The position numbers and the translations under genes were made by a program. A DNA stretch of 41,085 nucleotides from positions 1 to 41,085 of the forward strand of contig CAZEZV010000001.1 in the NCBI GenBank assembly GCA_964516725.1, in the 5' to 3' direction. Under the pieces are notes generated by a model, which ran no database searches, was not told the origin of the DNA, and worked only from the letters and a program-made list of their open reading frames with translations. Shown one piece after another: positions 1 through 41,085 of the stretch. Source of the DNA: an uncultured Phycisphaeraceae bacterium. GTDB lineage: Bacteria > Planctomycetota > Phycisphaerae > Phycisphaerales > UBA1924. The number at the start of each line of letters is the position of its first letter. The first letter of the stretch is position 1.

Positions 1-146
1 GGGCCGATGCGGTCCTGGATGTACGCGGAGATCTTGCGTTCAAAGTAGACGAGGTACGCGCAGATCACGAGGATCAAGTGGACAACGAGCACGATCGTCG
101 CGACGTTGACCAAAAGTTGAGCCGTGAACCAAGAAGGCTTGTCCAT
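1..146 (-). CDS. nuoH: NADH-quinone oxidoreductase subunit H, N-terminal fragment running off the left edge
   Basis: Absent from the ORF track because it is open at the window edge. Minus-strand ATG at 146. The translation MDKPSWFTAQLLVNVATIVLVVHLILVICAYLVYFERKISAYIQDRIGP matches the conserved NuoH/ND1 N-terminus: a TM helix followed by the ERK...Q-R-GP motif. Confidence 0.7.
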   Translation of the reverse strand, partial: MDKPSWFTAQLLVNVATIVLVVHLILVICAYLVYFERKISAYIQDRIG

Positions 147-302
147 AGGGGCGCAAGGATACGCTGGGAGAAGAAAGCGGAAAACGAAAAGCGAACAGCG
201 AAAATGAGCCGTGCTCGAGACGCTTCTTGCGCTGAGCGGGAGGAGGTTGGGCAAGCTGTCACGAGGGCGCGGGTTCGATTCATTGCGCGCTCGTACTGTT
301 GT

Positions 303-460
303 TTTGAACGCAGAGGAAAACAGAGAAGAAAAAGATCGGAATACAGAGGGGAATGTTGGGTGGTTGACTAGGCGGTCACACGTTTTTCTGATCTCCGTTC
401 TCTTCTCTGGACTCTCTCTGTTTCTCTCTTTCTTCCCCTCTGTTTTCCTCTGCGTTCAAA
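303..460. repeat. Family A long hairpin repeat, copy 1 (GA-rich left arm, CT-rich right arm)
   Basis: Perfect 23-bp inverted repeat: tttgaacgcagaggaaaacagag at 303-325 and ctctgttttcctctgcgttcaaa at 438-460. The interior continues as a purine-rich versus pyrimidine-rich imperfect stem. Intergenic between nuoH and ggt. Confidence 0.8.
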
Positions 461-491
461 TTGCCTTTCGTCCCGCCCTTCGCCGCCGACC

Positions 492-2195
492 ATGCCAAAT
501 TTTCCTTCCGCCGCTGTTGCCGCTGACCACGCTCTTGCTTCTGAAGCGGGTGTAGAAGCGCTGCGTCTTGGCGGCAACGCGGTGGACGCGGCGGTTGCGA
601 CGAGCTTTGCGTTGTCTGTGGTTCGGCCGTACTCCTGCGGCATTGGCGGCGGCGGGTTCATGATGATTCAGGGTCCTTGCACGAAAAGCGATTCTGCGAT
701 TGTGCTGGACTATCGCGAGACGGCGCCGGCGGTGGTCACGCAAGACTACTTTGAGCACAACGAAGACCCGCACGCGAGCACGCGGAGCGGGAAGGCGGTG
801 GGTGTGCCGGGGACCGTGGCGGGGTTGCTTGAGGCGCTGGAGCGATTTGGGACGCTGCCGCGTGAGAAGGTGCTGGCGCCGGCGATTCGGATCGCTCGCG
901 CGGGGTTTGCGATTGACCAGCATTATGTCACGAGTGCAAAGGACATGATCGCGTGGTTCAGAGCGGACGGTAATGACGCCGGGCAGTTTGAATCTCGCAA
1001 ACAGCGATTTGCGTTCACTTGGCAGCGGTTTTTGTTTGATGGCAGGCCCAACGTAGGCGATGTTTTGAAACTGCCAGAGCAAGCCGATGTGCTTGAGGCA
1101 ATCGCCAAGCACGGGAAAGATGCGTTTTACTCGGGGCCAATCGCGCGGGCGATCATTGATGCTGTCCACAACGACGGCGGCGAGATGACGCTGGATGATC
1201 TCGCGTCGTTTTCGCCCAAGACCCGCGCCCCGTTTGTGACTCGTTTCCGCCAGTACAACGTGGTGTCGATGCCGCCGCCCAGCAGTGGCGGGATTGTGCT
1301 CGCTCAGATCCTGGCGATGCTTGAAACGCGCGCGATGGACTTGCAGAACGCAGTCGCGAAGGGGCACAACTCGGCGGACTATGTGCATCTTGTCGTGGAA
1401 TGCCTGAAGCACGCGTTCGCGGATCGGGCGAGATGGCTGGGGGATGCGGACTTTGTGGATGTGCCGTTTGAGACGATGCTTGATCCGGTGAGACTCGAAG
1501 CCGCGGCGAAGAAGATCAGCCTTGCGTGTACGCAGTCACAGGACTTCTATGGCATCGCGCCTGCGCTCAAGGATGGCGGCGGAACTTCACACCTGAGCGT
1601 GGTTGATGACAAGGGCAACGCGGTGGCGTGTACTGAGACGATCAACCTGGAGTTTGGGTCGTATGTGTCATCGACCCAACTTGGGTTCTGCCTCAACGAC
1701 ACCATCGACGACTTTGCGGTGCGTGCGGGGAAGCCGAACGCGTTTGGGTTGATTCAAGACGCGAGGAATGCACCGGCACCGGGGAAAAGGCCGCTCAGCG
1801 CGATGACGCCGACGATTGTGGTACGCCGTCCCTCCGGGAAGGGCGATGCAAATCCGGCCGTCCCGGAGGGACGGCCCAGCAAAATCATCGCTGGCGGTTC
1901 AGGCGGACCTCGCATCATCACGGCAACGCTGCAAACAATTCTCAACGTCGTCCTTTTCGATATGACCAGTGAAGAGGCGCTGACCGCTCCGCGATTTCAT
2001 CATCAGTGGAGCCCGCACACTCTGCAACTCGAAGACGCGTTGCTTGAGTCGCCGCTGACGACGGCGCTGCGTGCGAAGGAGCACGATGTGTCCAAGCGCA
2101 ATCCGATTGGGACTGTGCAACTGATTCAGCGGCGTGACGATCATTGGAACGCGGCAAGTGATCCGCGCAAGGGTGGAGTGCCGGCGGGACTTTGA
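492..2195 (+). CDS. ggt: gamma-glutamyltransferase family protein (no obvious signal peptide)
   Basis: 567-aa ORF starting at ATG 492. GGT hallmarks are present: GGGGFMMI, the autoprocessing region GGGTSHLSVVDDKGNAVACTETINLEFGS, and SGGPRIITATLQ. Confidence 0.95.
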   Translation: MPNFPSAAVAADHALASEAGVEALRLGGNAVDAAVATSFALSVVRPYSCGIGGGGFMMIQGPCTKSDSAIVLDYRETAPAVVTQDYFEHNEDPHASTRSGKAVGVPGTVAGLLEALERFGTLPREKVLAPAIRIARAGFAIDQHYVTSAKDMIAWFRADGNDAGQFESRKQRFAFTWQRFLFDGRPNVGDVLKLPEQADVLEAIAKHGKDAFYSGPIARAIIDAVHNDGGEMTLDDLASFSPKTRAPFVTRFRQYNVVSMPPPSSGGIVLAQILAMLETRAMDLQNAVAKGHNSADYVHLVVECLKHAFADRARWLGDADFVDVPFETMLDPVRLEAAAKKISLACTQSQDFYGIAPALKDGGGTSHLSVVDDKGNAVACTETINLEFGSYVSSTQLGFCLNDTIDDFAVRAGKPNAFGLIQDARNAPAPGKRPLSAMTPTIVVRRPSGKGDANPAVPEGRPSKIIAGGSGGPRIITATLQTILNVVLFDMTSEEALTAPRFHHQWSPHTLQLEDALLESPLTTALRAKEHDVSKRNPIGTVQLIQRRDDHWNAASDPRKGGVPAGL

Positions 2196-2326
2196 TGCGC
2201 CGTGTCACCGACTGCTGCTTTGAGCGATCGGTGATAGACCTCGGGGATCGTTCTGGTTGTGTGCAGAATGTTGGAACGACGTAGCGTTCGACGAACAGAT
2301 GGGTCTGTTACGCATTGTGCAACTCC

Positions 2327-2354
2327 GCACCGACTGCTGAAAGCAGCAGTCGGT
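2327..2354. terminator. 12-bp perfect stem-loop between the convergent ggt and flgM-like genes (possible bidirectional terminator)
   Basis: caccgactgctg-aaag-cagcagtcggtg. It lies 28 nt past the minus-strand gene end at 2382 and about 130 nt past the ggt stop. There is no clear U-tract on either side. Confidence 0.45.
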
Positions 2355-2381
2355 GGCACGACATTCTTGTGAACAATCGAA

Positions 2382-2738
2382 TCAAGCCTCTACATCGATT
2401 GCGCGACCGCTGAACACGCCGGTGGCCGCGGCGTTCTTGTCGGCGGGGTGTTTGTACAGCGGGATCGACGTGGTTTGCGTTGGCGAGGCGCTGTTGGTGA
2501 AATCAACCTTGCCGGGCACAGTTGCGGCGACGAGTTTGCTCACGACGCGGGCGCGGGCAGCGCTTGTTTGTGAGACACCTTGAAGCTGCGCGGTGTCCTG
2601 CACAGTGCGACCGCTTTGAACACCATTCGTTGATTGTGTTGGCTGCGTTTGCCTGACGCCCGGCATCGCCTCAAACGCGCGGAGCGCGGCGGCTTGTCTC
2701 ATGCGTGCAACAGAAGATTGGAAGTTGATCGCGTCCAT
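2382..2738 (-). CDS. possible anti-sigma-28 factor FlgM-like protein
   Basis: 118-aa ORF that looks disordered and is Q/T/S-rich. The segment AARARVVSKLVAATVPGKVDF resembles the FlgM C-terminal helix pattern (..rV..lk.ai..G.y.VD). Flagellin and maf are in the same window. The assignment is weak. Confidence 0.4.
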   Translation of the reverse strand: MDAINFQSSVARMRQAAALRAFEAMPGVRQTQPTQSTNGVQSGRTVQDTAQLQGVSQTSAARARVVSKLVAATVPGKVDFTNSASPTQTTSIPLYKHPADKNAAATGVFSGRAIDVEA

Positions 2739-2952
2739 GCGTGGACATAATGTACCCGCATTGCTTCACTTTTCAAAGGCGATTGCTGGGTTATTCACAG
2801 ACTCACCCCGAGTTGTACACAGGTTGCAGGCCGCCAAGGTGCGAGAAGTGCGCTGCTGTTCGCAGAATACTCGGATACCAGACGCCGCAAGTGCTAGACG
2901 CGTTCGAGAGAAGAAATGCACAGATTTGTCTGCCGCACGTGGTGTCGTTCGT

Positions 2953-3270
2953 CTACCGCTGTGCAATCCACGCCTTGTGCTTCATGGTGCATACGTCGCA
3001 CACCCATCCCCAGTGATATTTTCTTCCAAGTACAGCACACCCACCGCAGCGACCTTGAGCGCTGTGCGGAAACGCGGCTGCTGCATCGAAATACTCGTCA
3101 CTCGGCAGGCCATACCAGATTCTGACTTTGTCCCACCTCATGGGAACGCGATGGACTTCGCACGACGGTAGATCGCCTGCGGGCGGTGCAACATAAGGCG
3201 TTGTCGTGCCGCACCCCATCACGGACACACACAACACGCCAATCAAAGTTCCGCGTAACCATCGAGTCAT
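2953..3270 (-). CDS. small lipoprotein with C-terminal CxxC-X12-CxxC motif
   Basis: Internal ATG at 3270 gives MTRWLRGTLIGVLCVSVMGCG, a signal peptide plus lipobox. The C-terminus reads CGGCAVLGRKYHWGWVCDVC. Confidence 0.55.
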   Translation of the reverse strand: MTRWLRGTLIGVLCVSVMGCGTTTPYVAPPAGDLPSCEVHRVPMRWDKVRIWYGLPSDEYFDAAAAFPHSAQGRCGGCAVLGRKYHWGWVCDVCTMKHKAWIAQR

Positions 3271-3348
3271 ATGCCACACTCCTGGCGATCTGAGACTTCT
3301 CTTGTCAGTTGAGTGTACAAGCATCTATCAGCGAGGCCCGCTGCTATC

Positions 3349-4245
3349 TCAGTTCGCAATCTCAACGATCCCCTGCCTGAGCAACACAAACAACACAATC
3401 GCGAGCACAATGCGATACCACCCAAACGGCGAAAGCCCATGCTTGTTCAGGAATCCCACGAGCCACTTCACGGCGATCGCGGCGCTGATGGCGGCGACGA
3501 TGATGCCGACGAGAACGGGCGCGACACCCAACACCTCAAACATGTTTGGCTCGCCAGTGTCGTGCGCGTGCTTCAGGTTTTTTGCGAGTTTGTACAGCGT
3601 CGCCGCGCCGAGCGTGGGCAACCCGAGCAGGAAACTGAACTCTGCGGCTTGCTTCGGTCGAAGGCCCGCGATCACGCCGCCCGCGATGGTCATCATGCTG
3701 CGGCTGGTGCCGGGCCACATCGCGAAGACCTGCATGCAGCCGATGAAGAATGCTTGCTTGAGAGTGACATCAAAGACGTCGGTGGTTTCGCTGGTGTGAA
3801 ACTTCGGGCTGGAGAGTCGGCCTGCACGCCAGCGGTCGAGGACGATCATAAAGACGCCGCCAACGACCAAGGCGGCGAGCACGGGGCCGGCGCTGAACAA
3901 CTTTGATTCGATCCAGTCATCCAGCAAAAGGCCGATCACAGCTGCGGGCAGGAACGCAACGAAGAGGTTGAGAAGCAGGGCACGCCCCTTCGCGTCTTTG
4001 CCCACGAGTCCCCTGAGCATGCGCACGACACTGGGCCAATAGAGCCCGAGCACGGCGAGGATCGCTCCACCTTGGATCACGATCATGAACGCGTCGACCG
4101 CCGCCTTTCGCTGCGGGTCGTCGAGCTTCATGAGCGAACTGGCGAGGATGAGGTGCCCCGTTGAGCTGACGGGCAGGTATTCGGTGATTCCCTCGACGAG
4201 TCCAAGGACCACGGCGTGCCAGATTTCGAGGGGGTGTGCGGGCAT
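3349..4245 (-). CDS. uppP: undecaprenyl-diphosphate phosphatase
   Basis: 298 aa, polytopic. BacA/UppP motifs GLVEGITEYLPVSSTGHLIL and PGTSRS are present. Confidence 0.95.
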   Translation of the reverse strand: MPAHPLEIWHAVVLGLVEGITEYLPVSSTGHLILASSLMKLDDPQRKAAVDAFMIVIQGGAILAVLGLYWPSVVRMLRGLVGKDAKGRALLLNLFVAFLPAAVIGLLLDDWIESKLFSAGPVLAALVVGGVFMIVLDRWRAGRLSSPKFHTSETTDVFDVTLKQAFFIGCMQVFAMWPGTSRSMMTIAGGVIAGLRPKQAAEFSFLLGLPTLGAATLYKLAKNLKHAHDTGEPNMFEVLGVAPVLVGIIVAAISAAIAVKWLVGFLNKHGLSPFGWYRIVLAIVLFVLLRQGIVEIAN

Positions 4246-4379
4246 CGGGGGGAGGGAAAGTGCGAGGGTGCGACAGAGCCGGTCGTGCGAGAGTGAGAAT
4301 GTATCGGCGATTTGTGGTGCGGGTCACTATCTGACGCTGCTCTCTACAGTGTGCATTGTCTGAAGCGCCTGTCACACTC

Positions 4380-5237
4380 ATGTCCCCCATTACCATCACC
4401 AATCTATCAGACCCGCGACTCGCACCATACGCCAATCTCAAGGACGCGGCACTGCGCCGGACGGAGTGGGATGGGTCGCACAATCTGTTCATCTGCGAGA
4501 GCGAACTGGTGGTTCGCGCGTTGCTGGCGTCGAAGTACGAGATTGCTTCCATCCTGTGTACGCCCGCGGCGCATGAGCATCTCGCGGACGCCATCAAGGC
4601 GGCCCGCTCGGGCGGTCCGAATGCGCCAGCGAAGCGATTCGACACGTTGGTTGCGAACGAGTCGCTCCTGCACACTGTCACGGGCTTCAACTTTCATCGA
4701 GGTGTGCTCGCGGCGGGTCTTCGAGGGTCGCAGCCCTCGCTGGCTCTCGCGCTCAAGACCGCGACGAGCATATTGATGCTCGAAGGCATCTCAAATCACG
4801 ACAACATCGGCGCGTTGTTCCGCAACGCGGCGGGTCTTGGAGGAGAGCGGCCACTGATCGTCGTGGGGCCGCAATGCTGCGATCCGCTGTATCGCAAGGC
4901 GATTCGCGTCTCGATCGGGCATGTACTGCATGTGGATTGGATCAAGGTTGAATCTTGGCAGCAAAGGGAAATGCAGAACGACGTTCTTGCCGCGGTTCGT
5001 GCGGCGGGATTCAGGATCGTCGCGCTGTCGCCGCGTGCGGATGCGGTTGCGCTTCAAGACGCCGCGGCGAAGAACGATGCGAGGCCCGCCTTGTTGCTTG
5101 GCGCGGAGGGACCGGGTCTTGCGGAAGACACCATGAACAGCGCGGATGTGATGGTGCGGATTCCGATGCGAGCGGGCGTGGATTCTCTGAACGTCGCGAC
5201 GTCCGCCGCGGTGGCGTTGTCGTGGTTGGTGAAGTAG
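4380..5237 (+). CDS. SpoU/TrmH-family RNA 2'-O-methyltransferase
   Basis: The track ORF starts at TTG 4356. The first ATG, at 4380, gives MSPITITNLSDPRL. SpoU motifs are present: LEGISNHDNIGALFRNAAGLG, LLLGAEGPGL and IPMRAGVDSLNVATSAAVAL. Confidence 0.9.
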   Translation: MSPITITNLSDPRLAPYANLKDAALRRTEWDGSHNLFICESELVVRALLASKYEIASILCTPAAHEHLADAIKAARSGGPNAPAKRFDTLVANESLLHTVTGFNFHRGVLAAGLRGSQPSLALALKTATSILMLEGISNHDNIGALFRNAAGLGGERPLIVVGPQCCDPLYRKAIRVSIGHVLHVDWIKVESWQQREMQNDVLAAVRAAGFRIVALSPRADAVALQDAAAKNDARPALLLGAEGPGLAEDTMNSADVMVRIPMRAGVDSLNVATSAAVALSWLVK

Positions 5238-5274
5238 CGCGAGTTCCAGATCAAACCCGTGCCACCAACGCTCG

Positions 5275-5442
5275 CTACTTCTTGCCCGGCGTCTTGCCGG
5301 AAATAGTGAGCGTGGTCTTCACGCCCTTGCGCTTGCGCCGAAGCGGGTTCCACTTTTCTGGCAGCACGGCACGCAGGATGTACAGCAGCCCGCACAGTGC
5401 TAGCGTTGAGACAACCCAGAATTGCCAGTCATGGAGAGGCAC
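5275..5442 (-). CDS. candidate 55-aa single-TM protein downstream of feoB (below the track's size cut-off)
   Basis: GTG start at 5442. Translation: (M)PLHDWQFWVVSTLALCGLLYILRAVLPEKWNPLRRKRKGVKTTLTISGKTPGKK, one hydrophobic helix followed by a basic tail. Third codon positions are GC-rich like the neighbouring genes. No clear RBS. Confidence 0.3.
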   Translation of the reverse strand: MPLHDWQFWVVSTLALCGLLYILRAVLPEKWNPLRRKRKGVKTTLTISGKTPGKK

Positions 5443-5503
5443 GTCAATGGAGGGTACACCTGGCTACCCCCACGCTCTGCGTGGGGTGGTCACCAAGGCT
5501 GCT

Positions 5504-7486
5504 TTACTTCATCACTTGATACACAATCAACGCCGCGACATACGCCAACCCGCACATCCACACCAATTGCAAGACGGCCCACTTCATGTGTCCCGCCTCT
5601 TTCGCGGTGACGGCGAGCGTCGGGAGACACTGCATCGCGAGGACGAAGTAGACGAGCAACGACCATGATGTCGCGGGCGTGAACATCGGCGTGATGCCAT
5701 CATCGCGAGTCGCGCTGCCGATGCGTTCGGCGACGCCCTCTGCTTCAATGTCTTCGCTGCCTGTCGTGATGATGGACATGGTGCTTGCGAAGACTTCGCG
5801 GGCGGCGAAGCTCGCGAGGACGCCGACTGTCAACTTCCAGTCGTAGCCGAGCGGCGAAAACACGGGCTGTGCAGTGCGGCCCAGTCGCCCCAGAAACGAA
5901 TTCGCTGTGGCGTTCGAGGCTTCGATGCCGTCGGCTTGTAATTCCAGTTCCGCCGCGGCGTTCTCGCGCGACACGGTATCTGATGATGACTTTGCTCGCA
6001 CTTCCGCCGCTGCCTGTCGCAGTTCCACTGCTTTCGCCGGCGTGTCTGTCTTTGGATACGAACTCAGCCACCACAGCACCACGCTGATCGCCAGAATCAT
6101 CGTTCCGGCTTTCTTGAGGAACGCCATTGCACGGTCCCCGGTCGCGAGCAGGGCTGTCTTAAGACTTGGCAACTTATACGTCGGCAACTCCATCGCCATC
6201 GCGCGGCTCTTGCCTCGCAAAATCGTCCTTCGGGCAATCAGCGATGAGAACAGCCCCGCCGCCGCACCGAAGGCGTAGCAACTCATGAATGCGAGTGCCT
6301 GCGAGCCGGGTTTGCCAGGGAAGAGGAGCGCGGTGAGCAAGACGTACACAGGAATTCGCGCCGAACAACTCATGAACGGCGCGACGAGGATTGCGGCGAG
6401 GCGTTCTTTGCGATCGGGGATGCCGCGCGTCGCCATCAAACCCGGAATCGCGCACGCGTGGCTTGAAAGCAGCGGCACGAAGGCGTTACCGGAAAGGCCG
6501 AAGGGGCGCAGGAAGCGATCCGCGAGGAACGCCGCGCGTGCGAGGTAGCCAGTGTCTTCCAACAGACAGATGATGAAGAACAGCAGGCAGATTTGTGGGA
6601 GGAACACGAGCGTGCCGCCGATGCCTGCGATCACGCCCTCCGCGAGAAAGTCGGAGATGATGCCCGCCGACAGCGACGTCTTGACGAGTGTTGTGAGTTT
6701 GCCGAAGATCGCTTCGATGAGGCCCATCGGGACTTCCGCCACACGGAAGATCGAGTAGAACAGCGCGAACATCACGAGCGTGAAGACGAGCAAGCCCAGC
6801 ACCGGGTGAGTCAAAACGCGATCGACGCGATCCGTCAATTGGTCTTCGCGAAGTCCGACGCGTGCGCCCTTCGCCGCGGCTTGGCGCGCGAGAGTGGTGA
6901 AGGTGTTGTGGGCCCATTCCTCAAGTCCTTCTTGCGAGCCGGGCGGCGTGACGTTGGGGACGCGAGCGACGTGCAGGTGATTGGCGATGGGCGTGATCCC
7001 CTCACGCTTGCGAGCGGAGCACGCGATCACGCTGCATCCCAGCAGTGACGACAAGGCACCCGCGTCAGGCTCCGCGCCGCGCTTGCGTGCCACGTCGATC
7101 ATGTTGAGCGCGACGACTGTGGGAAGTCGCCGCCGAAGCACCTCACCAACCAGCAGCAGATTGCGTTCGATGTTCGCGGCGTCGACAACAACGAGCACAG
7201 CGTCCGGAGCCGCGGCGACTTCGCCGGGCGGCGCCAGTGTGCCCGCGAGGACGCCGCGACAGATTTCGGCTTCGCTCTGCGCGAGTTCGAGTGAATAGGT
7301 GCCGGGGAGGTCGATCAGGTGAATGTCGCGCGAAGTGTCGCTGTTTGATTCCGCGCTCTCGACGCGGCCGATTCGCGCTTCTTGCGTCGTGCCGGGGAAG
7401 TTGCCCGTCTTGTGGCGCAAGCCGCACAGCGCGTTGAACAGAGTCGTCTTGCCTGTGTTGGGATTGCCTACCAGTGCCACGCGCAT
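5504..7486 (-). CDS. feoB: ferrous iron transporter FeoB
   Basis: The track start at 7492 is TTG. ATG 7486 is preceded by AGGAGG with a 9-nt spacer and gives MRVALVGNPNTGKTTLFNAL (G-protein P-loop). A polytopic permease domain follows. Confidence 0.95.
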   Translation of the reverse strand: MRVALVGNPNTGKTTLFNALCGLRHKTGNFPGTTQEARIGRVESAESNSDTSRDIHLIDLPGTYSLELAQSEAEICRGVLAGTLAPPGEVAAAPDAVLVVVDAANIERNLLLVGEVLRRRLPTVVALNMIDVARKRGAEPDAGALSSLLGCSVIACSARKREGITPIANHLHVARVPNVTPPGSQEGLEEWAHNTFTTLARQAAAKGARVGLREDQLTDRVDRVLTHPVLGLLVFTLVMFALFYSIFRVAEVPMGLIEAIFGKLTTLVKTSLSAGIISDFLAEGVIAGIGGTLVFLPQICLLFFIICLLEDTGYLARAAFLADRFLRPFGLSGNAFVPLLSSHACAIPGLMATRGIPDRKERLAAILVAPFMSCSARIPVYVLLTALLFPGKPGSQALAFMSCYAFGAAAGLFSSLIARRTILRGKSRAMAMELPTYKLPSLKTALLATGDRAMAFLKKAGTMILAISVVLWWLSSYPKTDTPAKAVELRQAAAEVRAKSSSDTVSRENAAAELELQADGIEASNATANSFLGRLGRTAQPVFSPLGYDWKLTVGVLASFAAREVFASTMSIITTGSEDIEAEGVAERIGSATRDDGITPMFTPATSWSLLVYFVLAMQCLPTLAVTAKEAGHMKWAVLQLVWMCGLAYVAALIVYQVMK

Positions 7487-7510
7487 CTTCAATCGCCTCC
7501 TGCGTCGCGC

Positions 7511-7894
7511 CTACGCCACGTCGGACACCATCACGCGCTCGGCCAGTTCCTTCGCGAGCCCGATGCGACAACTGCCCAAGCCGCAGCACTCGCGCCCGCC
7601 GCTGAGCACTTCAATGATGCACGGATGCCCGAGCCGGCACACACGCACGAGCGCGGCGGGGCGGACGCCCATTGCACGGAGGTACGCCGCGTCGCTGGCG
7701 TCGAGCGTCCCGCCCCGAACGATGGCTGTTTGCCCTGGCTTGAGTTTTGACAGCGGCGTAGCTTGCACCGCGGCTTCCACGGGTTGCAGCGCGGTCATGG
7801 CATCTTTGCCAAGCGCCTGTGCGGCTTGTTTCTCCAAGGCGCAGCCGGAGTCCTTGGAAACCAATCCGGAATCTTGACAAGGACATCCGCTCAT
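7511..7894 (-). CDS. feoA: FeoA-domain protein with Cys-rich N-terminal extension and insertion
   Basis: The FeoA SH3-like core reads LSKLKPGQTAIVRGG...AYLRAMGVRPAALVRV...RIGLAKELAERVMV. The stop lies 25 nt upstream of the feoB ATG. Extra cysteines occur as MSGCPCQ...GCALE and GGRECCGLGSC. The true start could instead be an internal Met. Confidence 0.85.
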   Translation of the reverse strand: MSGCPCQDSGLVSKDSGCALEKQAAQALGKDAMTALQPVEAAVQATPLSKLKPGQTAIVRGGTLDASDAAYLRAMGVRPAALVRVCRLGHPCIIEVLSGGRECCGLGSCRIGLAKELAERVMVSDVA

Positions 7895-7910
7895 TGAGGT
7901 AGTTTAGGCG

Positions 7911-7931
7911 AATTGAGACTGGGTCTCAATT
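7911..7931. promoter_or_regulatory. perfect 9-3-9 palindrome upstream of feoA (candidate metalloregulator operator)
   Basis: aattgagac-tgg-gtctcaatt, 17-37 nt upstream of the feoA ATG at 7894. The layout resembles Fur, DtxR or Irr-type dyad operators, but the sequence matches none of the consensus boxes I know. Confidence 0.4.
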
Positions 7932-8016
7932 GGGCATGGGGATTAGGCATTGGGCATTAGTGAGAATGTCCGAGATGACTGTTTTGCCAATGCCTGATGC
8001 CCAATGCCTAATGCCT
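7931..8016. repeat. mirrored heptad-repeat arrays forming a 16-bp perfect inverted repeat
   Basis: Four ATGCC units at exact 7-nt spacing (7990, 7997, 8004, 8011) face GGCAT units at 7933, 7946 and 7953. attaggcattgggcat (7942-7957) is the exact reverse complement of 7997-8012. It sits directly after the corC stop and could act as its terminator hairpin. Confidence 0.7.
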
Positions 8017-8021
8017 GCTTC

Positions 8022-9473
8022 TCACTTCGCCGCCGCATGCTGAACGCTCTGCTTATCGCTCGCATCGCCTTGGAACAACACCTGCACGCGCGTCACGCGA
8101 GTTGGCTCGGCGGAGATCACGAGCACCGTGCCACCTTCGTAGGCAAGCGTTTCGCCCGCTTCGGGAATGCGGCCCATTGACACGGTTACGAAGCCGCCGA
8201 CCGTTTCGTAGTCGCTGCCTTCTGGGAGTTGCACTCCCAGTTCCTTCATGAGTTCGTAGTTGACGTCCTCGATGCTGGCGCGGGCGTCGATCTCCGCCGT
8301 TCGGGTTGCTGCGTCGATCTTCACTTCCGCGGCGTTTTCTTCGGGCTGTTCGTACTCGTCTTGAATATCCCCAAAGACCTCTTCGATAATGTCTTCGATG
8401 GTAATGAGGCCGGCGGTGCCGCCGTATTCGTCGGCGACGAGGGCGATGTGAGTTCGCTTCGCGAGCAATTCGGGCAACAATTCGCGGATGGTTTTGGTTT
8501 CCGGGACAAAGACCGCGGGGCGGAGCAGGGCGCGAAGATCGAACGTTCGACCGCCGCGAGAGCCGCCGCTGGGTGGAGTTGCGAGATTTGCATTCTGGGT
8601 CGCGGCGTGATTCGCAGCGCTTTGTGCGGCTTGCTGGGGCGTGTGCGATGAGTCCGGGTGATGCACCACGGCATCGCCCGCAAGCCACTTCATCAGATCT
8701 TTGACGTAGAACACGCCCACGATGTGATCGAGGTCGCCTTCGTAGACGGGGATGCGTGAATGGCCGATGGTGCGGATCGTCTGCGTGACTTTGGAGAGAT
8801 CGTTGACGAGCGGCATCGCTTCCATCTCGGTGCGAGGCGTCATCACTTGTGCCACAGTGCGATCGCGGAACTTCACGACGGCTTCGATCATGTCGCGCTC
8901 GGTGTCGTCGAACTTTCCTTCGCCCTGCGCCTCATTGACAACGTTGAGCAGCTCCTGCTCGATCGCTCCGTGTTCGTCCTCGCGCGTCTTGCCGGAGAGT
9001 CGGCGGATGATCTCGTCAATCAACCGTGTCAAAGGCCGGAATGGAGCCGTGATGTAATACACCAAACGGATCAACGCCGAGCCCGAGTAGACCGTCTGCT
9101 CCGCGGCGTGGCGAGCGATGGCGGAAGGGATGAGTGTCCCGAAGATCCAGAGAATGAACGACGCGACCGCGACAGCGATCGTGACTTCGACCCATGTCAA
9201 AACAAGCGCGCCGCGAACGACGCTGATCCAGTTCACGAGCGCGACGACGAAGAGCAGGTTGCACACGATGCGGGGGAAACCCATCGCCGCGGCGTGGCCT
9301 TCGACATCGCTGAGAATTCGATCAACCCGGTCCTGGGCTCCGCGGCGTTTGCGGATCGTGGCGATCTCTTCAAGAAGCGAGCGCGAGGTGTCCCTGAGCG
9401 ACTGAGCGAGTGATGACAGCACCAGACCCAGCACCAGAGCGACCAACGCGATGATGATCCACAGTTCGCGCAT
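8022..9473 (-). CDS. CNNM/CorC/TlyC-family protein (DUF21 + CBS pair + CorC_HlyC)
   Basis: The track start at 9485 is GTG. ATG 9473 gives MRELWIIIALV. TM region, then the CBS region MTPRTEMEAMPL...IGHSRIPVYEGDLDHIVGVFYVKDL, then the C-terminal transporter-associated domain. A low-complexity Q/A/S-rich insertion sits inside the CBS-pair region (between VKDL and the second CBS motif). Confidence 0.9.
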   Translation of the reverse strand: MRELWIIIALVALVLGLVLSSLAQSLRDTSRSLLEEIATIRKRRGAQDRVDRILSDVEGHAAAMGFPRIVCNLLFVVALVNWISVVRGALVLTWVEVTIAVAVASFILWIFGTLIPSAIARHAAEQTVYSGSALIRLVYYITAPFRPLTRLIDEIIRRLSGKTREDEHGAIEQELLNVVNEAQGEGKFDDTERDMIEAVVKFRDRTVAQVMTPRTEMEAMPLVNDLSKVTQTIRTIGHSRIPVYEGDLDHIVGVFYVKDLMKWLAGDAVVHHPDSSHTPQQAAQSAANHAATQNANLATPPSGGSRGGRTFDLRALLRPAVFVPETKTIRELLPELLAKRTHIALVADEYGGTAGLITIEDIIEEVFGDIQDEYEQPEENAAEVKIDAATRTAEIDARASIEDVNYELMKELGVQLPEGSDYETVGGFVTVSMGRIPEAGETLAYEGGTVLVISAEPTRVTRVQVLFQGDASDKQSVQHAAAK

Positions 9474-9493
9474 CCTACCAACCACCGAATATG

Positions 9494-9564
9494 GGTAGCA
9501 CGGGCGTCCTGCCCGTGTCAGACCTCAAGCGACGTTCGTCACAGGCGAGGACGCCTGTGCTACC
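9494..9564. repeat. Family B REP-like palindromic pair, copy 1
   Basis: ggtagcacgggcgtcctgcccgtg (9494-9517) and cacaggcgaggacgcctgtgctacc (9540-9564). Each unit is itself a hairpin, and the two units are in inverted orientation. The pair lies between the ybeY stop and the corC start. Confidence 0.75.
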
Positions 9565-10084
9565 GCCGAAAAACGGCACCCACACCAATCGCCTCAAGCA
9601 CTACGTCTTCGACTCGGTGCATGAGAGCCGCGTCCTCTTCTTCATGGTCGTCGTGACCCAAGCAATGCAGTAGTCCGTGGACGACATAGAGCAAAAGTTC
9701 GCGTGGGAAATCGTATCCACGCTGGGATGCCTGCCTTATGGCTTCGTCGAGGCAGATCATGATGTCGGTATCCACCGTGTTCTGGGACTTTTGTTGGTCC
9801 AATAACTTCAGGTCTTCGAGGGGTTTGACGAGTTCGCCAGCCTCTTCGGGGTCGGTCATGTCGAAGGTCAGCACGTCGGTTGTGCCTGGAACTCCAGCGA
9901 ATTCTTCGTGGGCTTTGGCCATCTCGGCGTCGTCGATCACGCGGACTCGCAGCGAGCCGGCGCAACGGAGAGTCAGCGCAGCGCGCTGGCAATTCTCAGC
10001 GAGCCAAGTCAATTGCGCCTTGGTCAGGCGATTGGTGGCGTCGGTCAGTTCGAGGGTGATCGGACGTGGTCGGGGTGTGGTCAA
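9560..10084 (-). CDS. ybeY: rRNA maturation endoribonuclease YbeY
   Basis: The C-terminus carries the YbeY metal motif HGLLHCLGHDDHEEE. The Arg-rich N-terminal 66 aa of the track ORF overlap the upstream gene and are rejected. The proposed TTG start at 10084 overlaps the upstream TGA stop as TTGA, which suggests translational coupling. Confidence 0.85.
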   Translation of the reverse strand: MTTPRPRPITLELTDATNRLTKAQLTWLAENCQRAALTLRCAGSLRVRVIDDAEMAKAHEEFAGVPGTTDVLTFDMTDPEEAGELVKPLEDLKLLDQQKSQNTVDTDIMICLDEAIRQASQRGYDFPRELLLYVVHGLLHCLGHDDHEEEDAALMHRVEDVVLEAIGVGAVFRR

Positions 10085-10452
10085 GCGTCTGACTCTACGC
10101 CGTCGGCGTCGTCGGTCACGACGACGGGGGGTGGCCTGAGCGAGACTTCGATGGCGTCGTGCGCGACGAGAGCGGCGTGGTATTCGGCGGGAATGGTTGA
10201 TTTGCTGTCGCGCAGGCGGGCGAGGGTTTCTCGCGCGGGGACGTACGCAGCGGTGCCGAGGCCTCGGATGATGAGCAGGCGACACTTATCGTCGCGCTCG
10301 GCGTTGGTTTCGAGGCGTGCGAGCAGGGCGCGCAGAAGCGTTTCGCGCTCGGTGGGATTCTGCACGCGCAGGGCGTCCATGATCGCGACACGCCTGATAG
10401 CGGGGCCTGGGTCGGTGAGGCGGGTGAGAAGTTGGGTGATCGGAGAATCCAC
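10081..10452 (-). CDS. hypothetical protein, HEAT/PBS-lyase-like helical repeats
   Basis: 123 aa from GTG 10452. Repeated helical units AIRRVAIMDAL.....RETLLRAL and LIIRGLG....ARETLARL. It sits where phoH is often found upstream of ybeY-corC. Confidence 0.6.
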   Translation of the reverse strand: MDSPITQLLTRLTDPGPAIRRVAIMDALRVQNPTERETLLRALLARLETNAERDDKCRLLIIRGLGTAAYVPARETLARLRDSKSTIPAEYHAALVAHDAIEVSLRPPPVVVTDDADGVESDA

Positions 10453-10466
10453 GATGGCTAACTCTT

Positions 10467-10675
10467 GACGGCGTAGCCGTCGAGGTCAATAGCCATGGAT
10501 AGCCACGAAGTGGCATCCACGGGAAGGGCGAACAAGAACGACAGCACCACAAAGTGGTGCAGGAAGGATGGCGGAACACCTTCGCCACTACGTGGCAATT
10601 CATTGAGAATGCGATTGGATTCCGTGGATGCCGCTTCGCGGCGATCCAGGGCTATTCACCAAATCCGCTACGCGG
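10467..10675. repeat. Family C 209-bp mosaic palindromic element, copy 1
   Basis: 35-bp arms at 10488-10522 and 10622-10656 are complementary at 31 of 35 positions. Small outer hairpins gacggcgtagccgtc and ccgctacgcgg, plus a central hairpin gcaccac-aaag-gtggtgc. Homologous to 32274-32482. Confidence 0.85.
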
Positions 10676-10720
10676 CTGAACGTGCCAGTCCCGTCCTACA
10701 CAATCGCGTAGCCACAACCG

Positions 10721-11473
10721 TCAGTTACCGTTCAAGTCTTCCGGCTGAACCACAACTTCAGTCTGCTGCAATTCGCCTTCCTGCTGAGCGACCGGCGGCA
10801 GGGTTGAGGGCTTGCCGTATTGATCGCCTGTGAGCGACGCGGTGGCCTTGGCCTTCATTTCTCGCTGGGTGATCACAAACTGGTTGGGGTCGTCGACAGC
10901 GGGGACGAAGGAGTATTCAGGAGCGCTGACTTGGCCTGCGGGCCACGATCGCGCGTAGACGACGTTCCAGGGTTTGATGCCGCCTTCCAGGTGAACGGTG
11001 ATGAGTTGGTAGACGGGTGTGCCGTCAGCGCCGGGGCCCATTTCGGGCATGGGTCGGAGGATGTCAACATATGCCTTGTTGAAGCGCATCCAGACGCGGG
11101 TGACGTGGAAGGTGGGCAGACCCAAGGCGACGTTTTTGGGCGTCGCGGGGAGAACTTGCGGGCCCACTTTGCCCGGGATGCGTTCATAGAACACCTTGCG
11201 CATGCCCAAGGGCAGATTGATGACGCACGGGTAATTCACGTAAGGCAAGCCGCGGGGCTCGACTTTGGGATCGTACATGCGTTGGCCGGGCGTCCAGCGC
11301 GAACCAACATATTGCAGCGCGGCGACCATCGCCTGCTCGGTGGCGGGGCGATTGGGGTCTTCGGCGTAGCCCTGAGAGGTTGGAATTTCGGGATAGCTGC
11401 TTTGCTGGTAGCAACCAGTCAGTGACGCGGTGCAAACGAGGGCGGCGAGGAGAATGGATGCGGTGCGAGTCAT
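10721..11473 (-). CDS. lipoprotein, function unknown
   Basis: ATG 11473 is preceded by GGAGGG and gives MTRTASILLAALVCTASLTGC (lipobox). The longer 372-aa track ORF adds a low-complexity S/P-rich extension and is rejected. Confidence 0.8.
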   Translation of the reverse strand: MTRTASILLAALVCTASLTGCYQQSSYPEIPTSQGYAEDPNRPATEQAMVAALQYVGSRWTPGQRMYDPKVEPRGLPYVNYPCVINLPLGMRKVFYERIPGKVGPQVLPATPKNVALGLPTFHVTRVWMRFNKAYVDILRPMPEMGPGADGTPVYQLITVHLEGGIKPWNVVYARSWPAGQVSAPEYSFVPAVDDPNQFVITQREMKAKATASLTGDQYGKPSTLPPVAQQEGELQQTEVVVQPEDLNGN

Positions 11474-11495
11474 GTGTCCCTCCATGGACCAGTGG

Positions 11496-11567
11496 GCCCG
11501 GCGTCTCGCCGGGCACTTTTCGTGAGTGGCGACAATCACATGCGACCTGCCTGGCGGGGACGCCGGG
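11496..11567. repeat. degenerate Family B-like hairpin pair
   Basis: gcccggcg-tct-cgccgggc (11496-11514) and cctggcg-ggga-cgccggg (11550-11567). They share the GGCGTC(C)TCGCC / GGCG(A)GGACGCC cores and the two-unit inverted layout of Family B. Confidence 0.35.
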
Positions 11568-11609
11568 CCTACTGGGGGCAGTTCTTGCGCTTGCGACAAT
11601 ATTAGTCGG

Positions 11610-12665
11610 CTATTTGTGCCCGAACACGAGAGCGACGGCGATTGTGATTGCAATGAACGCGATTCCGGCGACTCGGAGAGGATTGTCCTTGAGGAACATC
11701 TCGGTAGGGTCGTCGTAGGCGCCGCGTTCGATGAGGACCATGCTCCGCAAGAGGGCGTAGGTGGCGGGGAGGATGGTGAACCAGAGCCAGTTGATGCCCG
11801 CGGGGACAAGGGCTGTCGCGAAGGCCGCCGCGCTTTCACGGGATTGGACGTAAAACGCGTAGGTGATCAGCGTTGCAACCGCCGTGACCACGACGCTCAT
11901 GCGGAGGAGTTCGTCGGTGTACTTACCCTGGACGCTGCGGGCGGCCGTAGCGTCATACCCAGCGGCTTCCGCGGTGCGGCGTTCGCCCAGGCGTTTGGCG
12001 AAGGCGAGGAACATGGCGAGGAAGAGCGTGCAGTTGAGCAGCCACGTGCTGGGCATGATGCCGACGGCGACGCAGCCGCCAATGACGCGGAGGACGAAAC
12101 CAAGGGAAAGGCTCAAAACATCGGCAATGACGCGGTGTTTGAGGAAGGCAGAGTACAGCAGAACGTTGAACATGTAGAGGCCCACGAGCAGGAGCGTGCC
12201 GGAACGGAAGTTGCTGTTCAAGAGGAGAGACAGGGCCGCGCCTGCCAGGACGAGCGCGATCATCACGCCAACAGCGAGGGCGGGCGAGATCGCGCCGCTG
12301 GCAATGGGGCGATTGCGTTTTCTGGGGTGGTGACGATCGGCTTCGACGTCGCGGAGATCGTTGTAGATGTAGCAGGCGCTGCTCGCCAAGGCGAAGACTC
12401 CCGCGGCGATCAGGCCTTGGATGATGATGTCCTGCCAGCGGTCTTTGGGGATGTCGCGCAGTCCGTACAGGGGACCCAGAAGTACGAACACGCTCTTGAC
12501 CCACTGATGGGGGCGAGCGAGTTTGACAAGAGCCAGAAGAGAGAACGGGGCGGGCACTATTGGCACATGGGGCGTACTGGCGGCGTTCGCTGCCGGTTCA
12601 ATCGGGGATTGAGCGGCAGAAACTTGCGACGCAGGTTGGGGAACAGGGGCGGACACGTCCGACAA
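11610..12665 (-). CDS. UbiA-family polyprenyl-phosphate phosphoribosyltransferase (decaprenyl-phosphate phosphoribosyltransferase-like)
   Basis: Polytopic. The motif YIYNDLRDVEADRHHPRKRNRPIASG closely resembles the NDxxDxxxD...KR.RPiA.G signature of the Rv3806c-type family. The start is uncertain: TTG 12665, or GTG at 12569 or 12560. Confidence 0.88.
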   Translation of the reverse strand: MSDVSAPVPQPASQVSAAQSPIEPAANAASTPHVPIVPAPFSLLALVKLARPHQWVKSVFVLLGPLYGLRDIPKDRWQDIIIQGLIAAGVFALASSACYIYNDLRDVEADRHHPRKRNRPIASGAISPALAVGVMIALVLAGAALSLLLNSNFRSGTLLLVGLYMFNVLLYSAFLKHRVIADVLSLSLGFVLRVIGGCVAVGIMPSTWLLNCTLFLAMFLAFAKRLGERRTAEAAGYDATAARSVQGKYTDELLRMSVVVTAVATLITYAFYVQSRESAAAFATALVPAGINWLWFTILPATYALLRSMVLIERGAYDDPTEMFLKDNPLRVAGIAFIAITIAVALVFGHK

Positions 12666-12770
12666 TCATCGGCTAGAAACGCCTTGAACCACACACCACA
12701 CGAATCTCCTGCCACCGGGCAACCTCGATCAGATTCAGGCAGCCATGCCGACGGGCAGGGTGTTGCGAAT

Positions 12771-14303
12771 GTGTGGCTGAATGTGGCGGTTGTGGTTGGC
12801 GTGTTTCTGGTTGTGGCTGGGTCGTTCATTGTGGCCCGGGTGATTCCCAATCGAGCTGTGTTTGATCAGCGTCACTACCACCAGCCAACCATCGAAGGGT
12901 TTGCGAAAGAGTGGCCCGCGATTGATGTATGGGATTACCTCTCGGCGACGACGCCTGGGTATCACTGGGTGTTGGCTGGTGTGCTGAAGGTGTTCGGGGC
13001 GGGTGTCGCGGGGTTGCAGGTTGTGTCGATGGTTTTCAGCGCGGGGTTGTTTGGGTTGGTGGCGTGGATGGTGGGGAGAGGGATGAGGGATCGAAGTGGT
13101 GCCGCGCCTGGGTTTGGCGCGGCGTTCCTGTGCATGCCGATTGTGTGCTGTACCTACTTCATTGTGGGCGGGATTGCGCTGCTGCCTGACAACGCGGGGT
13201 GGCTTGGGGTGTGCGCGGTGCTCGCGCTGGCCCTGCATGCGAAGTCGATGCGGGCCTTGTGTGGTGTGGGTTGCGTGGTGCTGCTCGCGCTGGTGCTGAC
13301 GCGGCAGGTGCATCTGTGGACGTGCGGATTGTTGGTGCTGGCGTCGTGGTTGGGGTGTGCGGTGCCAAATGTCACGCAAGATGTCAAGCCTGATTTTTCG
13401 ACAAGGCGATTTTCGCGAGCAGCAATCGCGGCGATTGCTTGCGTGCCGGCGCTGATTGCGGTTGCGCTCTTCGTGCGGTATTGGGGCGGGCTTGTGCCGC
13501 CCCGGTTTCAGTTGCAGTATCCGCCCAAGCCGGTATCGCAATTCTTCGCGTCGCCCGCGCCGGCCTTTGTGCTGAGTGTTTGCGCGATCTTTGGGGCGTT
13601 TTTGATCGGGTTTTGGTGGCAGGGGTTTCGTGCGTTGTGGACGCGGATGCGATGGGTGTTGTTGGTCGTGGTTGTCGTTGGGATGGCTCTGGCGGTTGCG
13701 CCCGCGACAAACTTTGACTATCTCGCGGGTCGGCGAACGGGGTTGTGGAACCTGACGCGGCACGCGCCAGTGCTGTTTGAACGCACGAGTGTGTTGATCG
13801 CGGTGCTTGCGCCGATCGGAGGCGTTGTGCTGGCATCGTTCTTTGTGTCGCTGCGCGAGCGTGGGTTGGTTCGTGATGCCGCAATCCTGCTTGCGACACT
13901 GGCAGGCTACGCAATCGTGCTCACGGCGAGCAACGAGGTGTGGCAGCGGTATGTGGAGCCGTTGGTGTTGGTGGTGATGGTGTTGATGTGTGCAAGGGTT
14001 GGGTTTGAAACTGACGCAGCACTGACGTCGCGGAGCATGGTTGGTGCTGACTCTGAAAAAGGCGCCCCTTCAGTGACGCAAGGCACCGACCGGCTGTCGC
14101 CAATCGGTGGCACGGCGATCAGGTGCGTCGGCGTCGTGAGTCTGTCGATCGCTTTGATTGCGATCACGTTGAAGACTATGAGTGTTGGGTTAGAGAAACT
14201 GAGCGATCCGCCGCCGCCGGCGATTACGGCGGATCACATTGGCCCTACGCCGCCGGTGTTGCTGCCAAGGCCAGAGAAGCCTGCGGGCAAAAAGTTCTGG
14301 TAG
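12771..14303 (+). CDS. GT-C-fold (ArnT/PMT-like) integral membrane glycosyltransferase, putative
   Basis: This is the 3' 510 codons of the 925-aa track ORF, with at least 10 predicted TM helices. The proposed GTG start at 12771 gives (M)WLNVAVVVGVFLVVAG. The upstream part of the ORF is antisense to the UbiA gene and is rejected. The function call rests on topology and context only. Confidence 0.7.
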   Translation: MWLNVAVVVGVFLVVAGSFIVARVIPNRAVFDQRHYHQPTIEGFAKEWPAIDVWDYLSATTPGYHWVLAGVLKVFGAGVAGLQVVSMVFSAGLFGLVAWMVGRGMRDRSGAAPGFGAAFLCMPIVCCTYFIVGGIALLPDNAGWLGVCAVLALALHAKSMRALCGVGCVVLLALVLTRQVHLWTCGLLVLASWLGCAVPNVTQDVKPDFSTRRFSRAAIAAIACVPALIAVALFVRYWGGLVPPRFQLQYPPKPVSQFFASPAPAFVLSVCAIFGAFLIGFWWQGFRALWTRMRWVLLVVVVVGMALAVAPATNFDYLAGRRTGLWNLTRHAPVLFERTSVLIAVLAPIGGVVLASFFVSLRERGLVRDAAILLATLAGYAIVLTASNEVWQRYVEPLVLVVMVLMCARVGFETDAALTSRSMVGADSEKGAPSVTQGTDRLSPIGGTAIRCVGVVSLSIALIAITLKTMSVGLEKLSDPPPPAITADHIGPTPPVLLPRPEKPAGKKFW

Positions 14304-14454
14304 TGGGCGAGTCCGAGGCACTTCTGTTGTTGCTGACAAGCCGCGCGGATTGCGGGTACCGTTCGGTGTGGACGCCTGGGAGTACAAGCCGGCCAAGGAC
14401 GCGAACCTGGCTCCGTTGGAGCGACTCCGCAGCGAGGTGCGCGAGCCGGGGTTG

Positions 14455-15072
14455 ATGTCGCATGTGATCAGCGCGGTGTCGTGGACGGTGTTGCGCGGCT
14501 ACTTCCAGCTGTACAACCGCTTGGAAGTCATCGGAGCAGAACATATTCCTGCGCAGCCGCCCTTTGTTCTCGTCGCCAATCATGCCAGCCATCTTGACGC
14601 GCTCGTGCTGGGTGCGTGTGTGCCGCGCGCGCTGCGGAACGCCGTCTATCCGATCGCGGCGGGCGACGTGTTCTTTGAGTCGTCGGCCCGCATGGTTGTC
14701 GCGGCGACGACGATCAATGCGCTCCCGATTTGGCGCAAGCGCGTGGGCGGGCATGCGCTCGATGATCTCAAGAATCGCTTGCACAGCGGTGAGTGCGCAT
14801 TCATTCTGTTCCCCGAGGGCGCCCGCACGCGGGACGGCAATGCGCTGCGCTGGAAGCCCGGCATCGGCATGATGGTCGCGGGGACAAAGATACCGATTGT
14901 GCCGTGCCGCATCGACGGATGCTTCGAGGTGCTGCGTCCAGGAACGAAGGTTCCAAAGCCGCGCAAGATCCGTGTCACGATGACGCCTGCGATGACGTTC
15001 GAGAACGAGCCTGATGAGCGCAGCGGCTGGGAGAACATTGCCGCGGCGTTGAAGCAGCGGGTTGTGGGCTGA
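14455..15072 (+). CDS. plsC: lysophospholipid / 1-acyl-sn-glycerol-3-phosphate acyltransferase family
   Basis: HX4D motif VANHASHLD and FPEGARTRDG are present. ATG 14455 was chosen; an upstream in-frame GTG at 14368 is also possible. Confidence 0.85.
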   Translation: MSHVISAVSWTVLRGYFQLYNRLEVIGAEHIPAQPPFVLVANHASHLDALVLGACVPRALRNAVYPIAAGDVFFESSARMVVAATTINALPIWRKRVGGHALDDLKNRLHSGECAFILFPEGARTRDGNALRWKPGIGMMVAGTKIPIVPCRIDGCFEVLRPGTKVPKPRKIRVTMTPAMTFENEPDERSGWENIAAALKQRVVG

Positions 15073-15286
15073 ACGTGTCACAGCCAATAACCACGTCAAT
15101 CTAGAGAGGCGATTCCTTGCGCGCTGTCACAGTCGTTGCAGTGCTCGCTCCATCGAACATCCGCTCGCTTGTTTGGTTGCGTACGCCGTGAATTGATGTA
15201 CTTTGTTTTCACGAACCGCTCGAACGCACGCCTTGGCGTGTGCAGCGCGGCTCCAGTTGGACAAGCAAAGACACGGAGCAAGACAC

Positions 15287-15988
15287 ATGAAGACCCGCAT
15301 GATCGCAGCGGCGATTGTTATCGCCGCAATGAGTGGCAGTGCGCTCGCACAGGCCACCATCACCATGAGCACGAATCAACTTCCCAGCGAGCAGGGCTGG
15401 ACGTATCAGACGACCGGTCTGCACGCGGGCACGCCCGAAGTCGTGGCGTTCACGCCCGGCTCAAGCGCTCTTGGCCTCAACACGATGGGCGCTGGGCTCA
15501 ACCTGACCAGTTCGTACCTCGGTGCTCGTAACTTCATGAACGAGTCGCTCTTCACGCCTTCGAGCGTCGTCACCATCGACCTCCGCGCACGCGTCCTCTC
15601 CAGCGAAGTTTCGCTCTACCACTACGGCTTTGGCGTCAGTGTGCAGGGCGGTGGGCGGTGGATGGGCTTTGGGCTTTCAACCACCACGCTCACGTACACC
15701 GACCTGCTCAACCAACCCGCAACCTTCGATCCGACACAGTGGCACGACTACCGCATGGTCGGCAACTGGTCCACCGGCACCTTCCAGATGTTCGTCGACA
15801 ACAACCTCGTCCGCACGGCGAATATGGACTGGCAACACATGGCCGCGAACGCATTCATCGGCGACTCGACCGGCACGGCGAACGCCAACGTCCAGTTGGA
15901 GCGCCTCAACGTGACAATCCCAAGCCCGGCGGGCGCGAGCGTGCTTGCGGGCGGCGGGCTGCTTGCGATGCGTCGGCGACGGAAGTAA
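15287..15988 (+). CDS. secreted protein with PEP-CTERM-type C-terminal sorting signal
   Basis: ATG 15287 has GGAG 8 nt upstream. Signal peptide MKTRMIAAAIVIAAMSGSALA. The C-terminus IPSPAGASVLAGGGLLAMRRRRK shows a P-x-P motif, a TM helix and an Arg cluster. Confidence 0.85.
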   Translation: MKTRMIAAAIVIAAMSGSALAQATITMSTNQLPSEQGWTYQTTGLHAGTPEVVAFTPGSSALGLNTMGAGLNLTSSYLGARNFMNESLFTPSSVVTIDLRARVLSSEVSLYHYGFGVSVQGGGRWMGFGLSTTTLTYTDLLNQPATFDPTQWHDYRMVGNWSTGTFQMFVDNNLVRTANMDWQHMAANAFIGDSTGTANANVQLERLNVTIPSPAGASVLAGGGLLAMRRRRK

Positions 15989-16040
15989 GAACGTCGTTAC
16001 ACCGAAAAGACAATGCGCAGTGGTTCACATCCGCGGGTTT

Positions 16041-17249
16041 TCAGGGCGCTTCAGGCTTGTCGCCCTGCAAGGCCCGCAGCTGCGCGCGCAGGTTCTGGAG
16101 CTGCACGCGGTTGTTGCGGTTGCCGCTTTCGAGGCGGGCACGCTGCTCGTCGGGCAGCTCGACGCTCTTGAGGCGCAGGCTGTTTTCGCGGATCTGCAGT
16201 TCGAGCTGTCGCATTTGACGCTTGATGTCGAGCGTCAGGTCCATACCGCCCAGCCCGTCCTTGGTCTTGACTGGGATGCGCTTACTGGGCTCGGGCTCGA
16301 ACGACGTTGCTGCGTCGTCGGTCAATGCGCGGTGCAGCCCGGCGCGGACGACGTTGAGCGCGCGGAACGGAGCGGTGTCGGGCAGCACGCCGGCCTGCGC
16401 GTCGTTGCGTGCTTGTATTTCGTCGGCTCGCTTGCGACGGCGTTCTTCGCCCACGACCCGGCGATACTGCTCGGGATCAAACGGCGCGACAACGGGCTTG
16501 GGCGCGGGGCCTGCGCCCTCTCGCACGAGGCGGTATTGCCATGCGCGGCGTTTGTCTGCGCTCGTAAGACCGCCCGCGGAACGCTGCTGCAGGTCTTTGA
16601 AGCTGCCTAGGCGTAGGCGAAGCGACTTGGTCTCGCCGGCTCGCTCGACGACAACAGTCACTTCATCGCCTGGCTCGAAGCTGATGATGATGGGGCGCGC
16701 CTCCAACTGGCTGAGGATGGGCAGACCTTCGATTGACTTGAGCACGTCGCCCGCCATCAGCACACGCGCGGAATCAAAGCCTTCGGTTGGATGCTCGATG
16801 GTGACGCCGCTGCCTGGGAGGAAGGATGAGCGAGAAAACTGCACGCCCATCGCGGCTCTCTCTTGGCGCTCGAAGCGGACGTACCCGATGCGTTCGAGGC
16901 GGGTGCGCTGCTCTGGCGAGAGGTCATTCTTCGACAGTTCCTTCGCGATCTGCTTGACGCTGACAAGCGAGGTTGCCAACTGTGCTTCGGCCTCTTCTCG
17001 GGCTTCGAAGTCGTCGGAGTCAAGCTGCTTCACGAGCGAACTGATGTCGAAGTCGCTTAAACCGGCGGACGCGACGTGGGGAGTGCTGTCTGCGAGCGCG
17101 ATGGTGCAAGGGCCGGTGATTACAACGAGCATCGCGCCGATCGCGACACAGCGCGACAGGACCGAGCGAGCTGGCTTTGGTTCGATGCAGCAACCCGCGC
17201 GACGGAAGTCGGCTCGCTGATTCATCATACTGATCCGTTTCTGGCTCAT
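16041..17249 (-). CDS. membrane-anchored PDZ-domain protein with C-terminal coiled coil
   Basis: Start re-set to ATG 17249 (MSQKRISMMNQ) to avoid overlapping the upstream gene. PDZ-like segment GVTIEHPTEGFDSARVLMAGDVLKSIEG...GDEVTVVVERAG. The C-terminal part is charged and helical. Confidence 0.8.
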   Translation of the reverse strand: MSQKRISMMNQRADFRRAGCCIEPKPARSVLSRCVAIGAMLVVITGPCTIALADSTPHVASAGLSDFDISSLVKQLDSDDFEAREEAEAQLATSLVSVKQIAKELSKNDLSPEQRTRLERIGYVRFERQERAAMGVQFSRSSFLPGSGVTIEHPTEGFDSARVLMAGDVLKSIEGLPILSQLEARPIIISFEPGDEVTVVVERAGETKSLRLRLGSFKDLQQRSAGGLTSADKRRAWQYRLVREGAGPAPKPVVAPFDPEQYRRVVGEERRRKRADEIQARNDAQAGVLPDTAPFRALNVVRAGLHRALTDDAATSFEPEPSKRIPVKTKDGLGGMDLTLDIKRQMRQLELQIRENSLRLKSVELPDEQRARLESGNRNNRVQLQNLRAQLRALQGDKPEAP

Positions 17250-17325
17250 GCAACCACCCCCCGAACTTGCAAACTCCGCAGCAGTCAAGAGTAGCGTGGG
17301 AGACAGGCGGGTGAAGCGGGTGGAT

Positions 17326-18336
17326 TCACGCCGTGGCCAGCGCCTGCTTGTACCACGCCACCGTCTCCGCAAGCCCGGTTTCCAGCGATGCGAAGGGTTC
17401 GTACCCGATCAGTTGCCTTGCAAGCCCGATATCCGCGAGGGAGTGCTTGACGTCGCCGTCGCGCTCGGGTGCAAAGGTCGGGTGGATATGAGGCACACCG
17501 CAGGCGATGGCCATTTGTGTTGCGAGGTCGATCACGCTCACGCGCCGGCCCGTGCCGATGTTCATCACTTCGCCCATGAGTTTCTGTGGGGCCGATCCGG
17601 CAAGCAGCGTCGCGAGGACGGCGTTGCTCACGTATGTGAAGTCGCGGGTCTGTGCGCCGTCGCCGTAGATCTTTGGCGGCTCGCCTTTCAGCAACGCCTT
17701 TGCGAACGCCGCCATCACAGCCGCGTATGCGGAGTCGGCGGATTGACGCGGGCCGAAGATGTTGAAGAATCGCACCGACGCGGTGGACAAGCCGTACGAC
17801 CTTGACCAGGTCGCCAGCAAGTGCTCGCCCGCAAGCTTGGTCGCGGCGTAGGGCGACATCGGCTTTGGCATGTGCGTCTCTACTTTGGGCAACTCAAGCA
17901 AGTCGCCGTACGCGGAGCTTGATGCGGCGAACACGACACGCTCTGCTTTTGCACGACGCGCTGCTTCGAGCACGCACACTGTGCCGGTTGCATTCACGCT
18001 CCAGTAGCGCTGGGGTTCAGCAACCGAGCGAGGAACCGAACCCAACGCCGCGAGATGGAAGATTGTCTGAGCGCCCTCAAAGGCCTTGTCTAACGACTCC
18101 TCATCCAGAATCGATCCCTGGATAAACGACACACGATCTGGCTCGAGCTCGATGTGTCCGGACAGGTGATCGAGCGTGCTATTGGACAGATCGTCAATCA
18201 CCGAGACGATCGCGCCGACCCCCAGGAGGGTGTCGATCAGATGCCCGCCGATAAACCCGGCTCCGCCAGTGACGCACACCTTTCGGCGTTCGTAGAACGT
18301 GCGCAGTTTGGCGACTTTGTCCGCAGGGAGTTTCAT
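17326..18336 (-). CDS. NAD-dependent nucleotide-sugar epimerase/dehydratase (extended SDR, WbpP/TviC-like)
   Basis: VTGGAGFIGGHLIDTLL Rossmann motif, SPYAATKLAGE catalytic YxxxK, and FFNIFGPRQS. Confidence 0.95.
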   Translation of the reverse strand: MKLPADKVAKLRTFYERRKVCVTGGAGFIGGHLIDTLLGVGAIVSVIDDLSNSTLDHLSGHIELEPDRVSFIQGSILDEESLDKAFEGAQTIFHLAALGSVPRSVAEPQRYWSVNATGTVCVLEAARRAKAERVVFAASSSAYGDLLELPKVETHMPKPMSPYAATKLAGEHLLATWSRSYGLSTASVRFFNIFGPRQSADSAYAAVMAAFAKALLKGEPPKIYGDGAQTRDFTYVSNAVLATLLAGSAPQKLMGEVMNIGTGRRVSVIDLATQMAIACGVPHIHPTFAPERDGDVKHSLADIGLARQLIGYEPFASLETGLAETVAWYKQALATA

Positions 18337-18481
18337 GCAAAGAGGATAGGGACGGTGTGCCCCCGAAGCCCCCGAAGTACCCTACAACGTACTTGCGATG
18401 CCTCTCCAGAGTTCGGATGTTTACCGGGTTCTGCGGCGATTGCCCCTGAACAGCCAAACACGGTCGGCGTATCTTTAGAGA

Positions 18482-18910
18482 GTGAAGCCTGTCGTTCTGT
18501 CCTTGCTGCTCGTACTGCAACTCTTCGTTGCACCGTGGATTCACGCGCGCGATGCTGAAAACACGACGGAAGCGGCGGCTCTGTCAAGCGAAACCGACTG
18601 CTGCTGTTGCGATTGCGGTTGCTGTACGGGCGAAGCAATGCCCGGCAGGACCGGCACCCCGTCCAGATCCTGCACGCCCGACAACTGTGGGTGTGGAGCG
18701 CGAGTGGCTCAGTCGGCACTGATCGAACGCCAAGCGGTTCGCAAGGCTGGCGTGGCTCGGAAGGCGAACACACTCACGGGCGCTGCGCGAGATCGCCTTG
18801 CGGGTTCGATGCGGCTGGTTTGCTTCGAGAGCCGCAACACGGTGCGCAGTCGTGCTGATGTGCTGACAACGCGAGCTCGGCTTTCCTTGTTTTGTTGCTG
18901 GACGACCTAG
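18482..18910 (+). CDS. secreted poly-cysteine protein, no recognised family
   Basis: GTG start. Signal peptide (M)KPVVLSLLLVLQLFVAPWIHA, then ETDCCCCDCGCCTGE and SCTPDNCGCG, an Arg/Ala-rich segment, and a C-terminal FCCWTT. No convincing RBS. First gene of a same-strand cluster. Confidence 0.55.
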   Translation: MKPVVLSLLLVLQLFVAPWIHARDAENTTEAAALSSETDCCCCDCGCCTGEAMPGRTGTPSRSCTPDNCGCGARVAQSALIERQAVRKAGVARKANTLTGAARDRLAGSMRLVCFESRNTVRSRADVLTTRARLSLFCCWTT

Positions 18911-19046
18911 CTCGGAGATTCCGCGCACGCATCACAAGCTTCGCTCTTGCGTTTTGCAGAGAGCAATCGTCGCGTTCGGGCTATGCCCGGACTGATTCTT
19001 CCCGCAATCAAACTCTCAACTGCACAAAGGTGCAAGGACTCTTTTC

Positions 19047-19436
19047 ATGTTGACCAATCGCTCATTCGTCGCGGCGTTGTCCGCGTCTGTTCTTGTTGCG
19101 TTCTTTGTTTCCGGCTGCGCGAGCACGCCCGCAATGGAAGAAAACGCCGTCGTCCATCACGTGTCCGATGCTGATACGCAAGCCGCGCACAGCAAGGACA
19201 AACTCCGGGGCACGACCGCCGTGCTCTGGGTCAATGGTCTTGGCTGTCCGCAGTGCGCGACCAACGCCGACCTGCAACTCAAGCGAATTTCTGGTGTCGG
19301 AAACATCTACACCGACCTCAGCACGGGCAAGATCAGCCTTTCGCTGCCTGGCGGCGAGAAGAACCCAACGGCCAAGCGCCTTTCCGATTCGGTCGCGGAC
19401 GCTGGCTTCACACTCGTGAAAATCGAGTCCAACTGA
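19047..19436 (+). CDS. heavy-metal-associated (HMA) domain lipoprotein
   Basis: Lipobox FFVSGC. HMA fold with the metal-binding loop VNGLGCPQCATNADLQLKRISGV and the C-terminal beta strand GFTLVKI. Confidence 0.85.
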   Translation: MLTNRSFVAALSASVLVAFFVSGCASTPAMEENAVVHHVSDADTQAAHSKDKLRGTTAVLWVNGLGCPQCATNADLQLKRISGVGNIYTDLSTGKISLSLPGGEKNPTAKRLSDSVADAGFTLVKIESN

Positions 19437-19469
19437 TCACCCAAGACACTTCAACACAAGGAACAACTC

Positions 19470-20321
19470 ATGAAAACAAGTCTGCTCGCAGGCCTCGTGC
19501 TTGCCTGTCTTTCATCTCCGGTCCTCGCCCAGGAAGCCATGGAAACCGCCGCAGCGACCATGCCAAGCCCGGGCATTCTCACGTTTCGTCCGCAGTTCCA
19601 TGTCTCCAGTTACGGCCAAAGGCCCGACGTCGCCTCGGGTTCGGGCATACTGAGCGACCGCACGCTCAGCGCGACAGCAGACATGGGCATTCAGTACGGC
19701 CTTGCCCGTGACTGGTCGCTGTCTTTCGATGTGCCGCTGACGCTAGAGCGTGAAGAAGACCTCTCCGGCGACACCGACAGCGCCGTCGGCGTTGAAGACG
19801 TTGACGCGTACCTCAAGTGGCGCTTCTACCGAAAGGATCACGGCGGCATCAACACCACGCGAGCCGCGCTCTTGTTTGGTGCGGAGTTCGCCAGCGGCGA
19901 CAGCGAGAAATTCTCAAGTCAATCCGTCAATCCTCACGTCGGTGCCGTCATCACCATCGTTCATGGGCGTTTGGGCTTCAACCAAGACTTTCACTACACA
20001 TGGAACACCGGCGGCTCCCGCGAACGCAACCTGGGCGGCGATGGGCCCGACGACCACATCAGTGCGGGCACGGCGTTTGTCTATCGCGTCTGGCCCGACG
20101 CTTTTACTTCCCAATCCGTCGGTGCGTGGTACGTGACCGCAGAGGGCATCCAGCACTACGAAACCAATGGCGATTACGAGCTGCGATTCCTGCCGGGTGT
20201 GATGTATGAAGGCAGGACGTGGGCGTTTGAGGCGATGCTCGTACTGCCGGTGATTGAGGAACTGGACGAGCGGCCCGAACTAGAGTGGGGAGCGGGGTTT
20301 GGGTTTCGATTCACGTTCTAG
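19470..20321 (+). CDS. outer-membrane beta-barrel protein (MetA-pathway/transporter-like barrel, putative)
   Basis: Signal peptide MKTSLLAGLVLACLSSPVLA, alternating amphipathic strands, and the C-terminal GAGFGFRFTF with terminal Phe that is typical of OMPs. Confidence 0.8.
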   Translation: MKTSLLAGLVLACLSSPVLAQEAMETAAATMPSPGILTFRPQFHVSSYGQRPDVASGSGILSDRTLSATADMGIQYGLARDWSLSFDVPLTLEREEDLSGDTDSAVGVEDVDAYLKWRFYRKDHGGINTTRAALLFGAEFASGDSEKFSSQSVNPHVGAVITIVHGRLGFNQDFHYTWNTGGSRERNLGGDGPDDHISAGTAFVYRVWPDAFTSQSVGAWYVTAEGIQHYETNGDYELRFLPGVMYEGRTWAFEAMLVLPVIEELDERPELEWGAGFGFRFTF

Positions 20322-20491
20322 TCAGTTGGTCGGGCCAGAGACGGGCCCCAACACCAACAAAACCCGCATCGCTTGCGGCGTTTCGTCCGATACAACTCCG
20401 AGTCGTTCCTTGCCGCGTGCCGAACAATGCACGCGGCTTTTCGTATGTGCGCGAGGCACGCAAGAGATGGCGAACGTGGTTGAAAACGTCA

Positions 20492-22132
20492 ATGGCGGAC
20501 GCAGAATCTTCATCCCGGCCTGACGCCCCATTCGAAGCACCCCCCGATGCGTCCCTCATCGCGCCCGCAGACGAGCCGAACACGCCACCCGAGATCAGCG
20601 TGGGCAAGCGCGTTGGCTTTGGGCTTGCATGGACGCTGGTTGCGAACGTGATCGGCAAGGGTGCAGGCATCGCGCTCACGATCGTGCTCGGGTATCTGCT
20701 TTCGCAAGAGGAGATGGGTGTCTGGTCTGCGACGCTGGGCGTGTACTCGATCATGGTCGCGCTCCGCGATGGCGGGCTTGGAACTTTGCTCGTTCAGAGA
20801 GGCGAGCGCGAGTACGAGAACCTGATTGGCCCGGTCTTCTGGCTGTCCGCCGGGCTTCACATGTTTGGCGCGCTGGCGCTTGCGGCGATTGCTCCGATCT
20901 ATGCGGCGCAGCAGCCGGACAAGGTGGGTTTGCAGGGCACGATGCTGCTGTGCGCGCTTGCGCTGCTTCTGCTGTCGCCCTCGGCGGCGGCGTTTGCGAG
21001 GCTTCGCATGCAACTGCGCTTCGCCCGCGTCGCTGCGATCATGCTCGCGGCGTCGCTCGCGAGGGTGGCGGTCGTGCTCGGGTGCGCATACGCGGGGCTG
21101 GGGCCCATGAGCTTTGGCTGGGGGCTTGTGGCCGTCGCGATCATCGAATCGGGCGCGATGGTGTACAGCACGCGGGAGGCGCTCTGGGCGCACGCTCCGC
21201 AGGTGCGTCGCTGGCCCAACTTGATCTACCTCACGCGCTGGAACATCGCGCTTGCCGTCGCGAGCGCGCTGGCCGCTGCGGGCGATTCGCTAGCGCTTGC
21301 GCCGCTGGTTGATGCAAAGATTCTGGGCATCTATTACTTCGCCGTGTCGCTTGTGATGCAGGTTGAGCAGGCGATTTCGGGCTCCGCGTCGCAGGTGCTG
21401 TTCCCGGCGTTCGCGCAGTTCAAGGACGACGAGAAGCGACTGGGCGATGCGATGCTGCGGGCGTGCCAGGCGCTTGTGCTCATCGGCGCGCCGATGACGC
21501 TGGGGCTGGGCGCACTCGCGGATCCCTTGATCAAGTTTGTCTGGTCCAACAACCGGTGGGACGAATCGATCCTGTGTCTGATGGCGCTGAGCGTGTTCTT
21601 TGTGTTCCGCATCGTGTTTGTCTCGCCTGCGGCGGTGCTGCTCGCGCAGGGGCGGTTCAAACGCGTGTTCGCGTCAGTGTTTGGCGCGGGCCTGTCGCTA
21701 CCAATCGCGGCCGCCTTCGGAGCAATCGTCTGGGGCTCACCGCTTGCGATTGCGATCTGCGCCGGCGCCGCATTTGGGCCAACGTGCCTGCTCATGTCGC
21801 TGTGGATCGGCAAGCACATCGGCGTTTCGCGCCGGCGCATGCTGAAGGCGCTGCTGCCGGCGTGGTTCGCTGCGCTTGCATGCGGAGCTGCTGTTTGGAG
21901 CCTCGACAGACTTGTGTTGCAAGGAGTGTGCGGCATCGGTGTTGGCGACAGTGCTGGTCGTGTGCATCAGTTGATTCGCCTTGTCACGGGCGGCGCATGC
22001 TTCTGGCTGCTCTACATCGTGCTCATCCGCTTCGCGCTGACACACGCGCTCATTGACGGACTTTCCATCACGCCTCAGCGCATTCGCGGCCCAATTCAGA
22101 AAGTTCTGCGATTAAATTCTGAAAGCGCCTAG
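20492..22132 (+). CDS. MOP-superfamily flippase (Wzx-like polysaccharide/oligosaccharide exporter)
   Basis: Start re-set to ATG 20492 (MADAESSS). About 12-14 TM helices. The N-terminal pattern GFGLAWTLVANVIGKGAGIALTIVLGYLLSQEEMG is typical of Wzx/PST-family proteins. Confidence 0.8.
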   Translation: MADAESSSRPDAPFEAPPDASLIAPADEPNTPPEISVGKRVGFGLAWTLVANVIGKGAGIALTIVLGYLLSQEEMGVWSATLGVYSIMVALRDGGLGTLLVQRGEREYENLIGPVFWLSAGLHMFGALALAAIAPIYAAQQPDKVGLQGTMLLCALALLLLSPSAAAFARLRMQLRFARVAAIMLAASLARVAVVLGCAYAGLGPMSFGWGLVAVAIIESGAMVYSTREALWAHAPQVRRWPNLIYLTRWNIALAVASALAAAGDSLALAPLVDAKILGIYYFAVSLVMQVEQAISGSASQVLFPAFAQFKDDEKRLGDAMLRACQALVLIGAPMTLGLGALADPLIKFVWSNNRWDESILCLMALSVFFVFRIVFVSPAAVLLAQGRFKRVFASVFGAGLSLPIAAAFGAIVWGSPLAIAICAGAAFGPTCLLMSLWIGKHIGVSRRRMLKALLPAWFAALACGAAVWSLDRLVLQGVCGIGVGDSAGRVHQLIRLVTGGACFWLLYIVLIRFALTHALIDGLSITPQRIRGPIQKVLRLNSESA

Positions 22133-22179
22133 CCCCCCACCGTTTCCGCCCACCCCCACCCCCCGCCCCCCGAGTCACC

Positions 22180-23409
22180 ATGACACGACCATGGACCAAA
22201 ACGATCACGCGGCTGCTCGTGCTTGTGCTTCAGTGCGCGTGCTGGGTTGTCGTTGGCGCGTGGCTGGTTGGGCGGATCGCGAGCGACCGCTTCTTATGGA
22301 GTCAGTTTCTGTCATGGATTCCCACGATTGTGCCGTTGGCGGCGGCGATCGTGGTCTGGATGCTTGCGATACTCGCTCCCAGGGATCACAAGCCCGGAGC
22401 GCTTCTGACGAATGTCGGCGCGGCGCCCGCCCGGCGGCGCGGCGCTGGTGCGATGTCGTTTTTCTCTCTGCCCGCGATCGCAGCCATATCGGTCGTTGCT
22501 TGGCTCGCTGTGATTGACATCCGTGTACACGCGATCTTCACGGGCTTCGGTTCCAGTAAGTCGCCGGTCGCCCTGCGCCTCCTGTGTTGGAATGCGACGA
22601 CGGCGAGCGTGCCGCAGATGGCCTCGCTCGTCAAGGAGCACAGGCCCGACATCGCAATTTTGTCGAACACGCCGTTTAGCGCGTCGCTCGTTCCTGTGCG
22701 CGACGCAATGAGCGCAGCGGCGAAGGAAGGAAACAAGGAGCCGGCGACCTACGTCGCCAGTTCCATACGCCTCAACGTCATCTCACGCTTTCCGGTTCTT
22801 CACCACGCCGTGATGCCTTTAAGGATTTCCGGCGCGAAGGAGCGCACCTTCACGTGGGTCGGCGGCGGCATGAAGCACATCGATACGGGGCAGTTGATGT
22901 GCGTCGCACTTGACACGACAAAGGGCTTGGGCCGACCAACTGTCCTTTGGGTCGTCGACCTTCCCAGCGATCCGGACATCCCGCGTGCCCGCATGATGCG
23001 TGAGTTTGAGTCTGCTGTTGCGAGCTTCGGCACAACAATCATGCGCCGCGCCGAAGACGGTCTTGATCGCGTCGTGCCGCCAGGCGATCGGGCGAGGGTT
23101 CTTGCGAGCCTCAAACATCCGGACATCATCGCGGGCGACTTCAACACGACTCGCGACAGCGCGAGCCTCGCCCGGTTTCTGGACTCGCTGGGCTCGTTCG
23201 AGCATGCAAAGGCGCAGAGCACGGGCGCGGGCGGCGTAGGCTGGGACTTTACTTACCCACGAACCTTCCCGGTACTGCACATCGACCACGTGTTTGTCAG
23301 CACAACGCAGAACACGAACAACGGCACGCATTCGCTGCGGGCAAAGAACTACAACGTCCTTGATCCGGATGTTGGGCGACACTGTGTCCAGGTCGTGGAT
23401 ATGGAGTAG
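22180..23409 (+). CDS. membrane-anchored endonuclease/exonuclease/phosphatase (EEP) family protein
   Basis: Three N-terminal TM helices. EEP motifs LLCWNA, PDIAILSN, IIAGDFNTTRDS and HIDHVFVS. Confidence 0.85.
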   Translation: MTRPWTKTITRLLVLVLQCACWVVVGAWLVGRIASDRFLWSQFLSWIPTIVPLAAAIVVWMLAILAPRDHKPGALLTNVGAAPARRRGAGAMSFFSLPAIAAISVVAWLAVIDIRVHAIFTGFGSSKSPVALRLLCWNATTASVPQMASLVKEHRPDIAILSNTPFSASLVPVRDAMSAAAKEGNKEPATYVASSIRLNVISRFPVLHHAVMPLRISGAKERTFTWVGGGMKHIDTGQLMCVALDTTKGLGRPTVLWVVDLPSDPDIPRARMMREFESAVASFGTTIMRRAEDGLDRVVPPGDRARVLASLKHPDIIAGDFNTTRDSASLARFLDSLGSFEHAKAQSTGAGGVGWDFTYPRTFPVLHIDHVFVSTTQNTNNGTHSLRAKNYNVLDPDVGRHCVQVVDME

Positions 23410-23454
23410 CAGGCCTCAATCGTGCTTGGGATGGAAACGGGTTGAAGTTTCAAG

Positions 23455-23590
23455 TCAGCACAGAGAGATGAAGAGGGCGAACGAGGGAGTGGTGAGATGG
23501 AAACGACAAACTGAAAACGGACTGAAACGGCTGACCGTTCCTGTCCTTGACGTTCTCTTCTTCCGCTTGATCTCTATGTCTCTGTGCTGA
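23455..23590. repeat. Family A long hairpin repeat, copy 2
   Basis: tcagcacagaga (23455-23466) and tctctgtgctga (23579-23590) are perfect complements. The left arm is GA-rich (gatgaagagggcgaacgaggga, gtgagatgg) and the right arm CT-rich (cgttctcttcttccgcttg). It lies between convergent genes. Confidence 0.75.
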
Positions 23591-23608
23591 AAGCGATCTA
23601 TCAGCACT

Positions 23609-24499
23609 TCACATCTTCACCGCGATCAACTCAAACACCGGCGGCAGCAGCACGAACGATGATGGGTTGTTGCTGGCCTCTTTCCATGCGGCGAGTGCGG
23701 CGACGCGGTCTGCCTCTTCGATGAATCCTGCCTGCACCAGCTTGGGCATGAAGACGTCGAAGAACGACTGGGGCCAGTGCCACATTTGTTCGCCGGGCCT
23801 GGCCATGCGCTGGATCACGTTGACGTACTCGACTTTGAAGCCGTTTTGTTCGAGCATCCCGGGCAGTTTGGCCATGACATCAGTGTCGCCGCCCCGGCTG
23901 CGCCAACTCGCGGCGGTGGCTTGCACAACCTTCGTGAACGCTTCGCGGCGCGGGGCGAGGGTCATGCTGCGCTCATAGTTGAAGTAGTCTTGCACGGCGA
24001 TGCGGCCGCCGGTCTTGATGAGCGGACTCAGGCCTTCGATCACGGCTTCTGGCTCGGGCAGGAAGCAGAAGACCCAGCGCGCGTATGCGGCGTCGATCGT
24101 GCCCTGGCCATCCTCGATGCACTCGCCGAGATTTTGCACGTCGCCCAGCACGCGCTCGATGTTTGTGAGTTTGCGCGCGACGGAGAGGTCGTGCAGTTGT
24201 TTCAAGAATGCGGCGGACTCATCAACAGCGATGACGCGGCCCATCGGGCCCACGATCTGCGATAGATCGAGGGACGCGTGACCGGGGCCGCTGCCGACGT
24301 CCATGACGGTCATGCCGGGCTGGATACGGGCCTTTTCCCAGAGTTCGTGCGCTGCCGCGGACCACAGGCGATGCTGCAAGCCCAGGCGAAACGTTTCGTC
24401 GGTGCCCGTGCCGAGGACGTAGGGCTGCATGTCCGTCGCGTCGGTGGCGGGCTGTGGGCGGGCGGGAGTAGGAGCAGGGTTTTTTGCGGTGCTGTTCAT
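23609..24499 (-). CDS. class I SAM-dependent methyltransferase
   Basis: The track start is TTG; ATG 24499 gives MNSTAKN. Motif I VMDVGSGPGHASLDL, followed by RVIAVDES. Confidence 0.9.
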   Translation of the reverse strand: MNSTAKNPAPTPARPQPATDATDMQPYVLGTGTDETFRLGLQHRLWSAAAHELWEKARIQPGMTVMDVGSGPGHASLDLSQIVGPMGRVIAVDESAAFLKQLHDLSVARKLTNIERVLGDVQNLGECIEDGQGTIDAAYARWVFCFLPEPEAVIEGLSPLIKTGGRIAVQDYFNYERSMTLAPRREAFTKVVQATAASWRSRGGDTDVMAKLPGMLEQNGFKVEYVNVIQRMARPGEQMWHWPQSFFDVFMPKLVQAGFIEEADRVAALAAWKEASNNPSSFVLLPPVFELIAVKM

Positions 24500-25167
24500 G
24501 GTGTTGAGCGTGCACAATCCAACGAAACGCTCGTGTCCTTCTTTACAAACTTCTGGAAGCGGTCCCCGCTTCGCTTGTGAGTCTACTCGTTCAACGTGAC
24601 CTACTCAAAGTCCCAACTGTTGTTTGATGCTCTCTTGACGATCCGTGTCACTCAGTATGTCCGTCGTACACGGAGCGTTCGTCAACTTCATGTTCATGCG
24701 AGCAGGTGGGCAATATGGTTGCATCTCTCAGCAGAAAATACAAATCGCTCTAGGTGGGTGTCGGCAAGTCTCTACGTCGCCTTTCCACAATGCTTTGCGC
24801 GATGCGACGGGGTGACGATTGGGTAAGGGTCGTGTGAAGATGGTGTGTGTTACCGGCAGTTGCCGACGTTGTCTGGTTGTCGGCAGAATCAGCGCAAAGA
24901 CAACAGGACCGAGAATAACGGACATTGGCGCGAGCGGGCTTCGACGCGTGCTTGGCGTGAGTGATCGGATTGCGTGAAAGCGCGAGCATGAAACCTTGCT
25001 CCTCGAATACACATTCGCGTCGTGCTTGAAGCGGTTGCAATACGCGAGCCGCCTGATTACTGCAATGCCGGTTGTTCACTCGCACATGGTGCGTTCTTTT
25101 TCGCACTTGGGTTGAAGCAACACGAATCATCGTGGCACGAAGCGCAAATCACCTACGATCCGCGGGT

Positions 25168-25242
25168 GGGTGGCACAGGCGTCCTCGCCTGTGCCCAGGC
25201 GCCAGTGACATTCAAGCACAGGCGAGGACGCCTGTGCCACCC
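25168..25242. repeat. Family B REP-like palindromic pair, copy 2
   Basis: gggtggcacaggcgtcctcgcctgtgc (25168-25194) is the exact reverse complement of 25216-25242, with a 21-nt spacer. Each unit is itself a hairpin (cacaggcg-tcct-cgcctgtg). Confidence 0.85.
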
Positions 25243-25264
25243 TTCACACGGAGTATTCGCCAAG

Positions 25265-26656
25265 GTGGGCGGGATTGTGGCTCGATTTCTGGACCCGGTG
25301 ACGTCGCTGGTTGACGCGTTTGTGGCGTACCTGTGCGGAACCGACTTGGCAATCGTTCGTCGCGCGTTTGCGATCGAGTTTTTCGTGACATGCCTCGTCA
25401 TGATCACGATGGCGACGATCGAGGGTGGCGTGATCGCGGTCTTCGCGAAGCAGACGTTTGCATCGAGCGTGCCGGAATCGCAGCTCAACGTCATGGTCGG
25501 GCTCCTGGGGGCGATGGGGGAACTTGCGAACATCCTGAGTTTTTTCTGGAGCAGCGTGAGTCATGGCAAGCCCAAGGCGAAGTTGTTGTCTGTCATGTTG
25601 TCGTTGATGGTGCTCAGTGTCGGTGTGATCGCACTTGTGCCCAACAGTGGGCTGGGCGCATTGCTGCTGCTAACCGGGCTGGTGCTGGCGTCGAGAATCT
25701 GCTGGAGCGGGTTCGTCACGCTGCGACCCACGCTGTGGCGCGAGAATTACCCGCCGCAGGTGAGGACACGCGTGGTGGGGATTCTCTCATCGGTGCAGGT
25801 GTTGTGTGTTGCGACGATCGGCCCGGCGCTTGCGGCGACACTCGACTCAAACCCGGGCGCGTATCGCGTGTTTCTGCCGATCGCGGCGCTCTTTGGCGCG
25901 TGCGGGGCGATTCTTGCAACGCGGATGAGAATGCGGCACGAGGCGAGGATTGTTCGAGAAGAGCTCGCGGGCAGCGAAGACGGAAGCGGGACGTCGACCA
26001 AGACGATGAAGCCCTGGCACGGGCCTTTAGTGATGTTGCGTGTGCTGCGGCAGGACCGCTGGTACGCGCAGTTCATGCTGTGGATGTTTGTACTGGGCTT
26101 TGGCAACCTCACCATCACACCCACGCTCGTGATTTCATTGAAAGAAGAGTTTGGCTTCGGGCACCTGCAGAGCGTACTGGTCACGAGCACCGTGCCCTGC
26201 ATCTTCACGCTGCTGGCGATTCCGTTCTGGCGAAGATTGCTTGACAGCGCACACGTCGTGAAGTTTCGCAGCACGCATAGCTGGGTGTTTGTCGCTGGCG
26301 GCGTGTGCTACACGTGTGGAGCGTGGTTTGACGCCGCTGCGTGGTACTTCGCGGGCGCGGCGCTCATGGGCATCGGCTACGGCGGAGGCAGCCTCGCGTG
26401 GAACATCGGGCACGTGGACTTTGCGCGGCCCAGTGAGACGAGCCGGTACATGGCAACGCACGTCACGCTGAATGGCATTCGCGGGTTGCTCGCACCGATT
26501 GCGGTGACGACGGTGTACGAGTTGCTCAAGAAGAAGGGGCTCGACGCGCACTTGTGGGTGCAATTGGGGTCGCTGGTGATTTCGATGGTGGGAGCTGGCG
26601 GGTTTGTATATTTAAGGTGGCGGATGGGGAAGTTGATGGAGAAGAATCGGCGGTGA
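25265..26656 (+). CDS. MFS-type transporter
   Basis: 12-TM layout with a central charged loop (RMRMRHEARIVREELAGSEDG). The track ORF's N-terminal 81 aa cover the Family B repeat and are rejected. In-frame GTG at 25265 or 25277 is proposed as the start. Confidence 0.8.
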   Translation: MGGIVARFLDPVTSLVDAFVAYLCGTDLAIVRRAFAIEFFVTCLVMITMATIEGGVIAVFAKQTFASSVPESQLNVMVGLLGAMGELANILSFFWSSVSHGKPKAKLLSVMLSLMVLSVGVIALVPNSGLGALLLLTGLVLASRICWSGFVTLRPTLWRENYPPQVRTRVVGILSSVQVLCVATIGPALAATLDSNPGAYRVFLPIAALFGACGAILATRMRMRHEARIVREELAGSEDGSGTSTKTMKPWHGPLVMLRVLRQDRWYAQFMLWMFVLGFGNLTITPTLVISLKEEFGFGHLQSVLVTSTVPCIFTLLAIPFWRRLLDSAHVVKFRSTHSWVFVAGGVCYTCGAWFDAAAWYFAGAALMGIGYGGGSLAWNIGHVDFARPSETSRYMATHVTLNGIRGLLAPIAVTTVYELLKKKGLDAHLWVQLGSLVISMVGAGGFVYLRWRMGKLMEKNRR

Positions 26657-26668
26657 GTTGAAGTGACG

Positions 26669-29600
26669 TTAGATCGCAGGCACGATCTGGGGCGACGGTT
26701 CGAGCAGCAGTTTCTGTGGAGCAAACGGCGCGACGAGGCTGTCTGCATTGATGGTCACGCGCGACCAGGCGTGCTTAGCGACGACGTTGGCCGGTTGCGG
26801 GAGAGGTTCGATTCGAGAGTGCGGTGGCGCGTCGATGGCGGTTGGCGTGTCGAGCGCGCAGCAGCCGCAGGTGAGCATCCAGCGGTCAACAAACGACTCA
26901 ATGTCCTCGTAGGTCGCGTCGCAGCGCGTGAGTCGCGGGACGAACCAGGTGCGGGGGAGACAAGCGGGACCGCGCTTGGTGCGTTCGTCGAGGGCGTGCT
27001 GCATCGCTTCCCAGCACTGCTCGATCGTGTCGCGGTGCGAGCGGGCGAGCCAGGTTTCGGGCGTGTCGCCCGGCATGCCGATGCTGACAACGTCAACGCC
27101 CAGGTCCAACGCCTCGATGAGCGATTCTCCTTGCGTGCGAGTGATGTGTTCGTGCGAAGTGTGGACGTGAACGCCCGCAAAGCCCAGCGGCTTGGCAAGA
27201 CTTGCCAGTTCGCGCCAGGGGCCGCTGCCGGAGGCGTCGTGGATCGTCAGCGCGAGCGGTTGGCCTGCGTCTGCCGCAGCGTGGGACGCGATCCTGAGGC
27301 GCGACGCCAAGCTTGCAGTGTCGGCGACGTCACGCGAACAGGTGCTCAACTCGAAGACCTCGGGAAGTTTGGTTGCGGCGCTTTCAAGCCACGACGAGAA
27401 GGCGGTTGCAACTTCTGAGCCGGCCGAGAGCGTCACGTTCGTTTGTGAGGCGTGCTCGACGAAGGCGCGGAAGTTCGCATCGTCGTATGTGCAGCGCACG
27501 AGCACATCGCGCATTGCCGGCGGGACTTGCACGCAGAAGGGCTTGGCGATGGGGTCCGGCTGCGGCGTGCGCGGGTGGTAGCCCACGAGTTGGCCCAGTG
27601 TGCCCAAGATCGCGCGGGCGCTGTTTGAGGTGTCGGCATCACTTCTATGAGTGAAGCCGGCGAGCTGTGCGAGAATGTCGCTGCCGACGACCGCACCGGC
27701 GAGGCCAACGCCAGCCTGCGAGAAACAGAACGCATGGCGGCGCGGGGCTTCGCGATAGCGGGCGATTATCGTGTCAGTCGTTGTTGGGTCCAGGGCGATC
27801 CAATCTGCGCCAACGAGCAGTGCGGCGTCGATGCCGTGCTGCCGAGCGAGCGAGTTCCATAGTGCTGGGTGGAGAAGCTCGTCGTAGACGCTGAGGTTGG
27901 CGATACCGGTGCGCCAGGATTGGCGAGACCAGAGGCGGGCCGCGCGGACACTGCTGAGGCGGCTTTGGACTAACTCGGCTTGTTGATCGGTGACGGTGTG
28001 CACGCGGATCGGCTTTTTGCCCTGCTGAAAGAACCACTCTTTGCGAGAAGTGTCGTGCCCAAGCGGAGAGAGAAGCGATTCGGTGCGCAGCGCGTTGCCG
28101 GTGATGAGAAGGACACCGTCGAGTTCTTTCAACTGGCTCAGGCGATCAAGCGCCGCGGCGAGAATCGAAGCGTGGTTCTTGCCAGCGAAAACAACCTGTT
28201 GATCGAGCGCGCGCGGGCCGATCGCCGAGCGAGCGTGATCAACCCAGACGCACGCCCACACGTTGCGGCGCCGGCCGTCAACTCCCGTTTGGTCGGCGAG
28301 GTCGATGGATTGGGGCGTCACGCTGCGAGTTGGAGCGACACCAGTCTTGGTTGCGGCAAGAGTGTCGGCGAGCATGTCGCTGGCGGTGCTGGCGGACTCG
28401 CGCAGCCATGTGACGTTCTGAACATCTCGCTCGATTTGCTTGCGTTGCTTTTCAAGTGGCGAGAGCGAATCGTCAAGCTCGATGGCGCGGTCGGCTTTGA
28501 AGCGGTTGAACTGGCCTGTTTGATTCAGGTGTTGCACGAGCCAGTTGGCTTCGAGCGACGTGATCTCAACGGCCCGCTTCTGCACCCGATCAATCAGGCG
28601 ATTGACGAGAGCCTGGTCGCTGTGATGCTTGAGCATCTTGCTCAGGTCTTCGATGGTTTCCGCGCACGCGCCGCGGATTGTTGTGCATTCGCGCGAGAGT
28701 GTTTCGAGGCGGGCGCAGAGGGCTTGCTTGCGATCTGTGGTGGGACTTGGCGTTGGGAACGTCGCGAGCGGTTGCGTGGGCGCAAGCGGCGCGTCGGCAG
28801 GGGCGGCGACATCCGCGGTGAAAGAGACTTCGAGAGAGGATGCCGCCGGTGCAGCGGATGGGGATGGCGATGTTGCTGAAGTTGTGCGCAAAGCGCCGAG
28901 TTGCTCAAGTGCCTTGCGCAGCGGCATGATGCGCGTGTGCTGTTTCAGCACGCCGCCCTCGGTGGCGTCGATTGTGGTCTTGCCGGCGTCTTTGTCTCGC
29001 AAGAAGTCTCGCTCGAACTGGAGCAAGTACGTCGCCATCTGCTCATCGGTAAAAACGGGTCGGCCTTGCTGATCAAGGGTTTTGCGAAGGTGTGCGCGCA
29101 TGCGCATGATGCGTTGCCACTCGAGCATTTCGAGGGAGCAGAAGTCGTTGAGTTCGGCGGACCAGACTTGGTGAATCGCCGCGCCGGGGGCGTAGTACTG
29201 GCCATCAGTGAAGCCAAGGTCTTGGCCGATGAGCAGCACAGGGTCGCAGCCCAGGTACCGCGCGAGGTAATAGGAAAGATGAGCGACGGTCGCGCCCATG
29301 GGGAGTTGGCCCATGTCGCGAGCGAGTGACTTGCCCAGGACGCGCGTGAGCGTGTCATCGTGAACGCAGCGGATGGTGCCAGGAAACGCACGAAGGATCG
29401 CGCAGTTGGCTTTGGGTTCGACGACGAGCGTGACACCTTCGACGTCTTCCCTCGTGAGGCCTTCGTAGAAGCGACTGCTGATCTCGTGATAGTCCAGTGC
29501 CGTCACGAAGTGTGGCTTGATGCCCTTCGAGAGCAATTGCTTCAGAACCGTTTGCGCGGCGATGATGACAACGCGATCGCGGATGCCGGGAGTCAGCAGT

Positions 29601-30475
29601 ATGTCAATGTTGCGGCGCAGGCTTGGACCGGCGGAGACGACGATCGCCGGGCGATCTTTCTGGCTGTCTTTGAGGTCGGCGATGCCAGGAGCGTGGAGGT
29701 ACACGTTGGCGTTGCCGAGCAGGTTGCGCAGTGTGATTTCAGAGTGCGCAAGCGTGGTGATGACGTTGGTGCGGACACCTTTGACGACGGTGGTGAGGGT
29801 GTTGGCAAAGGTCTCGCCATCAGTGCCGATGCGCAGTTTGCTGGAGGGATGGTCAACAAGCGAAACGCCCGCAGCGACGAGGCCTTCGAGGCCTTCAAGC
29901 CCGGCGGCAGTCGGACCGGTTTCGTCGGCGCGAGTGATGAGGATGAAGCGGGTTTGGCTCAGCCACGGTGTGCAGTCGATTCGACCAAGCACGTCGCGCA
30001 AGAGAGACACATCGGGCTCAAAGCAGATGATGAGGCCCGTGCCACTCACGCGCTGGGCGAGGTGGCGCAGATGGTGACCAAGGGCAAAGCCGCGGACGAC
30101 GATCGCCGCGCTGGCTTTGATGTCGACGCTCTCGGCAAGGCGCTTGGCTTCGGTGTCGGCGGCGCGGGCGCTTGCAAGGAGCCTGCCCCCACTCTTGTCA
30201 AGGCGCGCGGTCAGCAGGTTGTCGTCGCTGTGCAGGAACGTAACGCCGAACGAGGGCTGCGCGGCGCGGATGTCGCGCACGGCGGACGCGCTGCGGAAGG
30301 CGAGGGCCCCCAGGTTGCGCTCGAGGGTGTTGTGGTCGAAGGGGGGGGGCGGGGCAGAGGTTTGTTGTTGGGTGTTGGTCACAGGGCGCTCCGCGCAGGG
30401 GACGACGCCGGCATCCTGCCGGGGACTTGGAGTCATCGGCGGGACTGTGCGATTTTCAGCAAAATCATAGGGCAT
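26669..30475 (-). CDS. Maf-type (DUF115/MptE-like) flagellin glycosyltransferase fused to a ~600-aa C-terminal extension
   Basis: 1268 aa from ATG 30475. The N-terminal half has the Maf core (PAIVVSAGPSL, FVTALDYHE, LIGQDLGFTDGQYY, IDATEGG). After a P/A/S linker and a helical region come an SpsF/cytidylyltransferase-like stretch (VWACVWVDHARSAIGP...GKNHASILAAALDRLSQLKELDGVLLITGN) and a TIM-barrel-like segment that resembles a radical-SAM core but lacks the CxxxCxxC triad (VFELSTCSRDVADT). Confidence 0.9.
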   Translation of the reverse strand: MPYDFAENRTVPPMTPSPRQDAGVVPCAERPVTNTQQQTSAPPPPFDHNTLERNLGALAFRSASAVRDIRAAQPSFGVTFLHSDDNLLTARLDKSGGRLLASARAADTEAKRLAESVDIKASAAIVVRGFALGHHLRHLAQRVSGTGLIICFEPDVSLLRDVLGRIDCTPWLSQTRFILITRADETGPTAAGLEGLEGLVAAGVSLVDHPSSKLRIGTDGETFANTLTTVVKGVRTNVITTLAHSEITLRNLLGNANVYLHAPGIADLKDSQKDRPAIVVSAGPSLRRNIDILLTPGIRDRVVIIAAQTVLKQLLSKGIKPHFVTALDYHEISSRFYEGLTREDVEGVTLVVEPKANCAILRAFPGTIRCVHDDTLTRVLGKSLARDMGQLPMGATVAHLSYYLARYLGCDPVLLIGQDLGFTDGQYYAPGAAIHQVWSAELNDFCSLEMLEWQRIMRMRAHLRKTLDQQGRPVFTDEQMATYLLQFERDFLRDKDAGKTTIDATEGGVLKQHTRIMPLRKALEQLGALRTTSATSPSPSAAPAASSLEVSFTADVAAPADAPLAPTQPLATFPTPSPTTDRKQALCARLETLSRECTTIRGACAETIEDLSKMLKHHSDQALVNRLIDRVQKRAVEITSLEANWLVQHLNQTGQFNRFKADRAIELDDSLSPLEKQRKQIERDVQNVTWLRESASTASDMLADTLAATKTGVAPTRSVTPQSIDLADQTGVDGRRRNVWACVWVDHARSAIGPRALDQQVVFAGKNHASILAAALDRLSQLKELDGVLLITGNALRTESLLSPLGHDTSRKEWFFQQGKKPIRVHTVTDQQAELVQSRLSSVRAARLWSRQSWRTGIANLSVYDELLHPALWNSLARQHGIDAALLVGADWIALDPTTTDTIIARYREAPRRHAFCFSQAGVGLAGAVVGSDILAQLAGFTHRSDADTSNSARAILGTLGQLVGYHPRTPQPDPIAKPFCVQVPPAMRDVLVRCTYDDANFRAFVEHASQTNVTLSAGSEVATAFSSWLESAATKLPEVFELSTCSRDVADTASLASRLRIASHAAADAGQPLALTIHDASGSGPWRELASLAKPLGFAGVHVHTSHEHITRTQGESLIEALDLGVDVVSIGMPGDTPETWLARSHRDTIEQCWEAMQHALDERTKRGPACLPRTWFVPRLTRCDATYEDIESFVDRWMLTCGCCALDTPTAIDAPPHSRIEPLPQPANVVAKHAWSRVTINADSLVAPFAPQKLLLEPSPQIVPAI

Positions 30476-30525
30476 TTCGGCGATTTTGAGAACGTGGTGC
30501 GAAGAATGTCAACACCAGCGGGCTT

Positions 30526-31227
30526 GTGAGCGTACAACAGAGCGTGCTTTTTCTTGCCCAGCAATCTGGCGGCGGCTCTGGCGGTCTTAGCGGCATTCTG
30601 GACATTCCGGCCCCCCCACCATTGCCGTCAGGCGGCGGGTTGCAGGCGTTTTTGTTCGAGAAACCTTGGGTCGGGGTTGCGATCCTTGCGCTGACGGGCA
30701 TCGGGCTGCTGGTGTTTTATGCAAAGCGAGAGCAGTTCAAGCTCGGTGCGCAACGGGGCGGGCCGCTTTTGATCTTGGCAGGGGTGTGGGTGCTCGCCGC
30801 GGCGTTGATCGAAACGCGGCATGAGCAGATGCGGATGGCGACGCAGCGCCTCATTGAATCGGTGACGCGGGCGGACAGCAACACTCTGCGGCAGCAACTC
30901 ACGCGCGACGCCAAGTTGCTGTACTACGGCGGGCTGCCATTGCAAGCGATTCTGGATCGCGTCGTGGCGGAGATGGGGCCGGGGAAGGAGTACAACGTCA
31001 GCGAGTTTTCGATTGTGGAGTTTCAGTCGCAGGGCTTGAAGGAAGCAGTGGGCATTTCCGCGGGGCAAGCGGGCGGAGTTGTTCAGGTAAAGGTGCGGGT
31101 GGTGTCGAGCGTGTATGGCGTACCGCACCTGTCGTGGTGGAGGCTGGACATGATCCAGGACCCGGATGGTGAGTGGCGGACGTCGGTGATTTCACCGCTG
31201 GCGATTCAGTTTCGATCGTTGCAGTAG
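30526..31227 (+). CDS. hypothetical membrane protein (2 TM + soluble domain)
   Basis: GTG start. G/P-rich N-terminus, TM helices WVGVAILALTGIGLLVF and LLILAGVWVLAAALI, then a domain of about 130 aa. Divergent from maf. Confidence 0.65.
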   Translation: MSVQQSVLFLAQQSGGGSGGLSGILDIPAPPPLPSGGGLQAFLFEKPWVGVAILALTGIGLLVFYAKREQFKLGAQRGGPLLILAGVWVLAAALIETRHEQMRMATQRLIESVTRADSNTLRQQLTRDAKLLYYGGLPLQAILDRVVAEMGPGKEYNVSEFSIVEFQSQGLKEAVGISAGQAGGVVQVKVRVVSSVYGVPHLSWWRLDMIQDPDGEWRTSVISPLAIQFRSLQ

Positions 31228-31301
31228 ACGCGATGTTGTTTGGCCGATAGAGGATGGCCGGAGCGCAGTGTTTCAGCGCCGTGATACGCTCTCCGCCCCG
31301 C

Positions 31302-32258
31302 ATGCCCACCCCTGTCGCCAGCCTCCTCATCAACACGCTCAACCGCAAGGACGACTTGCGCATCGCGCTCAATTCTGTCTTTGAGCAGACAGTGCCGCTC
31401 GAGGTGATTGTCGTGGATGATGGCTCGACAGACGGTACCAGCGATATGGTGCGGGCCGAGTTTCCGCAGGTGAAGATGCTCCGGAACGAGCAGCCGCTGG
31501 GAATCATCGCGGCGAGAAATCGTGCGGCGCATGAAGCGACGCACAACATCATGTTCACGATGGATGATGACGCGACGTTTTCGTCAAAGACGACTGCGGA
31601 GCGAGTGCTGAAGCGATTTGATCATCCGCGAGTGGGCGCTGTGACTCTGCCGCTGATTGATCACATTGAAGGGGTGGCGCAGAAGCCGTCTCTGCCGATC
31701 AGCGAGGAGACGCCTGCGGACTTTCCCGTGACGTTTGCGTATACGGGTGGCGGCAACGCGAAACGGCGGGACTTGTTCCTGGCGCTGGGCGGGTATGGCG
31801 GCGTCGGGAGGCAAGGGGAAGAGTCGAATTACTGCATCAAGATGCTCAGCGCGGGATACATCGTGCGGATCGCGTGCGCGGGGTGGCTCAATCACTATCC
31901 GATCGTCAAGAAGCGCGACGAGAACAAGATCGCGTATTCGGGGGCGATGAACCGCGTGATTTACACGATGCAGCACGTGCCGTTTCCGGAGGTTGTGAAG
32001 CACATGGCTGGGGTGCTGGTGAATCAGGTTCGCGTTGGGATTCGTGACGGGCGGCTGAAGCACTGCTTGAAGGGTGTGTGGGATGGGTGGTGTTGGTATC
32101 GCGCGAATCGACAGGTTCGCAAGCCGATCACGTCGCAGGTGTATCAGTTGAGCCGGGTGCTTGTGACGAAGGAGGCGCTGCCATTTTCGGAGGTTGAGGG
32201 GATGCTGCCGCCCATGAAGACGGTGGAAGAGATTCGGGAGATGAGTGGTGCAGGGTGA
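31302..32258 (+). CDS. family 2 glycosyltransferase
   Basis: ATG 31302 gives MPTPVASLLINTLNR. GT2 motifs LEVIVVDDGSTDGT and FTMDDDATF. Confidence 0.9.
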   Translation: MPTPVASLLINTLNRKDDLRIALNSVFEQTVPLEVIVVDDGSTDGTSDMVRAEFPQVKMLRNEQPLGIIAARNRAAHEATHNIMFTMDDDATFSSKTTAERVLKRFDHPRVGAVTLPLIDHIEGVAQKPSLPISEETPADFPVTFAYTGGGNAKRRDLFLALGGYGGVGRQGEESNYCIKMLSAGYIVRIACAGWLNHYPIVKKRDENKIAYSGAMNRVIYTMQHVPFPEVVKHMAGVLVNQVRVGIRDGRLKHCLKGVWDGWCWYRANRQVRKPITSQVYQLSRVLVTKEALPFSEVEGMLPPMKTVEEIREMSGAG

Positions 32259-32273
32259 TCAAGCACGAGTATT

Positions 32274-32482
32274 CTGCCGCAACGCGGCAGAGGTGAATAG
32301 CCGTGGATAGCCGCGAAGCGGCATCCACGGCGCTGTGTTGGCACAAAGCAGCACCACGACGTGGTGCAGGAAAGTGTGTTGCCGCACCATCATCGCTTCG
32401 CGATGACACATCCAAGAACGCGCGTTCCGTGGATGCCGCTTCGCGGCTATCCACGGCTATTGACCGAGACGGCTACGCCGTC
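32274..32482. repeat. Family C 209-bp mosaic palindromic element, copy 2
   Basis: The arms aatagccgtggatagccgcgaagcggcatccacgg (32296-32330) and 32427-32461 are perfect reverse complements (35 of 35). Each arm is also its own hairpin (ccgtggat-a-gccgc-gaa-gcggc-atccacgg). Outer hairpins ctgccgc-aac-gcggcag and gacggc-tac-gccgtc, and a central hairpin gcaccac-gacg-gtggtgc. Confidence 0.9.
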
Positions 32483-32573
32483 CAAGCAAGGGCGGTTTGG
32501 GGACCTTTGCGGCGCGACGATCTTGTTGACGCGCGTGATCTGACATTTCGAGAGTTGCGGAGTACCGTTGCAC

Positions 32574-33566
32574 ATGTCAACAACAGCGCAGCAGATTCCG
32601 GCCGGTTCTCGAGTCATTGTGACCGGCGGGGCGGGGTTTTTAGGCAAGTTTGTGATCGAGAAGCTGCTCGCGCGAGGAGTGACGCGCGACAACATCTTCA
32701 TTCCGCGCCGCAAGGACTTTGACTTGACGCAGCAGGCCGACGTCGCTCGCATGTATCGCACGGCGTTCAAGCACTTCCCGCCTGATCTTGTGATTCACCT
32801 CGCTGCGGAGGTTGGCGGGATCGGCGCGAACCAGAAGAATCCGGGTCGGTACTTCTACGCGAACATGGCAATGGCGCTGCACTTGATTGAGCAGTTCCGC
32901 GAGGAGGGACTGGTTTCGCGCGGAGCGAAGTTTGTGCAGGTTGGGACCATCTGCGCGTATCCAAAGTTCACGCCGGTGCCGTTCAAGGAAGAGGACTTGT
33001 GGAACGGGTATCCGGAAGAGACCAACGCGCCGTATGGCGTTGCCAAGAAAGCCGCGTGGCAGATGCTGGACGCGTACAAACTGCAGTACGGCATGAAGAG
33101 CGCATATGTGCTGCCGGTGAACTTGTATGGGCCGGGCGACAACTTTGACTTGTTCAGCAGCCATGTGATCCCCGCGCTGATTCGCAAGGCGGTTGTGGCT
33201 CAAGAGCGCGGAGACAAAGAGATCGTGTGCTGGGGCACAGGCAGCGCGTCGCGCGAGTTCTTGTACGTTGAAGACGCGGCGGAGGGAACGCTGCGCGCGG
33301 CAGAAGTCATGGACTCCCCCACGCCTCTCAACCTTGGCGCCGGCTTCGAAATCAAGATCAAGGACCTTGTCGAGTTGATCGTGAAGCTGGTGGGGTTCAA
33401 GGGGAACATCGTGTGGGACACGAGCAAGCCCGACGGACAGCCGCGGCGGCAATTGAGCGTTGAGTTGGCGGCGAAGCAGCTTGGTTGGCGGGCACAAGTG
33501 CCGTTTGAGGAGGGGCTCAAGCGGACGATTGCATGGTTCAGGGATCACAAGGGCAAGATCAAGTAA
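32574..33566 (+). CDS. fcl: GDP-L-fucose synthase (GDP-4-keto-6-deoxy-D-mannose 3,5-epimerase/4-reductase)
   Basis: The track start is TTG; ATG 32574 is used. [36 protein letters not shown] and NLYGPGDNF fit the Fcl/WcaG pattern. Confidence 0.93.
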
Positions 33567-33605
33567 TTGCAACGAGCTCGCGTCGCGCGGGGCGTGAAAC
33601 AGGGA

Positions 33606-33726
33606 GTTCGCTCACCACAGAGGCACAGCGAACGAAAGAGAATGAGATGGATTGTGTACCCACGTTTCTACTTTCCAGTTTTCCTTTTCCGCTCTCTGTG
33701 ACTTTGTGACTCTGTGGTGAGCGAAC
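33606..33726. repeat. Family A long hairpin repeat, copy 3
   Basis: gttcgctcaccacagag (33606-33622) is the exact reverse complement of 33710-33726. It shares the cacagag / gcgaacga / tgagatgg motifs with copy 2 and has a CT-rich right arm (ttttccttttccgctctctgtg). Confidence 0.8.
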
Positions 33727-33900
33727 CAGACACGAGATCGATTGGGCACGGCATGGCAACGCGGTTATTGGCCGCGACGCATGCATGATGACGCACATTT
33801 CGCGCGATCGTCCTGTGCGCGTGCGATTCAGCCACACGATTTTCCATCGCGTTCCAACTCGCCGCGAAGGCGCGCACTATGAGTGCCGATTGTCGGTTTG

Positions 33901-34746
33901 ATGCGGGGCATCTCCATCAACACCGACCTGCGAGCGCTCATCAGCAACTCGGCGATCTCTCGCGCGTCGCGAATCGTTGACAAGAGCATGGAAAGGCTCG
34001 CAACAGGGCAGAGGATCAACCGCGCGAGCGATGATCCGTCGGGCATGGTCGCTGTCGAGGGGTTCAAGGGGCGGATCAAGGAAATCAACGAAGAAATCAA
34101 GTCGCTCGAGATCGAAGAACGATGGCTCGGCGCTCGCGATGGCGCGATAAGCGTCATCAGCGACATGATGATCGAACTCCAGTCACTCGTCGTTGCGTCG
34201 GCGAATGTCGGCGCGATGTCCGACCAAGAGCGCGAGGCGATTCAGTCGCAGGTCGACGGCATCATCGATGGCGTGGACTACTTGACGCGCACAGCCGAGT
34301 TCAACGGGCGGCAGATACTCGACGGATTCTCCTCGGGCAATCTCGGGCAAACCATGGTGCCGACCACGAATCCGGATGGCTCGCCCGGCTTGCGGACACT
34401 TTCGCTCGCATCCATGCGCAGCGGCGGGGCGCTCAATCTCGTGAATGGCGACCGCGAAGCCGCACAGACCATGGCCGATTCGCTCGCGAAATGGGCAAGC
34501 GGGCAGCGCGGCGCGATCGGAAACTACGCGAAGTCGCTGGAAAGCAAACGCGACACACTGCGCGTTGAGCTCGAGAACATCACACAAATGAAGTCTTTGA
34601 TTGGCGATACGGACTACGCCGCGGAGACATCAGAACTGGTGCGCGGGCAAATCCTCCAACAGATGTCGATGGCGACGCGCCAGATCGCAATGGACTCCCG
34701 GCAAGACACGGTATTGTCGTTGCTGCAAGGCGCGATGAAGGCGTAA
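33901..34746 (+). CDS. flagellin
   Basis: MRGISINTDLRAL...MERLATGQRINRASDDPSG is the conserved N-terminal D0/D1 region. The C-terminus reads IGDTDYAAETSELVRGQILQQMSMA. The variable region is short. Start chosen by alignment to the usual M-x3-4-INTN pattern; GTG 33883 is an alternative. Confidence 0.9.
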   Translation: MRGISINTDLRALISNSAISRASRIVDKSMERLATGQRINRASDDPSGMVAVEGFKGRIKEINEEIKSLEIEERWLGARDGAISVISDMMIELQSLVVASANVGAMSDQEREAIQSQVDGIIDGVDYLTRTAEFNGRQILDGFSSGNLGQTMVPTTNPDGSPGLRTLSLASMRSGGALNLVNGDREAAQTMADSLAKWASGQRGAIGNYAKSLESKRDTLRVELENITQMKSLIGDTDYAAETSELVRGQILQQMSMATRQIAMDSRQDTVLSLLQGAMKA

Positions 34747-34758
34747 GAAAGGCTGCGA

Positions 34759-36141
34759 TCAGCGAGAGCGAAGAATGATGTACCCGCGATCCTCGCCTCG
34801 AACAAGATTCAGTCGCACCCCCCGGCGGAAGTTCGCGTCAGAGAGCGCCTTCTTCAGGCTCTCTACATCCGTGACGTCGTCATCGTTCACGGCAACGATG
34901 ATGTCGTTGGCCTGCACGCCATTGTCCTCTGCGAGCGACCCGCTCTGAACTTCGACAACAAGCAACCCCGCAAAGCCAAGCGACTTTGCGGCGCGCTCTT
35001 CGAGCGGGGTCACAAACGCGCCTAGCTCCTGCGAAAATGTTGTGTTCGTCGCCGCCTCGAGATCGCCCAGCATCGCCGTGAGCTTCATGTTCTCATCATC
35101 ACGCTGTACCTCAAGCGAAACACTGGAGCCGGCGGGGAGCGACGCGATGGCGTTGCGAAGGCGAGCCTCGTCCATCGAGACGCCTTGGAACTTTGTAATG
35201 ACGTCGCCCTCCCGCAACCCGGCGAGCTCCGCGGGGCCACCCTTCATCACTTTTCGAATCAGCACGCGCGGCTGATTCGCTCGCGACGCGACCGGAGCAT
35301 AATCAGCACCCAGCCATCCTCGAATGACGCGGCCATTCTTGCGAATGCTTTCAACCGCAAGCCGCACCGTGTTTGCAGGAATCGCAAAGCCGATGCCGTC
35401 ATAACCGCCGGTCCGCGACGCGATCGCGGAATTGATGCCGACGATTTCACCGGAGAGGTTGACGAGCGGTCCGCCCGAGTTGCCCGGGTTGATAGCCGCG
35501 TCCGTTTGGATGTAGTCTTCGTAGCTGCGACCAGTTTCTCGGGGCGTGACACTGCGCCCTCGCGCCGACACGATTCCCTGCGTCACGGTGTTGTCCAGGC
35601 CGAACGGACTGCCCACGGCGACGACCCATTCGCCCACGTCGATTGCGTCGGAGTTTGCAAACGAAAGCGTCGGCAGGCTCTTGGGCGCGTTCTCGATGCG
35701 CAGCACGGCCAGATCGGTTTGCGGATCTCTCCCCAACAGTGTCGCCGAGTACTCATCGCCAGTGGACAGCTTTACCTTGAGCGTCTCGCCGCCTTCGATG
35801 ACGTGATTGTTTGTGACGACGATGCCCTCGTCGTCAACGATTGCGCCCGAGCCCAGGCCGGACTGTTGAAGGCGTCCCGGTCCGATTCTCCGACGGAAAA
35901 AATCCGTTGGATACACCGTGCGCTGCTGAGTGACGTGGACAACAGCAGGCTCGACCTTGTTCGCGACGCTCTTGAAGACGCGAGAGAGCCTTCGTGCAAA
36001 TGCAAAGTCCTCGGTCGTAGCGCCGACGGTCTGCGAGTCGTCCGCCGAAGGCTTCGGCGCTTGCGCGGGCGCCGCCGCCGACATTGTCATTGCGATAAGC
36101 AGAGCAACATACGTGTAAGATCCTGTGTTCTTCGTCGTCAT
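34759..36141 (-). CDS. htrA: Do/DegP/HtrA-family serine endoprotease with two PDZ domains
   Basis: Catalytic triad context VVTNNHVIEGG, DLAVLRI and TDAAINPGNSGGPLVN. GGAGA RBS 9 nt upstream of ATG 36141. Confidence 0.95.
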   Translation of the reverse strand: MTTKNTGSYTYVALLIAMTMSAAAPAQAPKPSADDSQTVGATTEDFAFARRLSRVFKSVANKVEPAVVHVTQQRTVYPTDFFRRRIGPGRLQQSGLGSGAIVDDEGIVVTNNHVIEGGETLKVKLSTGDEYSATLLGRDPQTDLAVLRIENAPKSLPTLSFANSDAIDVGEWVVAVGSPFGLDNTVTQGIVSARGRSVTPRETGRSYEDYIQTDAAINPGNSGGPLVNLSGEIVGINSAIASRTGGYDGIGFAIPANTVRLAVESIRKNGRVIRGWLGADYAPVASRANQPRVLIRKVMKGGPAELAGLREGDVITKFQGVSMDEARLRNAIASLPAGSSVSLEVQRDDENMKLTAMLGDLEAATNTTFSQELGAFVTPLEERAAKSLGFAGLLVVEVQSGSLAEDNGVQANDIIVAVNDDDVTDVESLKKALSDANFRRGVRLNLVRGEDRGYIILRSR

Positions 36142-36434
36142 CGTGATCGATCTCCGTCAGAAAAACAAACAACGGGCACGGTGCGCCGTGAGCGGCGGTC
36201 ACTTCGGCCGCGCAGCAACACTTTGACGCTTGCGGCGCGAAGTCGGTTCGCGCCAACGCTCCTCGCGCGGGCGCAATCGTTTCAAATGATAACGGCAGGT
36301 TGCGTAGCGCGGCAGCCAACGGAGCCCGCCGCGCTTGTCAACGGGCCAAAAGACACCGCGTGTGCGATCGGCACACCGGGTCCAAATCTTCAGTGAGCGA
36401 GGATGCGCCAGTCAGACCATTCCGTCAACACACG

Positions 36435-36776
36435 CTATCGGGCAACAACTCGAATGGCGCGTACACCGCGGACGCCTGCACGAACTAGGGCTTCGCCCCC
36501 GGATGCGAGCCACTTTTGTATTGCCGCCGCGGCTGCCGCAGAGGTTGCCCGGATCGTCAAAGTTCCTTTCGTGAGGGCAACCTGTTTGCACGAATCCTGA
36601 ATCGCTTCGGGCACCAGACTCCCCCACTGCTCTTGAACGCCCACGGCACGCGTGGAAGCAACGCGAACCTGCCGAGCCAAACTTGCCGCCGCAGAGCCAA
36701 TCGACAAATCTCTCGGGGCGCGCGTGCGCAGCTTGCGAAGATTTTCAATATCACGAATTGACATCGAACGCGGCAT
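36435..36776 (-). CDS. DUF721/DciA-like protein
   Basis: WGSLVPEAIQDSCKQVALTKGTLTIRATSAAAAAAIQKW....EALV matches the DUF721 pattern (W..ivG..ia.ht.p..l..g.L.v.v.s..wa.eL). Start uncertain: ATG 36776 or 36764, or TTG 36794. Confidence 0.65.
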   Translation of the reverse strand: MPRSMSIRDIENLRKLRTRAPRDLSIGSAAASLARQVRVASTRAVGVQEQWGSLVPEAIQDSCKQVALTKGTLTIRATSAAAAAAIQKWLASGGEALVRAGVRGVRAIRVVAR

Positions 36777-36842
36777 GGTCGATGCTATTCGCAACCCCCG
36801 AACCCGAGCGGCTACGCTGGCAACTTCAACCGGAGGCGACGC

Positions 36843-37934
36843 GTGTCAACAAAGATTGTCATCAAGGACTTGGTCAAGGAGTATGCGGGCGCAACCAAGA
36901 ACGATGCGGCGCGAGCTGTAGACAACGTCTCGCTGGCCATTGATGCCGGCGAGCTTTTCTTTCTGCTCGGCCCGTCTGGTTGTGGAAAGACGACGCTGCT
37001 GCGGATGATAGCAGGCTTCATCGAGCCAACGTCCGGTAATATTTTGTTCTTGGGTTCGACCGGCGAGCGCGATGTGACATATCTGCCTGCAGAAAAGCGG
37101 GATACAGGCATGGTGTTCCAAAGCTATGCCCTCTGGCCGCACATGAGTGTTGAGGAGAACGTTGGCTTCGGCTTGGAAGTGCGAGGCGTCCCCAAAGAGT
37201 CAAGAGCGAACCTTGTCCGCGAAGCCCTCGCGGTCGTCAAGATGGCGGAGTATGCAAGTAGAAAGCCAACACAATTATCGGGCGGTCAGCAGCAGCGCGT
37301 AGCGCTCGCCCGCGCAATCGTTGTGAAACCAAGTGTTCTGCTTTTGGACGAACCGCTCTCAAACCTCGACGCGAGACTCAGAGTGGAGCTCAGATCAGAG
37401 GTTCGAAGAATCTGCAAGGCATCTGGCATAACCACGGTCTATGTCACCCATGATCAAAGCGAAGCACTGAGTATGGCGGATCGAATTGGAATTATGCGAT
37501 CTGGTAGAATTCGACAGGTGGGCTCGCCTAAGGACTTGTATACGTCGCCAAACAGCAAGTTTGAAGCTCAGTTTTTGGGTGACGTGAACTTCAACGAAGG
37601 TCTGGTTTCACGTGAAACATCGGAGATGGTTGAAGTCAAAGCACTAGGCGGGCTTATTCGCGCTCGGTCACGTCATGGGCAGCCAAAGGAAGGCGAACCA
37701 TGCATTGTTGCGTCGCGCCCCGAGAGTTGGGTCATCGGAAGCTCGAAAGAAAACAGGTTCAACGCGAGCGTCGTGGATCAGACGTATCTCGGAAGTACCG
37801 TTCATGTTAACGTGAACGTCAATCAGCAACGACTAGATATTGCGACGCTCAATCCAGGCAGTAATTTTGAACTTCCGAGCAACTGCGAAGTGTCAATTGA
37901 CTCCAAAGACGTTATCCTATTACCAATGGAGTGA
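36843..37934 (+). CDS. ABC transporter ATP-binding protein (PotA/FbpC/MalK-like with C-terminal TOBE-type domain); no permease adjacent
   Basis: GTG start. Walker A GPSGCGKTT, Q-loop FQSYALWPH, signature LSGGQQQRVALARA, Walker B LLLDEPLSNLD, and H-loop. Confidence 0.93.
   Translation: MSTKIVIKDLVKEYAGATKNDAARAVDNVSLAIDAGELFFLLGPSGCGKTTLLRMIAGFIEPTSGNILFLGSTGERDVTYLPAEKRDTGMVFQSYALWPHMSVEENVGFGLEVRGVPKESRANLVREALAVVKMAEYASRKPTQLSGGQQQRVALARAIVVKPSVLLLDEPLSNLDARLRVELRSEVRRICKASGITTVYVTHDQSEALSMADRIGIMRSGRIRQVGSPKDLYTSPNSKFEAQFLGDVNFNEGLVSRETSEMVEVKALGGLIRARSRHGQPKEGEPCIVASRPESWVIGSSKENRFNASVVDQTYLGSTVHVNVNVNQQRLDIATLNPGSNFELPSNCEVSIDSKDVILLPME
37604..37619. promoter_or_regulatory. parS centromere-like site
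   Basis: GGTTTCACGTGAAACA matches the widespread parS consensus TGTTTCACGTGAAACA at 15 of 16 positions, and the 14-bp core is a perfect palindrome. It lies inside the ABC ATPase CDS, about 370 bp upstream of parB. Confidence 0.7.
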
Positions 37935-37989
37935 CCCATTCGTTCCACATGGAACAGGAGAATCGTCGTAACTCTAAGGAGTGTCAGGC

Positions 37990-38952
37990 ATGGAAGCTAA
38001 CGCAGAAATGAAGAATCGTCGTCTGGGGAAGGGTATTGGGAGTCTTATTAATCTCACGCCCGTGTCCGTTGCAAGCACACATCCAACCAAGACTGAAACG
38101 ATCGAAGCGCACAAGCAAGCCGAAGAGGTCAATAAACAGTTATCGGGCCTATCGTCGGTTTCTGTGAACTCTCTTCGCCCTTCTCGGTTTCAGCCGCGCA
38201 AGGTATTCGATACGACACAGCTCCAACAACTTTCGCAGTCAATCCAGCACAGCGGACTCATGCAGCCCGTCGTTGTTCGCAGGCTTCAAGTCGTCGATGG
38301 GGACATTCAATATGAGTTGGTTGCCGGTGAGCGTCGCTGGCGTGCGGCCATGATGGGGGGGCTTAAGTCGATCCCTGCGATCATTCGAGACCTCTCTGAT
38401 GAAGAAGCGGCCGAGTGGGGGCTTGTGGAAAATATCCAGCGCGAGGACTTGAACCCGATGGATCGTGCGTTTGCGCTGCGCGGGCTTGTCGATCGCTTCG
38501 GATTAACGCAGGAACAGGTCGCGAAACGCATTGGATTTGATCGTGCAACCGTTGCGAACTTCCTGCGATTGTGCGATCTCGAGCCAGAAATTGCGCAGCT
38601 GCTGTCAGCGGGAAAAATATCTGCTGGGCACGGGCGCGCGTTGCTCGCGTTGCCTGCCGGTGAAGAGCGAATTCGTGCTGCACAGGCGGCGGCGCAGTTC
38701 GCCTGGTCGGTCCGCAAACTGGAAGAGATTGCGCGCACCCGTTCCACTGAAAAGCAGATCGAGAACGAAACAACAGCGACACCGAGAGACGCAGTGCTCA
38801 GAGACCTTGAGCGTCAGCTCGGGCAGCACCTCGGCACAAAGGTGAACATACTGGCGGACAAGCACGGCAAAAGAGGGCGCGTGATACTTGAGTACTACGG
38901 CATAGACCATTTTGACGGTTTGATTTCAAAGATGGGACTGCGAACCGTATAA
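37990..38952 (+). CDS. parB: chromosome partitioning protein ParB/Spo0J
   Basis: AAGGAG sits 8 nt upstream of ATG 37990. RRLGKGIGSLI, YELVAGERRWRAA, LVENIQREDLNPMD and the HTH region LTQEQVAKRIGFDRATVANFLRL. Confidence 0.95.
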   Translation: MEANAEMKNRRLGKGIGSLINLTPVSVASTHPTKTETIEAHKQAEEVNKQLSGLSSVSVNSLRPSRFQPRKVFDTTQLQQLSQSIQHSGLMQPVVVRRLQVVDGDIQYELVAGERRWRAAMMGGLKSIPAIIRDLSDEEAAEWGLVENIQREDLNPMDRAFALRGLVDRFGLTQEQVAKRIGFDRATVANFLRLCDLEPEIAQLLSAGKISAGHGRALLALPAGEERIRAAQAAAQFAWSVRKLEEIARTRSTEKQIENETTATPRDAVLRDLERQLGQHLGTKVNILADKHGKRGRVILEYYGIDHFDGLISKMGLRTV

Positions 38953-39124
38953 AAAGAGAACAACCGCGGCGCTAATGTTTGGTCGATGTTTGCAGCACGT
39001 ACTAAGTATTGTTACTCAATTTGTTATGTAGACGTCGACTTGTGCAGATAGCATTCTAACAATGCGCTGCTGCTCTAGCTCGGAGAGTGAAGCGGTTTGT
39101 ATCACACTTTTCGAGGAGTATTAC

Positions 39125-39517
39125 ATGGGTCGTCGTCCACGATCGGGGTCACTTGCATCGCTTCCGTTGGGTCAGTTGCACGCAGAAATTCGCCGCCGCC
39201 AGCGTGGGATGGGTCCGCTCATGCGTAAGCGAGCAAAAGTTGCCGACAAACTAGCGGCGATTGATGCGAAGATCAAGGAATTGGGGGGCGCGGTCGCAGG
39301 AGTTCGCACTCGCCCTTCAAACAGCATGAGCTTGATTGAGGCACTTCAAAAGACGCTGTCCGGAAAAACGATGGGCGTGACTGAGGCGGCGGACGCGGTT
39401 CGCAAGAGCGGTTACAACACCAACGCAGCGAACTTCCGCACAATGGTCAACCAAGCACTCATCAAGCACAAGAACAAGTTCAAGAAGGTTGAGCGCGGCC
39501 GGTACACCGCCGCGTGA
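39125..39517 (+). CDS. small basic protein with C-terminal HARE-HTH/winged-helix-like domain
   Basis: GAGGAG RBS 6 nt upstream of ATG 39125. Basic coiled N-terminus (RRRQRGMGPLMRKRAKVADKLAAIDAKIKEL). The C-terminal LIEALQKTLSGKTMGVTEAADAVRKSGY....FRTMVNQALIKHKNKFKKVERGRY resembles HARE-HTH. Confidence 0.7.
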   Translation: MGRRPRSGSLASLPLGQLHAEIRRRQRGMGPLMRKRAKVADKLAAIDAKIKELGGAVAGVRTRPSNSMSLIEALQKTLSGKTMGVTEAADAVRKSGYNTNAANFRTMVNQALIKHKNKFKKVERGRYTAA

Positions 39518-39564
39518 AGCGGTTGAATAGTGAAATCGCGGGTCAATCAGTTGCGACAACGAAG

Positions 39565-39596
39565 AACGTCCGGCGAAAGCCGGACGTTTTCTTTTG
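39565..39596 (+). terminator. rho-independent terminator
   Basis: aacgtccggc-gaaa-gccggacgtt followed by ttcttttg, 48 nt after the stop at 39517. It lies between convergent genes, so it may act in both directions. Confidence 0.8.
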
Positions 39597-39646
39597 AAGT
39601 CAGATGACACACGGCAACACACAGTGGACGTGTGCTGGTGTACAGC

Positions 39647-39928
39647 TCAGAACGGCGAAGTCGTCGGCTGGAGGCGGCTTGGGCGGTCGATCAGCATGAT
39701 GCGCTGGAAGTCGGCCCACAACATGCGGTCGTTGGCGTCCATCGTGTAGTACATGCGATTGTCGAAGTCGATGGGGCGCTCGGTGAGCGTGTCGAGTTCG
39801 GGGGTCACGTCGCCTTGAACTGCAGAATGGCGGCCGCCGTCATTGCGGCCTGTAGAGGCGCAACCAGCAAGAGCACAAACCGCGAGCGAGGCAACACAGA
39901 AACAACGAAGAGCGGTGGAACGACGCAT
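39647..39928 (-). CDS. small lipoprotein
   Basis: MRRSTALRCFCVASLAVCALAGC is a signal peptide with a lipobox. 93 aa. Confidence 0.65.
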   Translation of the reverse strand: MRRSTALRCFCVASLAVCALAGCASTGRNDGGRHSAVQGDVTPELDTLTERPIDFDNRMYYTMDANDRMLWADFQRIMLIDRPSRLQPTTSPF

Positions 39929-40187
39929 CGTGCAGACTCCTGCAAATGGAAAAGGTTTCGGACAGGGCCTCTATCAATCGGACAATCGCCGATTCACCCA
40001 TGAACATGTCCTAGGCCCACCCTAGGGGCAGCAGTGTATCCGCATCGGCGGGGCTGAGTGTTCCAAGGAAAAGGCAAAGGCTTCTCAGGACTGCCGGAAC
40101 GGCAGCGGGGGGCCGGGGTGGCGTTGACCGGCATCCAAACCGACCGGGTGAAGTCGTTGTTTAGGCTGCTACGGACTCTATCCGGGT

Positions 40188-40203
40188 TGGCAAGCCGGTT
40201 GCA
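40188..40203 (+). promoter_or_regulatory. candidate sigma-54 (-24/-12) promoter upstream of clpB
   Basis: TGGCAAGCCGGTTGCA against the consensus TGGCACG-N4-TTGCW: the GG and GC elements have exact spacing and there is one mismatch. The GC element is 45 nt upstream of the clpB ATG. Confidence 0.45.
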
Positions 40204-40246
40204 ACAGACTATTGGGCGATCTTTGCGCCCTTTGGAGAAGCGACTT

Positions 40247-41085
40247 ATGCGTCCCGATCGATTCACAACCGCGGCTCAACAGGCCTTGGCGAGTGCTCAA
40301 AGTTCGGCGGGTGGGCAGTCCCACCCAGAAGTCACCGGCCTGCATGTTTTGGAAGGGCTGCTCGAAGACCGTCAGGGCAATGCCTGGTCCGTGATTGCCA
40401 AAGCCGGCGGCGAGCCGATGCGCGTGGTGCAGGCGACGCGCGAGCAGTTGGCGAAGTTGCCCAAGACCTCGTCGGGTGCCGGGTCGCCAGGGCGGGCGCT
40501 GATGGAGATTCTGAACAAGGCGGACGCCGAAGCGAAGCGATTGGGCGATGCGTACGTGAGCAGCGAGCACTTGTTGCTGGCGTGTGCGGGAGTGGGGGGA
40601 CCGGCGCGTGATGCTTTGTCGTCGTGCAATCTCTCGGCGAAGGCGATTGAAACAGCGGTCAAGCAGATTCGCGAATCGAGCGGCGTGACGAACATCAGCG
40701 ATCCAGAAGCGGAAGGAAGTTTCGAGGCGCTGAAGAAGTATGCGATTGATCTGACGCAGAAAGCCCAGCAAGGAAAACTCGATCCGGTGATCGGGCGCGA
40801 TGAAGAGATTCGGCGCACGATGCAGGTGTTGTCGCGGCGCACGAAAAATAATCCGGTGTTGATTGGCGAGCCGGGCGTGGGCAAGACGGCGATTGCCGAG
40901 GGGCTAGCGCTGCGCATCGTGAATGGCGATTGCCCGGAGGGCATGCGCGACAAGCGGATCATGGCGCTGGATGTCGGGCAGTTACTCGCGGGCGCGAAGT
41001 TCCGCGGCGAATTTGAAGAGCGATTGAAAGCCGTGTTGCGCGAGGTGCAGGCGAGCAACGGGAAGATCATTCTGTTCATCGACGA
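40247..41085 (+). CDS. clpB: ATP-dependent chaperone ClpB, N-terminal part running off the right edge
   Basis: Absent from the ORF track because it is open at the edge. ATG 40247 has GGAGA 9 nt upstream. Translation [18 protein letters not shown]... (Clp_N repeats) ...[52 protein letters not shown]...ILFIDE. Confidence 0.95.

Follow-up and report, generated by a model that had tools for sequence, protein, structure and literature searches.

Layout and distribution of the three-gene unit

The window, the whole 41,085-nt stretch of DNA analysed, carries between positions 18482 and 20321 three consecutive plus-strand ORFs, taken from a program-made ORF list, that encode a Cys-rich protein (ORF1), an HMA-domain lipoprotein (ORF2), and an outer-membrane barrel (ORF3) (Table 1). 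The first-pass annotation had reported these three ORFs and, within them, a poly-Cys run, a lipobox, a GLGCPQC loop and a barrel ending in RFTF, and all of them were located by reading of the sequence.

Table 1. Genes and features of the three-gene unit in the window; residue numbers refer to the respective gene product.
Feature	Position	Strand	Remarks
Gene, secreted Cys-rich protein (ORF1)	18482..18910	+	142 aa, GTG start; intact in-frame orthologues, dN/dS, 50-member alignment
Predicted Sec signal peptide	18482..18547	+	Residues 1-22, MKPVVLSLLLVLQLFVAPWIHA; cleavage after IHA inferred from AxA-like pattern
Cys cluster 1, DCCCCDCGCC	18596..18625	+	Residues 39-48, 7 Cys in 10
Cys cluster 2, CTPDNCGCG	18671..18697	+	Residues 64-72; contains the family CxC motif
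Conserved C-terminal tail, RARLSLFCCWTT	18872..18907	+	Consensus R-[AS]-x-L-C-x-[WR]-x-T-COOH
Gene, HMA-domain lipoprotein (ORF2)	19047..19436	+	129 aa; near-full-length Pfam HMA match, 107 homologues
Lipobox VSGC (in FFVSGC)	19107..19118	+	Residues 21-24; Cys24 invariant in 28 aligned homologues
Putative metal-binding loop GLGCPQC	19236..19256	+	Residues 64-70; G64, G66, C67, P68 and C70 invariant (alignment A3)
Gene, 12-stranded outer-membrane barrel (ORF3)	19470..20321	+	283 aa; signal peptide, GFGFRFTF end, AF2 model
Mature N-terminal segment, QEAMETAAATMPSPG	19530..19574	+	Residues 21-35; candidate lumen plug or docking element
Terminator-like hairpin	20412..20437	+	9-pair stem (8 GC), then TTTTCGTATG; 3' of the barrel gene

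Examination of the neighbourhood in relatives, as proposed at first pass, revealed that the trio is kept across the class Phycisphaerae, whichever gene serves as anchor, and that its gene order (Cys-rich, HMA, barrel) is constant. Of 59 loci fetched via the barrel, 58 have the HMA gene immediately 5' of the barrel gene; of the 58 loci that could be assessed for the Cys-rich ORF, 55 carry it next to the HMA gene on the upstream side. When the HMA gene was used as anchor, the Cys ORF was found in 32 of 39 loci, with L077 as the only one clearly without it, and the barrel gene in all 36 loci having room for one. Three loci (L011, L038, and L077) keep the HMA and barrel genes and lack the Cys gene, so the HMA-barrel pair can exist alone.

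The trio is retained while its surroundings vary, as exemplified by L104-L106, where it is bordered by opposite-strand or unrelated genes, and a count of neighbour families detected no further family recurring in more than 7 of 61 loci. The first-pass annotation had remarked on the lack of adjoining genes for a P-type ATPase, an RND pump, a regulator, or a multicopper oxidase; this holds for the relatives as well, where none of these functions, nor a metal sensor, recurs beside the trio in about 95 loci. Relatives of the barrel were absent from 72,556 plasmids, which rules out a plasmid-borne resistance determinant, and literature searches found no account of such a module. Judged by their conserved linkage, the three genes are a self-contained operon found across the Phycisphaerae.

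The hairpin downstream of the barrel gene (-19.1 kcal/mol, z -2.36) sits past the stop of the barrel gene (20321) and ahead of the likely start of Wzx (20492), and is likely the 3' end of the unit. It had been suggested that the Wzx and EEP genes that follow might belong to the same transcription unit; this extension was abandoned in view of the hairpin and of a synteny with the trio that is confined to the closest relatives. No Rfam family matched in the region 18100-20700, and the ORF1-HMA spacer of the window is as a whole not significantly structured (z -1.63); in 25 of 54 loci a stem-loop lies within 30 nt of the stop codon of the Cys gene.

The Cys-rich gene and its product

Database searches with ORF1 were unproductive. 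A word-indexed search among 5.8 billion proteins returned nothing, the window's own ORF included, and phmmer on 1.84 billion representatives gave three matches only, none of which was credible: two, matched in numerous segments, are repeat-rich proteins and were read as compositional, and the third is marginal (E 3e-4), lacking both the leader and the tail motif. Moreover, the annotation of the nearest relatives misses the gene, with a 42-aa call in another frame in L001 and an antisense 134-aa call in L003. These findings would fit an open frame that arose by chance in GC-rich intergenic DNA, in which case the HMA-barrel pair alone would be real. Conservation speaks against such an explanation. 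L003 and L001 carry orthologues of 45% (E 3e-36) and 40% identity, respectively, both intact and in frame, all indels between orthologues preserve the frame, substitutions fall mainly at third codon positions, and dN/dS stays below 0.35 (about 0.15-0.34, rough values, with dS saturated above 1). The ORF1-type family extends to more than 80 loci that share a common leader, Cys clusters, and an exact C-terminal motif followed by the stop codon. A composite signature, which demands the C-terminal motif and 7 or more Cys among the final 150 residues, was matched by 52 of the 3413 stop-to-stop segments (100 aa or longer) obtained by six-frame translation of the related loci; all 52 lie at the expected site immediately 5' of the HMA gene, with no occurrence at any other position, and this confinement indicates that the pattern exceeds chance. 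The search for homologues of the Cys-rich ORF, which the first-pass annotation had advised, thus yielded orthologues under purifying selection. By these sequence comparisons ORF1 is a real, fast-evolving gene, and the chance-frame explanation, whose remaining probability is negligible, is already refuted.

The ORF1 product begins with MKPVVLSLLLVLQLFVAPWIHA followed by RD, and further on contains ETDCCCCDCGCC, SCTPDNCGCG, and a terminal LFCCWTT. An N-terminal hydrophobic segment is present in all listed members of the Cys family, with Pro18 at least 90% conserved. In the 50-member alignment of the family (A2), C47 and C48 are invariant, and C69 and C71 are at least 90% conserved. The motifs CC, CxC, and CxxC occur in nearly all members: CC was found in 51 and CxC in 53 of 54, CxCC or CCxC in 37, and CPC in 29. 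The mature protein contains, on family composition, 8.6% Cys, 0.7% Phe, and 0.1% Tyr, and includes a Pro/Ala-rich linker of 70-90 residues that is nearly devoid of Phe and Tyr.

Apart from the Cys residues, conservation within the family is highest at the very C-terminus. Among 54 members, Leu occupies position -6 in 36, Cys position -5 in 42, and Thr position -1 in 37, while position -3 carries the conserved Trp in 41 and Arg in the other 13. Mutual information between this W/R variant and any HMA or barrel column gave weak, noisy values, and the R-variant tails are scattered over the barrel tree; therefore, no contact can be inferred for the tail.

With an E-value limit of 0.01, the 50 family members matched no model in Pfam or NCBIfam, the bacterial metallothionein, CopG/DUF411, and Csp profiles included, and a PDB profile search gave compositional matches only (E 0.02). 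The Cys-rich protein represents a family that is absent from current family libraries (Pfam, NCBIfam, and PDB searched). AF2 modelling of ORF1 from its single sequence was uninformative (pLDDT 53). A RiPP precursor was considered and dropped on the basis of the Sec-type leader, with no modifying enzyme or transporter conserved nearby.

In small size, in CC/CxC/CxxC motifs, and in scarcity of Phe and Tyr, the protein resembles metallothioneins (SmtA/BmtA, MymT), Cox17, CopG, and Csp1 (reviewed in part in PMC7558416), and like metallothioneins it probably lacks a fixed fold when metal-free. It differs from them in carrying a Sec-type leader, whereas the metallothioneins of bacteria stay in the cytoplasm and Csp1, a four-helix bundle, is exported via Tat, and in a Cys content (8.6%) that is below that of metallothioneins due to the linker and the conserved tail. 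The scarcity of aromatic residues is qualified by the conserved Trp of this tail. The family has no sequence match to metallothioneins, Cox17, CopG, or Csp1.

The HMA lipoprotein and the outer-membrane barrel

The HMA domain ascribed to ORF2 at first pass is borne out by the Pfam HMA profile, which covers the whole domain (model positions 1-61 of 62, E 9e-5) with a score of 23.2 bits, just under the cut-off of 24.8 bits, and most of the 107 homologues of ORF2 carry a precomputed PF00403 match. The lipobox fits the [LVI][ASTVI][GAS]C pattern, C67 and C70 of the CxxC motif are invariant in 28 aligned HMA homologues, and a conserved EENAVxH linker lies between the lipid anchor and the HMA domain. 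The members of the ORF2 family are thus predicted to be lipoproteins throughout, each bearing the invariant CxxC in its HMA loop. The HMA profile matched CopZ at 1.7e-11 and Cu-ATPase domains more strongly, with MerP at 2e-7 and ZntA at 3e-3, a ranking that does not fix the metal specificity. The full-length HMA match and the CxxC in the usual loop are shared with CopZ/Atx1-type chaperones and MerP (PF00403). In contrast to CopZ, which is cytoplasmic, and MerP, which is soluble in the periplasm, ORF2 is predicted to be exported and lipid-anchored; its family has GLGCPxC in place of the GMTCxxC loop of the CopZ/Atx1/MerP type, possesses the EENAVxH linker that these proteins lack, and has an outer-membrane barrel as its constant partner, an ATPase or a mer operon never taking that place.

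For ORF3, AF2 predicted 12 strands (pLDDT 77, with low values up to residue 23), preceded by about 15 residues of the mature protein. The C-terminal F283 is invariant in the barrel family, which comprises 222 homologues, and among 82 distinct barrel sequences the QEAMxTxAATMP segment is kept in 80-81, M24, M31, M245, and M256 are kept in 79-80, and the mature barrel is Cys-free in 75. Moreover, Arg, Lys, and Glu residues at lumen parity are invariant, lumen-facing positions being assigned by sequence parity. PF13557, named at first pass as an example of the barrel families to search, found no match at the sequence level, neither in ORF3 (E up to 0.1) nor in 15 aligned family members (E up to 1), and a precomputed PF13557 match is present in only 2 of 120 barrel homologues among those listed. 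A barrel profile run against PDB sequences returned nothing credible.

At the level of structure, the top Foldseek matches of the ORF3 model are FapF (5o65, E 2e-7) and the COG4313 channel 4rl8 (E 2.6e-7), and the best matches also include the autotransporter beta-domains of BrkA, Hbp, and EspP. The COG4313 protein Pput2725 (PDB 4rl8) is a 12-stranded barrel with about 14-15 conserved residues preceding strand 1, and channels of this type have a lumen-folded N-terminal segment, a PTG motif that is the proposed lateral gate, and hydrophobic substrates (PMC4493636). ORF3 shares the strand number, the monomer size, and the conserved residues before strand 1, with TM-scores of only 0.54-0.58. Unlike these channels it lacks, besides the PF13557 match, the PTG motif, which is absent from ORF3 and from its alignment (A1), where a conserved NTGG occurs in another loop; its lumen-parity positions carry conserved charged Arg, Glu, and Asp as well as Met. 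FapF (PDB 5o65) is a plugged 12-stranded secretion pore encoded beside its secreted, unfolded substrate (PMC5557850), and is the best match of the ORF3 model, with TM-scores of 0.56-0.60. ORF3 is devoid of the N-terminal coiled-coil trimerisation domain of FapF, and the FapD protease, FapA/B/C/E homologues, and amyloid repeats of the fap operon are all absent here.

Known outer-membrane copper routes include OmpF-type porins, NosA/OprC, ComC, PcoB/CopB, and CusC, none of which has an HMA lipoprotein or a poly-Cys protein as its partner, and the Cus system handles Cu(I) with Met and acidic residues (PMC7558416). The barrel differs from these routes in fold and partners, with no TonB dependence, RND/MFP partner, or multicopper oxidase.

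Possible roles of the operon

Several features of the three proteins point to metal chemistry, including the Cu(I) domains as closest HMA profiles, the invariant CxxC of the HMA loop, the conserved Met residues and lumen-parity Arg, Lys, and Glu of the barrel, and the Cys content of the ORF1 product with its CC, CxC, and CxxC motifs and few Phe and Tyr residues. Motifs of this type characterise Cu(I)-thiolate proteins, among them metallothioneins, Cox17 (CCxC), CopG (CxCC), and CCS (CxC). The favoured reading is accordingly that the operon serves to handle a thiophilic metal in the periplasm and at the outer membrane, Cu(I) being the probable ion; this tentative reading falls a little short of an even chance. 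Of the soft-metal module envisaged by the first-pass annotation, the linkage of the three genes stood and a Cu-like HMA profile was added, the Wzx/EEP extension fell away, PF13557 gave no match at the sequence level, and the metal role is inferred. In the proposed mechanism the barrel would provide a passive path for metal ions through the outer membrane, the lipid-anchored HMA domain would take up the ion on its CxxC, and the Cys-rich protein would wrap several ions as a metal-thiolate cluster in the fashion of a metallothionein, serving as a periplasmic metal buffer or store, with its conserved tail possibly docking onto the HMA protein or the barrel. Affinity would rise stepwise from Met/Glu sites via the CxxC to the poly-thiolate. 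This gradient, together with the lack of an energy source at the outer membrane, would favour uptake and sequestration over efflux, the direction being only proposed.

A number of observations count against metal handling. Among about 95 loci, neither a metal sensor nor an ATPase, RND pump, or oxidase is a recurrent neighbour, and the three loci without the Cys gene retain HMA and barrel genes. The periplasm is oxidising, so the CC-rich stretches could be disulfides. Finally, the nearest folds of the barrel carry hydrophobic molecules (COG4313) or unfolded polypeptides (FapF, autotransporters), and this raises an export reading that was absent from the earlier annotation.

The main rival to metal buffering, with a minor but real probability, is that the barrel serves to export the Cys-rich protein or to display it at the surface. 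The FapF- or autotransporter-like barrel would then pass the unfolded Cys-rich protein over the outer membrane with the HMA lipoprotein as periplasmic chaperone or loader; the C-terminal strand would be a targeting or anchoring signal, and the thiolate cluster an extracellular metal trap or protein 'chalkophore'. The best folds, FapF, BrkA, Hbp, and EspP, are all protein-secretion barrels (PMC5557850). Export is also consistent with a protein poor in hydrophobic and aromatic residues, fit for transit in an unfolded state, with the pronounced conservation of its C-terminal extremity, and with a fixed gene order of cargo, chaperone, and pore, and the stem-loop near the Cys stop (25 of 54 loci) would suit a cargo gene expressed above its pore gene. 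However, the FapF-type coiled coil, a FapD-like protease, and amyloid repeats are missing, the N-terminal segment of about 15 residues is closer to that of COG4313 uptake channels than to FapF, the W/R tail variants showed no covariation with barrel or HMA columns, and the pore is found without its cargo gene in L011, L038, and L077. A physical coupling of the Cys-rich protein to the barrel via its C-terminal strand, as a surface-displayed metallothionein or a TonB-like, periplasm-spanning link, is rather improbable. In one possible form the protein would be threaded out via a FapF-like pore and shown at the surface as an extracellular bacterial metallothionein. In another, an uncleaved leader might act as membrane anchor, with the Pro-rich spacer after it; the C-terminal strand would pair with the invariant N-terminal segment of the barrel, and an inner-membrane-proximal thiolate cluster would in this way be joined to the outer-membrane gate without ExbBD. 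Either form, if true, would constitute a new energy-independent device for metal capture across or beyond the envelope.

There is a slim chance that the locus has no metal function, and that the Cys-rich protein is a disulfide-cross-linked structural or redox part of the envelope to which the HMA-like protein and the barrel are unrelated, or in which they play a redox role. Parallels exist in the small Cys-rich OmcA of Chlamydia and in the cystine- and proline-rich envelopes reported for planctomycetes, and the organism belongs to the PVC group; the high Cys and Pro contents and the missing metal regulators and pumps nearby agree with this. Against it, the Cys-free barrel of 75 out of 82 sequences makes a disulfide link to the Cys protein impossible, and the invariant HMA CxxC loop and fold signature match copper chaperones. 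Vicinal CC and CxC clusters are, moreover, typical of metal-thiolate sites and not of structural disulfides.

The crossing and buffering of copper and other soft metals at the outer membrane are among the less settled areas of bacterial metal homeostasis, the routes known so far being porins, TonB-dependent receptors, PcoB/CopB, and CusC. If metal handling is indeed the function, the operon would represent a new design, in which a putatively plugged 12-stranded barrel is combined with a CxxC chaperone anchored by lipid and with a metallothionein-like protein that is secreted, kept across a class of widespread environmental bacteria without an adjoining pump or regulator. If secretion proves true, the FapF/COG4313 barrel class would gain a new type of cargo. 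The Cys-rich family, unmodelled in the libraries and missed by gene callers in at least some genomes, also carries a practical warning to annotators of GC-rich genomes, where small, fast-evolving genes for Cys-rich proteins may be overlooked; in other MAGs the counterpart of ORF1 has been called, under the name 'hypothetical protein'.

Three adjoining genes and the coding status of ORF1

Direct reading of the ORFs confirmed every sequence feature that the first-pass annotation had reported for the three genes. ORF1, encoding a secreted Cys-rich protein, begins with the hydrophobic leader MKPVVLSLLLVLQLFVAPWIHA, followed by DCCCCDCGCC (7 Cys in 10 residues), SCTPDNCGCG and the C-terminal LFCCWTT; the HMA-domain lipoprotein ORF2 has the lipobox VSGC and the loop GLGCPQC, and the outer-membrane barrel ORF3 has a signal peptide and the C-terminal GFGFRFTF. 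ORF2 aligned to positions 1-61 of the 62 of the Pfam HMA model with 23.2 bits (cut-off 24.8), and Pfam gave no match for ORF1 and none credible for ORF3. The window (GC ~60%) flanks the trio with housekeeping genes, and no metal-resistance gene adjoins it, in line with the earlier statement that no metal pump or regulator gene lies beside it.

Features of the window, in window coordinates
Feature	Position	Strand	Remarks
ORF1, Cys-rich protein	18482-18910	+	142 aa, GTG start, ORF listing
ORF1-ORF2 spacer	18911-19046		
ORF2, HMA lipoprotein	19047-19436	+	129 aa, ORF listing
ORF2 linker motif	19131-19160		HMA residues ~29-38
ORF3, barrel	19470-20321	+	283 aa, ORF listing
Wzx-like flippase ORF	20285-22132		615 aa
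Hairpin	20412-20437		9 pairs then T run, -19.1 kcal/mol, z -2.36
Likely Wzx start	20492		ATG (MADAESS...)
Minus-strand ORF	10721-11839	-	
Strand-biased stretch	11526-14303		especially 13001-14000; GC skew 0.29, AT skew -0.43
Island with flagellin gene	26669-34746		
Flagellin gene	33883-34746		
Low-GC stretch	37001-40000		GC 0.52-0.56 vs ~0.60 elsewhere
Flanking housekeeping genes			gamma-glutamyltranspeptidase, BacA, FeoB, CorC, YbeY, MFS transporter, glycosyltransferases, flagellin, DegP-like protease, ABC ATPase, ParB

A word-indexed search with ORF1 against 5.8 billion proteins returned zero matches, the window's own ORF being absent as well, and phmmer against 1.84 billion representatives returned spurious matches only. 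Homologues numbered 222 for the barrel and 107 for the HMA protein, and their named sources were Phycisphaerales, Phycisphaeraceae, Phycisphaerae or Planctomycetota, except for one Pyrinomonadaceae MAG. L001 and L003 are the loci nearest to the window, with 78-96% identity in the flanking genes; in both, tblastn with ORF1 detected an intact ORF (132-142 aa) at the matching position and in the same frame (40-45% identity; E 2e-29 and 3e-36). No indel breaks the reading frame, and both ORFs retain the leader, the CCC(C)DCGCC run, RSCPTDNCxC and the tail LSLHCCWTT. Third codon positions account for most substitutions in ORF1, and codon-level comparison yielded dN/dS ratios, rough as dS is saturated, of ~0.15-0.34 for ORF1, 0.09-0.12 for the HMA gene and 0.06-0.10 for the barrel gene. 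Intact in-frame orthologues, dN/dS and third-position bias together show that ORF1 is a real but fast-evolving gene, and they refute its reading as an artefact.

The Cys gene is uncalled in both records: at 5059-5457 of L001 (GCA_046350435.1) a 42-aa call in another frame is found (5112-5240), and at 4250-4678 of L003 an antisense 134-aa call (4196-4600). Where the protein is called in public records, it is a 'hypothetical protein'.

Conservation and boundaries of the unit

With the barrel as anchor, the barrel alignment (A1) retrieved 59 loci from species-representative genomes, labelled Phycisphaerales, Phycisphaeraceae or Tepidisphaera (placed in Tepidisphaerales). The HMA gene lies directly upstream of the barrel gene in 58 of these, L032 being the exception. 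Just upstream of the HMA gene, a plus-strand Cys ORF occurs in 55 of the 58 assessable distinct loci; with the orthologues in L001 and L003, this answers affirmatively the earlier question whether the Cys-rich ORF has homologues. These 55 ORFs share a hydrophobic leader, Cys clusters and a like C-terminus followed by a stop. The Cys ORF is missing from L011, L038 and L032. A metagenome scan anchored on the HMA gene gave 39 loci, with a barrel gene in all 36 that had room for one and a Cys ORF in 32; among the remaining seven, the upstream sequence is shorter than 200 bp in four and 456 bp long in L074, L103 is a questionable HMA relative that has no barrel, and L077 alone is a clear case of absence. 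Of 3413 six-frame segments of at least 100 aa, 52 carried a composite signature (the tail motif together with 7 or more Cys), and every one of them lay at the expected position. The three genes, for which a neighbourhood check in relatives had been proposed, thus stay together under both anchors. Natural variants with HMA and barrel genes only (L011, L038, L077) or the barrel gene alone (L032) offer possible natural knock-outs for comparative work.

In all-against-all ORF clustering, every other neighbour family was limited to 7 of 61 loci or fewer; synteny of the window's epimerase, PDZ, Wzx and EEP genes is confined to the closest relatives, and opposite-strand or unrelated genes flank the trio in three further genomes. 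In the window, a terminator-like hairpin separates the barrel stop from the likely Wzx start. On the basis of linkage counts, neighbour clustering and boundaries, the unit therefore consists of three genes, and Wzx and EEP, earlier suggested to share its transcript, lie outside it.

The Wzx-like ORF is over-extended at its 5' end, where it overlaps the barrel gene; relatives are called at 540-541 aa, the L003 match starts at residue 67, and the hairpin precedes the likely start. The Cys-HMA spacer is unusually long for an operon (median ~166 bp across loci; examples are those of the window, L001, L007, L012, L013, L018, L036, L046, L058, L059 and L064), and by raw count its most stable local hairpin begins within 30 nt of the Cys gene stop in 25 of 54 loci. 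Such hairpins are often CGCGCG/GCGCGC-based, and only 11 of the 54 best ones, at any spacer position, have a T-rich tail. The hairpin may act as an attenuator, or it may stabilise the mRNA from its 3' side and so raise the dose of gene 1.

Protein families and proposed function

The 50 aligned members of the Cys-rich family (A2; median 142 aa) carry a Sec-type leader with a conserved Pro and, in many members, AxA-like sites, and the leader is predicted to be cleaved. An invariant CC within CC...CxCC clusters and a CxC motif at least 90% conserved, often CPC, are followed by a 70-90-residue linker and the tail R-[AS]-x-L-C-x-[W/R]-x-T-COOH. Mature chains contain 8.6% Cys, 11.1% Pro and 14.7% Ala, with 0.7% Phe, 0.1% Tyr, 1.9% Ile and 1.1% Lys, a composition typical of a chain without fixed fold. 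Pfam and NCBIfam models matched 0 of 50 members, and the family profile found nothing real among PDB sequences.

In the HMA protein alignment (A3), the lipobox Cys and the loop LWVNGLGCPxC are invariant, and EENAVxH(x)VSxAD is conserved in the anchor-to-domain linker; this motif loosely resembles the mature barrel start (QEAME...). The family profile matched best CopZ (1.7e-11) and Cu-ATPase metal-binding domains, followed by MerP (2e-7) and ZntA (3e-3), a ranking that leans towards copper without fixing the metal.

An AF2 model of the barrel from A1 (pLDDT 77) has 12 strands, and its best Foldseek matches in PDB were FapF (E 2e-7, TM 0.56-0.60) and the COG4313 channel Pput2725 (E 2.6e-7), followed by autotransporter beta-domains. 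A sequence-level match to PDB sequences or to PF13557, the family named in the first-pass annotation, was not obtained. Some 15 residues precede strand 1, and 80-81 of 82 distinct sequences retain this segment, QEAMxTxAATMP; Pput2725 folds its N-terminal 14 residues into the lumen (PMC4493636). By strand parity, conserved R40, K116, R118, R131, R206, E225, E231, R239, M245, E247, E254, M256 and R280 face the lumen, which is thus predicted to be polar and charged with conserved Met, not the lumen to be expected in a channel that carries hydrophobic molecules. No barrel relatives were found on plasmids.

Beside the observed linkage, motifs and fold class we infer metal binding, metal identity, direction and contacts, and the reading with the best support is that the trio handles a soft metal, most probably Cu(I). 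Ions would cross the outer membrane passively through the barrel and be taken up by the lipid-anchored CxxC domain; the Cys-rich protein would bind them in a metal-thiolate cluster as buffer or store, and its tail could dock to a partner. Affinity would rise from Met/Glu sites via CxxC to poly-thiolate, and because of this gradient and an outer membrane that is not energised, uptake or sequestration would be favoured over efflux.

The main rival, derived from the fold matches, is that the unfolded Cys protein might be exported or displayed through the barrel, much as amyloid subunits pass through FapF (PMC5557850). The low hydrophobicity of this cargo, its conserved extreme C-terminus and the stem-loop close to the gene 1 stop are consistent with export; however, the barrel is without coiled coil, there is no FapD-like protease, and no covariation was found. 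A structural reading of the Cys protein as a disulfide network is weakened by the barrel, which in mature form is Cys-free in 75 of 82 sequences.

Outer-membrane copper routes in a review of bacterial copper homeostasis comprise porins, NosA/OprC, ComC, PcoB/CopB and CusC (PMC7558416), none of which joins an HMA lipoprotein, a plugged 12-stranded barrel and a secreted poly-Cys protein, and a literature search found no description of such a three-gene unit. Its parts are of known kinds (HMA domain, barrel of the COG4313/FapF fold class, metallothionein-like chemistry); novelty lies in their combination and in the Cys-rich family, and the function is a predicted one.

Other features of the window

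The strand-biased stretch sits inside a 925-aa ORF without Pfam match, of which the C-terminal half resembles a multi-pass membrane protein and the N-terminal half is an apparent over-extension across the neighbouring minus-strand ORF. The low-GC stretch spans a 151-aa ORF without family, an ABC ATPase and the ParB gene. Finally, the island with the flagellin gene looks like a flagellin-modification island, which also encodes a 1268-aa protein with an MptE-like domain, a GT2 glycosyltransferase and an NAD-dependent epimerase.

Follow-up and report, generated by a model that had tools for sequence, protein, structure and literature searches.

A Maf flagellin glycosyltransferase fused to a partner module of two apparently inactivated enzyme folds in Phycisphaerae

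INTRODUCTION

Maf enzymes serve as the principal flagellin 'sialyltransferases' of bacteria, and their reconstitution has been hampered by missing components. Described Maf nonulosonic-acid glycosyltransferases (PF01973/PF20157; 5MU5, Magnetospirillum magneticum) depend for their specificity on GlfM or TPR modules, which are either encoded downstream (tripartite systems) or fused to the C-terminus of Maf (bipartite systems) (bioRxiv 10.1101/2023.12.03.569772). GlfM was recognised as a Maf component only in 2023 (bioRxiv 10.1101/2023.12.03.569772). Among the Mafs studied so far, Maf-1 uses a TPR domain and Maf-2 a separate GlfM protein.

Here, we describe a gene within a 41,085-nucleotide stretch of DNA from an uncultured Phycisphaeraceae bacterium (the whole stretch analysed, hereafter the window), in which a Maf flagellin sugar-transferase is joined to a partner apparently built of two inactivated enzyme folds. 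As in the described systems, residues 50–710 would constitute a complete Maf, a flagellin gene lies nearby in the window and the genes of relatives belong to nonulosonate biosynthesis operons. Unlike the studied Mafs, however, the protein carries an additional C-terminal module of ~525 residues and a lineage-specific P/A/S-rich insertion. A literature search found nothing on the partner module or on its pairing with Maf, and the family to which it belongs, although large and conserved, is uncharacterised and apparently undescribed.

RESULTS AND DISCUSSION

The fusion gene occupies positions 26669..30475 of the window on the (-) strand and runs for 1268 codons from ATG to TAA (1268 aa plus stop), comprising Maf and a spiro-SPASM-like partner module. 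An independent MAG, L003 (Phycisphaerales STL-PLA8), encodes a fused orthologue of 1303 aa that is 75% identical and has the same junction. Comparison of the two revealed purifying selection along the entire ORF, where dN/dS is 0.066 for the Maf N-domain and core; values of 0.12 in the cytidylyltransferase-like and 0.09 in the radical-SAM-like domain indicate that the partner module is still functional. GC3 is high across the ORF (0.67–0.93 per 60-codon window), the P/A/S-rich stretch (0.58) being the exception, as would suit a single unbroken reading frame. Many relatives have two neighbouring genes in place of the fusion, which in some cases overlap by 4 nt, and it might be suspected that an assembly error or a frameshift has merged two such genes. 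The preliminary description had allowed for a merger of this kind and had proposed to consult the phylogenetic distribution of the fusion, which proved to recur in many independent assemblies. The probability of an artefact is negligible: the in-frame junction (residues ~711–744; 28244..28345, (-)), the segment that separates the Maf homology from the partner homology, recurs in L003, with a linker identity of 88%; at least 70 cluster representatives are fused over their full length, and one cluster holds fused members of identical length (1209 aa) from several independent assemblies; GC3 is uniform along the ORF; and the fused forms have derived traits in common, such as loss of the SPASM cysteines, that would not be expected from a random merge. 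The fusion ORF is a real gene, neither a chance ORF nor a merge artefact. Its true start may lie further downstream, for example at M14. Residues 1–49 (30329..30475, (-)) form an N-terminal extension without homology to unfused Mafs in the alignment with the 643-aa Maf of a relative (L001), which starts at residue 50.

Residues ~50–710 are, judging from the sequence, a complete Maf with N-domain, DUF115 core and C-terminal helical domain. They align end to end with the standalone L001 Maf (39% identity, E 9e-143), and the N-terminal domain and catalytic core covered by this alignment (residues 50–528; 28892..30328, (-)) contain the motifs GPSL (residues 279–286) and GQDLGF (417–422). Pfam PF01973 (MptE-like/DUF115) matches residues 251–424 (29204..29725, (-)) over model positions 2–170 of 171 (E=1.1e-35, 123.4 bits; gathering cutoff 34.6 bits). 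The Maf N-terminal domain model PF20157 scores 13.8 bits against a cutoff of 23.5, whereas an unfused orthologue that aligns end to end scores 23.8 bits. The first half had been recognised as a Maf core in the preliminary description, and the PF01973 score and the end-to-end alignment bear this out. The P/A/S-rich linker and the helical region that had been described next also exist, but both belong to Maf and neither is an inter-module linker. The P/A/S-rich stretch (residues ~529–589; 28709..28891, (-)) is an insertion within Maf, located opposite a gap in standalone Mafs; it is lineage-specific and fast-evolving, being 54% identical to L003 as compared with 90% for the flanking core. The helical region (residues ~590–710; 28346..28708, (-)) is Maf's own C-terminal helical domain, which matches residues 504–624 of the L001 Maf and also aligns with the equivalent region in 13 other unfused Mafs.

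In a library of 1.84 billion proteins clustered at 50% identity, the Maf part was found in 79 of the best 150 representatives; 70 of the representatives were full-length fused proteins (1107–1276 aa), so that the fusion occurs in at least 70 protein clusters among these best 150 matches. The split form was observed in 13 Phycisphaerae loci, where maf (~640 aa) is directly followed by a gene for a partner homologue of ~500–590 aa and where the two genes overlap by 4 nt in three cases (L006, L010 and L015). A rough NJ tree places the fused and the split forms mostly in separate clades, with nine changes of state at most. The partner family is tied to maf twice: its genes either follow maf directly, in some cases with an overlap, or are fused to it in frame; the fusion is evidence of the Rosetta-stone type for a joint function of the two proteins. 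The architecture had been called unusual, and so it is in comparison with the studied Mafs, but not within Phycisphaerae, one planctomycete group in which the Maf–partner pairing is common.

The second module (residues ~745–1268) consists of a cytidylyltransferase-like domain, a radical-SAM-like partial barrel and a tail. The AlphaFold2 (AF2) model of residues 741–1268 (pLDDT 90.3, pTM 0.90) was matched by Foldseek, with a probability of ~1, to the Leptospira cytidylyltransferase 6oew and to DesII, GDGT-MAS, BlsE, PqqE, EpeE and HemN. Among 53 homologues, Pfam matches were obtained with Radical_SAM for 29 (E below 1e-3), with SPASM for 22 and with NTP_transf_3 for 14, and 46 matched spiroSPASM (TIGR04321; best E 8.5e-45). 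In the profile search, the window protein itself fell below every curated threshold (NTP_transf_3, Radical_SAM, SPASM, TIGR04321), and the domain assignments of its C-half consequently rest on the homologues and on the predicted structure. Both lines of evidence reveal fold similarity in a region for which the preliminary description had envisaged that none might be detectable.

The NCBIfam family TIGR04321 ('spiro-SPASM protein') is matched by standalone homologues of the C-half over model positions ~86–506 of 510 (E down to 8.5e-45), a match that takes in some of the nucleotidyltransferase-like region together with the radical-SAM-like region and the SPASM domain; through most of the model, the domains come in the same order. 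These homologues score 59–146 bits, however, all under the curated cutoff of 250, and the window copy gave no match to TIGR04321. Moreover, the carriers found here are Planctomycetota, whereas the name of TIGR04321 points to spirochaetes. At the level of sequence, the partner module is a distant relative of TIGR04321, and this orphan family gains a testable functional context.

The cytidylyltransferase-like domain (residues ~745–1035; 27371..28243, (-)), assigned from AF2, Foldseek and hhalign, lacks a canonical P-loop. When the domain was modelled alone (pLDDT 92.3), Foldseek returned almost only cytidylyltransferases, headed by 6oew, KdsB, TarI, IspD and CMP-Neu5Ac synthetase, in agreement with the earlier comparison of this stretch with nucleotidyltransferases of the SpsF/CMP-sugar-synthetase type. 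Alignment by hhalign with the neighbouring true synthetases gave a probability of 77% (E 2e-5), and NTP_transf_3 scored 14.7 bits in the window protein against a threshold of 27. The overall fold is common to the CMP-sugar cytidylyltransferases (CTP_transf_3/NTP_transf_3/IspD; PseF, NeuA, KdsB; 6oew), with TM values of 0.5–0.6, and the window protein keeps a remnant (GADWIALDP) of their strand motif resembling G-x-D-x-P-L-x-D-P. Unlike these enzymes, the partner domain has large insertions, among them ARxW..WRGG..YDELL, and does not conserve the P-loop Arg and Lys. In the partner family, D..R(G/S)GLG.P (consensus at these columns D-x-x-R-(G/S)-G-L-G-x-P-R) stands in place of the P-loop RAGSKG..K of the adjoining true synthetases, and the CTP-binding P-loop R-x-G-S-K-G-(L/I)-P-x-K-N is not retained in the window protein, which reads VDHARSAIGPRA and lacks both Lys. 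Across 53 family members, ten residues are invariant, and nine of them sit in this domain (R38, R107, W114, R115, D125, E126, G184, D234 and R254 in C-half numbering). Conserved R, D, E and W could equally well belong to an active site or to a binding site.

The cytidylyltransferase fold might indicate a bifunctional enzyme, with the nucleotidyltransferase-like domain making CMP-nonulosonate from CTP and nonulosonate and Maf transferring it; it had indeed been supposed at first that activation-like and transfer modules were combined in one polypeptide. This would fit the lack of a separate synthetase gene, since no CMP-nonulosonate synthetase, NeuB or PseF homologue was found within the 41-kb window. 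Nevertheless, we consider such an enzyme highly improbable. The synthetase signature R-x-G-S-K-G-L-P-x-K is not retained, both lysines being missing in the window, and the relatives, fused or not, encode a genuine, canonical CTP_transf_3 synthetase as a separate protein immediately downstream, which would render a second synthetase redundant. In 11 of the 13 split-gene loci, as in L003, the gene directly downstream encodes a PseF-like cytidylyltransferase (CMP-nonulosonate synthetase), in some cases as a fusion with NeuB, and in three fused lineages (L019, L021 and L022) the operon reads fusion–CTP_transf_3–NeuB–Epimerase_2. In the relatives, the genes for CMP-nonulosonate synthetase, NeuB and a NeuC-like epimerase form part of a conserved operon.

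Residues ~1036–1210 (26846..27370, (-)) form a radical-SAM-like partial barrel without cluster ligands, as recognised by Foldseek and the family profile. Foldseek matches of the pLDDT-90 model to radical SAM enzymes, including LipA, reveal a partial (beta/alpha)6 TIM-barrel fold, and comparison of the family profile with the PDB yielded BtrN (7e-5), BlsE (5e-4) and PqqE (1e-3). The partial barrel and the profile-level similarity are shared with radical SAM/SPASM enzymes (PF04055 plus PF13186; BtrN, PqqE, DesII, BlsE), as is the SPASM-type Cys set of unfused relatives of the partner module. Pfam Radical_SAM (PF04055) did not match the window sequence. The CNRTCWYC loop of BtrN aligns with a relic CxxxCxxC loop, VFELSTCSRDVADT (residues 1040–1053; 27317..27358, (-)), where the preliminary description, which had also recognised the radical-SAM-like barrel, had correctly placed the loop without its ligands; in the profile alignment, C1046 is the sole surviving Cys and corresponds to the first of CxxxCxxC. 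The family consensus at this loop is E-L-[TC]-[TP]-x-R-x-x-x-G, and none of the 151 representatives and 18 locus ORFs has CxxxCxxC at the radical SAM site. As the motif is absent from the homologous loop both in the window and in the family, reductive cleavage of SAM is not expected. The GGE-like SAM-binding motif has decayed further in the window protein (TIHDASGSGPW versus GGLGDALLHP). Cluster-less relatives of such kind seem to have been catalogued before, to judge by the name of NCBIfam TIGR04347 (pseudo-SAM/SPASM).

The C-terminal tail (residues 1211–1268; 26672..26845, (-)) is a remnant of the SPASM region in which all four conserved Cys are lost and the final 17 residues are predicted to be disordered. 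The SPASM Cys are lost in the window protein and in 69 of the 70 fused forms but kept in ~36–40 of the 59 standalone forms. This would correspond to a stepwise decay from enzyme to pseudoenzyme, the radical SAM cluster being lost family-wide and the SPASM cluster after fusion. A CGCC motif, initially thought to end the C-terminal half, is present (residues 1203–1206; 26858..26869, (-)), but ~60 residues before the C-terminus. Because it lacks conservation (L003 reads AGCC and most homologues AGHA), it gives no support for a metal site.

The best explanation, which we regard as probable, is a Maf glycosyltransferase fused to a usually separate partner that serves Maf as a non-catalytic accessory subunit. 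The partner corresponds to a protein for which most related Phycisphaerae have a gene of its own, translationally coupled and directly downstream of maf, and it comprises a P-loop-less cytidylyltransferase fold, a CxxxCxxC-less radical-SAM fold and, in unfused forms only, a SPASM Fe–S domain. Its most conserved part, the cytidylyltransferase-like cleft, would most plausibly bind a nucleotide, either the CMP-nonulosonate donor or one related to it, or else the flagellin acceptor; such binding may lend Maf efficiency, or specificity for its donor or acceptor. The Fe–S-binding parts would have become dispensable in the fused lineage and then been lost. By analogy, the role would parallel that of GlfM (separate) with Maf-2 and of the TPR domain (fused) with Maf-1, which are likewise accessory modules directly downstream of maf or fused at its C-terminus. 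The analogy is functional only, concerning gene arrangement and presumed role, because the modules lack similarity: GlfM and TPR are helical bundles, whereas the partner module has a predicted alpha/beta fold, with neither a four-helix bundle nor a TPR fold, and is unrelated to them in sequence or fold.

Alternatively, the C-half may still be an enzyme with non-canonical chemistry, tailoring the CMP-nonulosonate donor or the flagellin-bound sugar without a radical mechanism. Purifying selection on both degenerate domains, the concentration of invariant R, D, E and W in a single domain, the location of the partner module in nonulosonate biosynthesis operons and the probable auxiliary Fe–S site retained by standalone forms would all be compatible with this. 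The acidic and basic residues conserved in the cleft would then act, and one polypeptide would couple sugar modification to transfer. We find this rather unlikely, given that the P-loop lysines and the radical SAM cluster ligands are absent, that loss of the Fe–S ligands in all but one of the fused forms argues against family-wide redox chemistry, and that the SAM-binding motif has decayed further in the window. We read the C-half as a pseudoenzyme accessory subunit, or a non-canonically active partner of Maf, rather than as a sugar-activating enzyme.

As a candidate new accessory subunit of flagellin glycosylation, the pseudoenzyme partner could even add a third, hitherto unrecognised class to the Maf accessory factors, one derived from two inactivated enzymes and acting as a donor-channelling or donor-specificity subunit with a SPASM switch; we put this forward tentatively, as a possibility rather than an expectation. 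The cleft would capture CMP-nonulosonate from the next-door synthetase and hand it to Maf, while the SPASM Fe–S domain of unfused versions would be a redox-sensitive or structural switch, dispensed with in the fused lineage. Should the spiro-SPASM proteins of spirochaetes have the same role, flagellin glycosylation of the sialylation type would gain a missing component that spans phyla.

The presumed acceptor substrate in the window is a flagellin of 287 aa (33883..34746, (+); Flagellin_N 1.6e-21, Flagellin_C 2e-7), whose gene lies 3.4 kb from the fusion gene, an arrangement that is the same in L003. A divergently transcribed gene encodes a predicted membrane protein of 233 aa (30526..31227, (+)), and its position adjoining maf or the fusion is kept in other Phycisphaerae: in L019, L021 and L022, a gene for a protein of 190–224 aa is likewise divergently placed, the homology test covering L019.

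The Maf part of the fusion protein

The fusion gene occupies positions 26669–30475 on the minus strand and forms a single ORF of 1268 codons with an ATG start and a TAA stop. GC3, calculated in 60-codon windows, stays between 0.67 and 0.93 across the ORF, the exception being a P/A/S-rich stretch (0.58); these high values point to one coding frame throughout. The Maf part of the protein is ordinary. Residues 251–424 match Pfam PF01973 (MptE-like/DUF115, the Maf core; E 1.1e-35), and the standalone 643-aa Maf of a Phycisphaeraceae MAG (locus L001) aligns end to end with residues 50–710 (39% identity, E 9e-143). The helical region (residues 590–710) lies within this alignment and is thus Maf's own C-terminal domain. 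The P/A/S-rich, low-complexity stretch (residues 529–589; 28709–28891, minus strand) is gapped in unfused Mafs and therefore represents an insertion inside Maf. It is 54% identical to its equivalent in L003, the locus of a close relative (Phycisphaerales STL-PLA8), as compared with 90% for the flanking Maf core, and is a fast-evolving, probably disordered loop between the core and the helical domain. Its position rules it out as the linker between modules for which the preliminary description had taken it; the actual junction is a linker of ~34 residues (711–744; 28244–28345, minus strand). No other part of the 1268-aa protein gave a Pfam or NCBIfam match above threshold, nor did the C-terminal half searched alone, a sub-threshold NTP_transf_3 match (E 0.035) being the sole hint beyond PF01973.

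A conserved partner of Maf

Word-index searches retrieved only two homologues of the C-terminal half, despite the large size of the family: a 274-aa fragment and the standalone 560-aa protein P0001, which was retrieved with residues 696–1268 (28% identity, E 3e-31) and whose gene is flanked by a 643-aa maf and a PseF–NeuB fusion gene. A genome scan, with one genome per species, yielded 16 loci, all from Phycisphaerae or other Planctomycetota. In 13 of these, a maf of ~640 aa (850 aa in L006) is directly followed by a homologue of ~500–590 aa, the two genes overlapping by 4 nt in L006, L010 and L015; in L003, maf and partner are fused as in the window (1303 aa, 75% identity). The fusion protein is thereby shown to be a Maf glycosyltransferase joined to its conserved downstream partner. 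The next gene downstream, in L003 and in 11 of the 13 split-gene loci, encodes a PseF-like cytidylyltransferase that has the canonical RAGSKGLPxKN loop and is in some cases fused to NeuB. In the complete genome of Planctomycetales bacterium ZRK34 (CP050848.1), the unfused Maf of L006 (5227–7779) has a listed length of 850 aa. It exceeds the other Mafs by ~200 N-terminal residues, with homology starting at residue 207, which could reflect a true extension or a start codon called too early.

When a two-sequence profile was run exhaustively with HMMER against 1.84 billion cluster representatives, 965 proteins reached E ≤ 1e-3, and 445 of them E ≤ 1e-30. Among the best 150 representatives, 79 also contain the Maf part, 70 of them as full-length fusions (1107–1276 aa). 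In public databases the fused members go by generic names ('DUF115 domain-containing protein', 'MptE-like protein', 'Maf family protein'), and fragments are annotated as 'radical SAM protein' or 'SPASM domain-containing protein'; all are from Planctomycetota. In a rough neighbour-joining tree of the C-terminal half (140 sequences, some of them probably truncated ORFs), fused and standalone forms make up clades that are largely unmixed, with no more than nine changes of state. The three fused lineages inspected (L019, L021 and L022) share an operon in which the fusion gene is followed by genes for CTP_transf_3 (with a 4-nt overlap), NeuB, Epimerase_2 and HDOD proteins. The preliminary description had allowed for separate genes merged by an assembly error. 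Such an artefact may be practically dismissed, given that the same fusion occurs in L003 and in 70 full-length database proteins; its frequency, the shared operon and the clades of the tree together indicate that the fusion is old and recurrent in databases.

The HDOD gene comes after fusion–neuA–neuB–neuC in all three lineages, and in L021 and L022 a gene for a LON_substr_bdg protein also follows the operon. Both may be regulatory genes associated with the Maf–partner module. Upstream of the operon, each of the three lineages carries a divergently oriented gene of 190–224 aa.

Folds of the partner and loss of catalytic signatures

Of 53 aligned members of the partner family, 46 match the uncharacterised NCBIfam family TIGR04321 ('spiro-SPASM protein'; best E 8.5e-45); standalone members span model positions ~86–506 of 510, all with scores below the 250-bit cutoff. 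Several genuine radical SAM/SPASM families match smaller numbers of the 53 members, and Pfam recognizes Radical_SAM in 29, SPASM in 22 and NTP_transf_3 in 14. An AlphaFold2 model of residues 741–1268, built on the 53-member alignment, had a pLDDT of 90.3 and a pTM of 0.90. Foldseek matched it in the PDB to a Leptospira cytidylyltransferase (6oew; TM 0.63 on the target) and, with probability ~1, to the radical SAM proteins DesII, GDGT-MAS, BlsE, PqqE, EpeE and HemN. The first 295 residues of the C-terminal half, modelled alone (pLDDT 92.3), resembled almost only cytidylyltransferases (6oew, KdsB, TarI, IspD and CMP-Neu5Ac synthetase). We rejected a GT-A glycosyltransferase reading of this domain, since the only glycosyltransferases among the hits ranked 33rd and 41st, after ~30 cytidylyltransferase chains. 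Against PDB sequences, the two-sequence profile gave no useful match; the 53-sequence profile found BtrN, BlsE, PqqE, GDGT-MAS and DesII (7e-5 to 5e-3) as well as IspD (0.01–0.02). The nucleotidyltransferase-like and radical-SAM-like folds suspected from the first reading are thus supported by both structure and profile comparisons.

Canonical catalytic signatures are missing from both domains. In the profile–BtrN alignment, the BtrN loop CNRTCWYC is paired with the family segment E-L-[TC]-[TP]-x-R-x-x-x-G. Among 152 aligned sequences (151 representatives and the window), the first-cysteine column holds T in 88 and C in 38, the second does not have Cys among its four commonest residues, and the third is Gly in 124; CxxxCxxC was found at this site in none of the 151 representatives, nor in any of the 18 locus ORFs. 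The segment VFELSTCSRDVADT (residues 1040–1053) had been correctly placed at the degenerate cluster loop, and C1046 is, as judged from this alignment, a relic of the first ligand. The CGCC motif singled out in the preliminary description is present at residues 1203–1206; we rejected a metal site there because the motif is not conserved, reading AGCC in L003 and AGHA in most other homologues.

As for the cytidylyltransferase-like domain, hhalign aligned its first ~100 residues with the neighbouring true synthetases (probability 77%, E 2e-5), pairing the family motif D-x-x-R-(G/S)-G-L-G-x-P-R with R-A-G-S-K-G-L-P-x-K. The window reads VDHARSAIGPRA at this P-loop position, and both lysines are absent. 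A true bifunctional enzyme, combining sugar activation with transfer, would fit the fold of this domain; with such a loop, and with the canonical one carried by the PseF-like proteins encoded downstream of the partner, we hold it to be very improbable.

Selective constraint and possible role

Between the window and L003, dN/dS is 0.066 for the Maf core, 0.12 for the cytidylyltransferase-like domain, 0.09 for the radical-SAM-like domain, 0.10 for the junction, 0.22 for the tail and 0.21 for the P/A/S insertion, values that are approximate because dS is ~1. Of the ten residues invariant across the 53 members, nine lie in the cytidylyltransferase-like domain. At the level of sequence comparison, the degenerate domains are thus shown to be still under selective constraint. 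The partner accordingly combines a cytidylyltransferase fold and a radical SAM fold, both without canonical catalytic signatures, yet under selection.

We consider it reasonably probable that the partner is a putative non-catalytic accessory subunit, which would aid Maf in donor or acceptor recognition. Alternatively, the C-terminal half might be a non-canonical tailoring enzyme. Four SPASM-type cysteines (C490, C508, C551 and C554 of P0001) are kept in ~36–40 of 59 standalone proteins, as might be expected of such an enzyme; the set is gone from 69 of 70 fused proteins and from the window, and this alternative appears unlikely to us. The putative accessory subunit would be analogous in logic to GlfM (separate) and Maf-1 TPR (fused), although different in fold; interconversion of split and fused forms has been proposed for those systems (bioRxiv 10.1101/2023.12.03.569772). 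Our literature search found no paper on spiro-SPASM/TIGR04321, none connecting Maf with radical-SAM-like proteins, and nothing relevant on nonulosonic acids and radical SAM proteins in Leptospira or on Maf in Phycisphaerae. The partner family and its fusion to Maf are apparently unstudied, though abundant in Phycisphaerae.

Gene neighbourhood in the window

On the divergent side, upstream of the fusion gene, the window encodes a conserved 233-aa membrane protein, a GT2 glycosyltransferase, an Fcl-like epimerase/reductase, flagellin (33883–34746) and HtrA, in an order syntenic with L003. Synteny breaks off precisely at the fusion gene's stop codon (26669), beyond which L003 encodes a PseF-like CMP-nonulosonate synthetase (9458–10363) and the window an MFS transporter (25022–26656, plus strand), on the strand opposite to the fusion. 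No NeuB or PseF homologue was found across the 41-kb window, which implies that the nonulosonate genes lie elsewhere or that the donor sugar is different.

The divergent 233-aa ORF (30526–31227, plus strand) encodes a predicted membrane protein with a G-rich/PPPLP N-terminus, hydrophobic segments and a globular C-terminus, and has no Pfam or NCBIfam match. In L003, L016 and L019 (38% identity, E 3e-32), homologues occupy the same divergent position beside maf or the fusion gene, and the protein may be a further component of the Maf–partner module. Similarly sized genes in L021 and L022 are matched by size and place only, and the counterpart in L001 matches DUF4440 (NTF2-like) weakly. The GT2 glycosyltransferase and the Fcl-like (GDP-fucose-synthase-like) protein (268 bits, against a cutoff of 500) are encoded between fusion and flagellin (31254–33566, plus strand) and conserved in L003; the pair might make or add another sugar, destined for flagellin or for some other glycoconjugate.

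Elsewhere in the window, a 925-aa ORF (11526–14303, plus strand) had no Pfam match and lies where strand composition is strongly biased (GC skew 0.29 and AT skew −0.43 at 13001–14000), with no tandem repeats at 11–15 kb. Finally, GC content drops to 0.52–0.56 at 37001–40000, as compared with ~0.60–0.65 elsewhere; this region, with genes for an ABC-transporter ATPase (36843–37934) and a ParB/Noc-like protein (37981–38952), may be horizontally acquired or otherwise compositionally distinct.

What the first reader, a model, noticed from the sequence alone, without database searches (positions are those of the whole stretch)
32274..32482. Family C: 209-bp mosaic palindromic element with perfect 35-bp arms, two copies 22 kb apart
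Copy 2 (32274-32482) and copy 1 (10467-10675) have the same length and the same architecture: outer mini-hairpin, 35-bp arm, central region with a GCACCAC-N4-GTGGTGC hairpin, the inverse 35-bp arm, outer mini-hairpin. The arms are 35/35 complementary in copy 2 and 31/35 in copy 1. Each arm is also self-complementary (CCGTGGAT-A-GCCGC-GAA-GCGGC-ATCCACGG), so the element can fold as a chain of at least five hairpins or as one long stem. The arms are conserved between copies while the centre has diverged. Both copies are strictly intergenic. This could be a MITE-like mobile element, a BIME-like structural repeat or a structured RNA. I recognise no described family.
Basis: seen in the sequence. 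Interest (0 to 1): 0.62.

Follow-up and report, generated by a model that had tools for sequence, protein, structure and literature searches.

The report
REP-doublet (REPIN-like) mobile palindrome
The two 209-bp palindromes are copies of a REP-doublet repeat, a small gene-less element found in many bacterial phyla whose full-length relatives carry an IS200-like tyrosine (HUH) transposase between the same hairpin ends; the kind is known, but this enzyme subclass had been listed as having no such repeats.

Summary
Two about 210-bp imperfect palindromes (10467-10678 and 32274-32482) share the layout H1 mini-hairpin, AATAG head, 30-nt bulged hairpin H2, H3, centre, H3', H2', H1'. Both lie between co-directional genes. 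Both are missing from the orthologous sites of the nearest genome (Phycisphaerales MAG STL-PLA8). Their arms are 14-24x over-represented in three of four metagenomes holding this organism.

A structure-aware scan found the same module, usually as inverted pairs 95-105 nt apart, in Planctomycetota, Verrucomicrobiota, Acidobacteriota, Lentisphaerota, Chlamydiota and Bacteroidota. H1 and H2 vary by compensatory changes, and the loops are mostly GNA triloops.

The same six-hairpin frame brackets a Y1 (HUH) transposase gene in 66 of 74 homologues tested, including Phycisphaerae. These units end at H1 and have no target duplication. The enzyme carries the subclass 1.2 signature (Y---Q--HH), which Quentin et al. 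2018 listed as REP-less.

Best reading: a REPIN/BIME-like non-autonomous element moved in trans by that Y1 enzyme on single-stranded DNA.

Caveats:
- There is no Y1 gene in the window, and the source genome is unavailable.
- No insertion polymorphism was seen.
- In two other lineages the doublet sits inside a TIR/TSD MITE.

It is a new variant of a known kind.

The parts
32274..32482 (.). Copy 2, the whole REP doublet (209 bp) between the GT2 glycosyltransferase gene (stop at 32258) and the epimerase gene (start about 32568-32574)
   Evidence: (I4). Metagenome contigs break away at 32481/32482 and 32275.
32274..32290 (+). H1 outer mini-hairpin, CTGCCGC-AAC-GCGGCAG
   Evidence: H1 is conserved as a structure across the family.
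32296..32330 (+). Left arm: AATAG head plus H2 (CCGTGGAT-A-GCCGC-GAA-GCGGC-ATCCACGG)
   Evidence: The covariance model scores 58.1 bits over 32271-32331.
32351..32367 (+). H3 central mini-hairpin, GCACCAC-GAC-GTGGTGC
32390..32406 (+). H3' central mini-hairpin, TCATCGC-TTC-GCGATGA
32427..32461 (-). Right arm: H2' plus CTATT, the exact reverse complement of the left arm
   Evidence: The covariance model scores 65.2 bits over 32426-32486.
32468..32482 (-). H1' outer mini-hairpin, GACGGC-TAC-GCCGTC (a GTA loop on the minus strand)
   Evidence: The repeat boundary lies at 32481/32482.
10467..10678 (.). Copy 1, the whole REP doublet. It is older and more degenerate. It lies between the stop of ORF 10721-11839(-) and the start of ORF 10081-10452(-).
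   Evidence: (I3). It is present and identical in runs X1 and X2.
10467..10481 (+). H1, GACGGC-GTA-GCCGTC
10488..10522 (+). Left arm: AATAG plus H2. Its inner stem GCCAC/GTGGC is a compensated variant of GCCGC/GCGGC.
   Evidence: The covariance model scores 55.1 bits.
10544..10560 (+). H3, GCACCAC-AAA-GTGGTGC
   Evidence: Other copies in the metagenomes share this hairpin up to 10565.
10584..10596 (+). H3', GCCAC-TAC-GTGGC
10622..10656 (-). Right arm: H2' plus CTATT (31/35 complementary to the left arm)
   Evidence: The covariance model scores 54.1 bits.
10665..10678 (-). H1', degenerate (CCGC-TAC-GCGG, then CTG by homology with copy 2's H1)

Best explanation
Each copy is a non-autonomous REP doublet, of the type called REPIN, BIME or 'HH dimer'. 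It consists of two inverted three-hairpin modules (H1, then an NTAG head plus the bulged hairpin H2, then H3) joined by a short centre.

Full-length relatives hold a 150-aa Y1 (HUH) tyrosine transposase of TnpAY1 subclass 1.2 between the same modules. The doublet is that unit without its gene.

Proposed mechanism, by analogy with TnpA-REP and IS200/IS605 TnpA:
1. On single-stranded DNA, for example the lagging-strand template, the hairpins extrude.
2. The enzyme, supplied in trans, recognises H2 through its 5' (A/G/T)TAG head and stem irregularity.
3. It cuts near the ends, possibly at a CT within the conserved CTCTT(G) just outside H1.
4. It rejoins the DNA, moving or copying the doublet without making a target duplication.

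Shown here: the anatomy; multi-copy status; absence from the orthologous sites of the nearest genome; structure-preserving variation; family-wide bracketing of Y1 genes; and the absence of TSDs in this lineage.

Inferred: binding, the cleavage site, the single-stranded intermediate, and mobilisation in trans in this organism.
For: Anatomy and fold:
- The layout and fold are shown.

Insertion and copy number:
- The orthologous sites in STL-PLA8 are empty. The gaps are 93 bp against 326 bp, and 28 bp against 280 bp.
- Arm depth is 14-24x that of the flanks, with sharp breakpoints at the H1 ends.

Distribution:
- A genome scan gave more than 109 loci in at least six phyla. Of 119 hits, 96 have an independent perfect H1.
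- There are 45 inverted pairs, nearly all with 95-105 nt spacing.

Structure conservation:
- H1 is present in 83% of modules against 7% of shuffles. It sits at a fixed 5-8 nt spacer, has GAA/GGA/GTA loops, and shows 93 distinct stems.
- In the pair counts, 86.9% of cells are paired, against 71% in shuffles and 35-41% when slid. There are 182 double-sided changes against 54.

Link to the Y1 enzyme:
- Y1_Tnp genes lie inside the same frame in L093, L119, L134 and L163.
- L119 has the AATAG-CCGTGGGT arm type.
- Of 80 homologues, 18 are bracketed under the strict detector, against about 0.004 expected.
- 66 of 74 are bracketed under the generic inverted-repeat test.
- Phycisphaerae cases are L067/L069, L332-L338 and the cultured strain RAS1.
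- Y1 units and Phycisphaerales doublets end at H1 without a TSD and share the CTCTT(G) termini.

Enzyme class:
- HUH, WQ and Y---Q--HH occur in 77 of 80 homologues, and none has Y---NP.
- The nearest solved structures are IS200/IS605 TnpA.

Mechanistic precedent comes from PMC3333891.
Against: - There is no Y1 gene in the 41-kb window.
- The source genome could not be retrieved.
- The only Y1 found with the AATAG-CCGTGGGT arm type (L119) is frameshifted. None was found with the window's own GGAT/ATCC stem variant.
- No empty-site allele was seen in four metagenomes.
- The empty sites are in a genome only about 81% identical, so a loss in that genome cannot be formally excluded.
- In an acidobacterial MAG and in Parachlamydiaceae the doublet lies inside a longer TIR unit with 8-10 bp target duplications. 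High copy number can therefore arise by another route.
- The enzyme fails the NCBIfam RayT model, scoring 21 bits against a cutoff of 80.
- No subclass 1.2 enzyme has been tested biochemically (PMC6006769).
- The H2 pairing statistics are partly circular, because the detectors required pairing.
Confidence: 0.7

Rival explanations
1. It is a classical MITE: a deletion derivative of a DDE-type insertion sequence, moved by cut-and-paste through its terminal inverted repeats and leaving target-site duplications.
For: - The element has long terminal inverted repeats.
- In Acidobacteria MAG JACOSC01 the doublet sits in a 330-nt unit with GTAACTGTTCA termini and 8-bp duplications. Several are 8/8 matches.
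- In Parachlamydiaceae, L181 has a 10/10 duplication.
Against: - The window copies and four other Phycisphaerales doublets end at H1 and show no duplication.
- Twenty Y1-containing units show none either.
- The outer TIRs of the two TSD-bearing lineages are unrelated to each other, while the inner modules are conserved.
- The intact Y1 unit of the same acidobacterial MAG (L163) is not bounded by the MITE termini.
- No DDE transposase recurs beside the modules.
Confidence: 0.1
2. It is primarily a host-selected structured element: an RNA stem that terminates or stabilises operon transcripts, or a protein-binding DNA structure as proposed for BIMEs. Any mobility would be incidental.
For: - Both copies lie between co-directional genes and would be co-transcribed.
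- The fold is extremely stable as RNA, with z = -12.8.
- REPs and BIMEs are credited with such roles (PMC3733652).
- Copy 1 is fixed in all strains seen.
Against: - No Rfam family matches.
- There is no T-tract terminator on the coding strand, and nothing is consistent between the two copies.
- The two-fold symmetry and the GNA triloops closed by C-G fit a DNA-level, strand-symmetric element better. That such triloops form stable DNA mini-hairpins is my own background knowledge, not tested here.
- The sites are empty in the nearest relative, so the neighbouring genes work without the element.
- No RNA data are available to test this.
Confidence: 0.1
3. It is an ordinary IS200/IS605-type derivative (a PATE): the ends of a multi-copy, self-mobile, strand-specific IS with distinct left and right ends.
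For: - NCBIfam and PDB place the enzyme with IS200/IS605 TnpA.
- There are no TSDs.
Against: - The ends are symmetric inverted modules, not distinct left and right ends.
- No tnpB partner appears in the loci examined.
- Quentin et al. report low copy number and low within-genome identity for this subclass, and state that it lacks IS properties (PMC6006769).
- The units carry tandem arrays of modules, as REPtrons do.
Confidence: 0.08
4. It is a simple local duplication or a chance palindrome with no family behind it.
For: Only two copies lie in the window, and the exact arm is absent from both contig collections.
Against: - Zero arm matches are expected by chance.
- Metagenomes hold many other copies with different flanks.
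- Homologous modules occur across phyla.
Confidence: 0.01

Closest known systems
REPINs and their RAYTs in Pseudomonas fluorescens (Bertels & Rainey 2011, PMC3116915; listed)
   Same: - Two inverted REPs separated by a spacer fold into one long hairpin.
- The element is gene-less, multi-copy and extragenic.
- The cognate Y1 gene is bracketed by the same REPs.
   Different: - Each half here has three hairpins (H1, H2, H3).
- The spacer is about 100 nt and structured.
- The head is (A/G/T)TAG.
- The enzyme has Y---Q--HH, not the RAYT motif Y---NP.
- The module core is conserved across phyla rather than within one genus.
E. coli BIMEs and the REPtron with TnpA-REP (Ton-Hoang et al. 2012, PMC3333891)
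   Same: - Inverted REP pairs, each with a 5' tetranucleotide head.
- A hairpin with an obligatory stem irregularity.
- The Y1 gene is flanked by REP pairs.
- The enzyme acts on ssDNA, cuts at CT, and makes no target duplication.
   Different: - The enzyme here does not reach the NCBIfam RayT model (21 bits against 80).
- The E. coli TnpA-REP structure is not among the PDB hits at E <= 1.
- The extra H1 and H3 hairpins with GNA triloops are not part of the E. coli elements.
- IHF-type linkers were not examined.
GTAG-tagged REP families and 'HH dimers' in PVC bacteria such as O. terrae and R. baltica (Di Nocera et al. 2013, PMC3733652)
   Same: - Tagged palindromes arranged as dimers with the heads outside.
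- Spacers of 20-100 bp, some carrying stem-loops.
- Presence in Planctomycetes and Verrucomicrobia, with dedicated tyrosine transposases.
   Different: - That paper reports degeneracy of the tag at positions 2 and 3. Here position 1 varies (ATAG in the window).
- Whether any of their 24 families equals this one could not be checked, because the figures are not held.
- Phycisphaerae are not mentioned.
TnpAY1 subclass 1.2 (Quentin et al. 2018, PMC6006769)
   Same: - The motifs DH[IV]H, WQ and Y---Q--HH.
- A length of about 148 aa with a C-terminal extension.
- Low copy number.
   Different: That paper lists the subclass as 'REP: no' and mostly cyanobacterial or Bacteroidetes. Here 66 of 74 members from Acidobacteriota, Verrucomicrobiota, Planctomycetota and others are bracketed by REP-like modules.
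IS200/IS605 insertion sequences such as IS608 and ISDra2
   Same: - They are the closest enzymes by sequence and solved structure.
- They have hairpin ends, an ssDNA mechanism and no target duplication.
   Different: - IS200/IS605 elements have distinct left and right ends on one strand and no terminal inverted repeats.
- They are multi-copy and are often paired with tnpB.

Membership tests
REP / REPIN / BIME | A 20-40 nt imperfect palindrome with a conserved 5' tetranucleotide head (GT[AG]G) | tested here: met
   The arm is a 30-nt bulged hairpin preceded by ATAG. Across the family the head is (A/G/T)TAG and TAG is invariant in alignment A5. The first base deviates from the canonical G.
REP / REPIN / BIME | Many dispersed extragenic copies in the genome | tested here: inconclusive
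   The window holds 4 modules in 2 intergenic doublets. Arm depth is 14-24x that of the flanks, and 17-29 contigs per run were laid in the three richest metagenomes. The genome itself was not available for a census.
REP / REPIN / BIME | Two REPs in inverted orientation that can pair into one long hairpin | tested here: met
   Arm-to-arm stem, -89.5 kcal/mol as DNA, z = -13. The family has 45 inverted pairs with 95-105 nt spacing.
REP / REPIN / BIME | A cognate Y1 transposase gene flanked by the same REPs (a REPtron) | tested here: inconclusive
   Met in relatives: L119 (same AATAG-CCGTGGGT type, but a frameshifted gene), L067/L069, L332-L338, and 66 of 74 homologues. Not found in the window, and the rest of this genome could not be searched.
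REP / REPIN / BIME | No target-site duplication | tested here: met
   None at the window copies, at four other Phycisphaerales doublets or at 20 Y1 units. The exceptions are composite MITEs in two other lineages.
RAYT / TnpA-REP (TnpAY1 class 2) | A Y---NP tyrosine motif and a match to the RayT equivalog model | tested here: not met
   None of 80 homologues has Y---NP, and 77 of 80 have Y---Q--HH. NF047646 scores 21 bits against a cutoff of 80, while NF033573 transpos_IS200 is above its cutoff.
TnpAY1 subclass 1.2 | DH[IV]H, WQ, Y---Q--HH, about 148 aa, conserved C-terminal tail, low copy number | tested here: met
   The motifs and lengths match. The authors' own HMM was not available, so membership rests on their published signature.
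TIR-type MITE (DDE transposon derivative) | Target-site duplication of fixed length at the ends | tested here: not met
   No duplication at either window copy or in the Phycisphaerales relatives.
TIR-type MITE (DDE transposon derivative) | A full-length partner with the same ends that encodes a DDE transposase | tested here: not met
   The only recurrent gene between such ends is Y1_Tnp.
IS200/IS605 (and PATE derivatives) | Distinct left and right subterminal hairpins on one strand, and insertion 3' of a fixed tetranucleotide | tested here: not met
   The ends are symmetric inverted modules. The target tetranucleotide could not be tested, because no precise empty site is available.
Known structured RNA (Rfam 15) | A match to a curated covariance model | tested here: not met
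   No hit at gathering score in the window or in 18 related loci, and only noise at E <= 10.

The most novel reading that the evidence does not exclude
TnpAY1 subclass 1.2 was described in 2018 as an IS200-like Y1 group with no REPs and no IS properties. On this reading it is the enzyme of a widespread, cross-phylum REPtron system. Its ends are tripartite hairpin modules (a GNA-triloop H1, an NTAG-headed bulged H2, and H3). The gene-less doublets, such as the two in this window, are its non-autonomous progeny. In some lineages these doublets have been captured and amplified by unrelated TIR/TSD MITEs.
Probability: 0.6. Interest if true: 0.55.

Novelty: new variant of a known kind. Interest (0 to 1): 0.45.

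Why it matters
- It gives a function-level lead for a Y1/HUH subclass that had none. The enzyme has a defined DNA partner and a clear in-vitro test, and a cultured host (Phycisphaerae bacterium RAS1) carries the full unit.
- It extends REP/REPIN biology, studied almost only in Proteobacteria, to Planctomycetota, Verrucomicrobiota, Acidobacteriota and others. The module core is conserved across phyla, which bears on whether such systems are ancient and vertically inherited or horizontally spread.
- It has practical value for annotation. These palindromes fragment short-read assemblies: Logan contigs break at the arms. They also generate spurious ORFs such as 10495-10833 and 32303-32722. A covariance model like R1 could flag them in MAG annotation.

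Tried and rejected
- **Exact or near-exact arm patterns.** These gave 0 hits in the species-representative genomes and in the JGI metagenome contigs. The window's own genome is not in those collections.
- **Exact-protein look-ups.** Two flanking window proteins were not on record.
- **Second metagenome scan for the GGAT/ATCC subfamily.** All 58 hits were spurious. They lack H1, and most are one conserved coding motif.
- **Rfam.** Nothing was found.
- **L103 as a possible 4-kb autonomous element.** Rejected. It holds two separate doublets with ordinary genes between them.
- **ABC-ATPase cluster beside modules.** This is background, because it is the commonest family.
- **RNA evidence.** The only RNA run holds 8-15% of the locus's sampled words, and nothing laid on the element.
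- **Insertion polymorphism.** None was seen at either copy in X1-X4.
- **Terminator and promoter scans.** Results were at chance level.
- **The centre flipped relative to the ends.** I considered this because the H1 types are swapped between the copies. I dropped it because H1 stems vary freely between copies, and even between the two ends of one unit.
- **The centre as a relic of the Y1 start codon.** The AGGAAGG-ATG in copy 1 is not conserved in other doublets, so this is not supported.

Full report

Yes. Copy 2 (32274-32482) and copy 1 (10467-10675, or 10678 by homology) have the anatomy described.
- The 35-nt arms (AATAG plus a 30-nt hairpin) are 35/35 complementary in copy 2 and 31/35 in copy 1.
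- The 30-mer arm core occurs four times at up to 3 mismatches, against none in 100 shuffles.
- Each arm folds on itself with a one-base bulge and a 3-nt loop (GAA, or TTC on the opposite arm).
- The inverted symmetry reaches about 60 nt per side, because it includes the outer mini-hairpin (I1-I4).
- Small corrections: the central hairpin is GCACCAC-N3-GTGGTGC, and there is a second central hairpin (H3').
- Between the copies, the outer modules are 80-90% identical and the centre is 69% identical in the same orientation.
- A single strand of copy 2 folds into one long arm-to-arm stem. H1 and H1' stay as separate outer hairpins, and H3 and H3' form branches. The z-score is -13 as DNA and -12.8 as RNA.

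**2. Context**

The window is a roughly 60% GC chromosome segment of a Phycisphaerales bacterium (Planctomycetota). The nearest species-representative genome is MAG STL-PLA8, about 81% identical in DNA.
- Copy 1 lies between the stop of ORF 10721-11839(-) and the start of ORF 10081-10452(-), just upstream of ybeY.
- Copy 2 lies between a GT2 glycosyltransferase gene and an NAD-dependent epimerase gene.
- In both cases the flanking genes point the same way.
- In STL-PLA8 the two orthologous intergenic gaps are 28 bp and 93 bp. In the window they are 280 bp and 326 bp, so the element is absent from both sites there.
- The divergence is too great to read the junctions base by base.

**3. Copy number**

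The exact arm is absent from the genome and metagenome contig collections. Public runs from activated sludge and wastewater do hold this organism.
- Laying their contigs on copy 2 gives a depth over 32425-32482 that is 14-24 times the flanks in three of four runs.
- Many contigs leave the reference exactly at 32481/32482, and one at 32275, into unrelated sequence.
- The same is seen at copy 1, where other copies also share H3 and then diverge.
- The roughly 56-nt terminal module is therefore a multi-copy repeat with a sharp outer boundary at H1.
- Variant copies carry paired changes, for example GGAT/ATCC to GGGT/ACCC.
- Copy 1 is present in every strain seen, and no contig joins the flanks without it. 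No insertion polymorphism was found.

**4. The family**

- The phyla include Planctomycetota (Phycisphaerales, Pirellulales, Gemmatales, Thermoguttaceae) and Verrucomicrobiota (Chthoniobacteraceae, Akkermansia).
- They also include Acidobacteriota, Lentisphaeria, Parachlamydiaceae, Bacteroidales and Acidimicrobiia.
- Of the 119 hits, 96 have an independent perfect H1 hairpin, and only about 8 look like chance.
- Forty-five are inverted pairs with heads outward, nearly all with 95-105 nt between the H2 hairpins.
- The centres again contain two mini-hairpins.
- The conserved unit is therefore H1, a 5-8 nt spacer, NTAG, H2, 15-20 nt, H3, about 25-30 nt, H3', H2', CTAN and H1'.

**5. Structure conservation**

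- H1 is a perfect hairpin of at least 5 bp in 216 of 260 distinct modules, against 7% of shuffles. These modules were selected on H2 only.
- H1 sits 5-8 nt from the head, with loops GAA (71), GGA (46) and GTA (32), and 93 different stem sequences.
- On an alignment of 82 diverse modules, 86.9% of cells pair, against 71.1% in shuffles and 35-41% when the partners are slid. There are 182 double-sided changes against 54.
- Caveat: the detectors required H2 pairing, and this subset also required H1. The unbiased figure is the one.
- GNA triloops closed by C-G are, to my knowledge, the classic very stable DNA mini-hairpin. This was not tested here, but it points to action on single-stranded DNA.
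- Rfam has no matching family.

**6. The partner gene**

Clustering all ORFs of the motif loci gave one meaningful recurrent family, Y1_Tnp (PF01797), in L093, L119, L134 and L163.
- In each locus the gene sits inside the same six-hairpin frame, where the doublets have their centre.
- L119 (Planctomycetota) has the AATAG-CCGTGGGT arm type, but its gene is frameshifted.

The test from the protein side used 80 homologues.
- Eighteen are bracketed on both sides by NTAGCC-headed hairpins at 45-90 nt from the gene ends, and 12 more on one side.
- My calculation from the background rates gives about 0.004 expected by chance.
- A generic inverted-repeat test raises this to 66 of 74. The cases missed earlier have a shorter H2 within the same layout.

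The window's own class also carries these units.
- Phycisphaerales UBA1924 (L067, L069) was fetched through the epimerase gene, not through the motif.
- Also bracketed are two paralogues in MAG JADLGW01, the DATKZB01 group, and the cultured Phycisphaerae bacterium RAS1. Arrays of modules are common.
- Their H2 stem (CCACGGGT/ACCCGTGG) differs from CCGTGGGT/ACCCACGG by two compensated pairs.
- The CTCTT(G) just outside H1 is shared with the window doublets.
- There is no Y1 gene in the window.

**7. Which enzyme?**

The proteins are about 148-150 aa, with DHVH, WQ and YIxNQxxHH, plus a conserved C-terminal tail.
- Of the 80 homologues, 77 have Y---Q--HH and none has the RAYT motif Y---NP.
- NCBIfam places them in transpos_IS200. 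The RayT model scores 21 bits against a cutoff of 80.
- The nearest solved structures are IS200/IS605 TnpA, and E. coli TnpA-REP is not among the hits.
- This is the published signature of TnpAY1 subclass 1.2. Quentin et al. describe that subclass as low-copy, lacking IS properties, 'REP: no', and mainly cyanobacterial or Bacteroidetes (PMC6006769).
- No later paper in the library changes that picture.
- IMG's label 'REP element-mobilizing transposase RayT' on many members appears to be a generic orthologous-group name. I do not count it as evidence.

**8. Target duplications: a complication**

- In Acidobacteria MAG JACOSC01 (19 aligned copies) the doublet lies inside a 330-nt unit with termini GTAACTGTTCA...TGAACAGTTAC. 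That unit has clear 8-bp duplications, including AAAATAAT, AAAAGATA, CTATCGTG and GTTTCTTC.
- In Parachlamydiaceae the inverted repeat extends about 60 nt further, and L181 has a 10/10 duplication.
- Y1 enzymes are not known to make duplications (PMC3333891).
- However, the two outer termini are unrelated to each other. The intact Y1 unit of JACOSC01 (L163) is bounded by ordinary H1 modules, not by the MITE termini.
- Twenty Y1 units and all six Phycisphaerales doublets, including both window copies, end at H1 with no duplication.
- I therefore read the TSD-bearing forms as secondary captures of a doublet by unrelated TIR-type MITEs. This is inference.

**9. Mechanism**

By analogy with TnpA-REP, the Y1 enzyme would act in trans on extruded hairpins.
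- TnpA-REP binds single-stranded REP through the 5' GTAG and a stem mismatch. It cuts at C|T at the inverted REP and in linkers, and it acts on both strands of a doublet.
- IS200/IS605 TnpA acts on the lagging-strand template and leaves no duplication.
- Here the enzyme would recognise the NTAG head and bulged H2, cut near the ends, and move or copy the doublet.
- The anatomy, family membership and gene association are shown. Binding, the cut site and trans-mobilisation in this organism are inferred.

**10. Comparison and novelty**

The kind is known: REP/BIME/REPIN elements with their Y1 enzymes. That includes GTAG-tagged head-outside dimers with structured 20-100 bp spacers, and tyrosine transposases in PVC bacteria (PMC3733652).

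The new points are these.
- The tripartite module with GNA triloops.
- A variable first base in the head.
- Conservation of the module core and spacing across phyla.
- The enzyme class, which fails the RAYT (class 2) definition and had been reported as REP-less.

I rate this a new variant of a known kind, of moderate interest.

Noticed in passing
window 303-460: Another palindromic doublet. It has 31-nt purine-rich and pyrimidine-rich arms, 90% complementary, with 96 nt between them, just upstream of the gamma-glutamyltranspeptidase ORF. It has no TAG head, so it is a different family with a similar spacing.
   Followed up: no
window 2201-2360: A third palindromic doublet. Its 33-nt arms are 88% complementary with 94 nt between them. 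Each arm is self-complementary (CACCGACTGCTG-AAAG-CAGCAGTCGGTG). It has no TAG head.
   Followed up: no
window 1810-1890: A 36-nt inverted repeat with a GNA-loop mini-hairpin (GGCCGTCCC-GGA-GGGACGGCC) lies in frame inside the gamma-glutamyltranspeptidase gene (492-2195). It encodes an extra loop of about 14 aa between the conserved TPTIV and GGSGG motifs. It may be an intragenic REP-like insertion.
   Followed up: partly
window 25168-25242 and 9540-9564; L081 4931-5019: A perfect 27-nt palindrome pair (GGGTGGCACAGGCGTCCTCGCCTGTGC...), with a half copy 15.6 kb away. It is also present in MAG STL-PLA8, so this is a further repeat family shared between species.
   Followed up: partly
L093-L177 (Acidobacteria MAG JACOSC01): A MITE of about 330 nt with termini GTAACTGTTCA...TGAACAGTTAC and 8-bp target duplications carries a REP doublet inside it. 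It is present in more than 19 copies. Its transposase is unknown.
   Followed up: partly
L123, L133, L181 (Parachlamydiaceae MAG): Here the doublet has about 60 nt of extra inverted repeat on each side (CAATGTC(A/G)TCAAGTTAAATAATTTTC...). L181 shows a 10-bp direct duplication, GGTTTTAGCC.
   Followed up: partly
window 13119-23294 compared with L081: Synteny with STL-PLA8 breaks here. Window 21140-23294 matches L081 2-2126 in the opposite orientation to the adjoining block, and window 14300-21140 has no counterpart in L081. The ybeY block and the epimerase block lie on different contigs in that MAG.
   Followed up: no
L067, L069, L049, L054 (about 0.5-1.3 kb downstream of the epimerase gene): In several other Phycisphaerales genomes, modules lie just downstream of the same epimerase gene whose upstream spacer holds copy 2 in the window. 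In L067 and L069 it is the whole Y1 unit.
   Followed up: no
L332, L333 (Phycisphaerales MAG JADLGW01): Two diverged Y1 units lie about 5 kb apart, next to CBASS-type genes (SMODS, bacterial HORMA, AAA ATPase) and a Schlafen-like helicase. This may be a defence-island setting.
   Followed up: no
L263 1989-2254; L267 1191-1499; L334 3508-3945: Tandem arrays of 3-4 modules, with periods of about 78, 90 and 120 nt, lie on one side of the Y1 gene. They resemble the REP clusters of REPtrons.
   Followed up: no
window 10495-10833(+), 32303-32722(+), 32128-32454(-): Long mechanical ORFs run through the palindromes. They are probably spurious and could be mis-called as genes.
   Followed up: no
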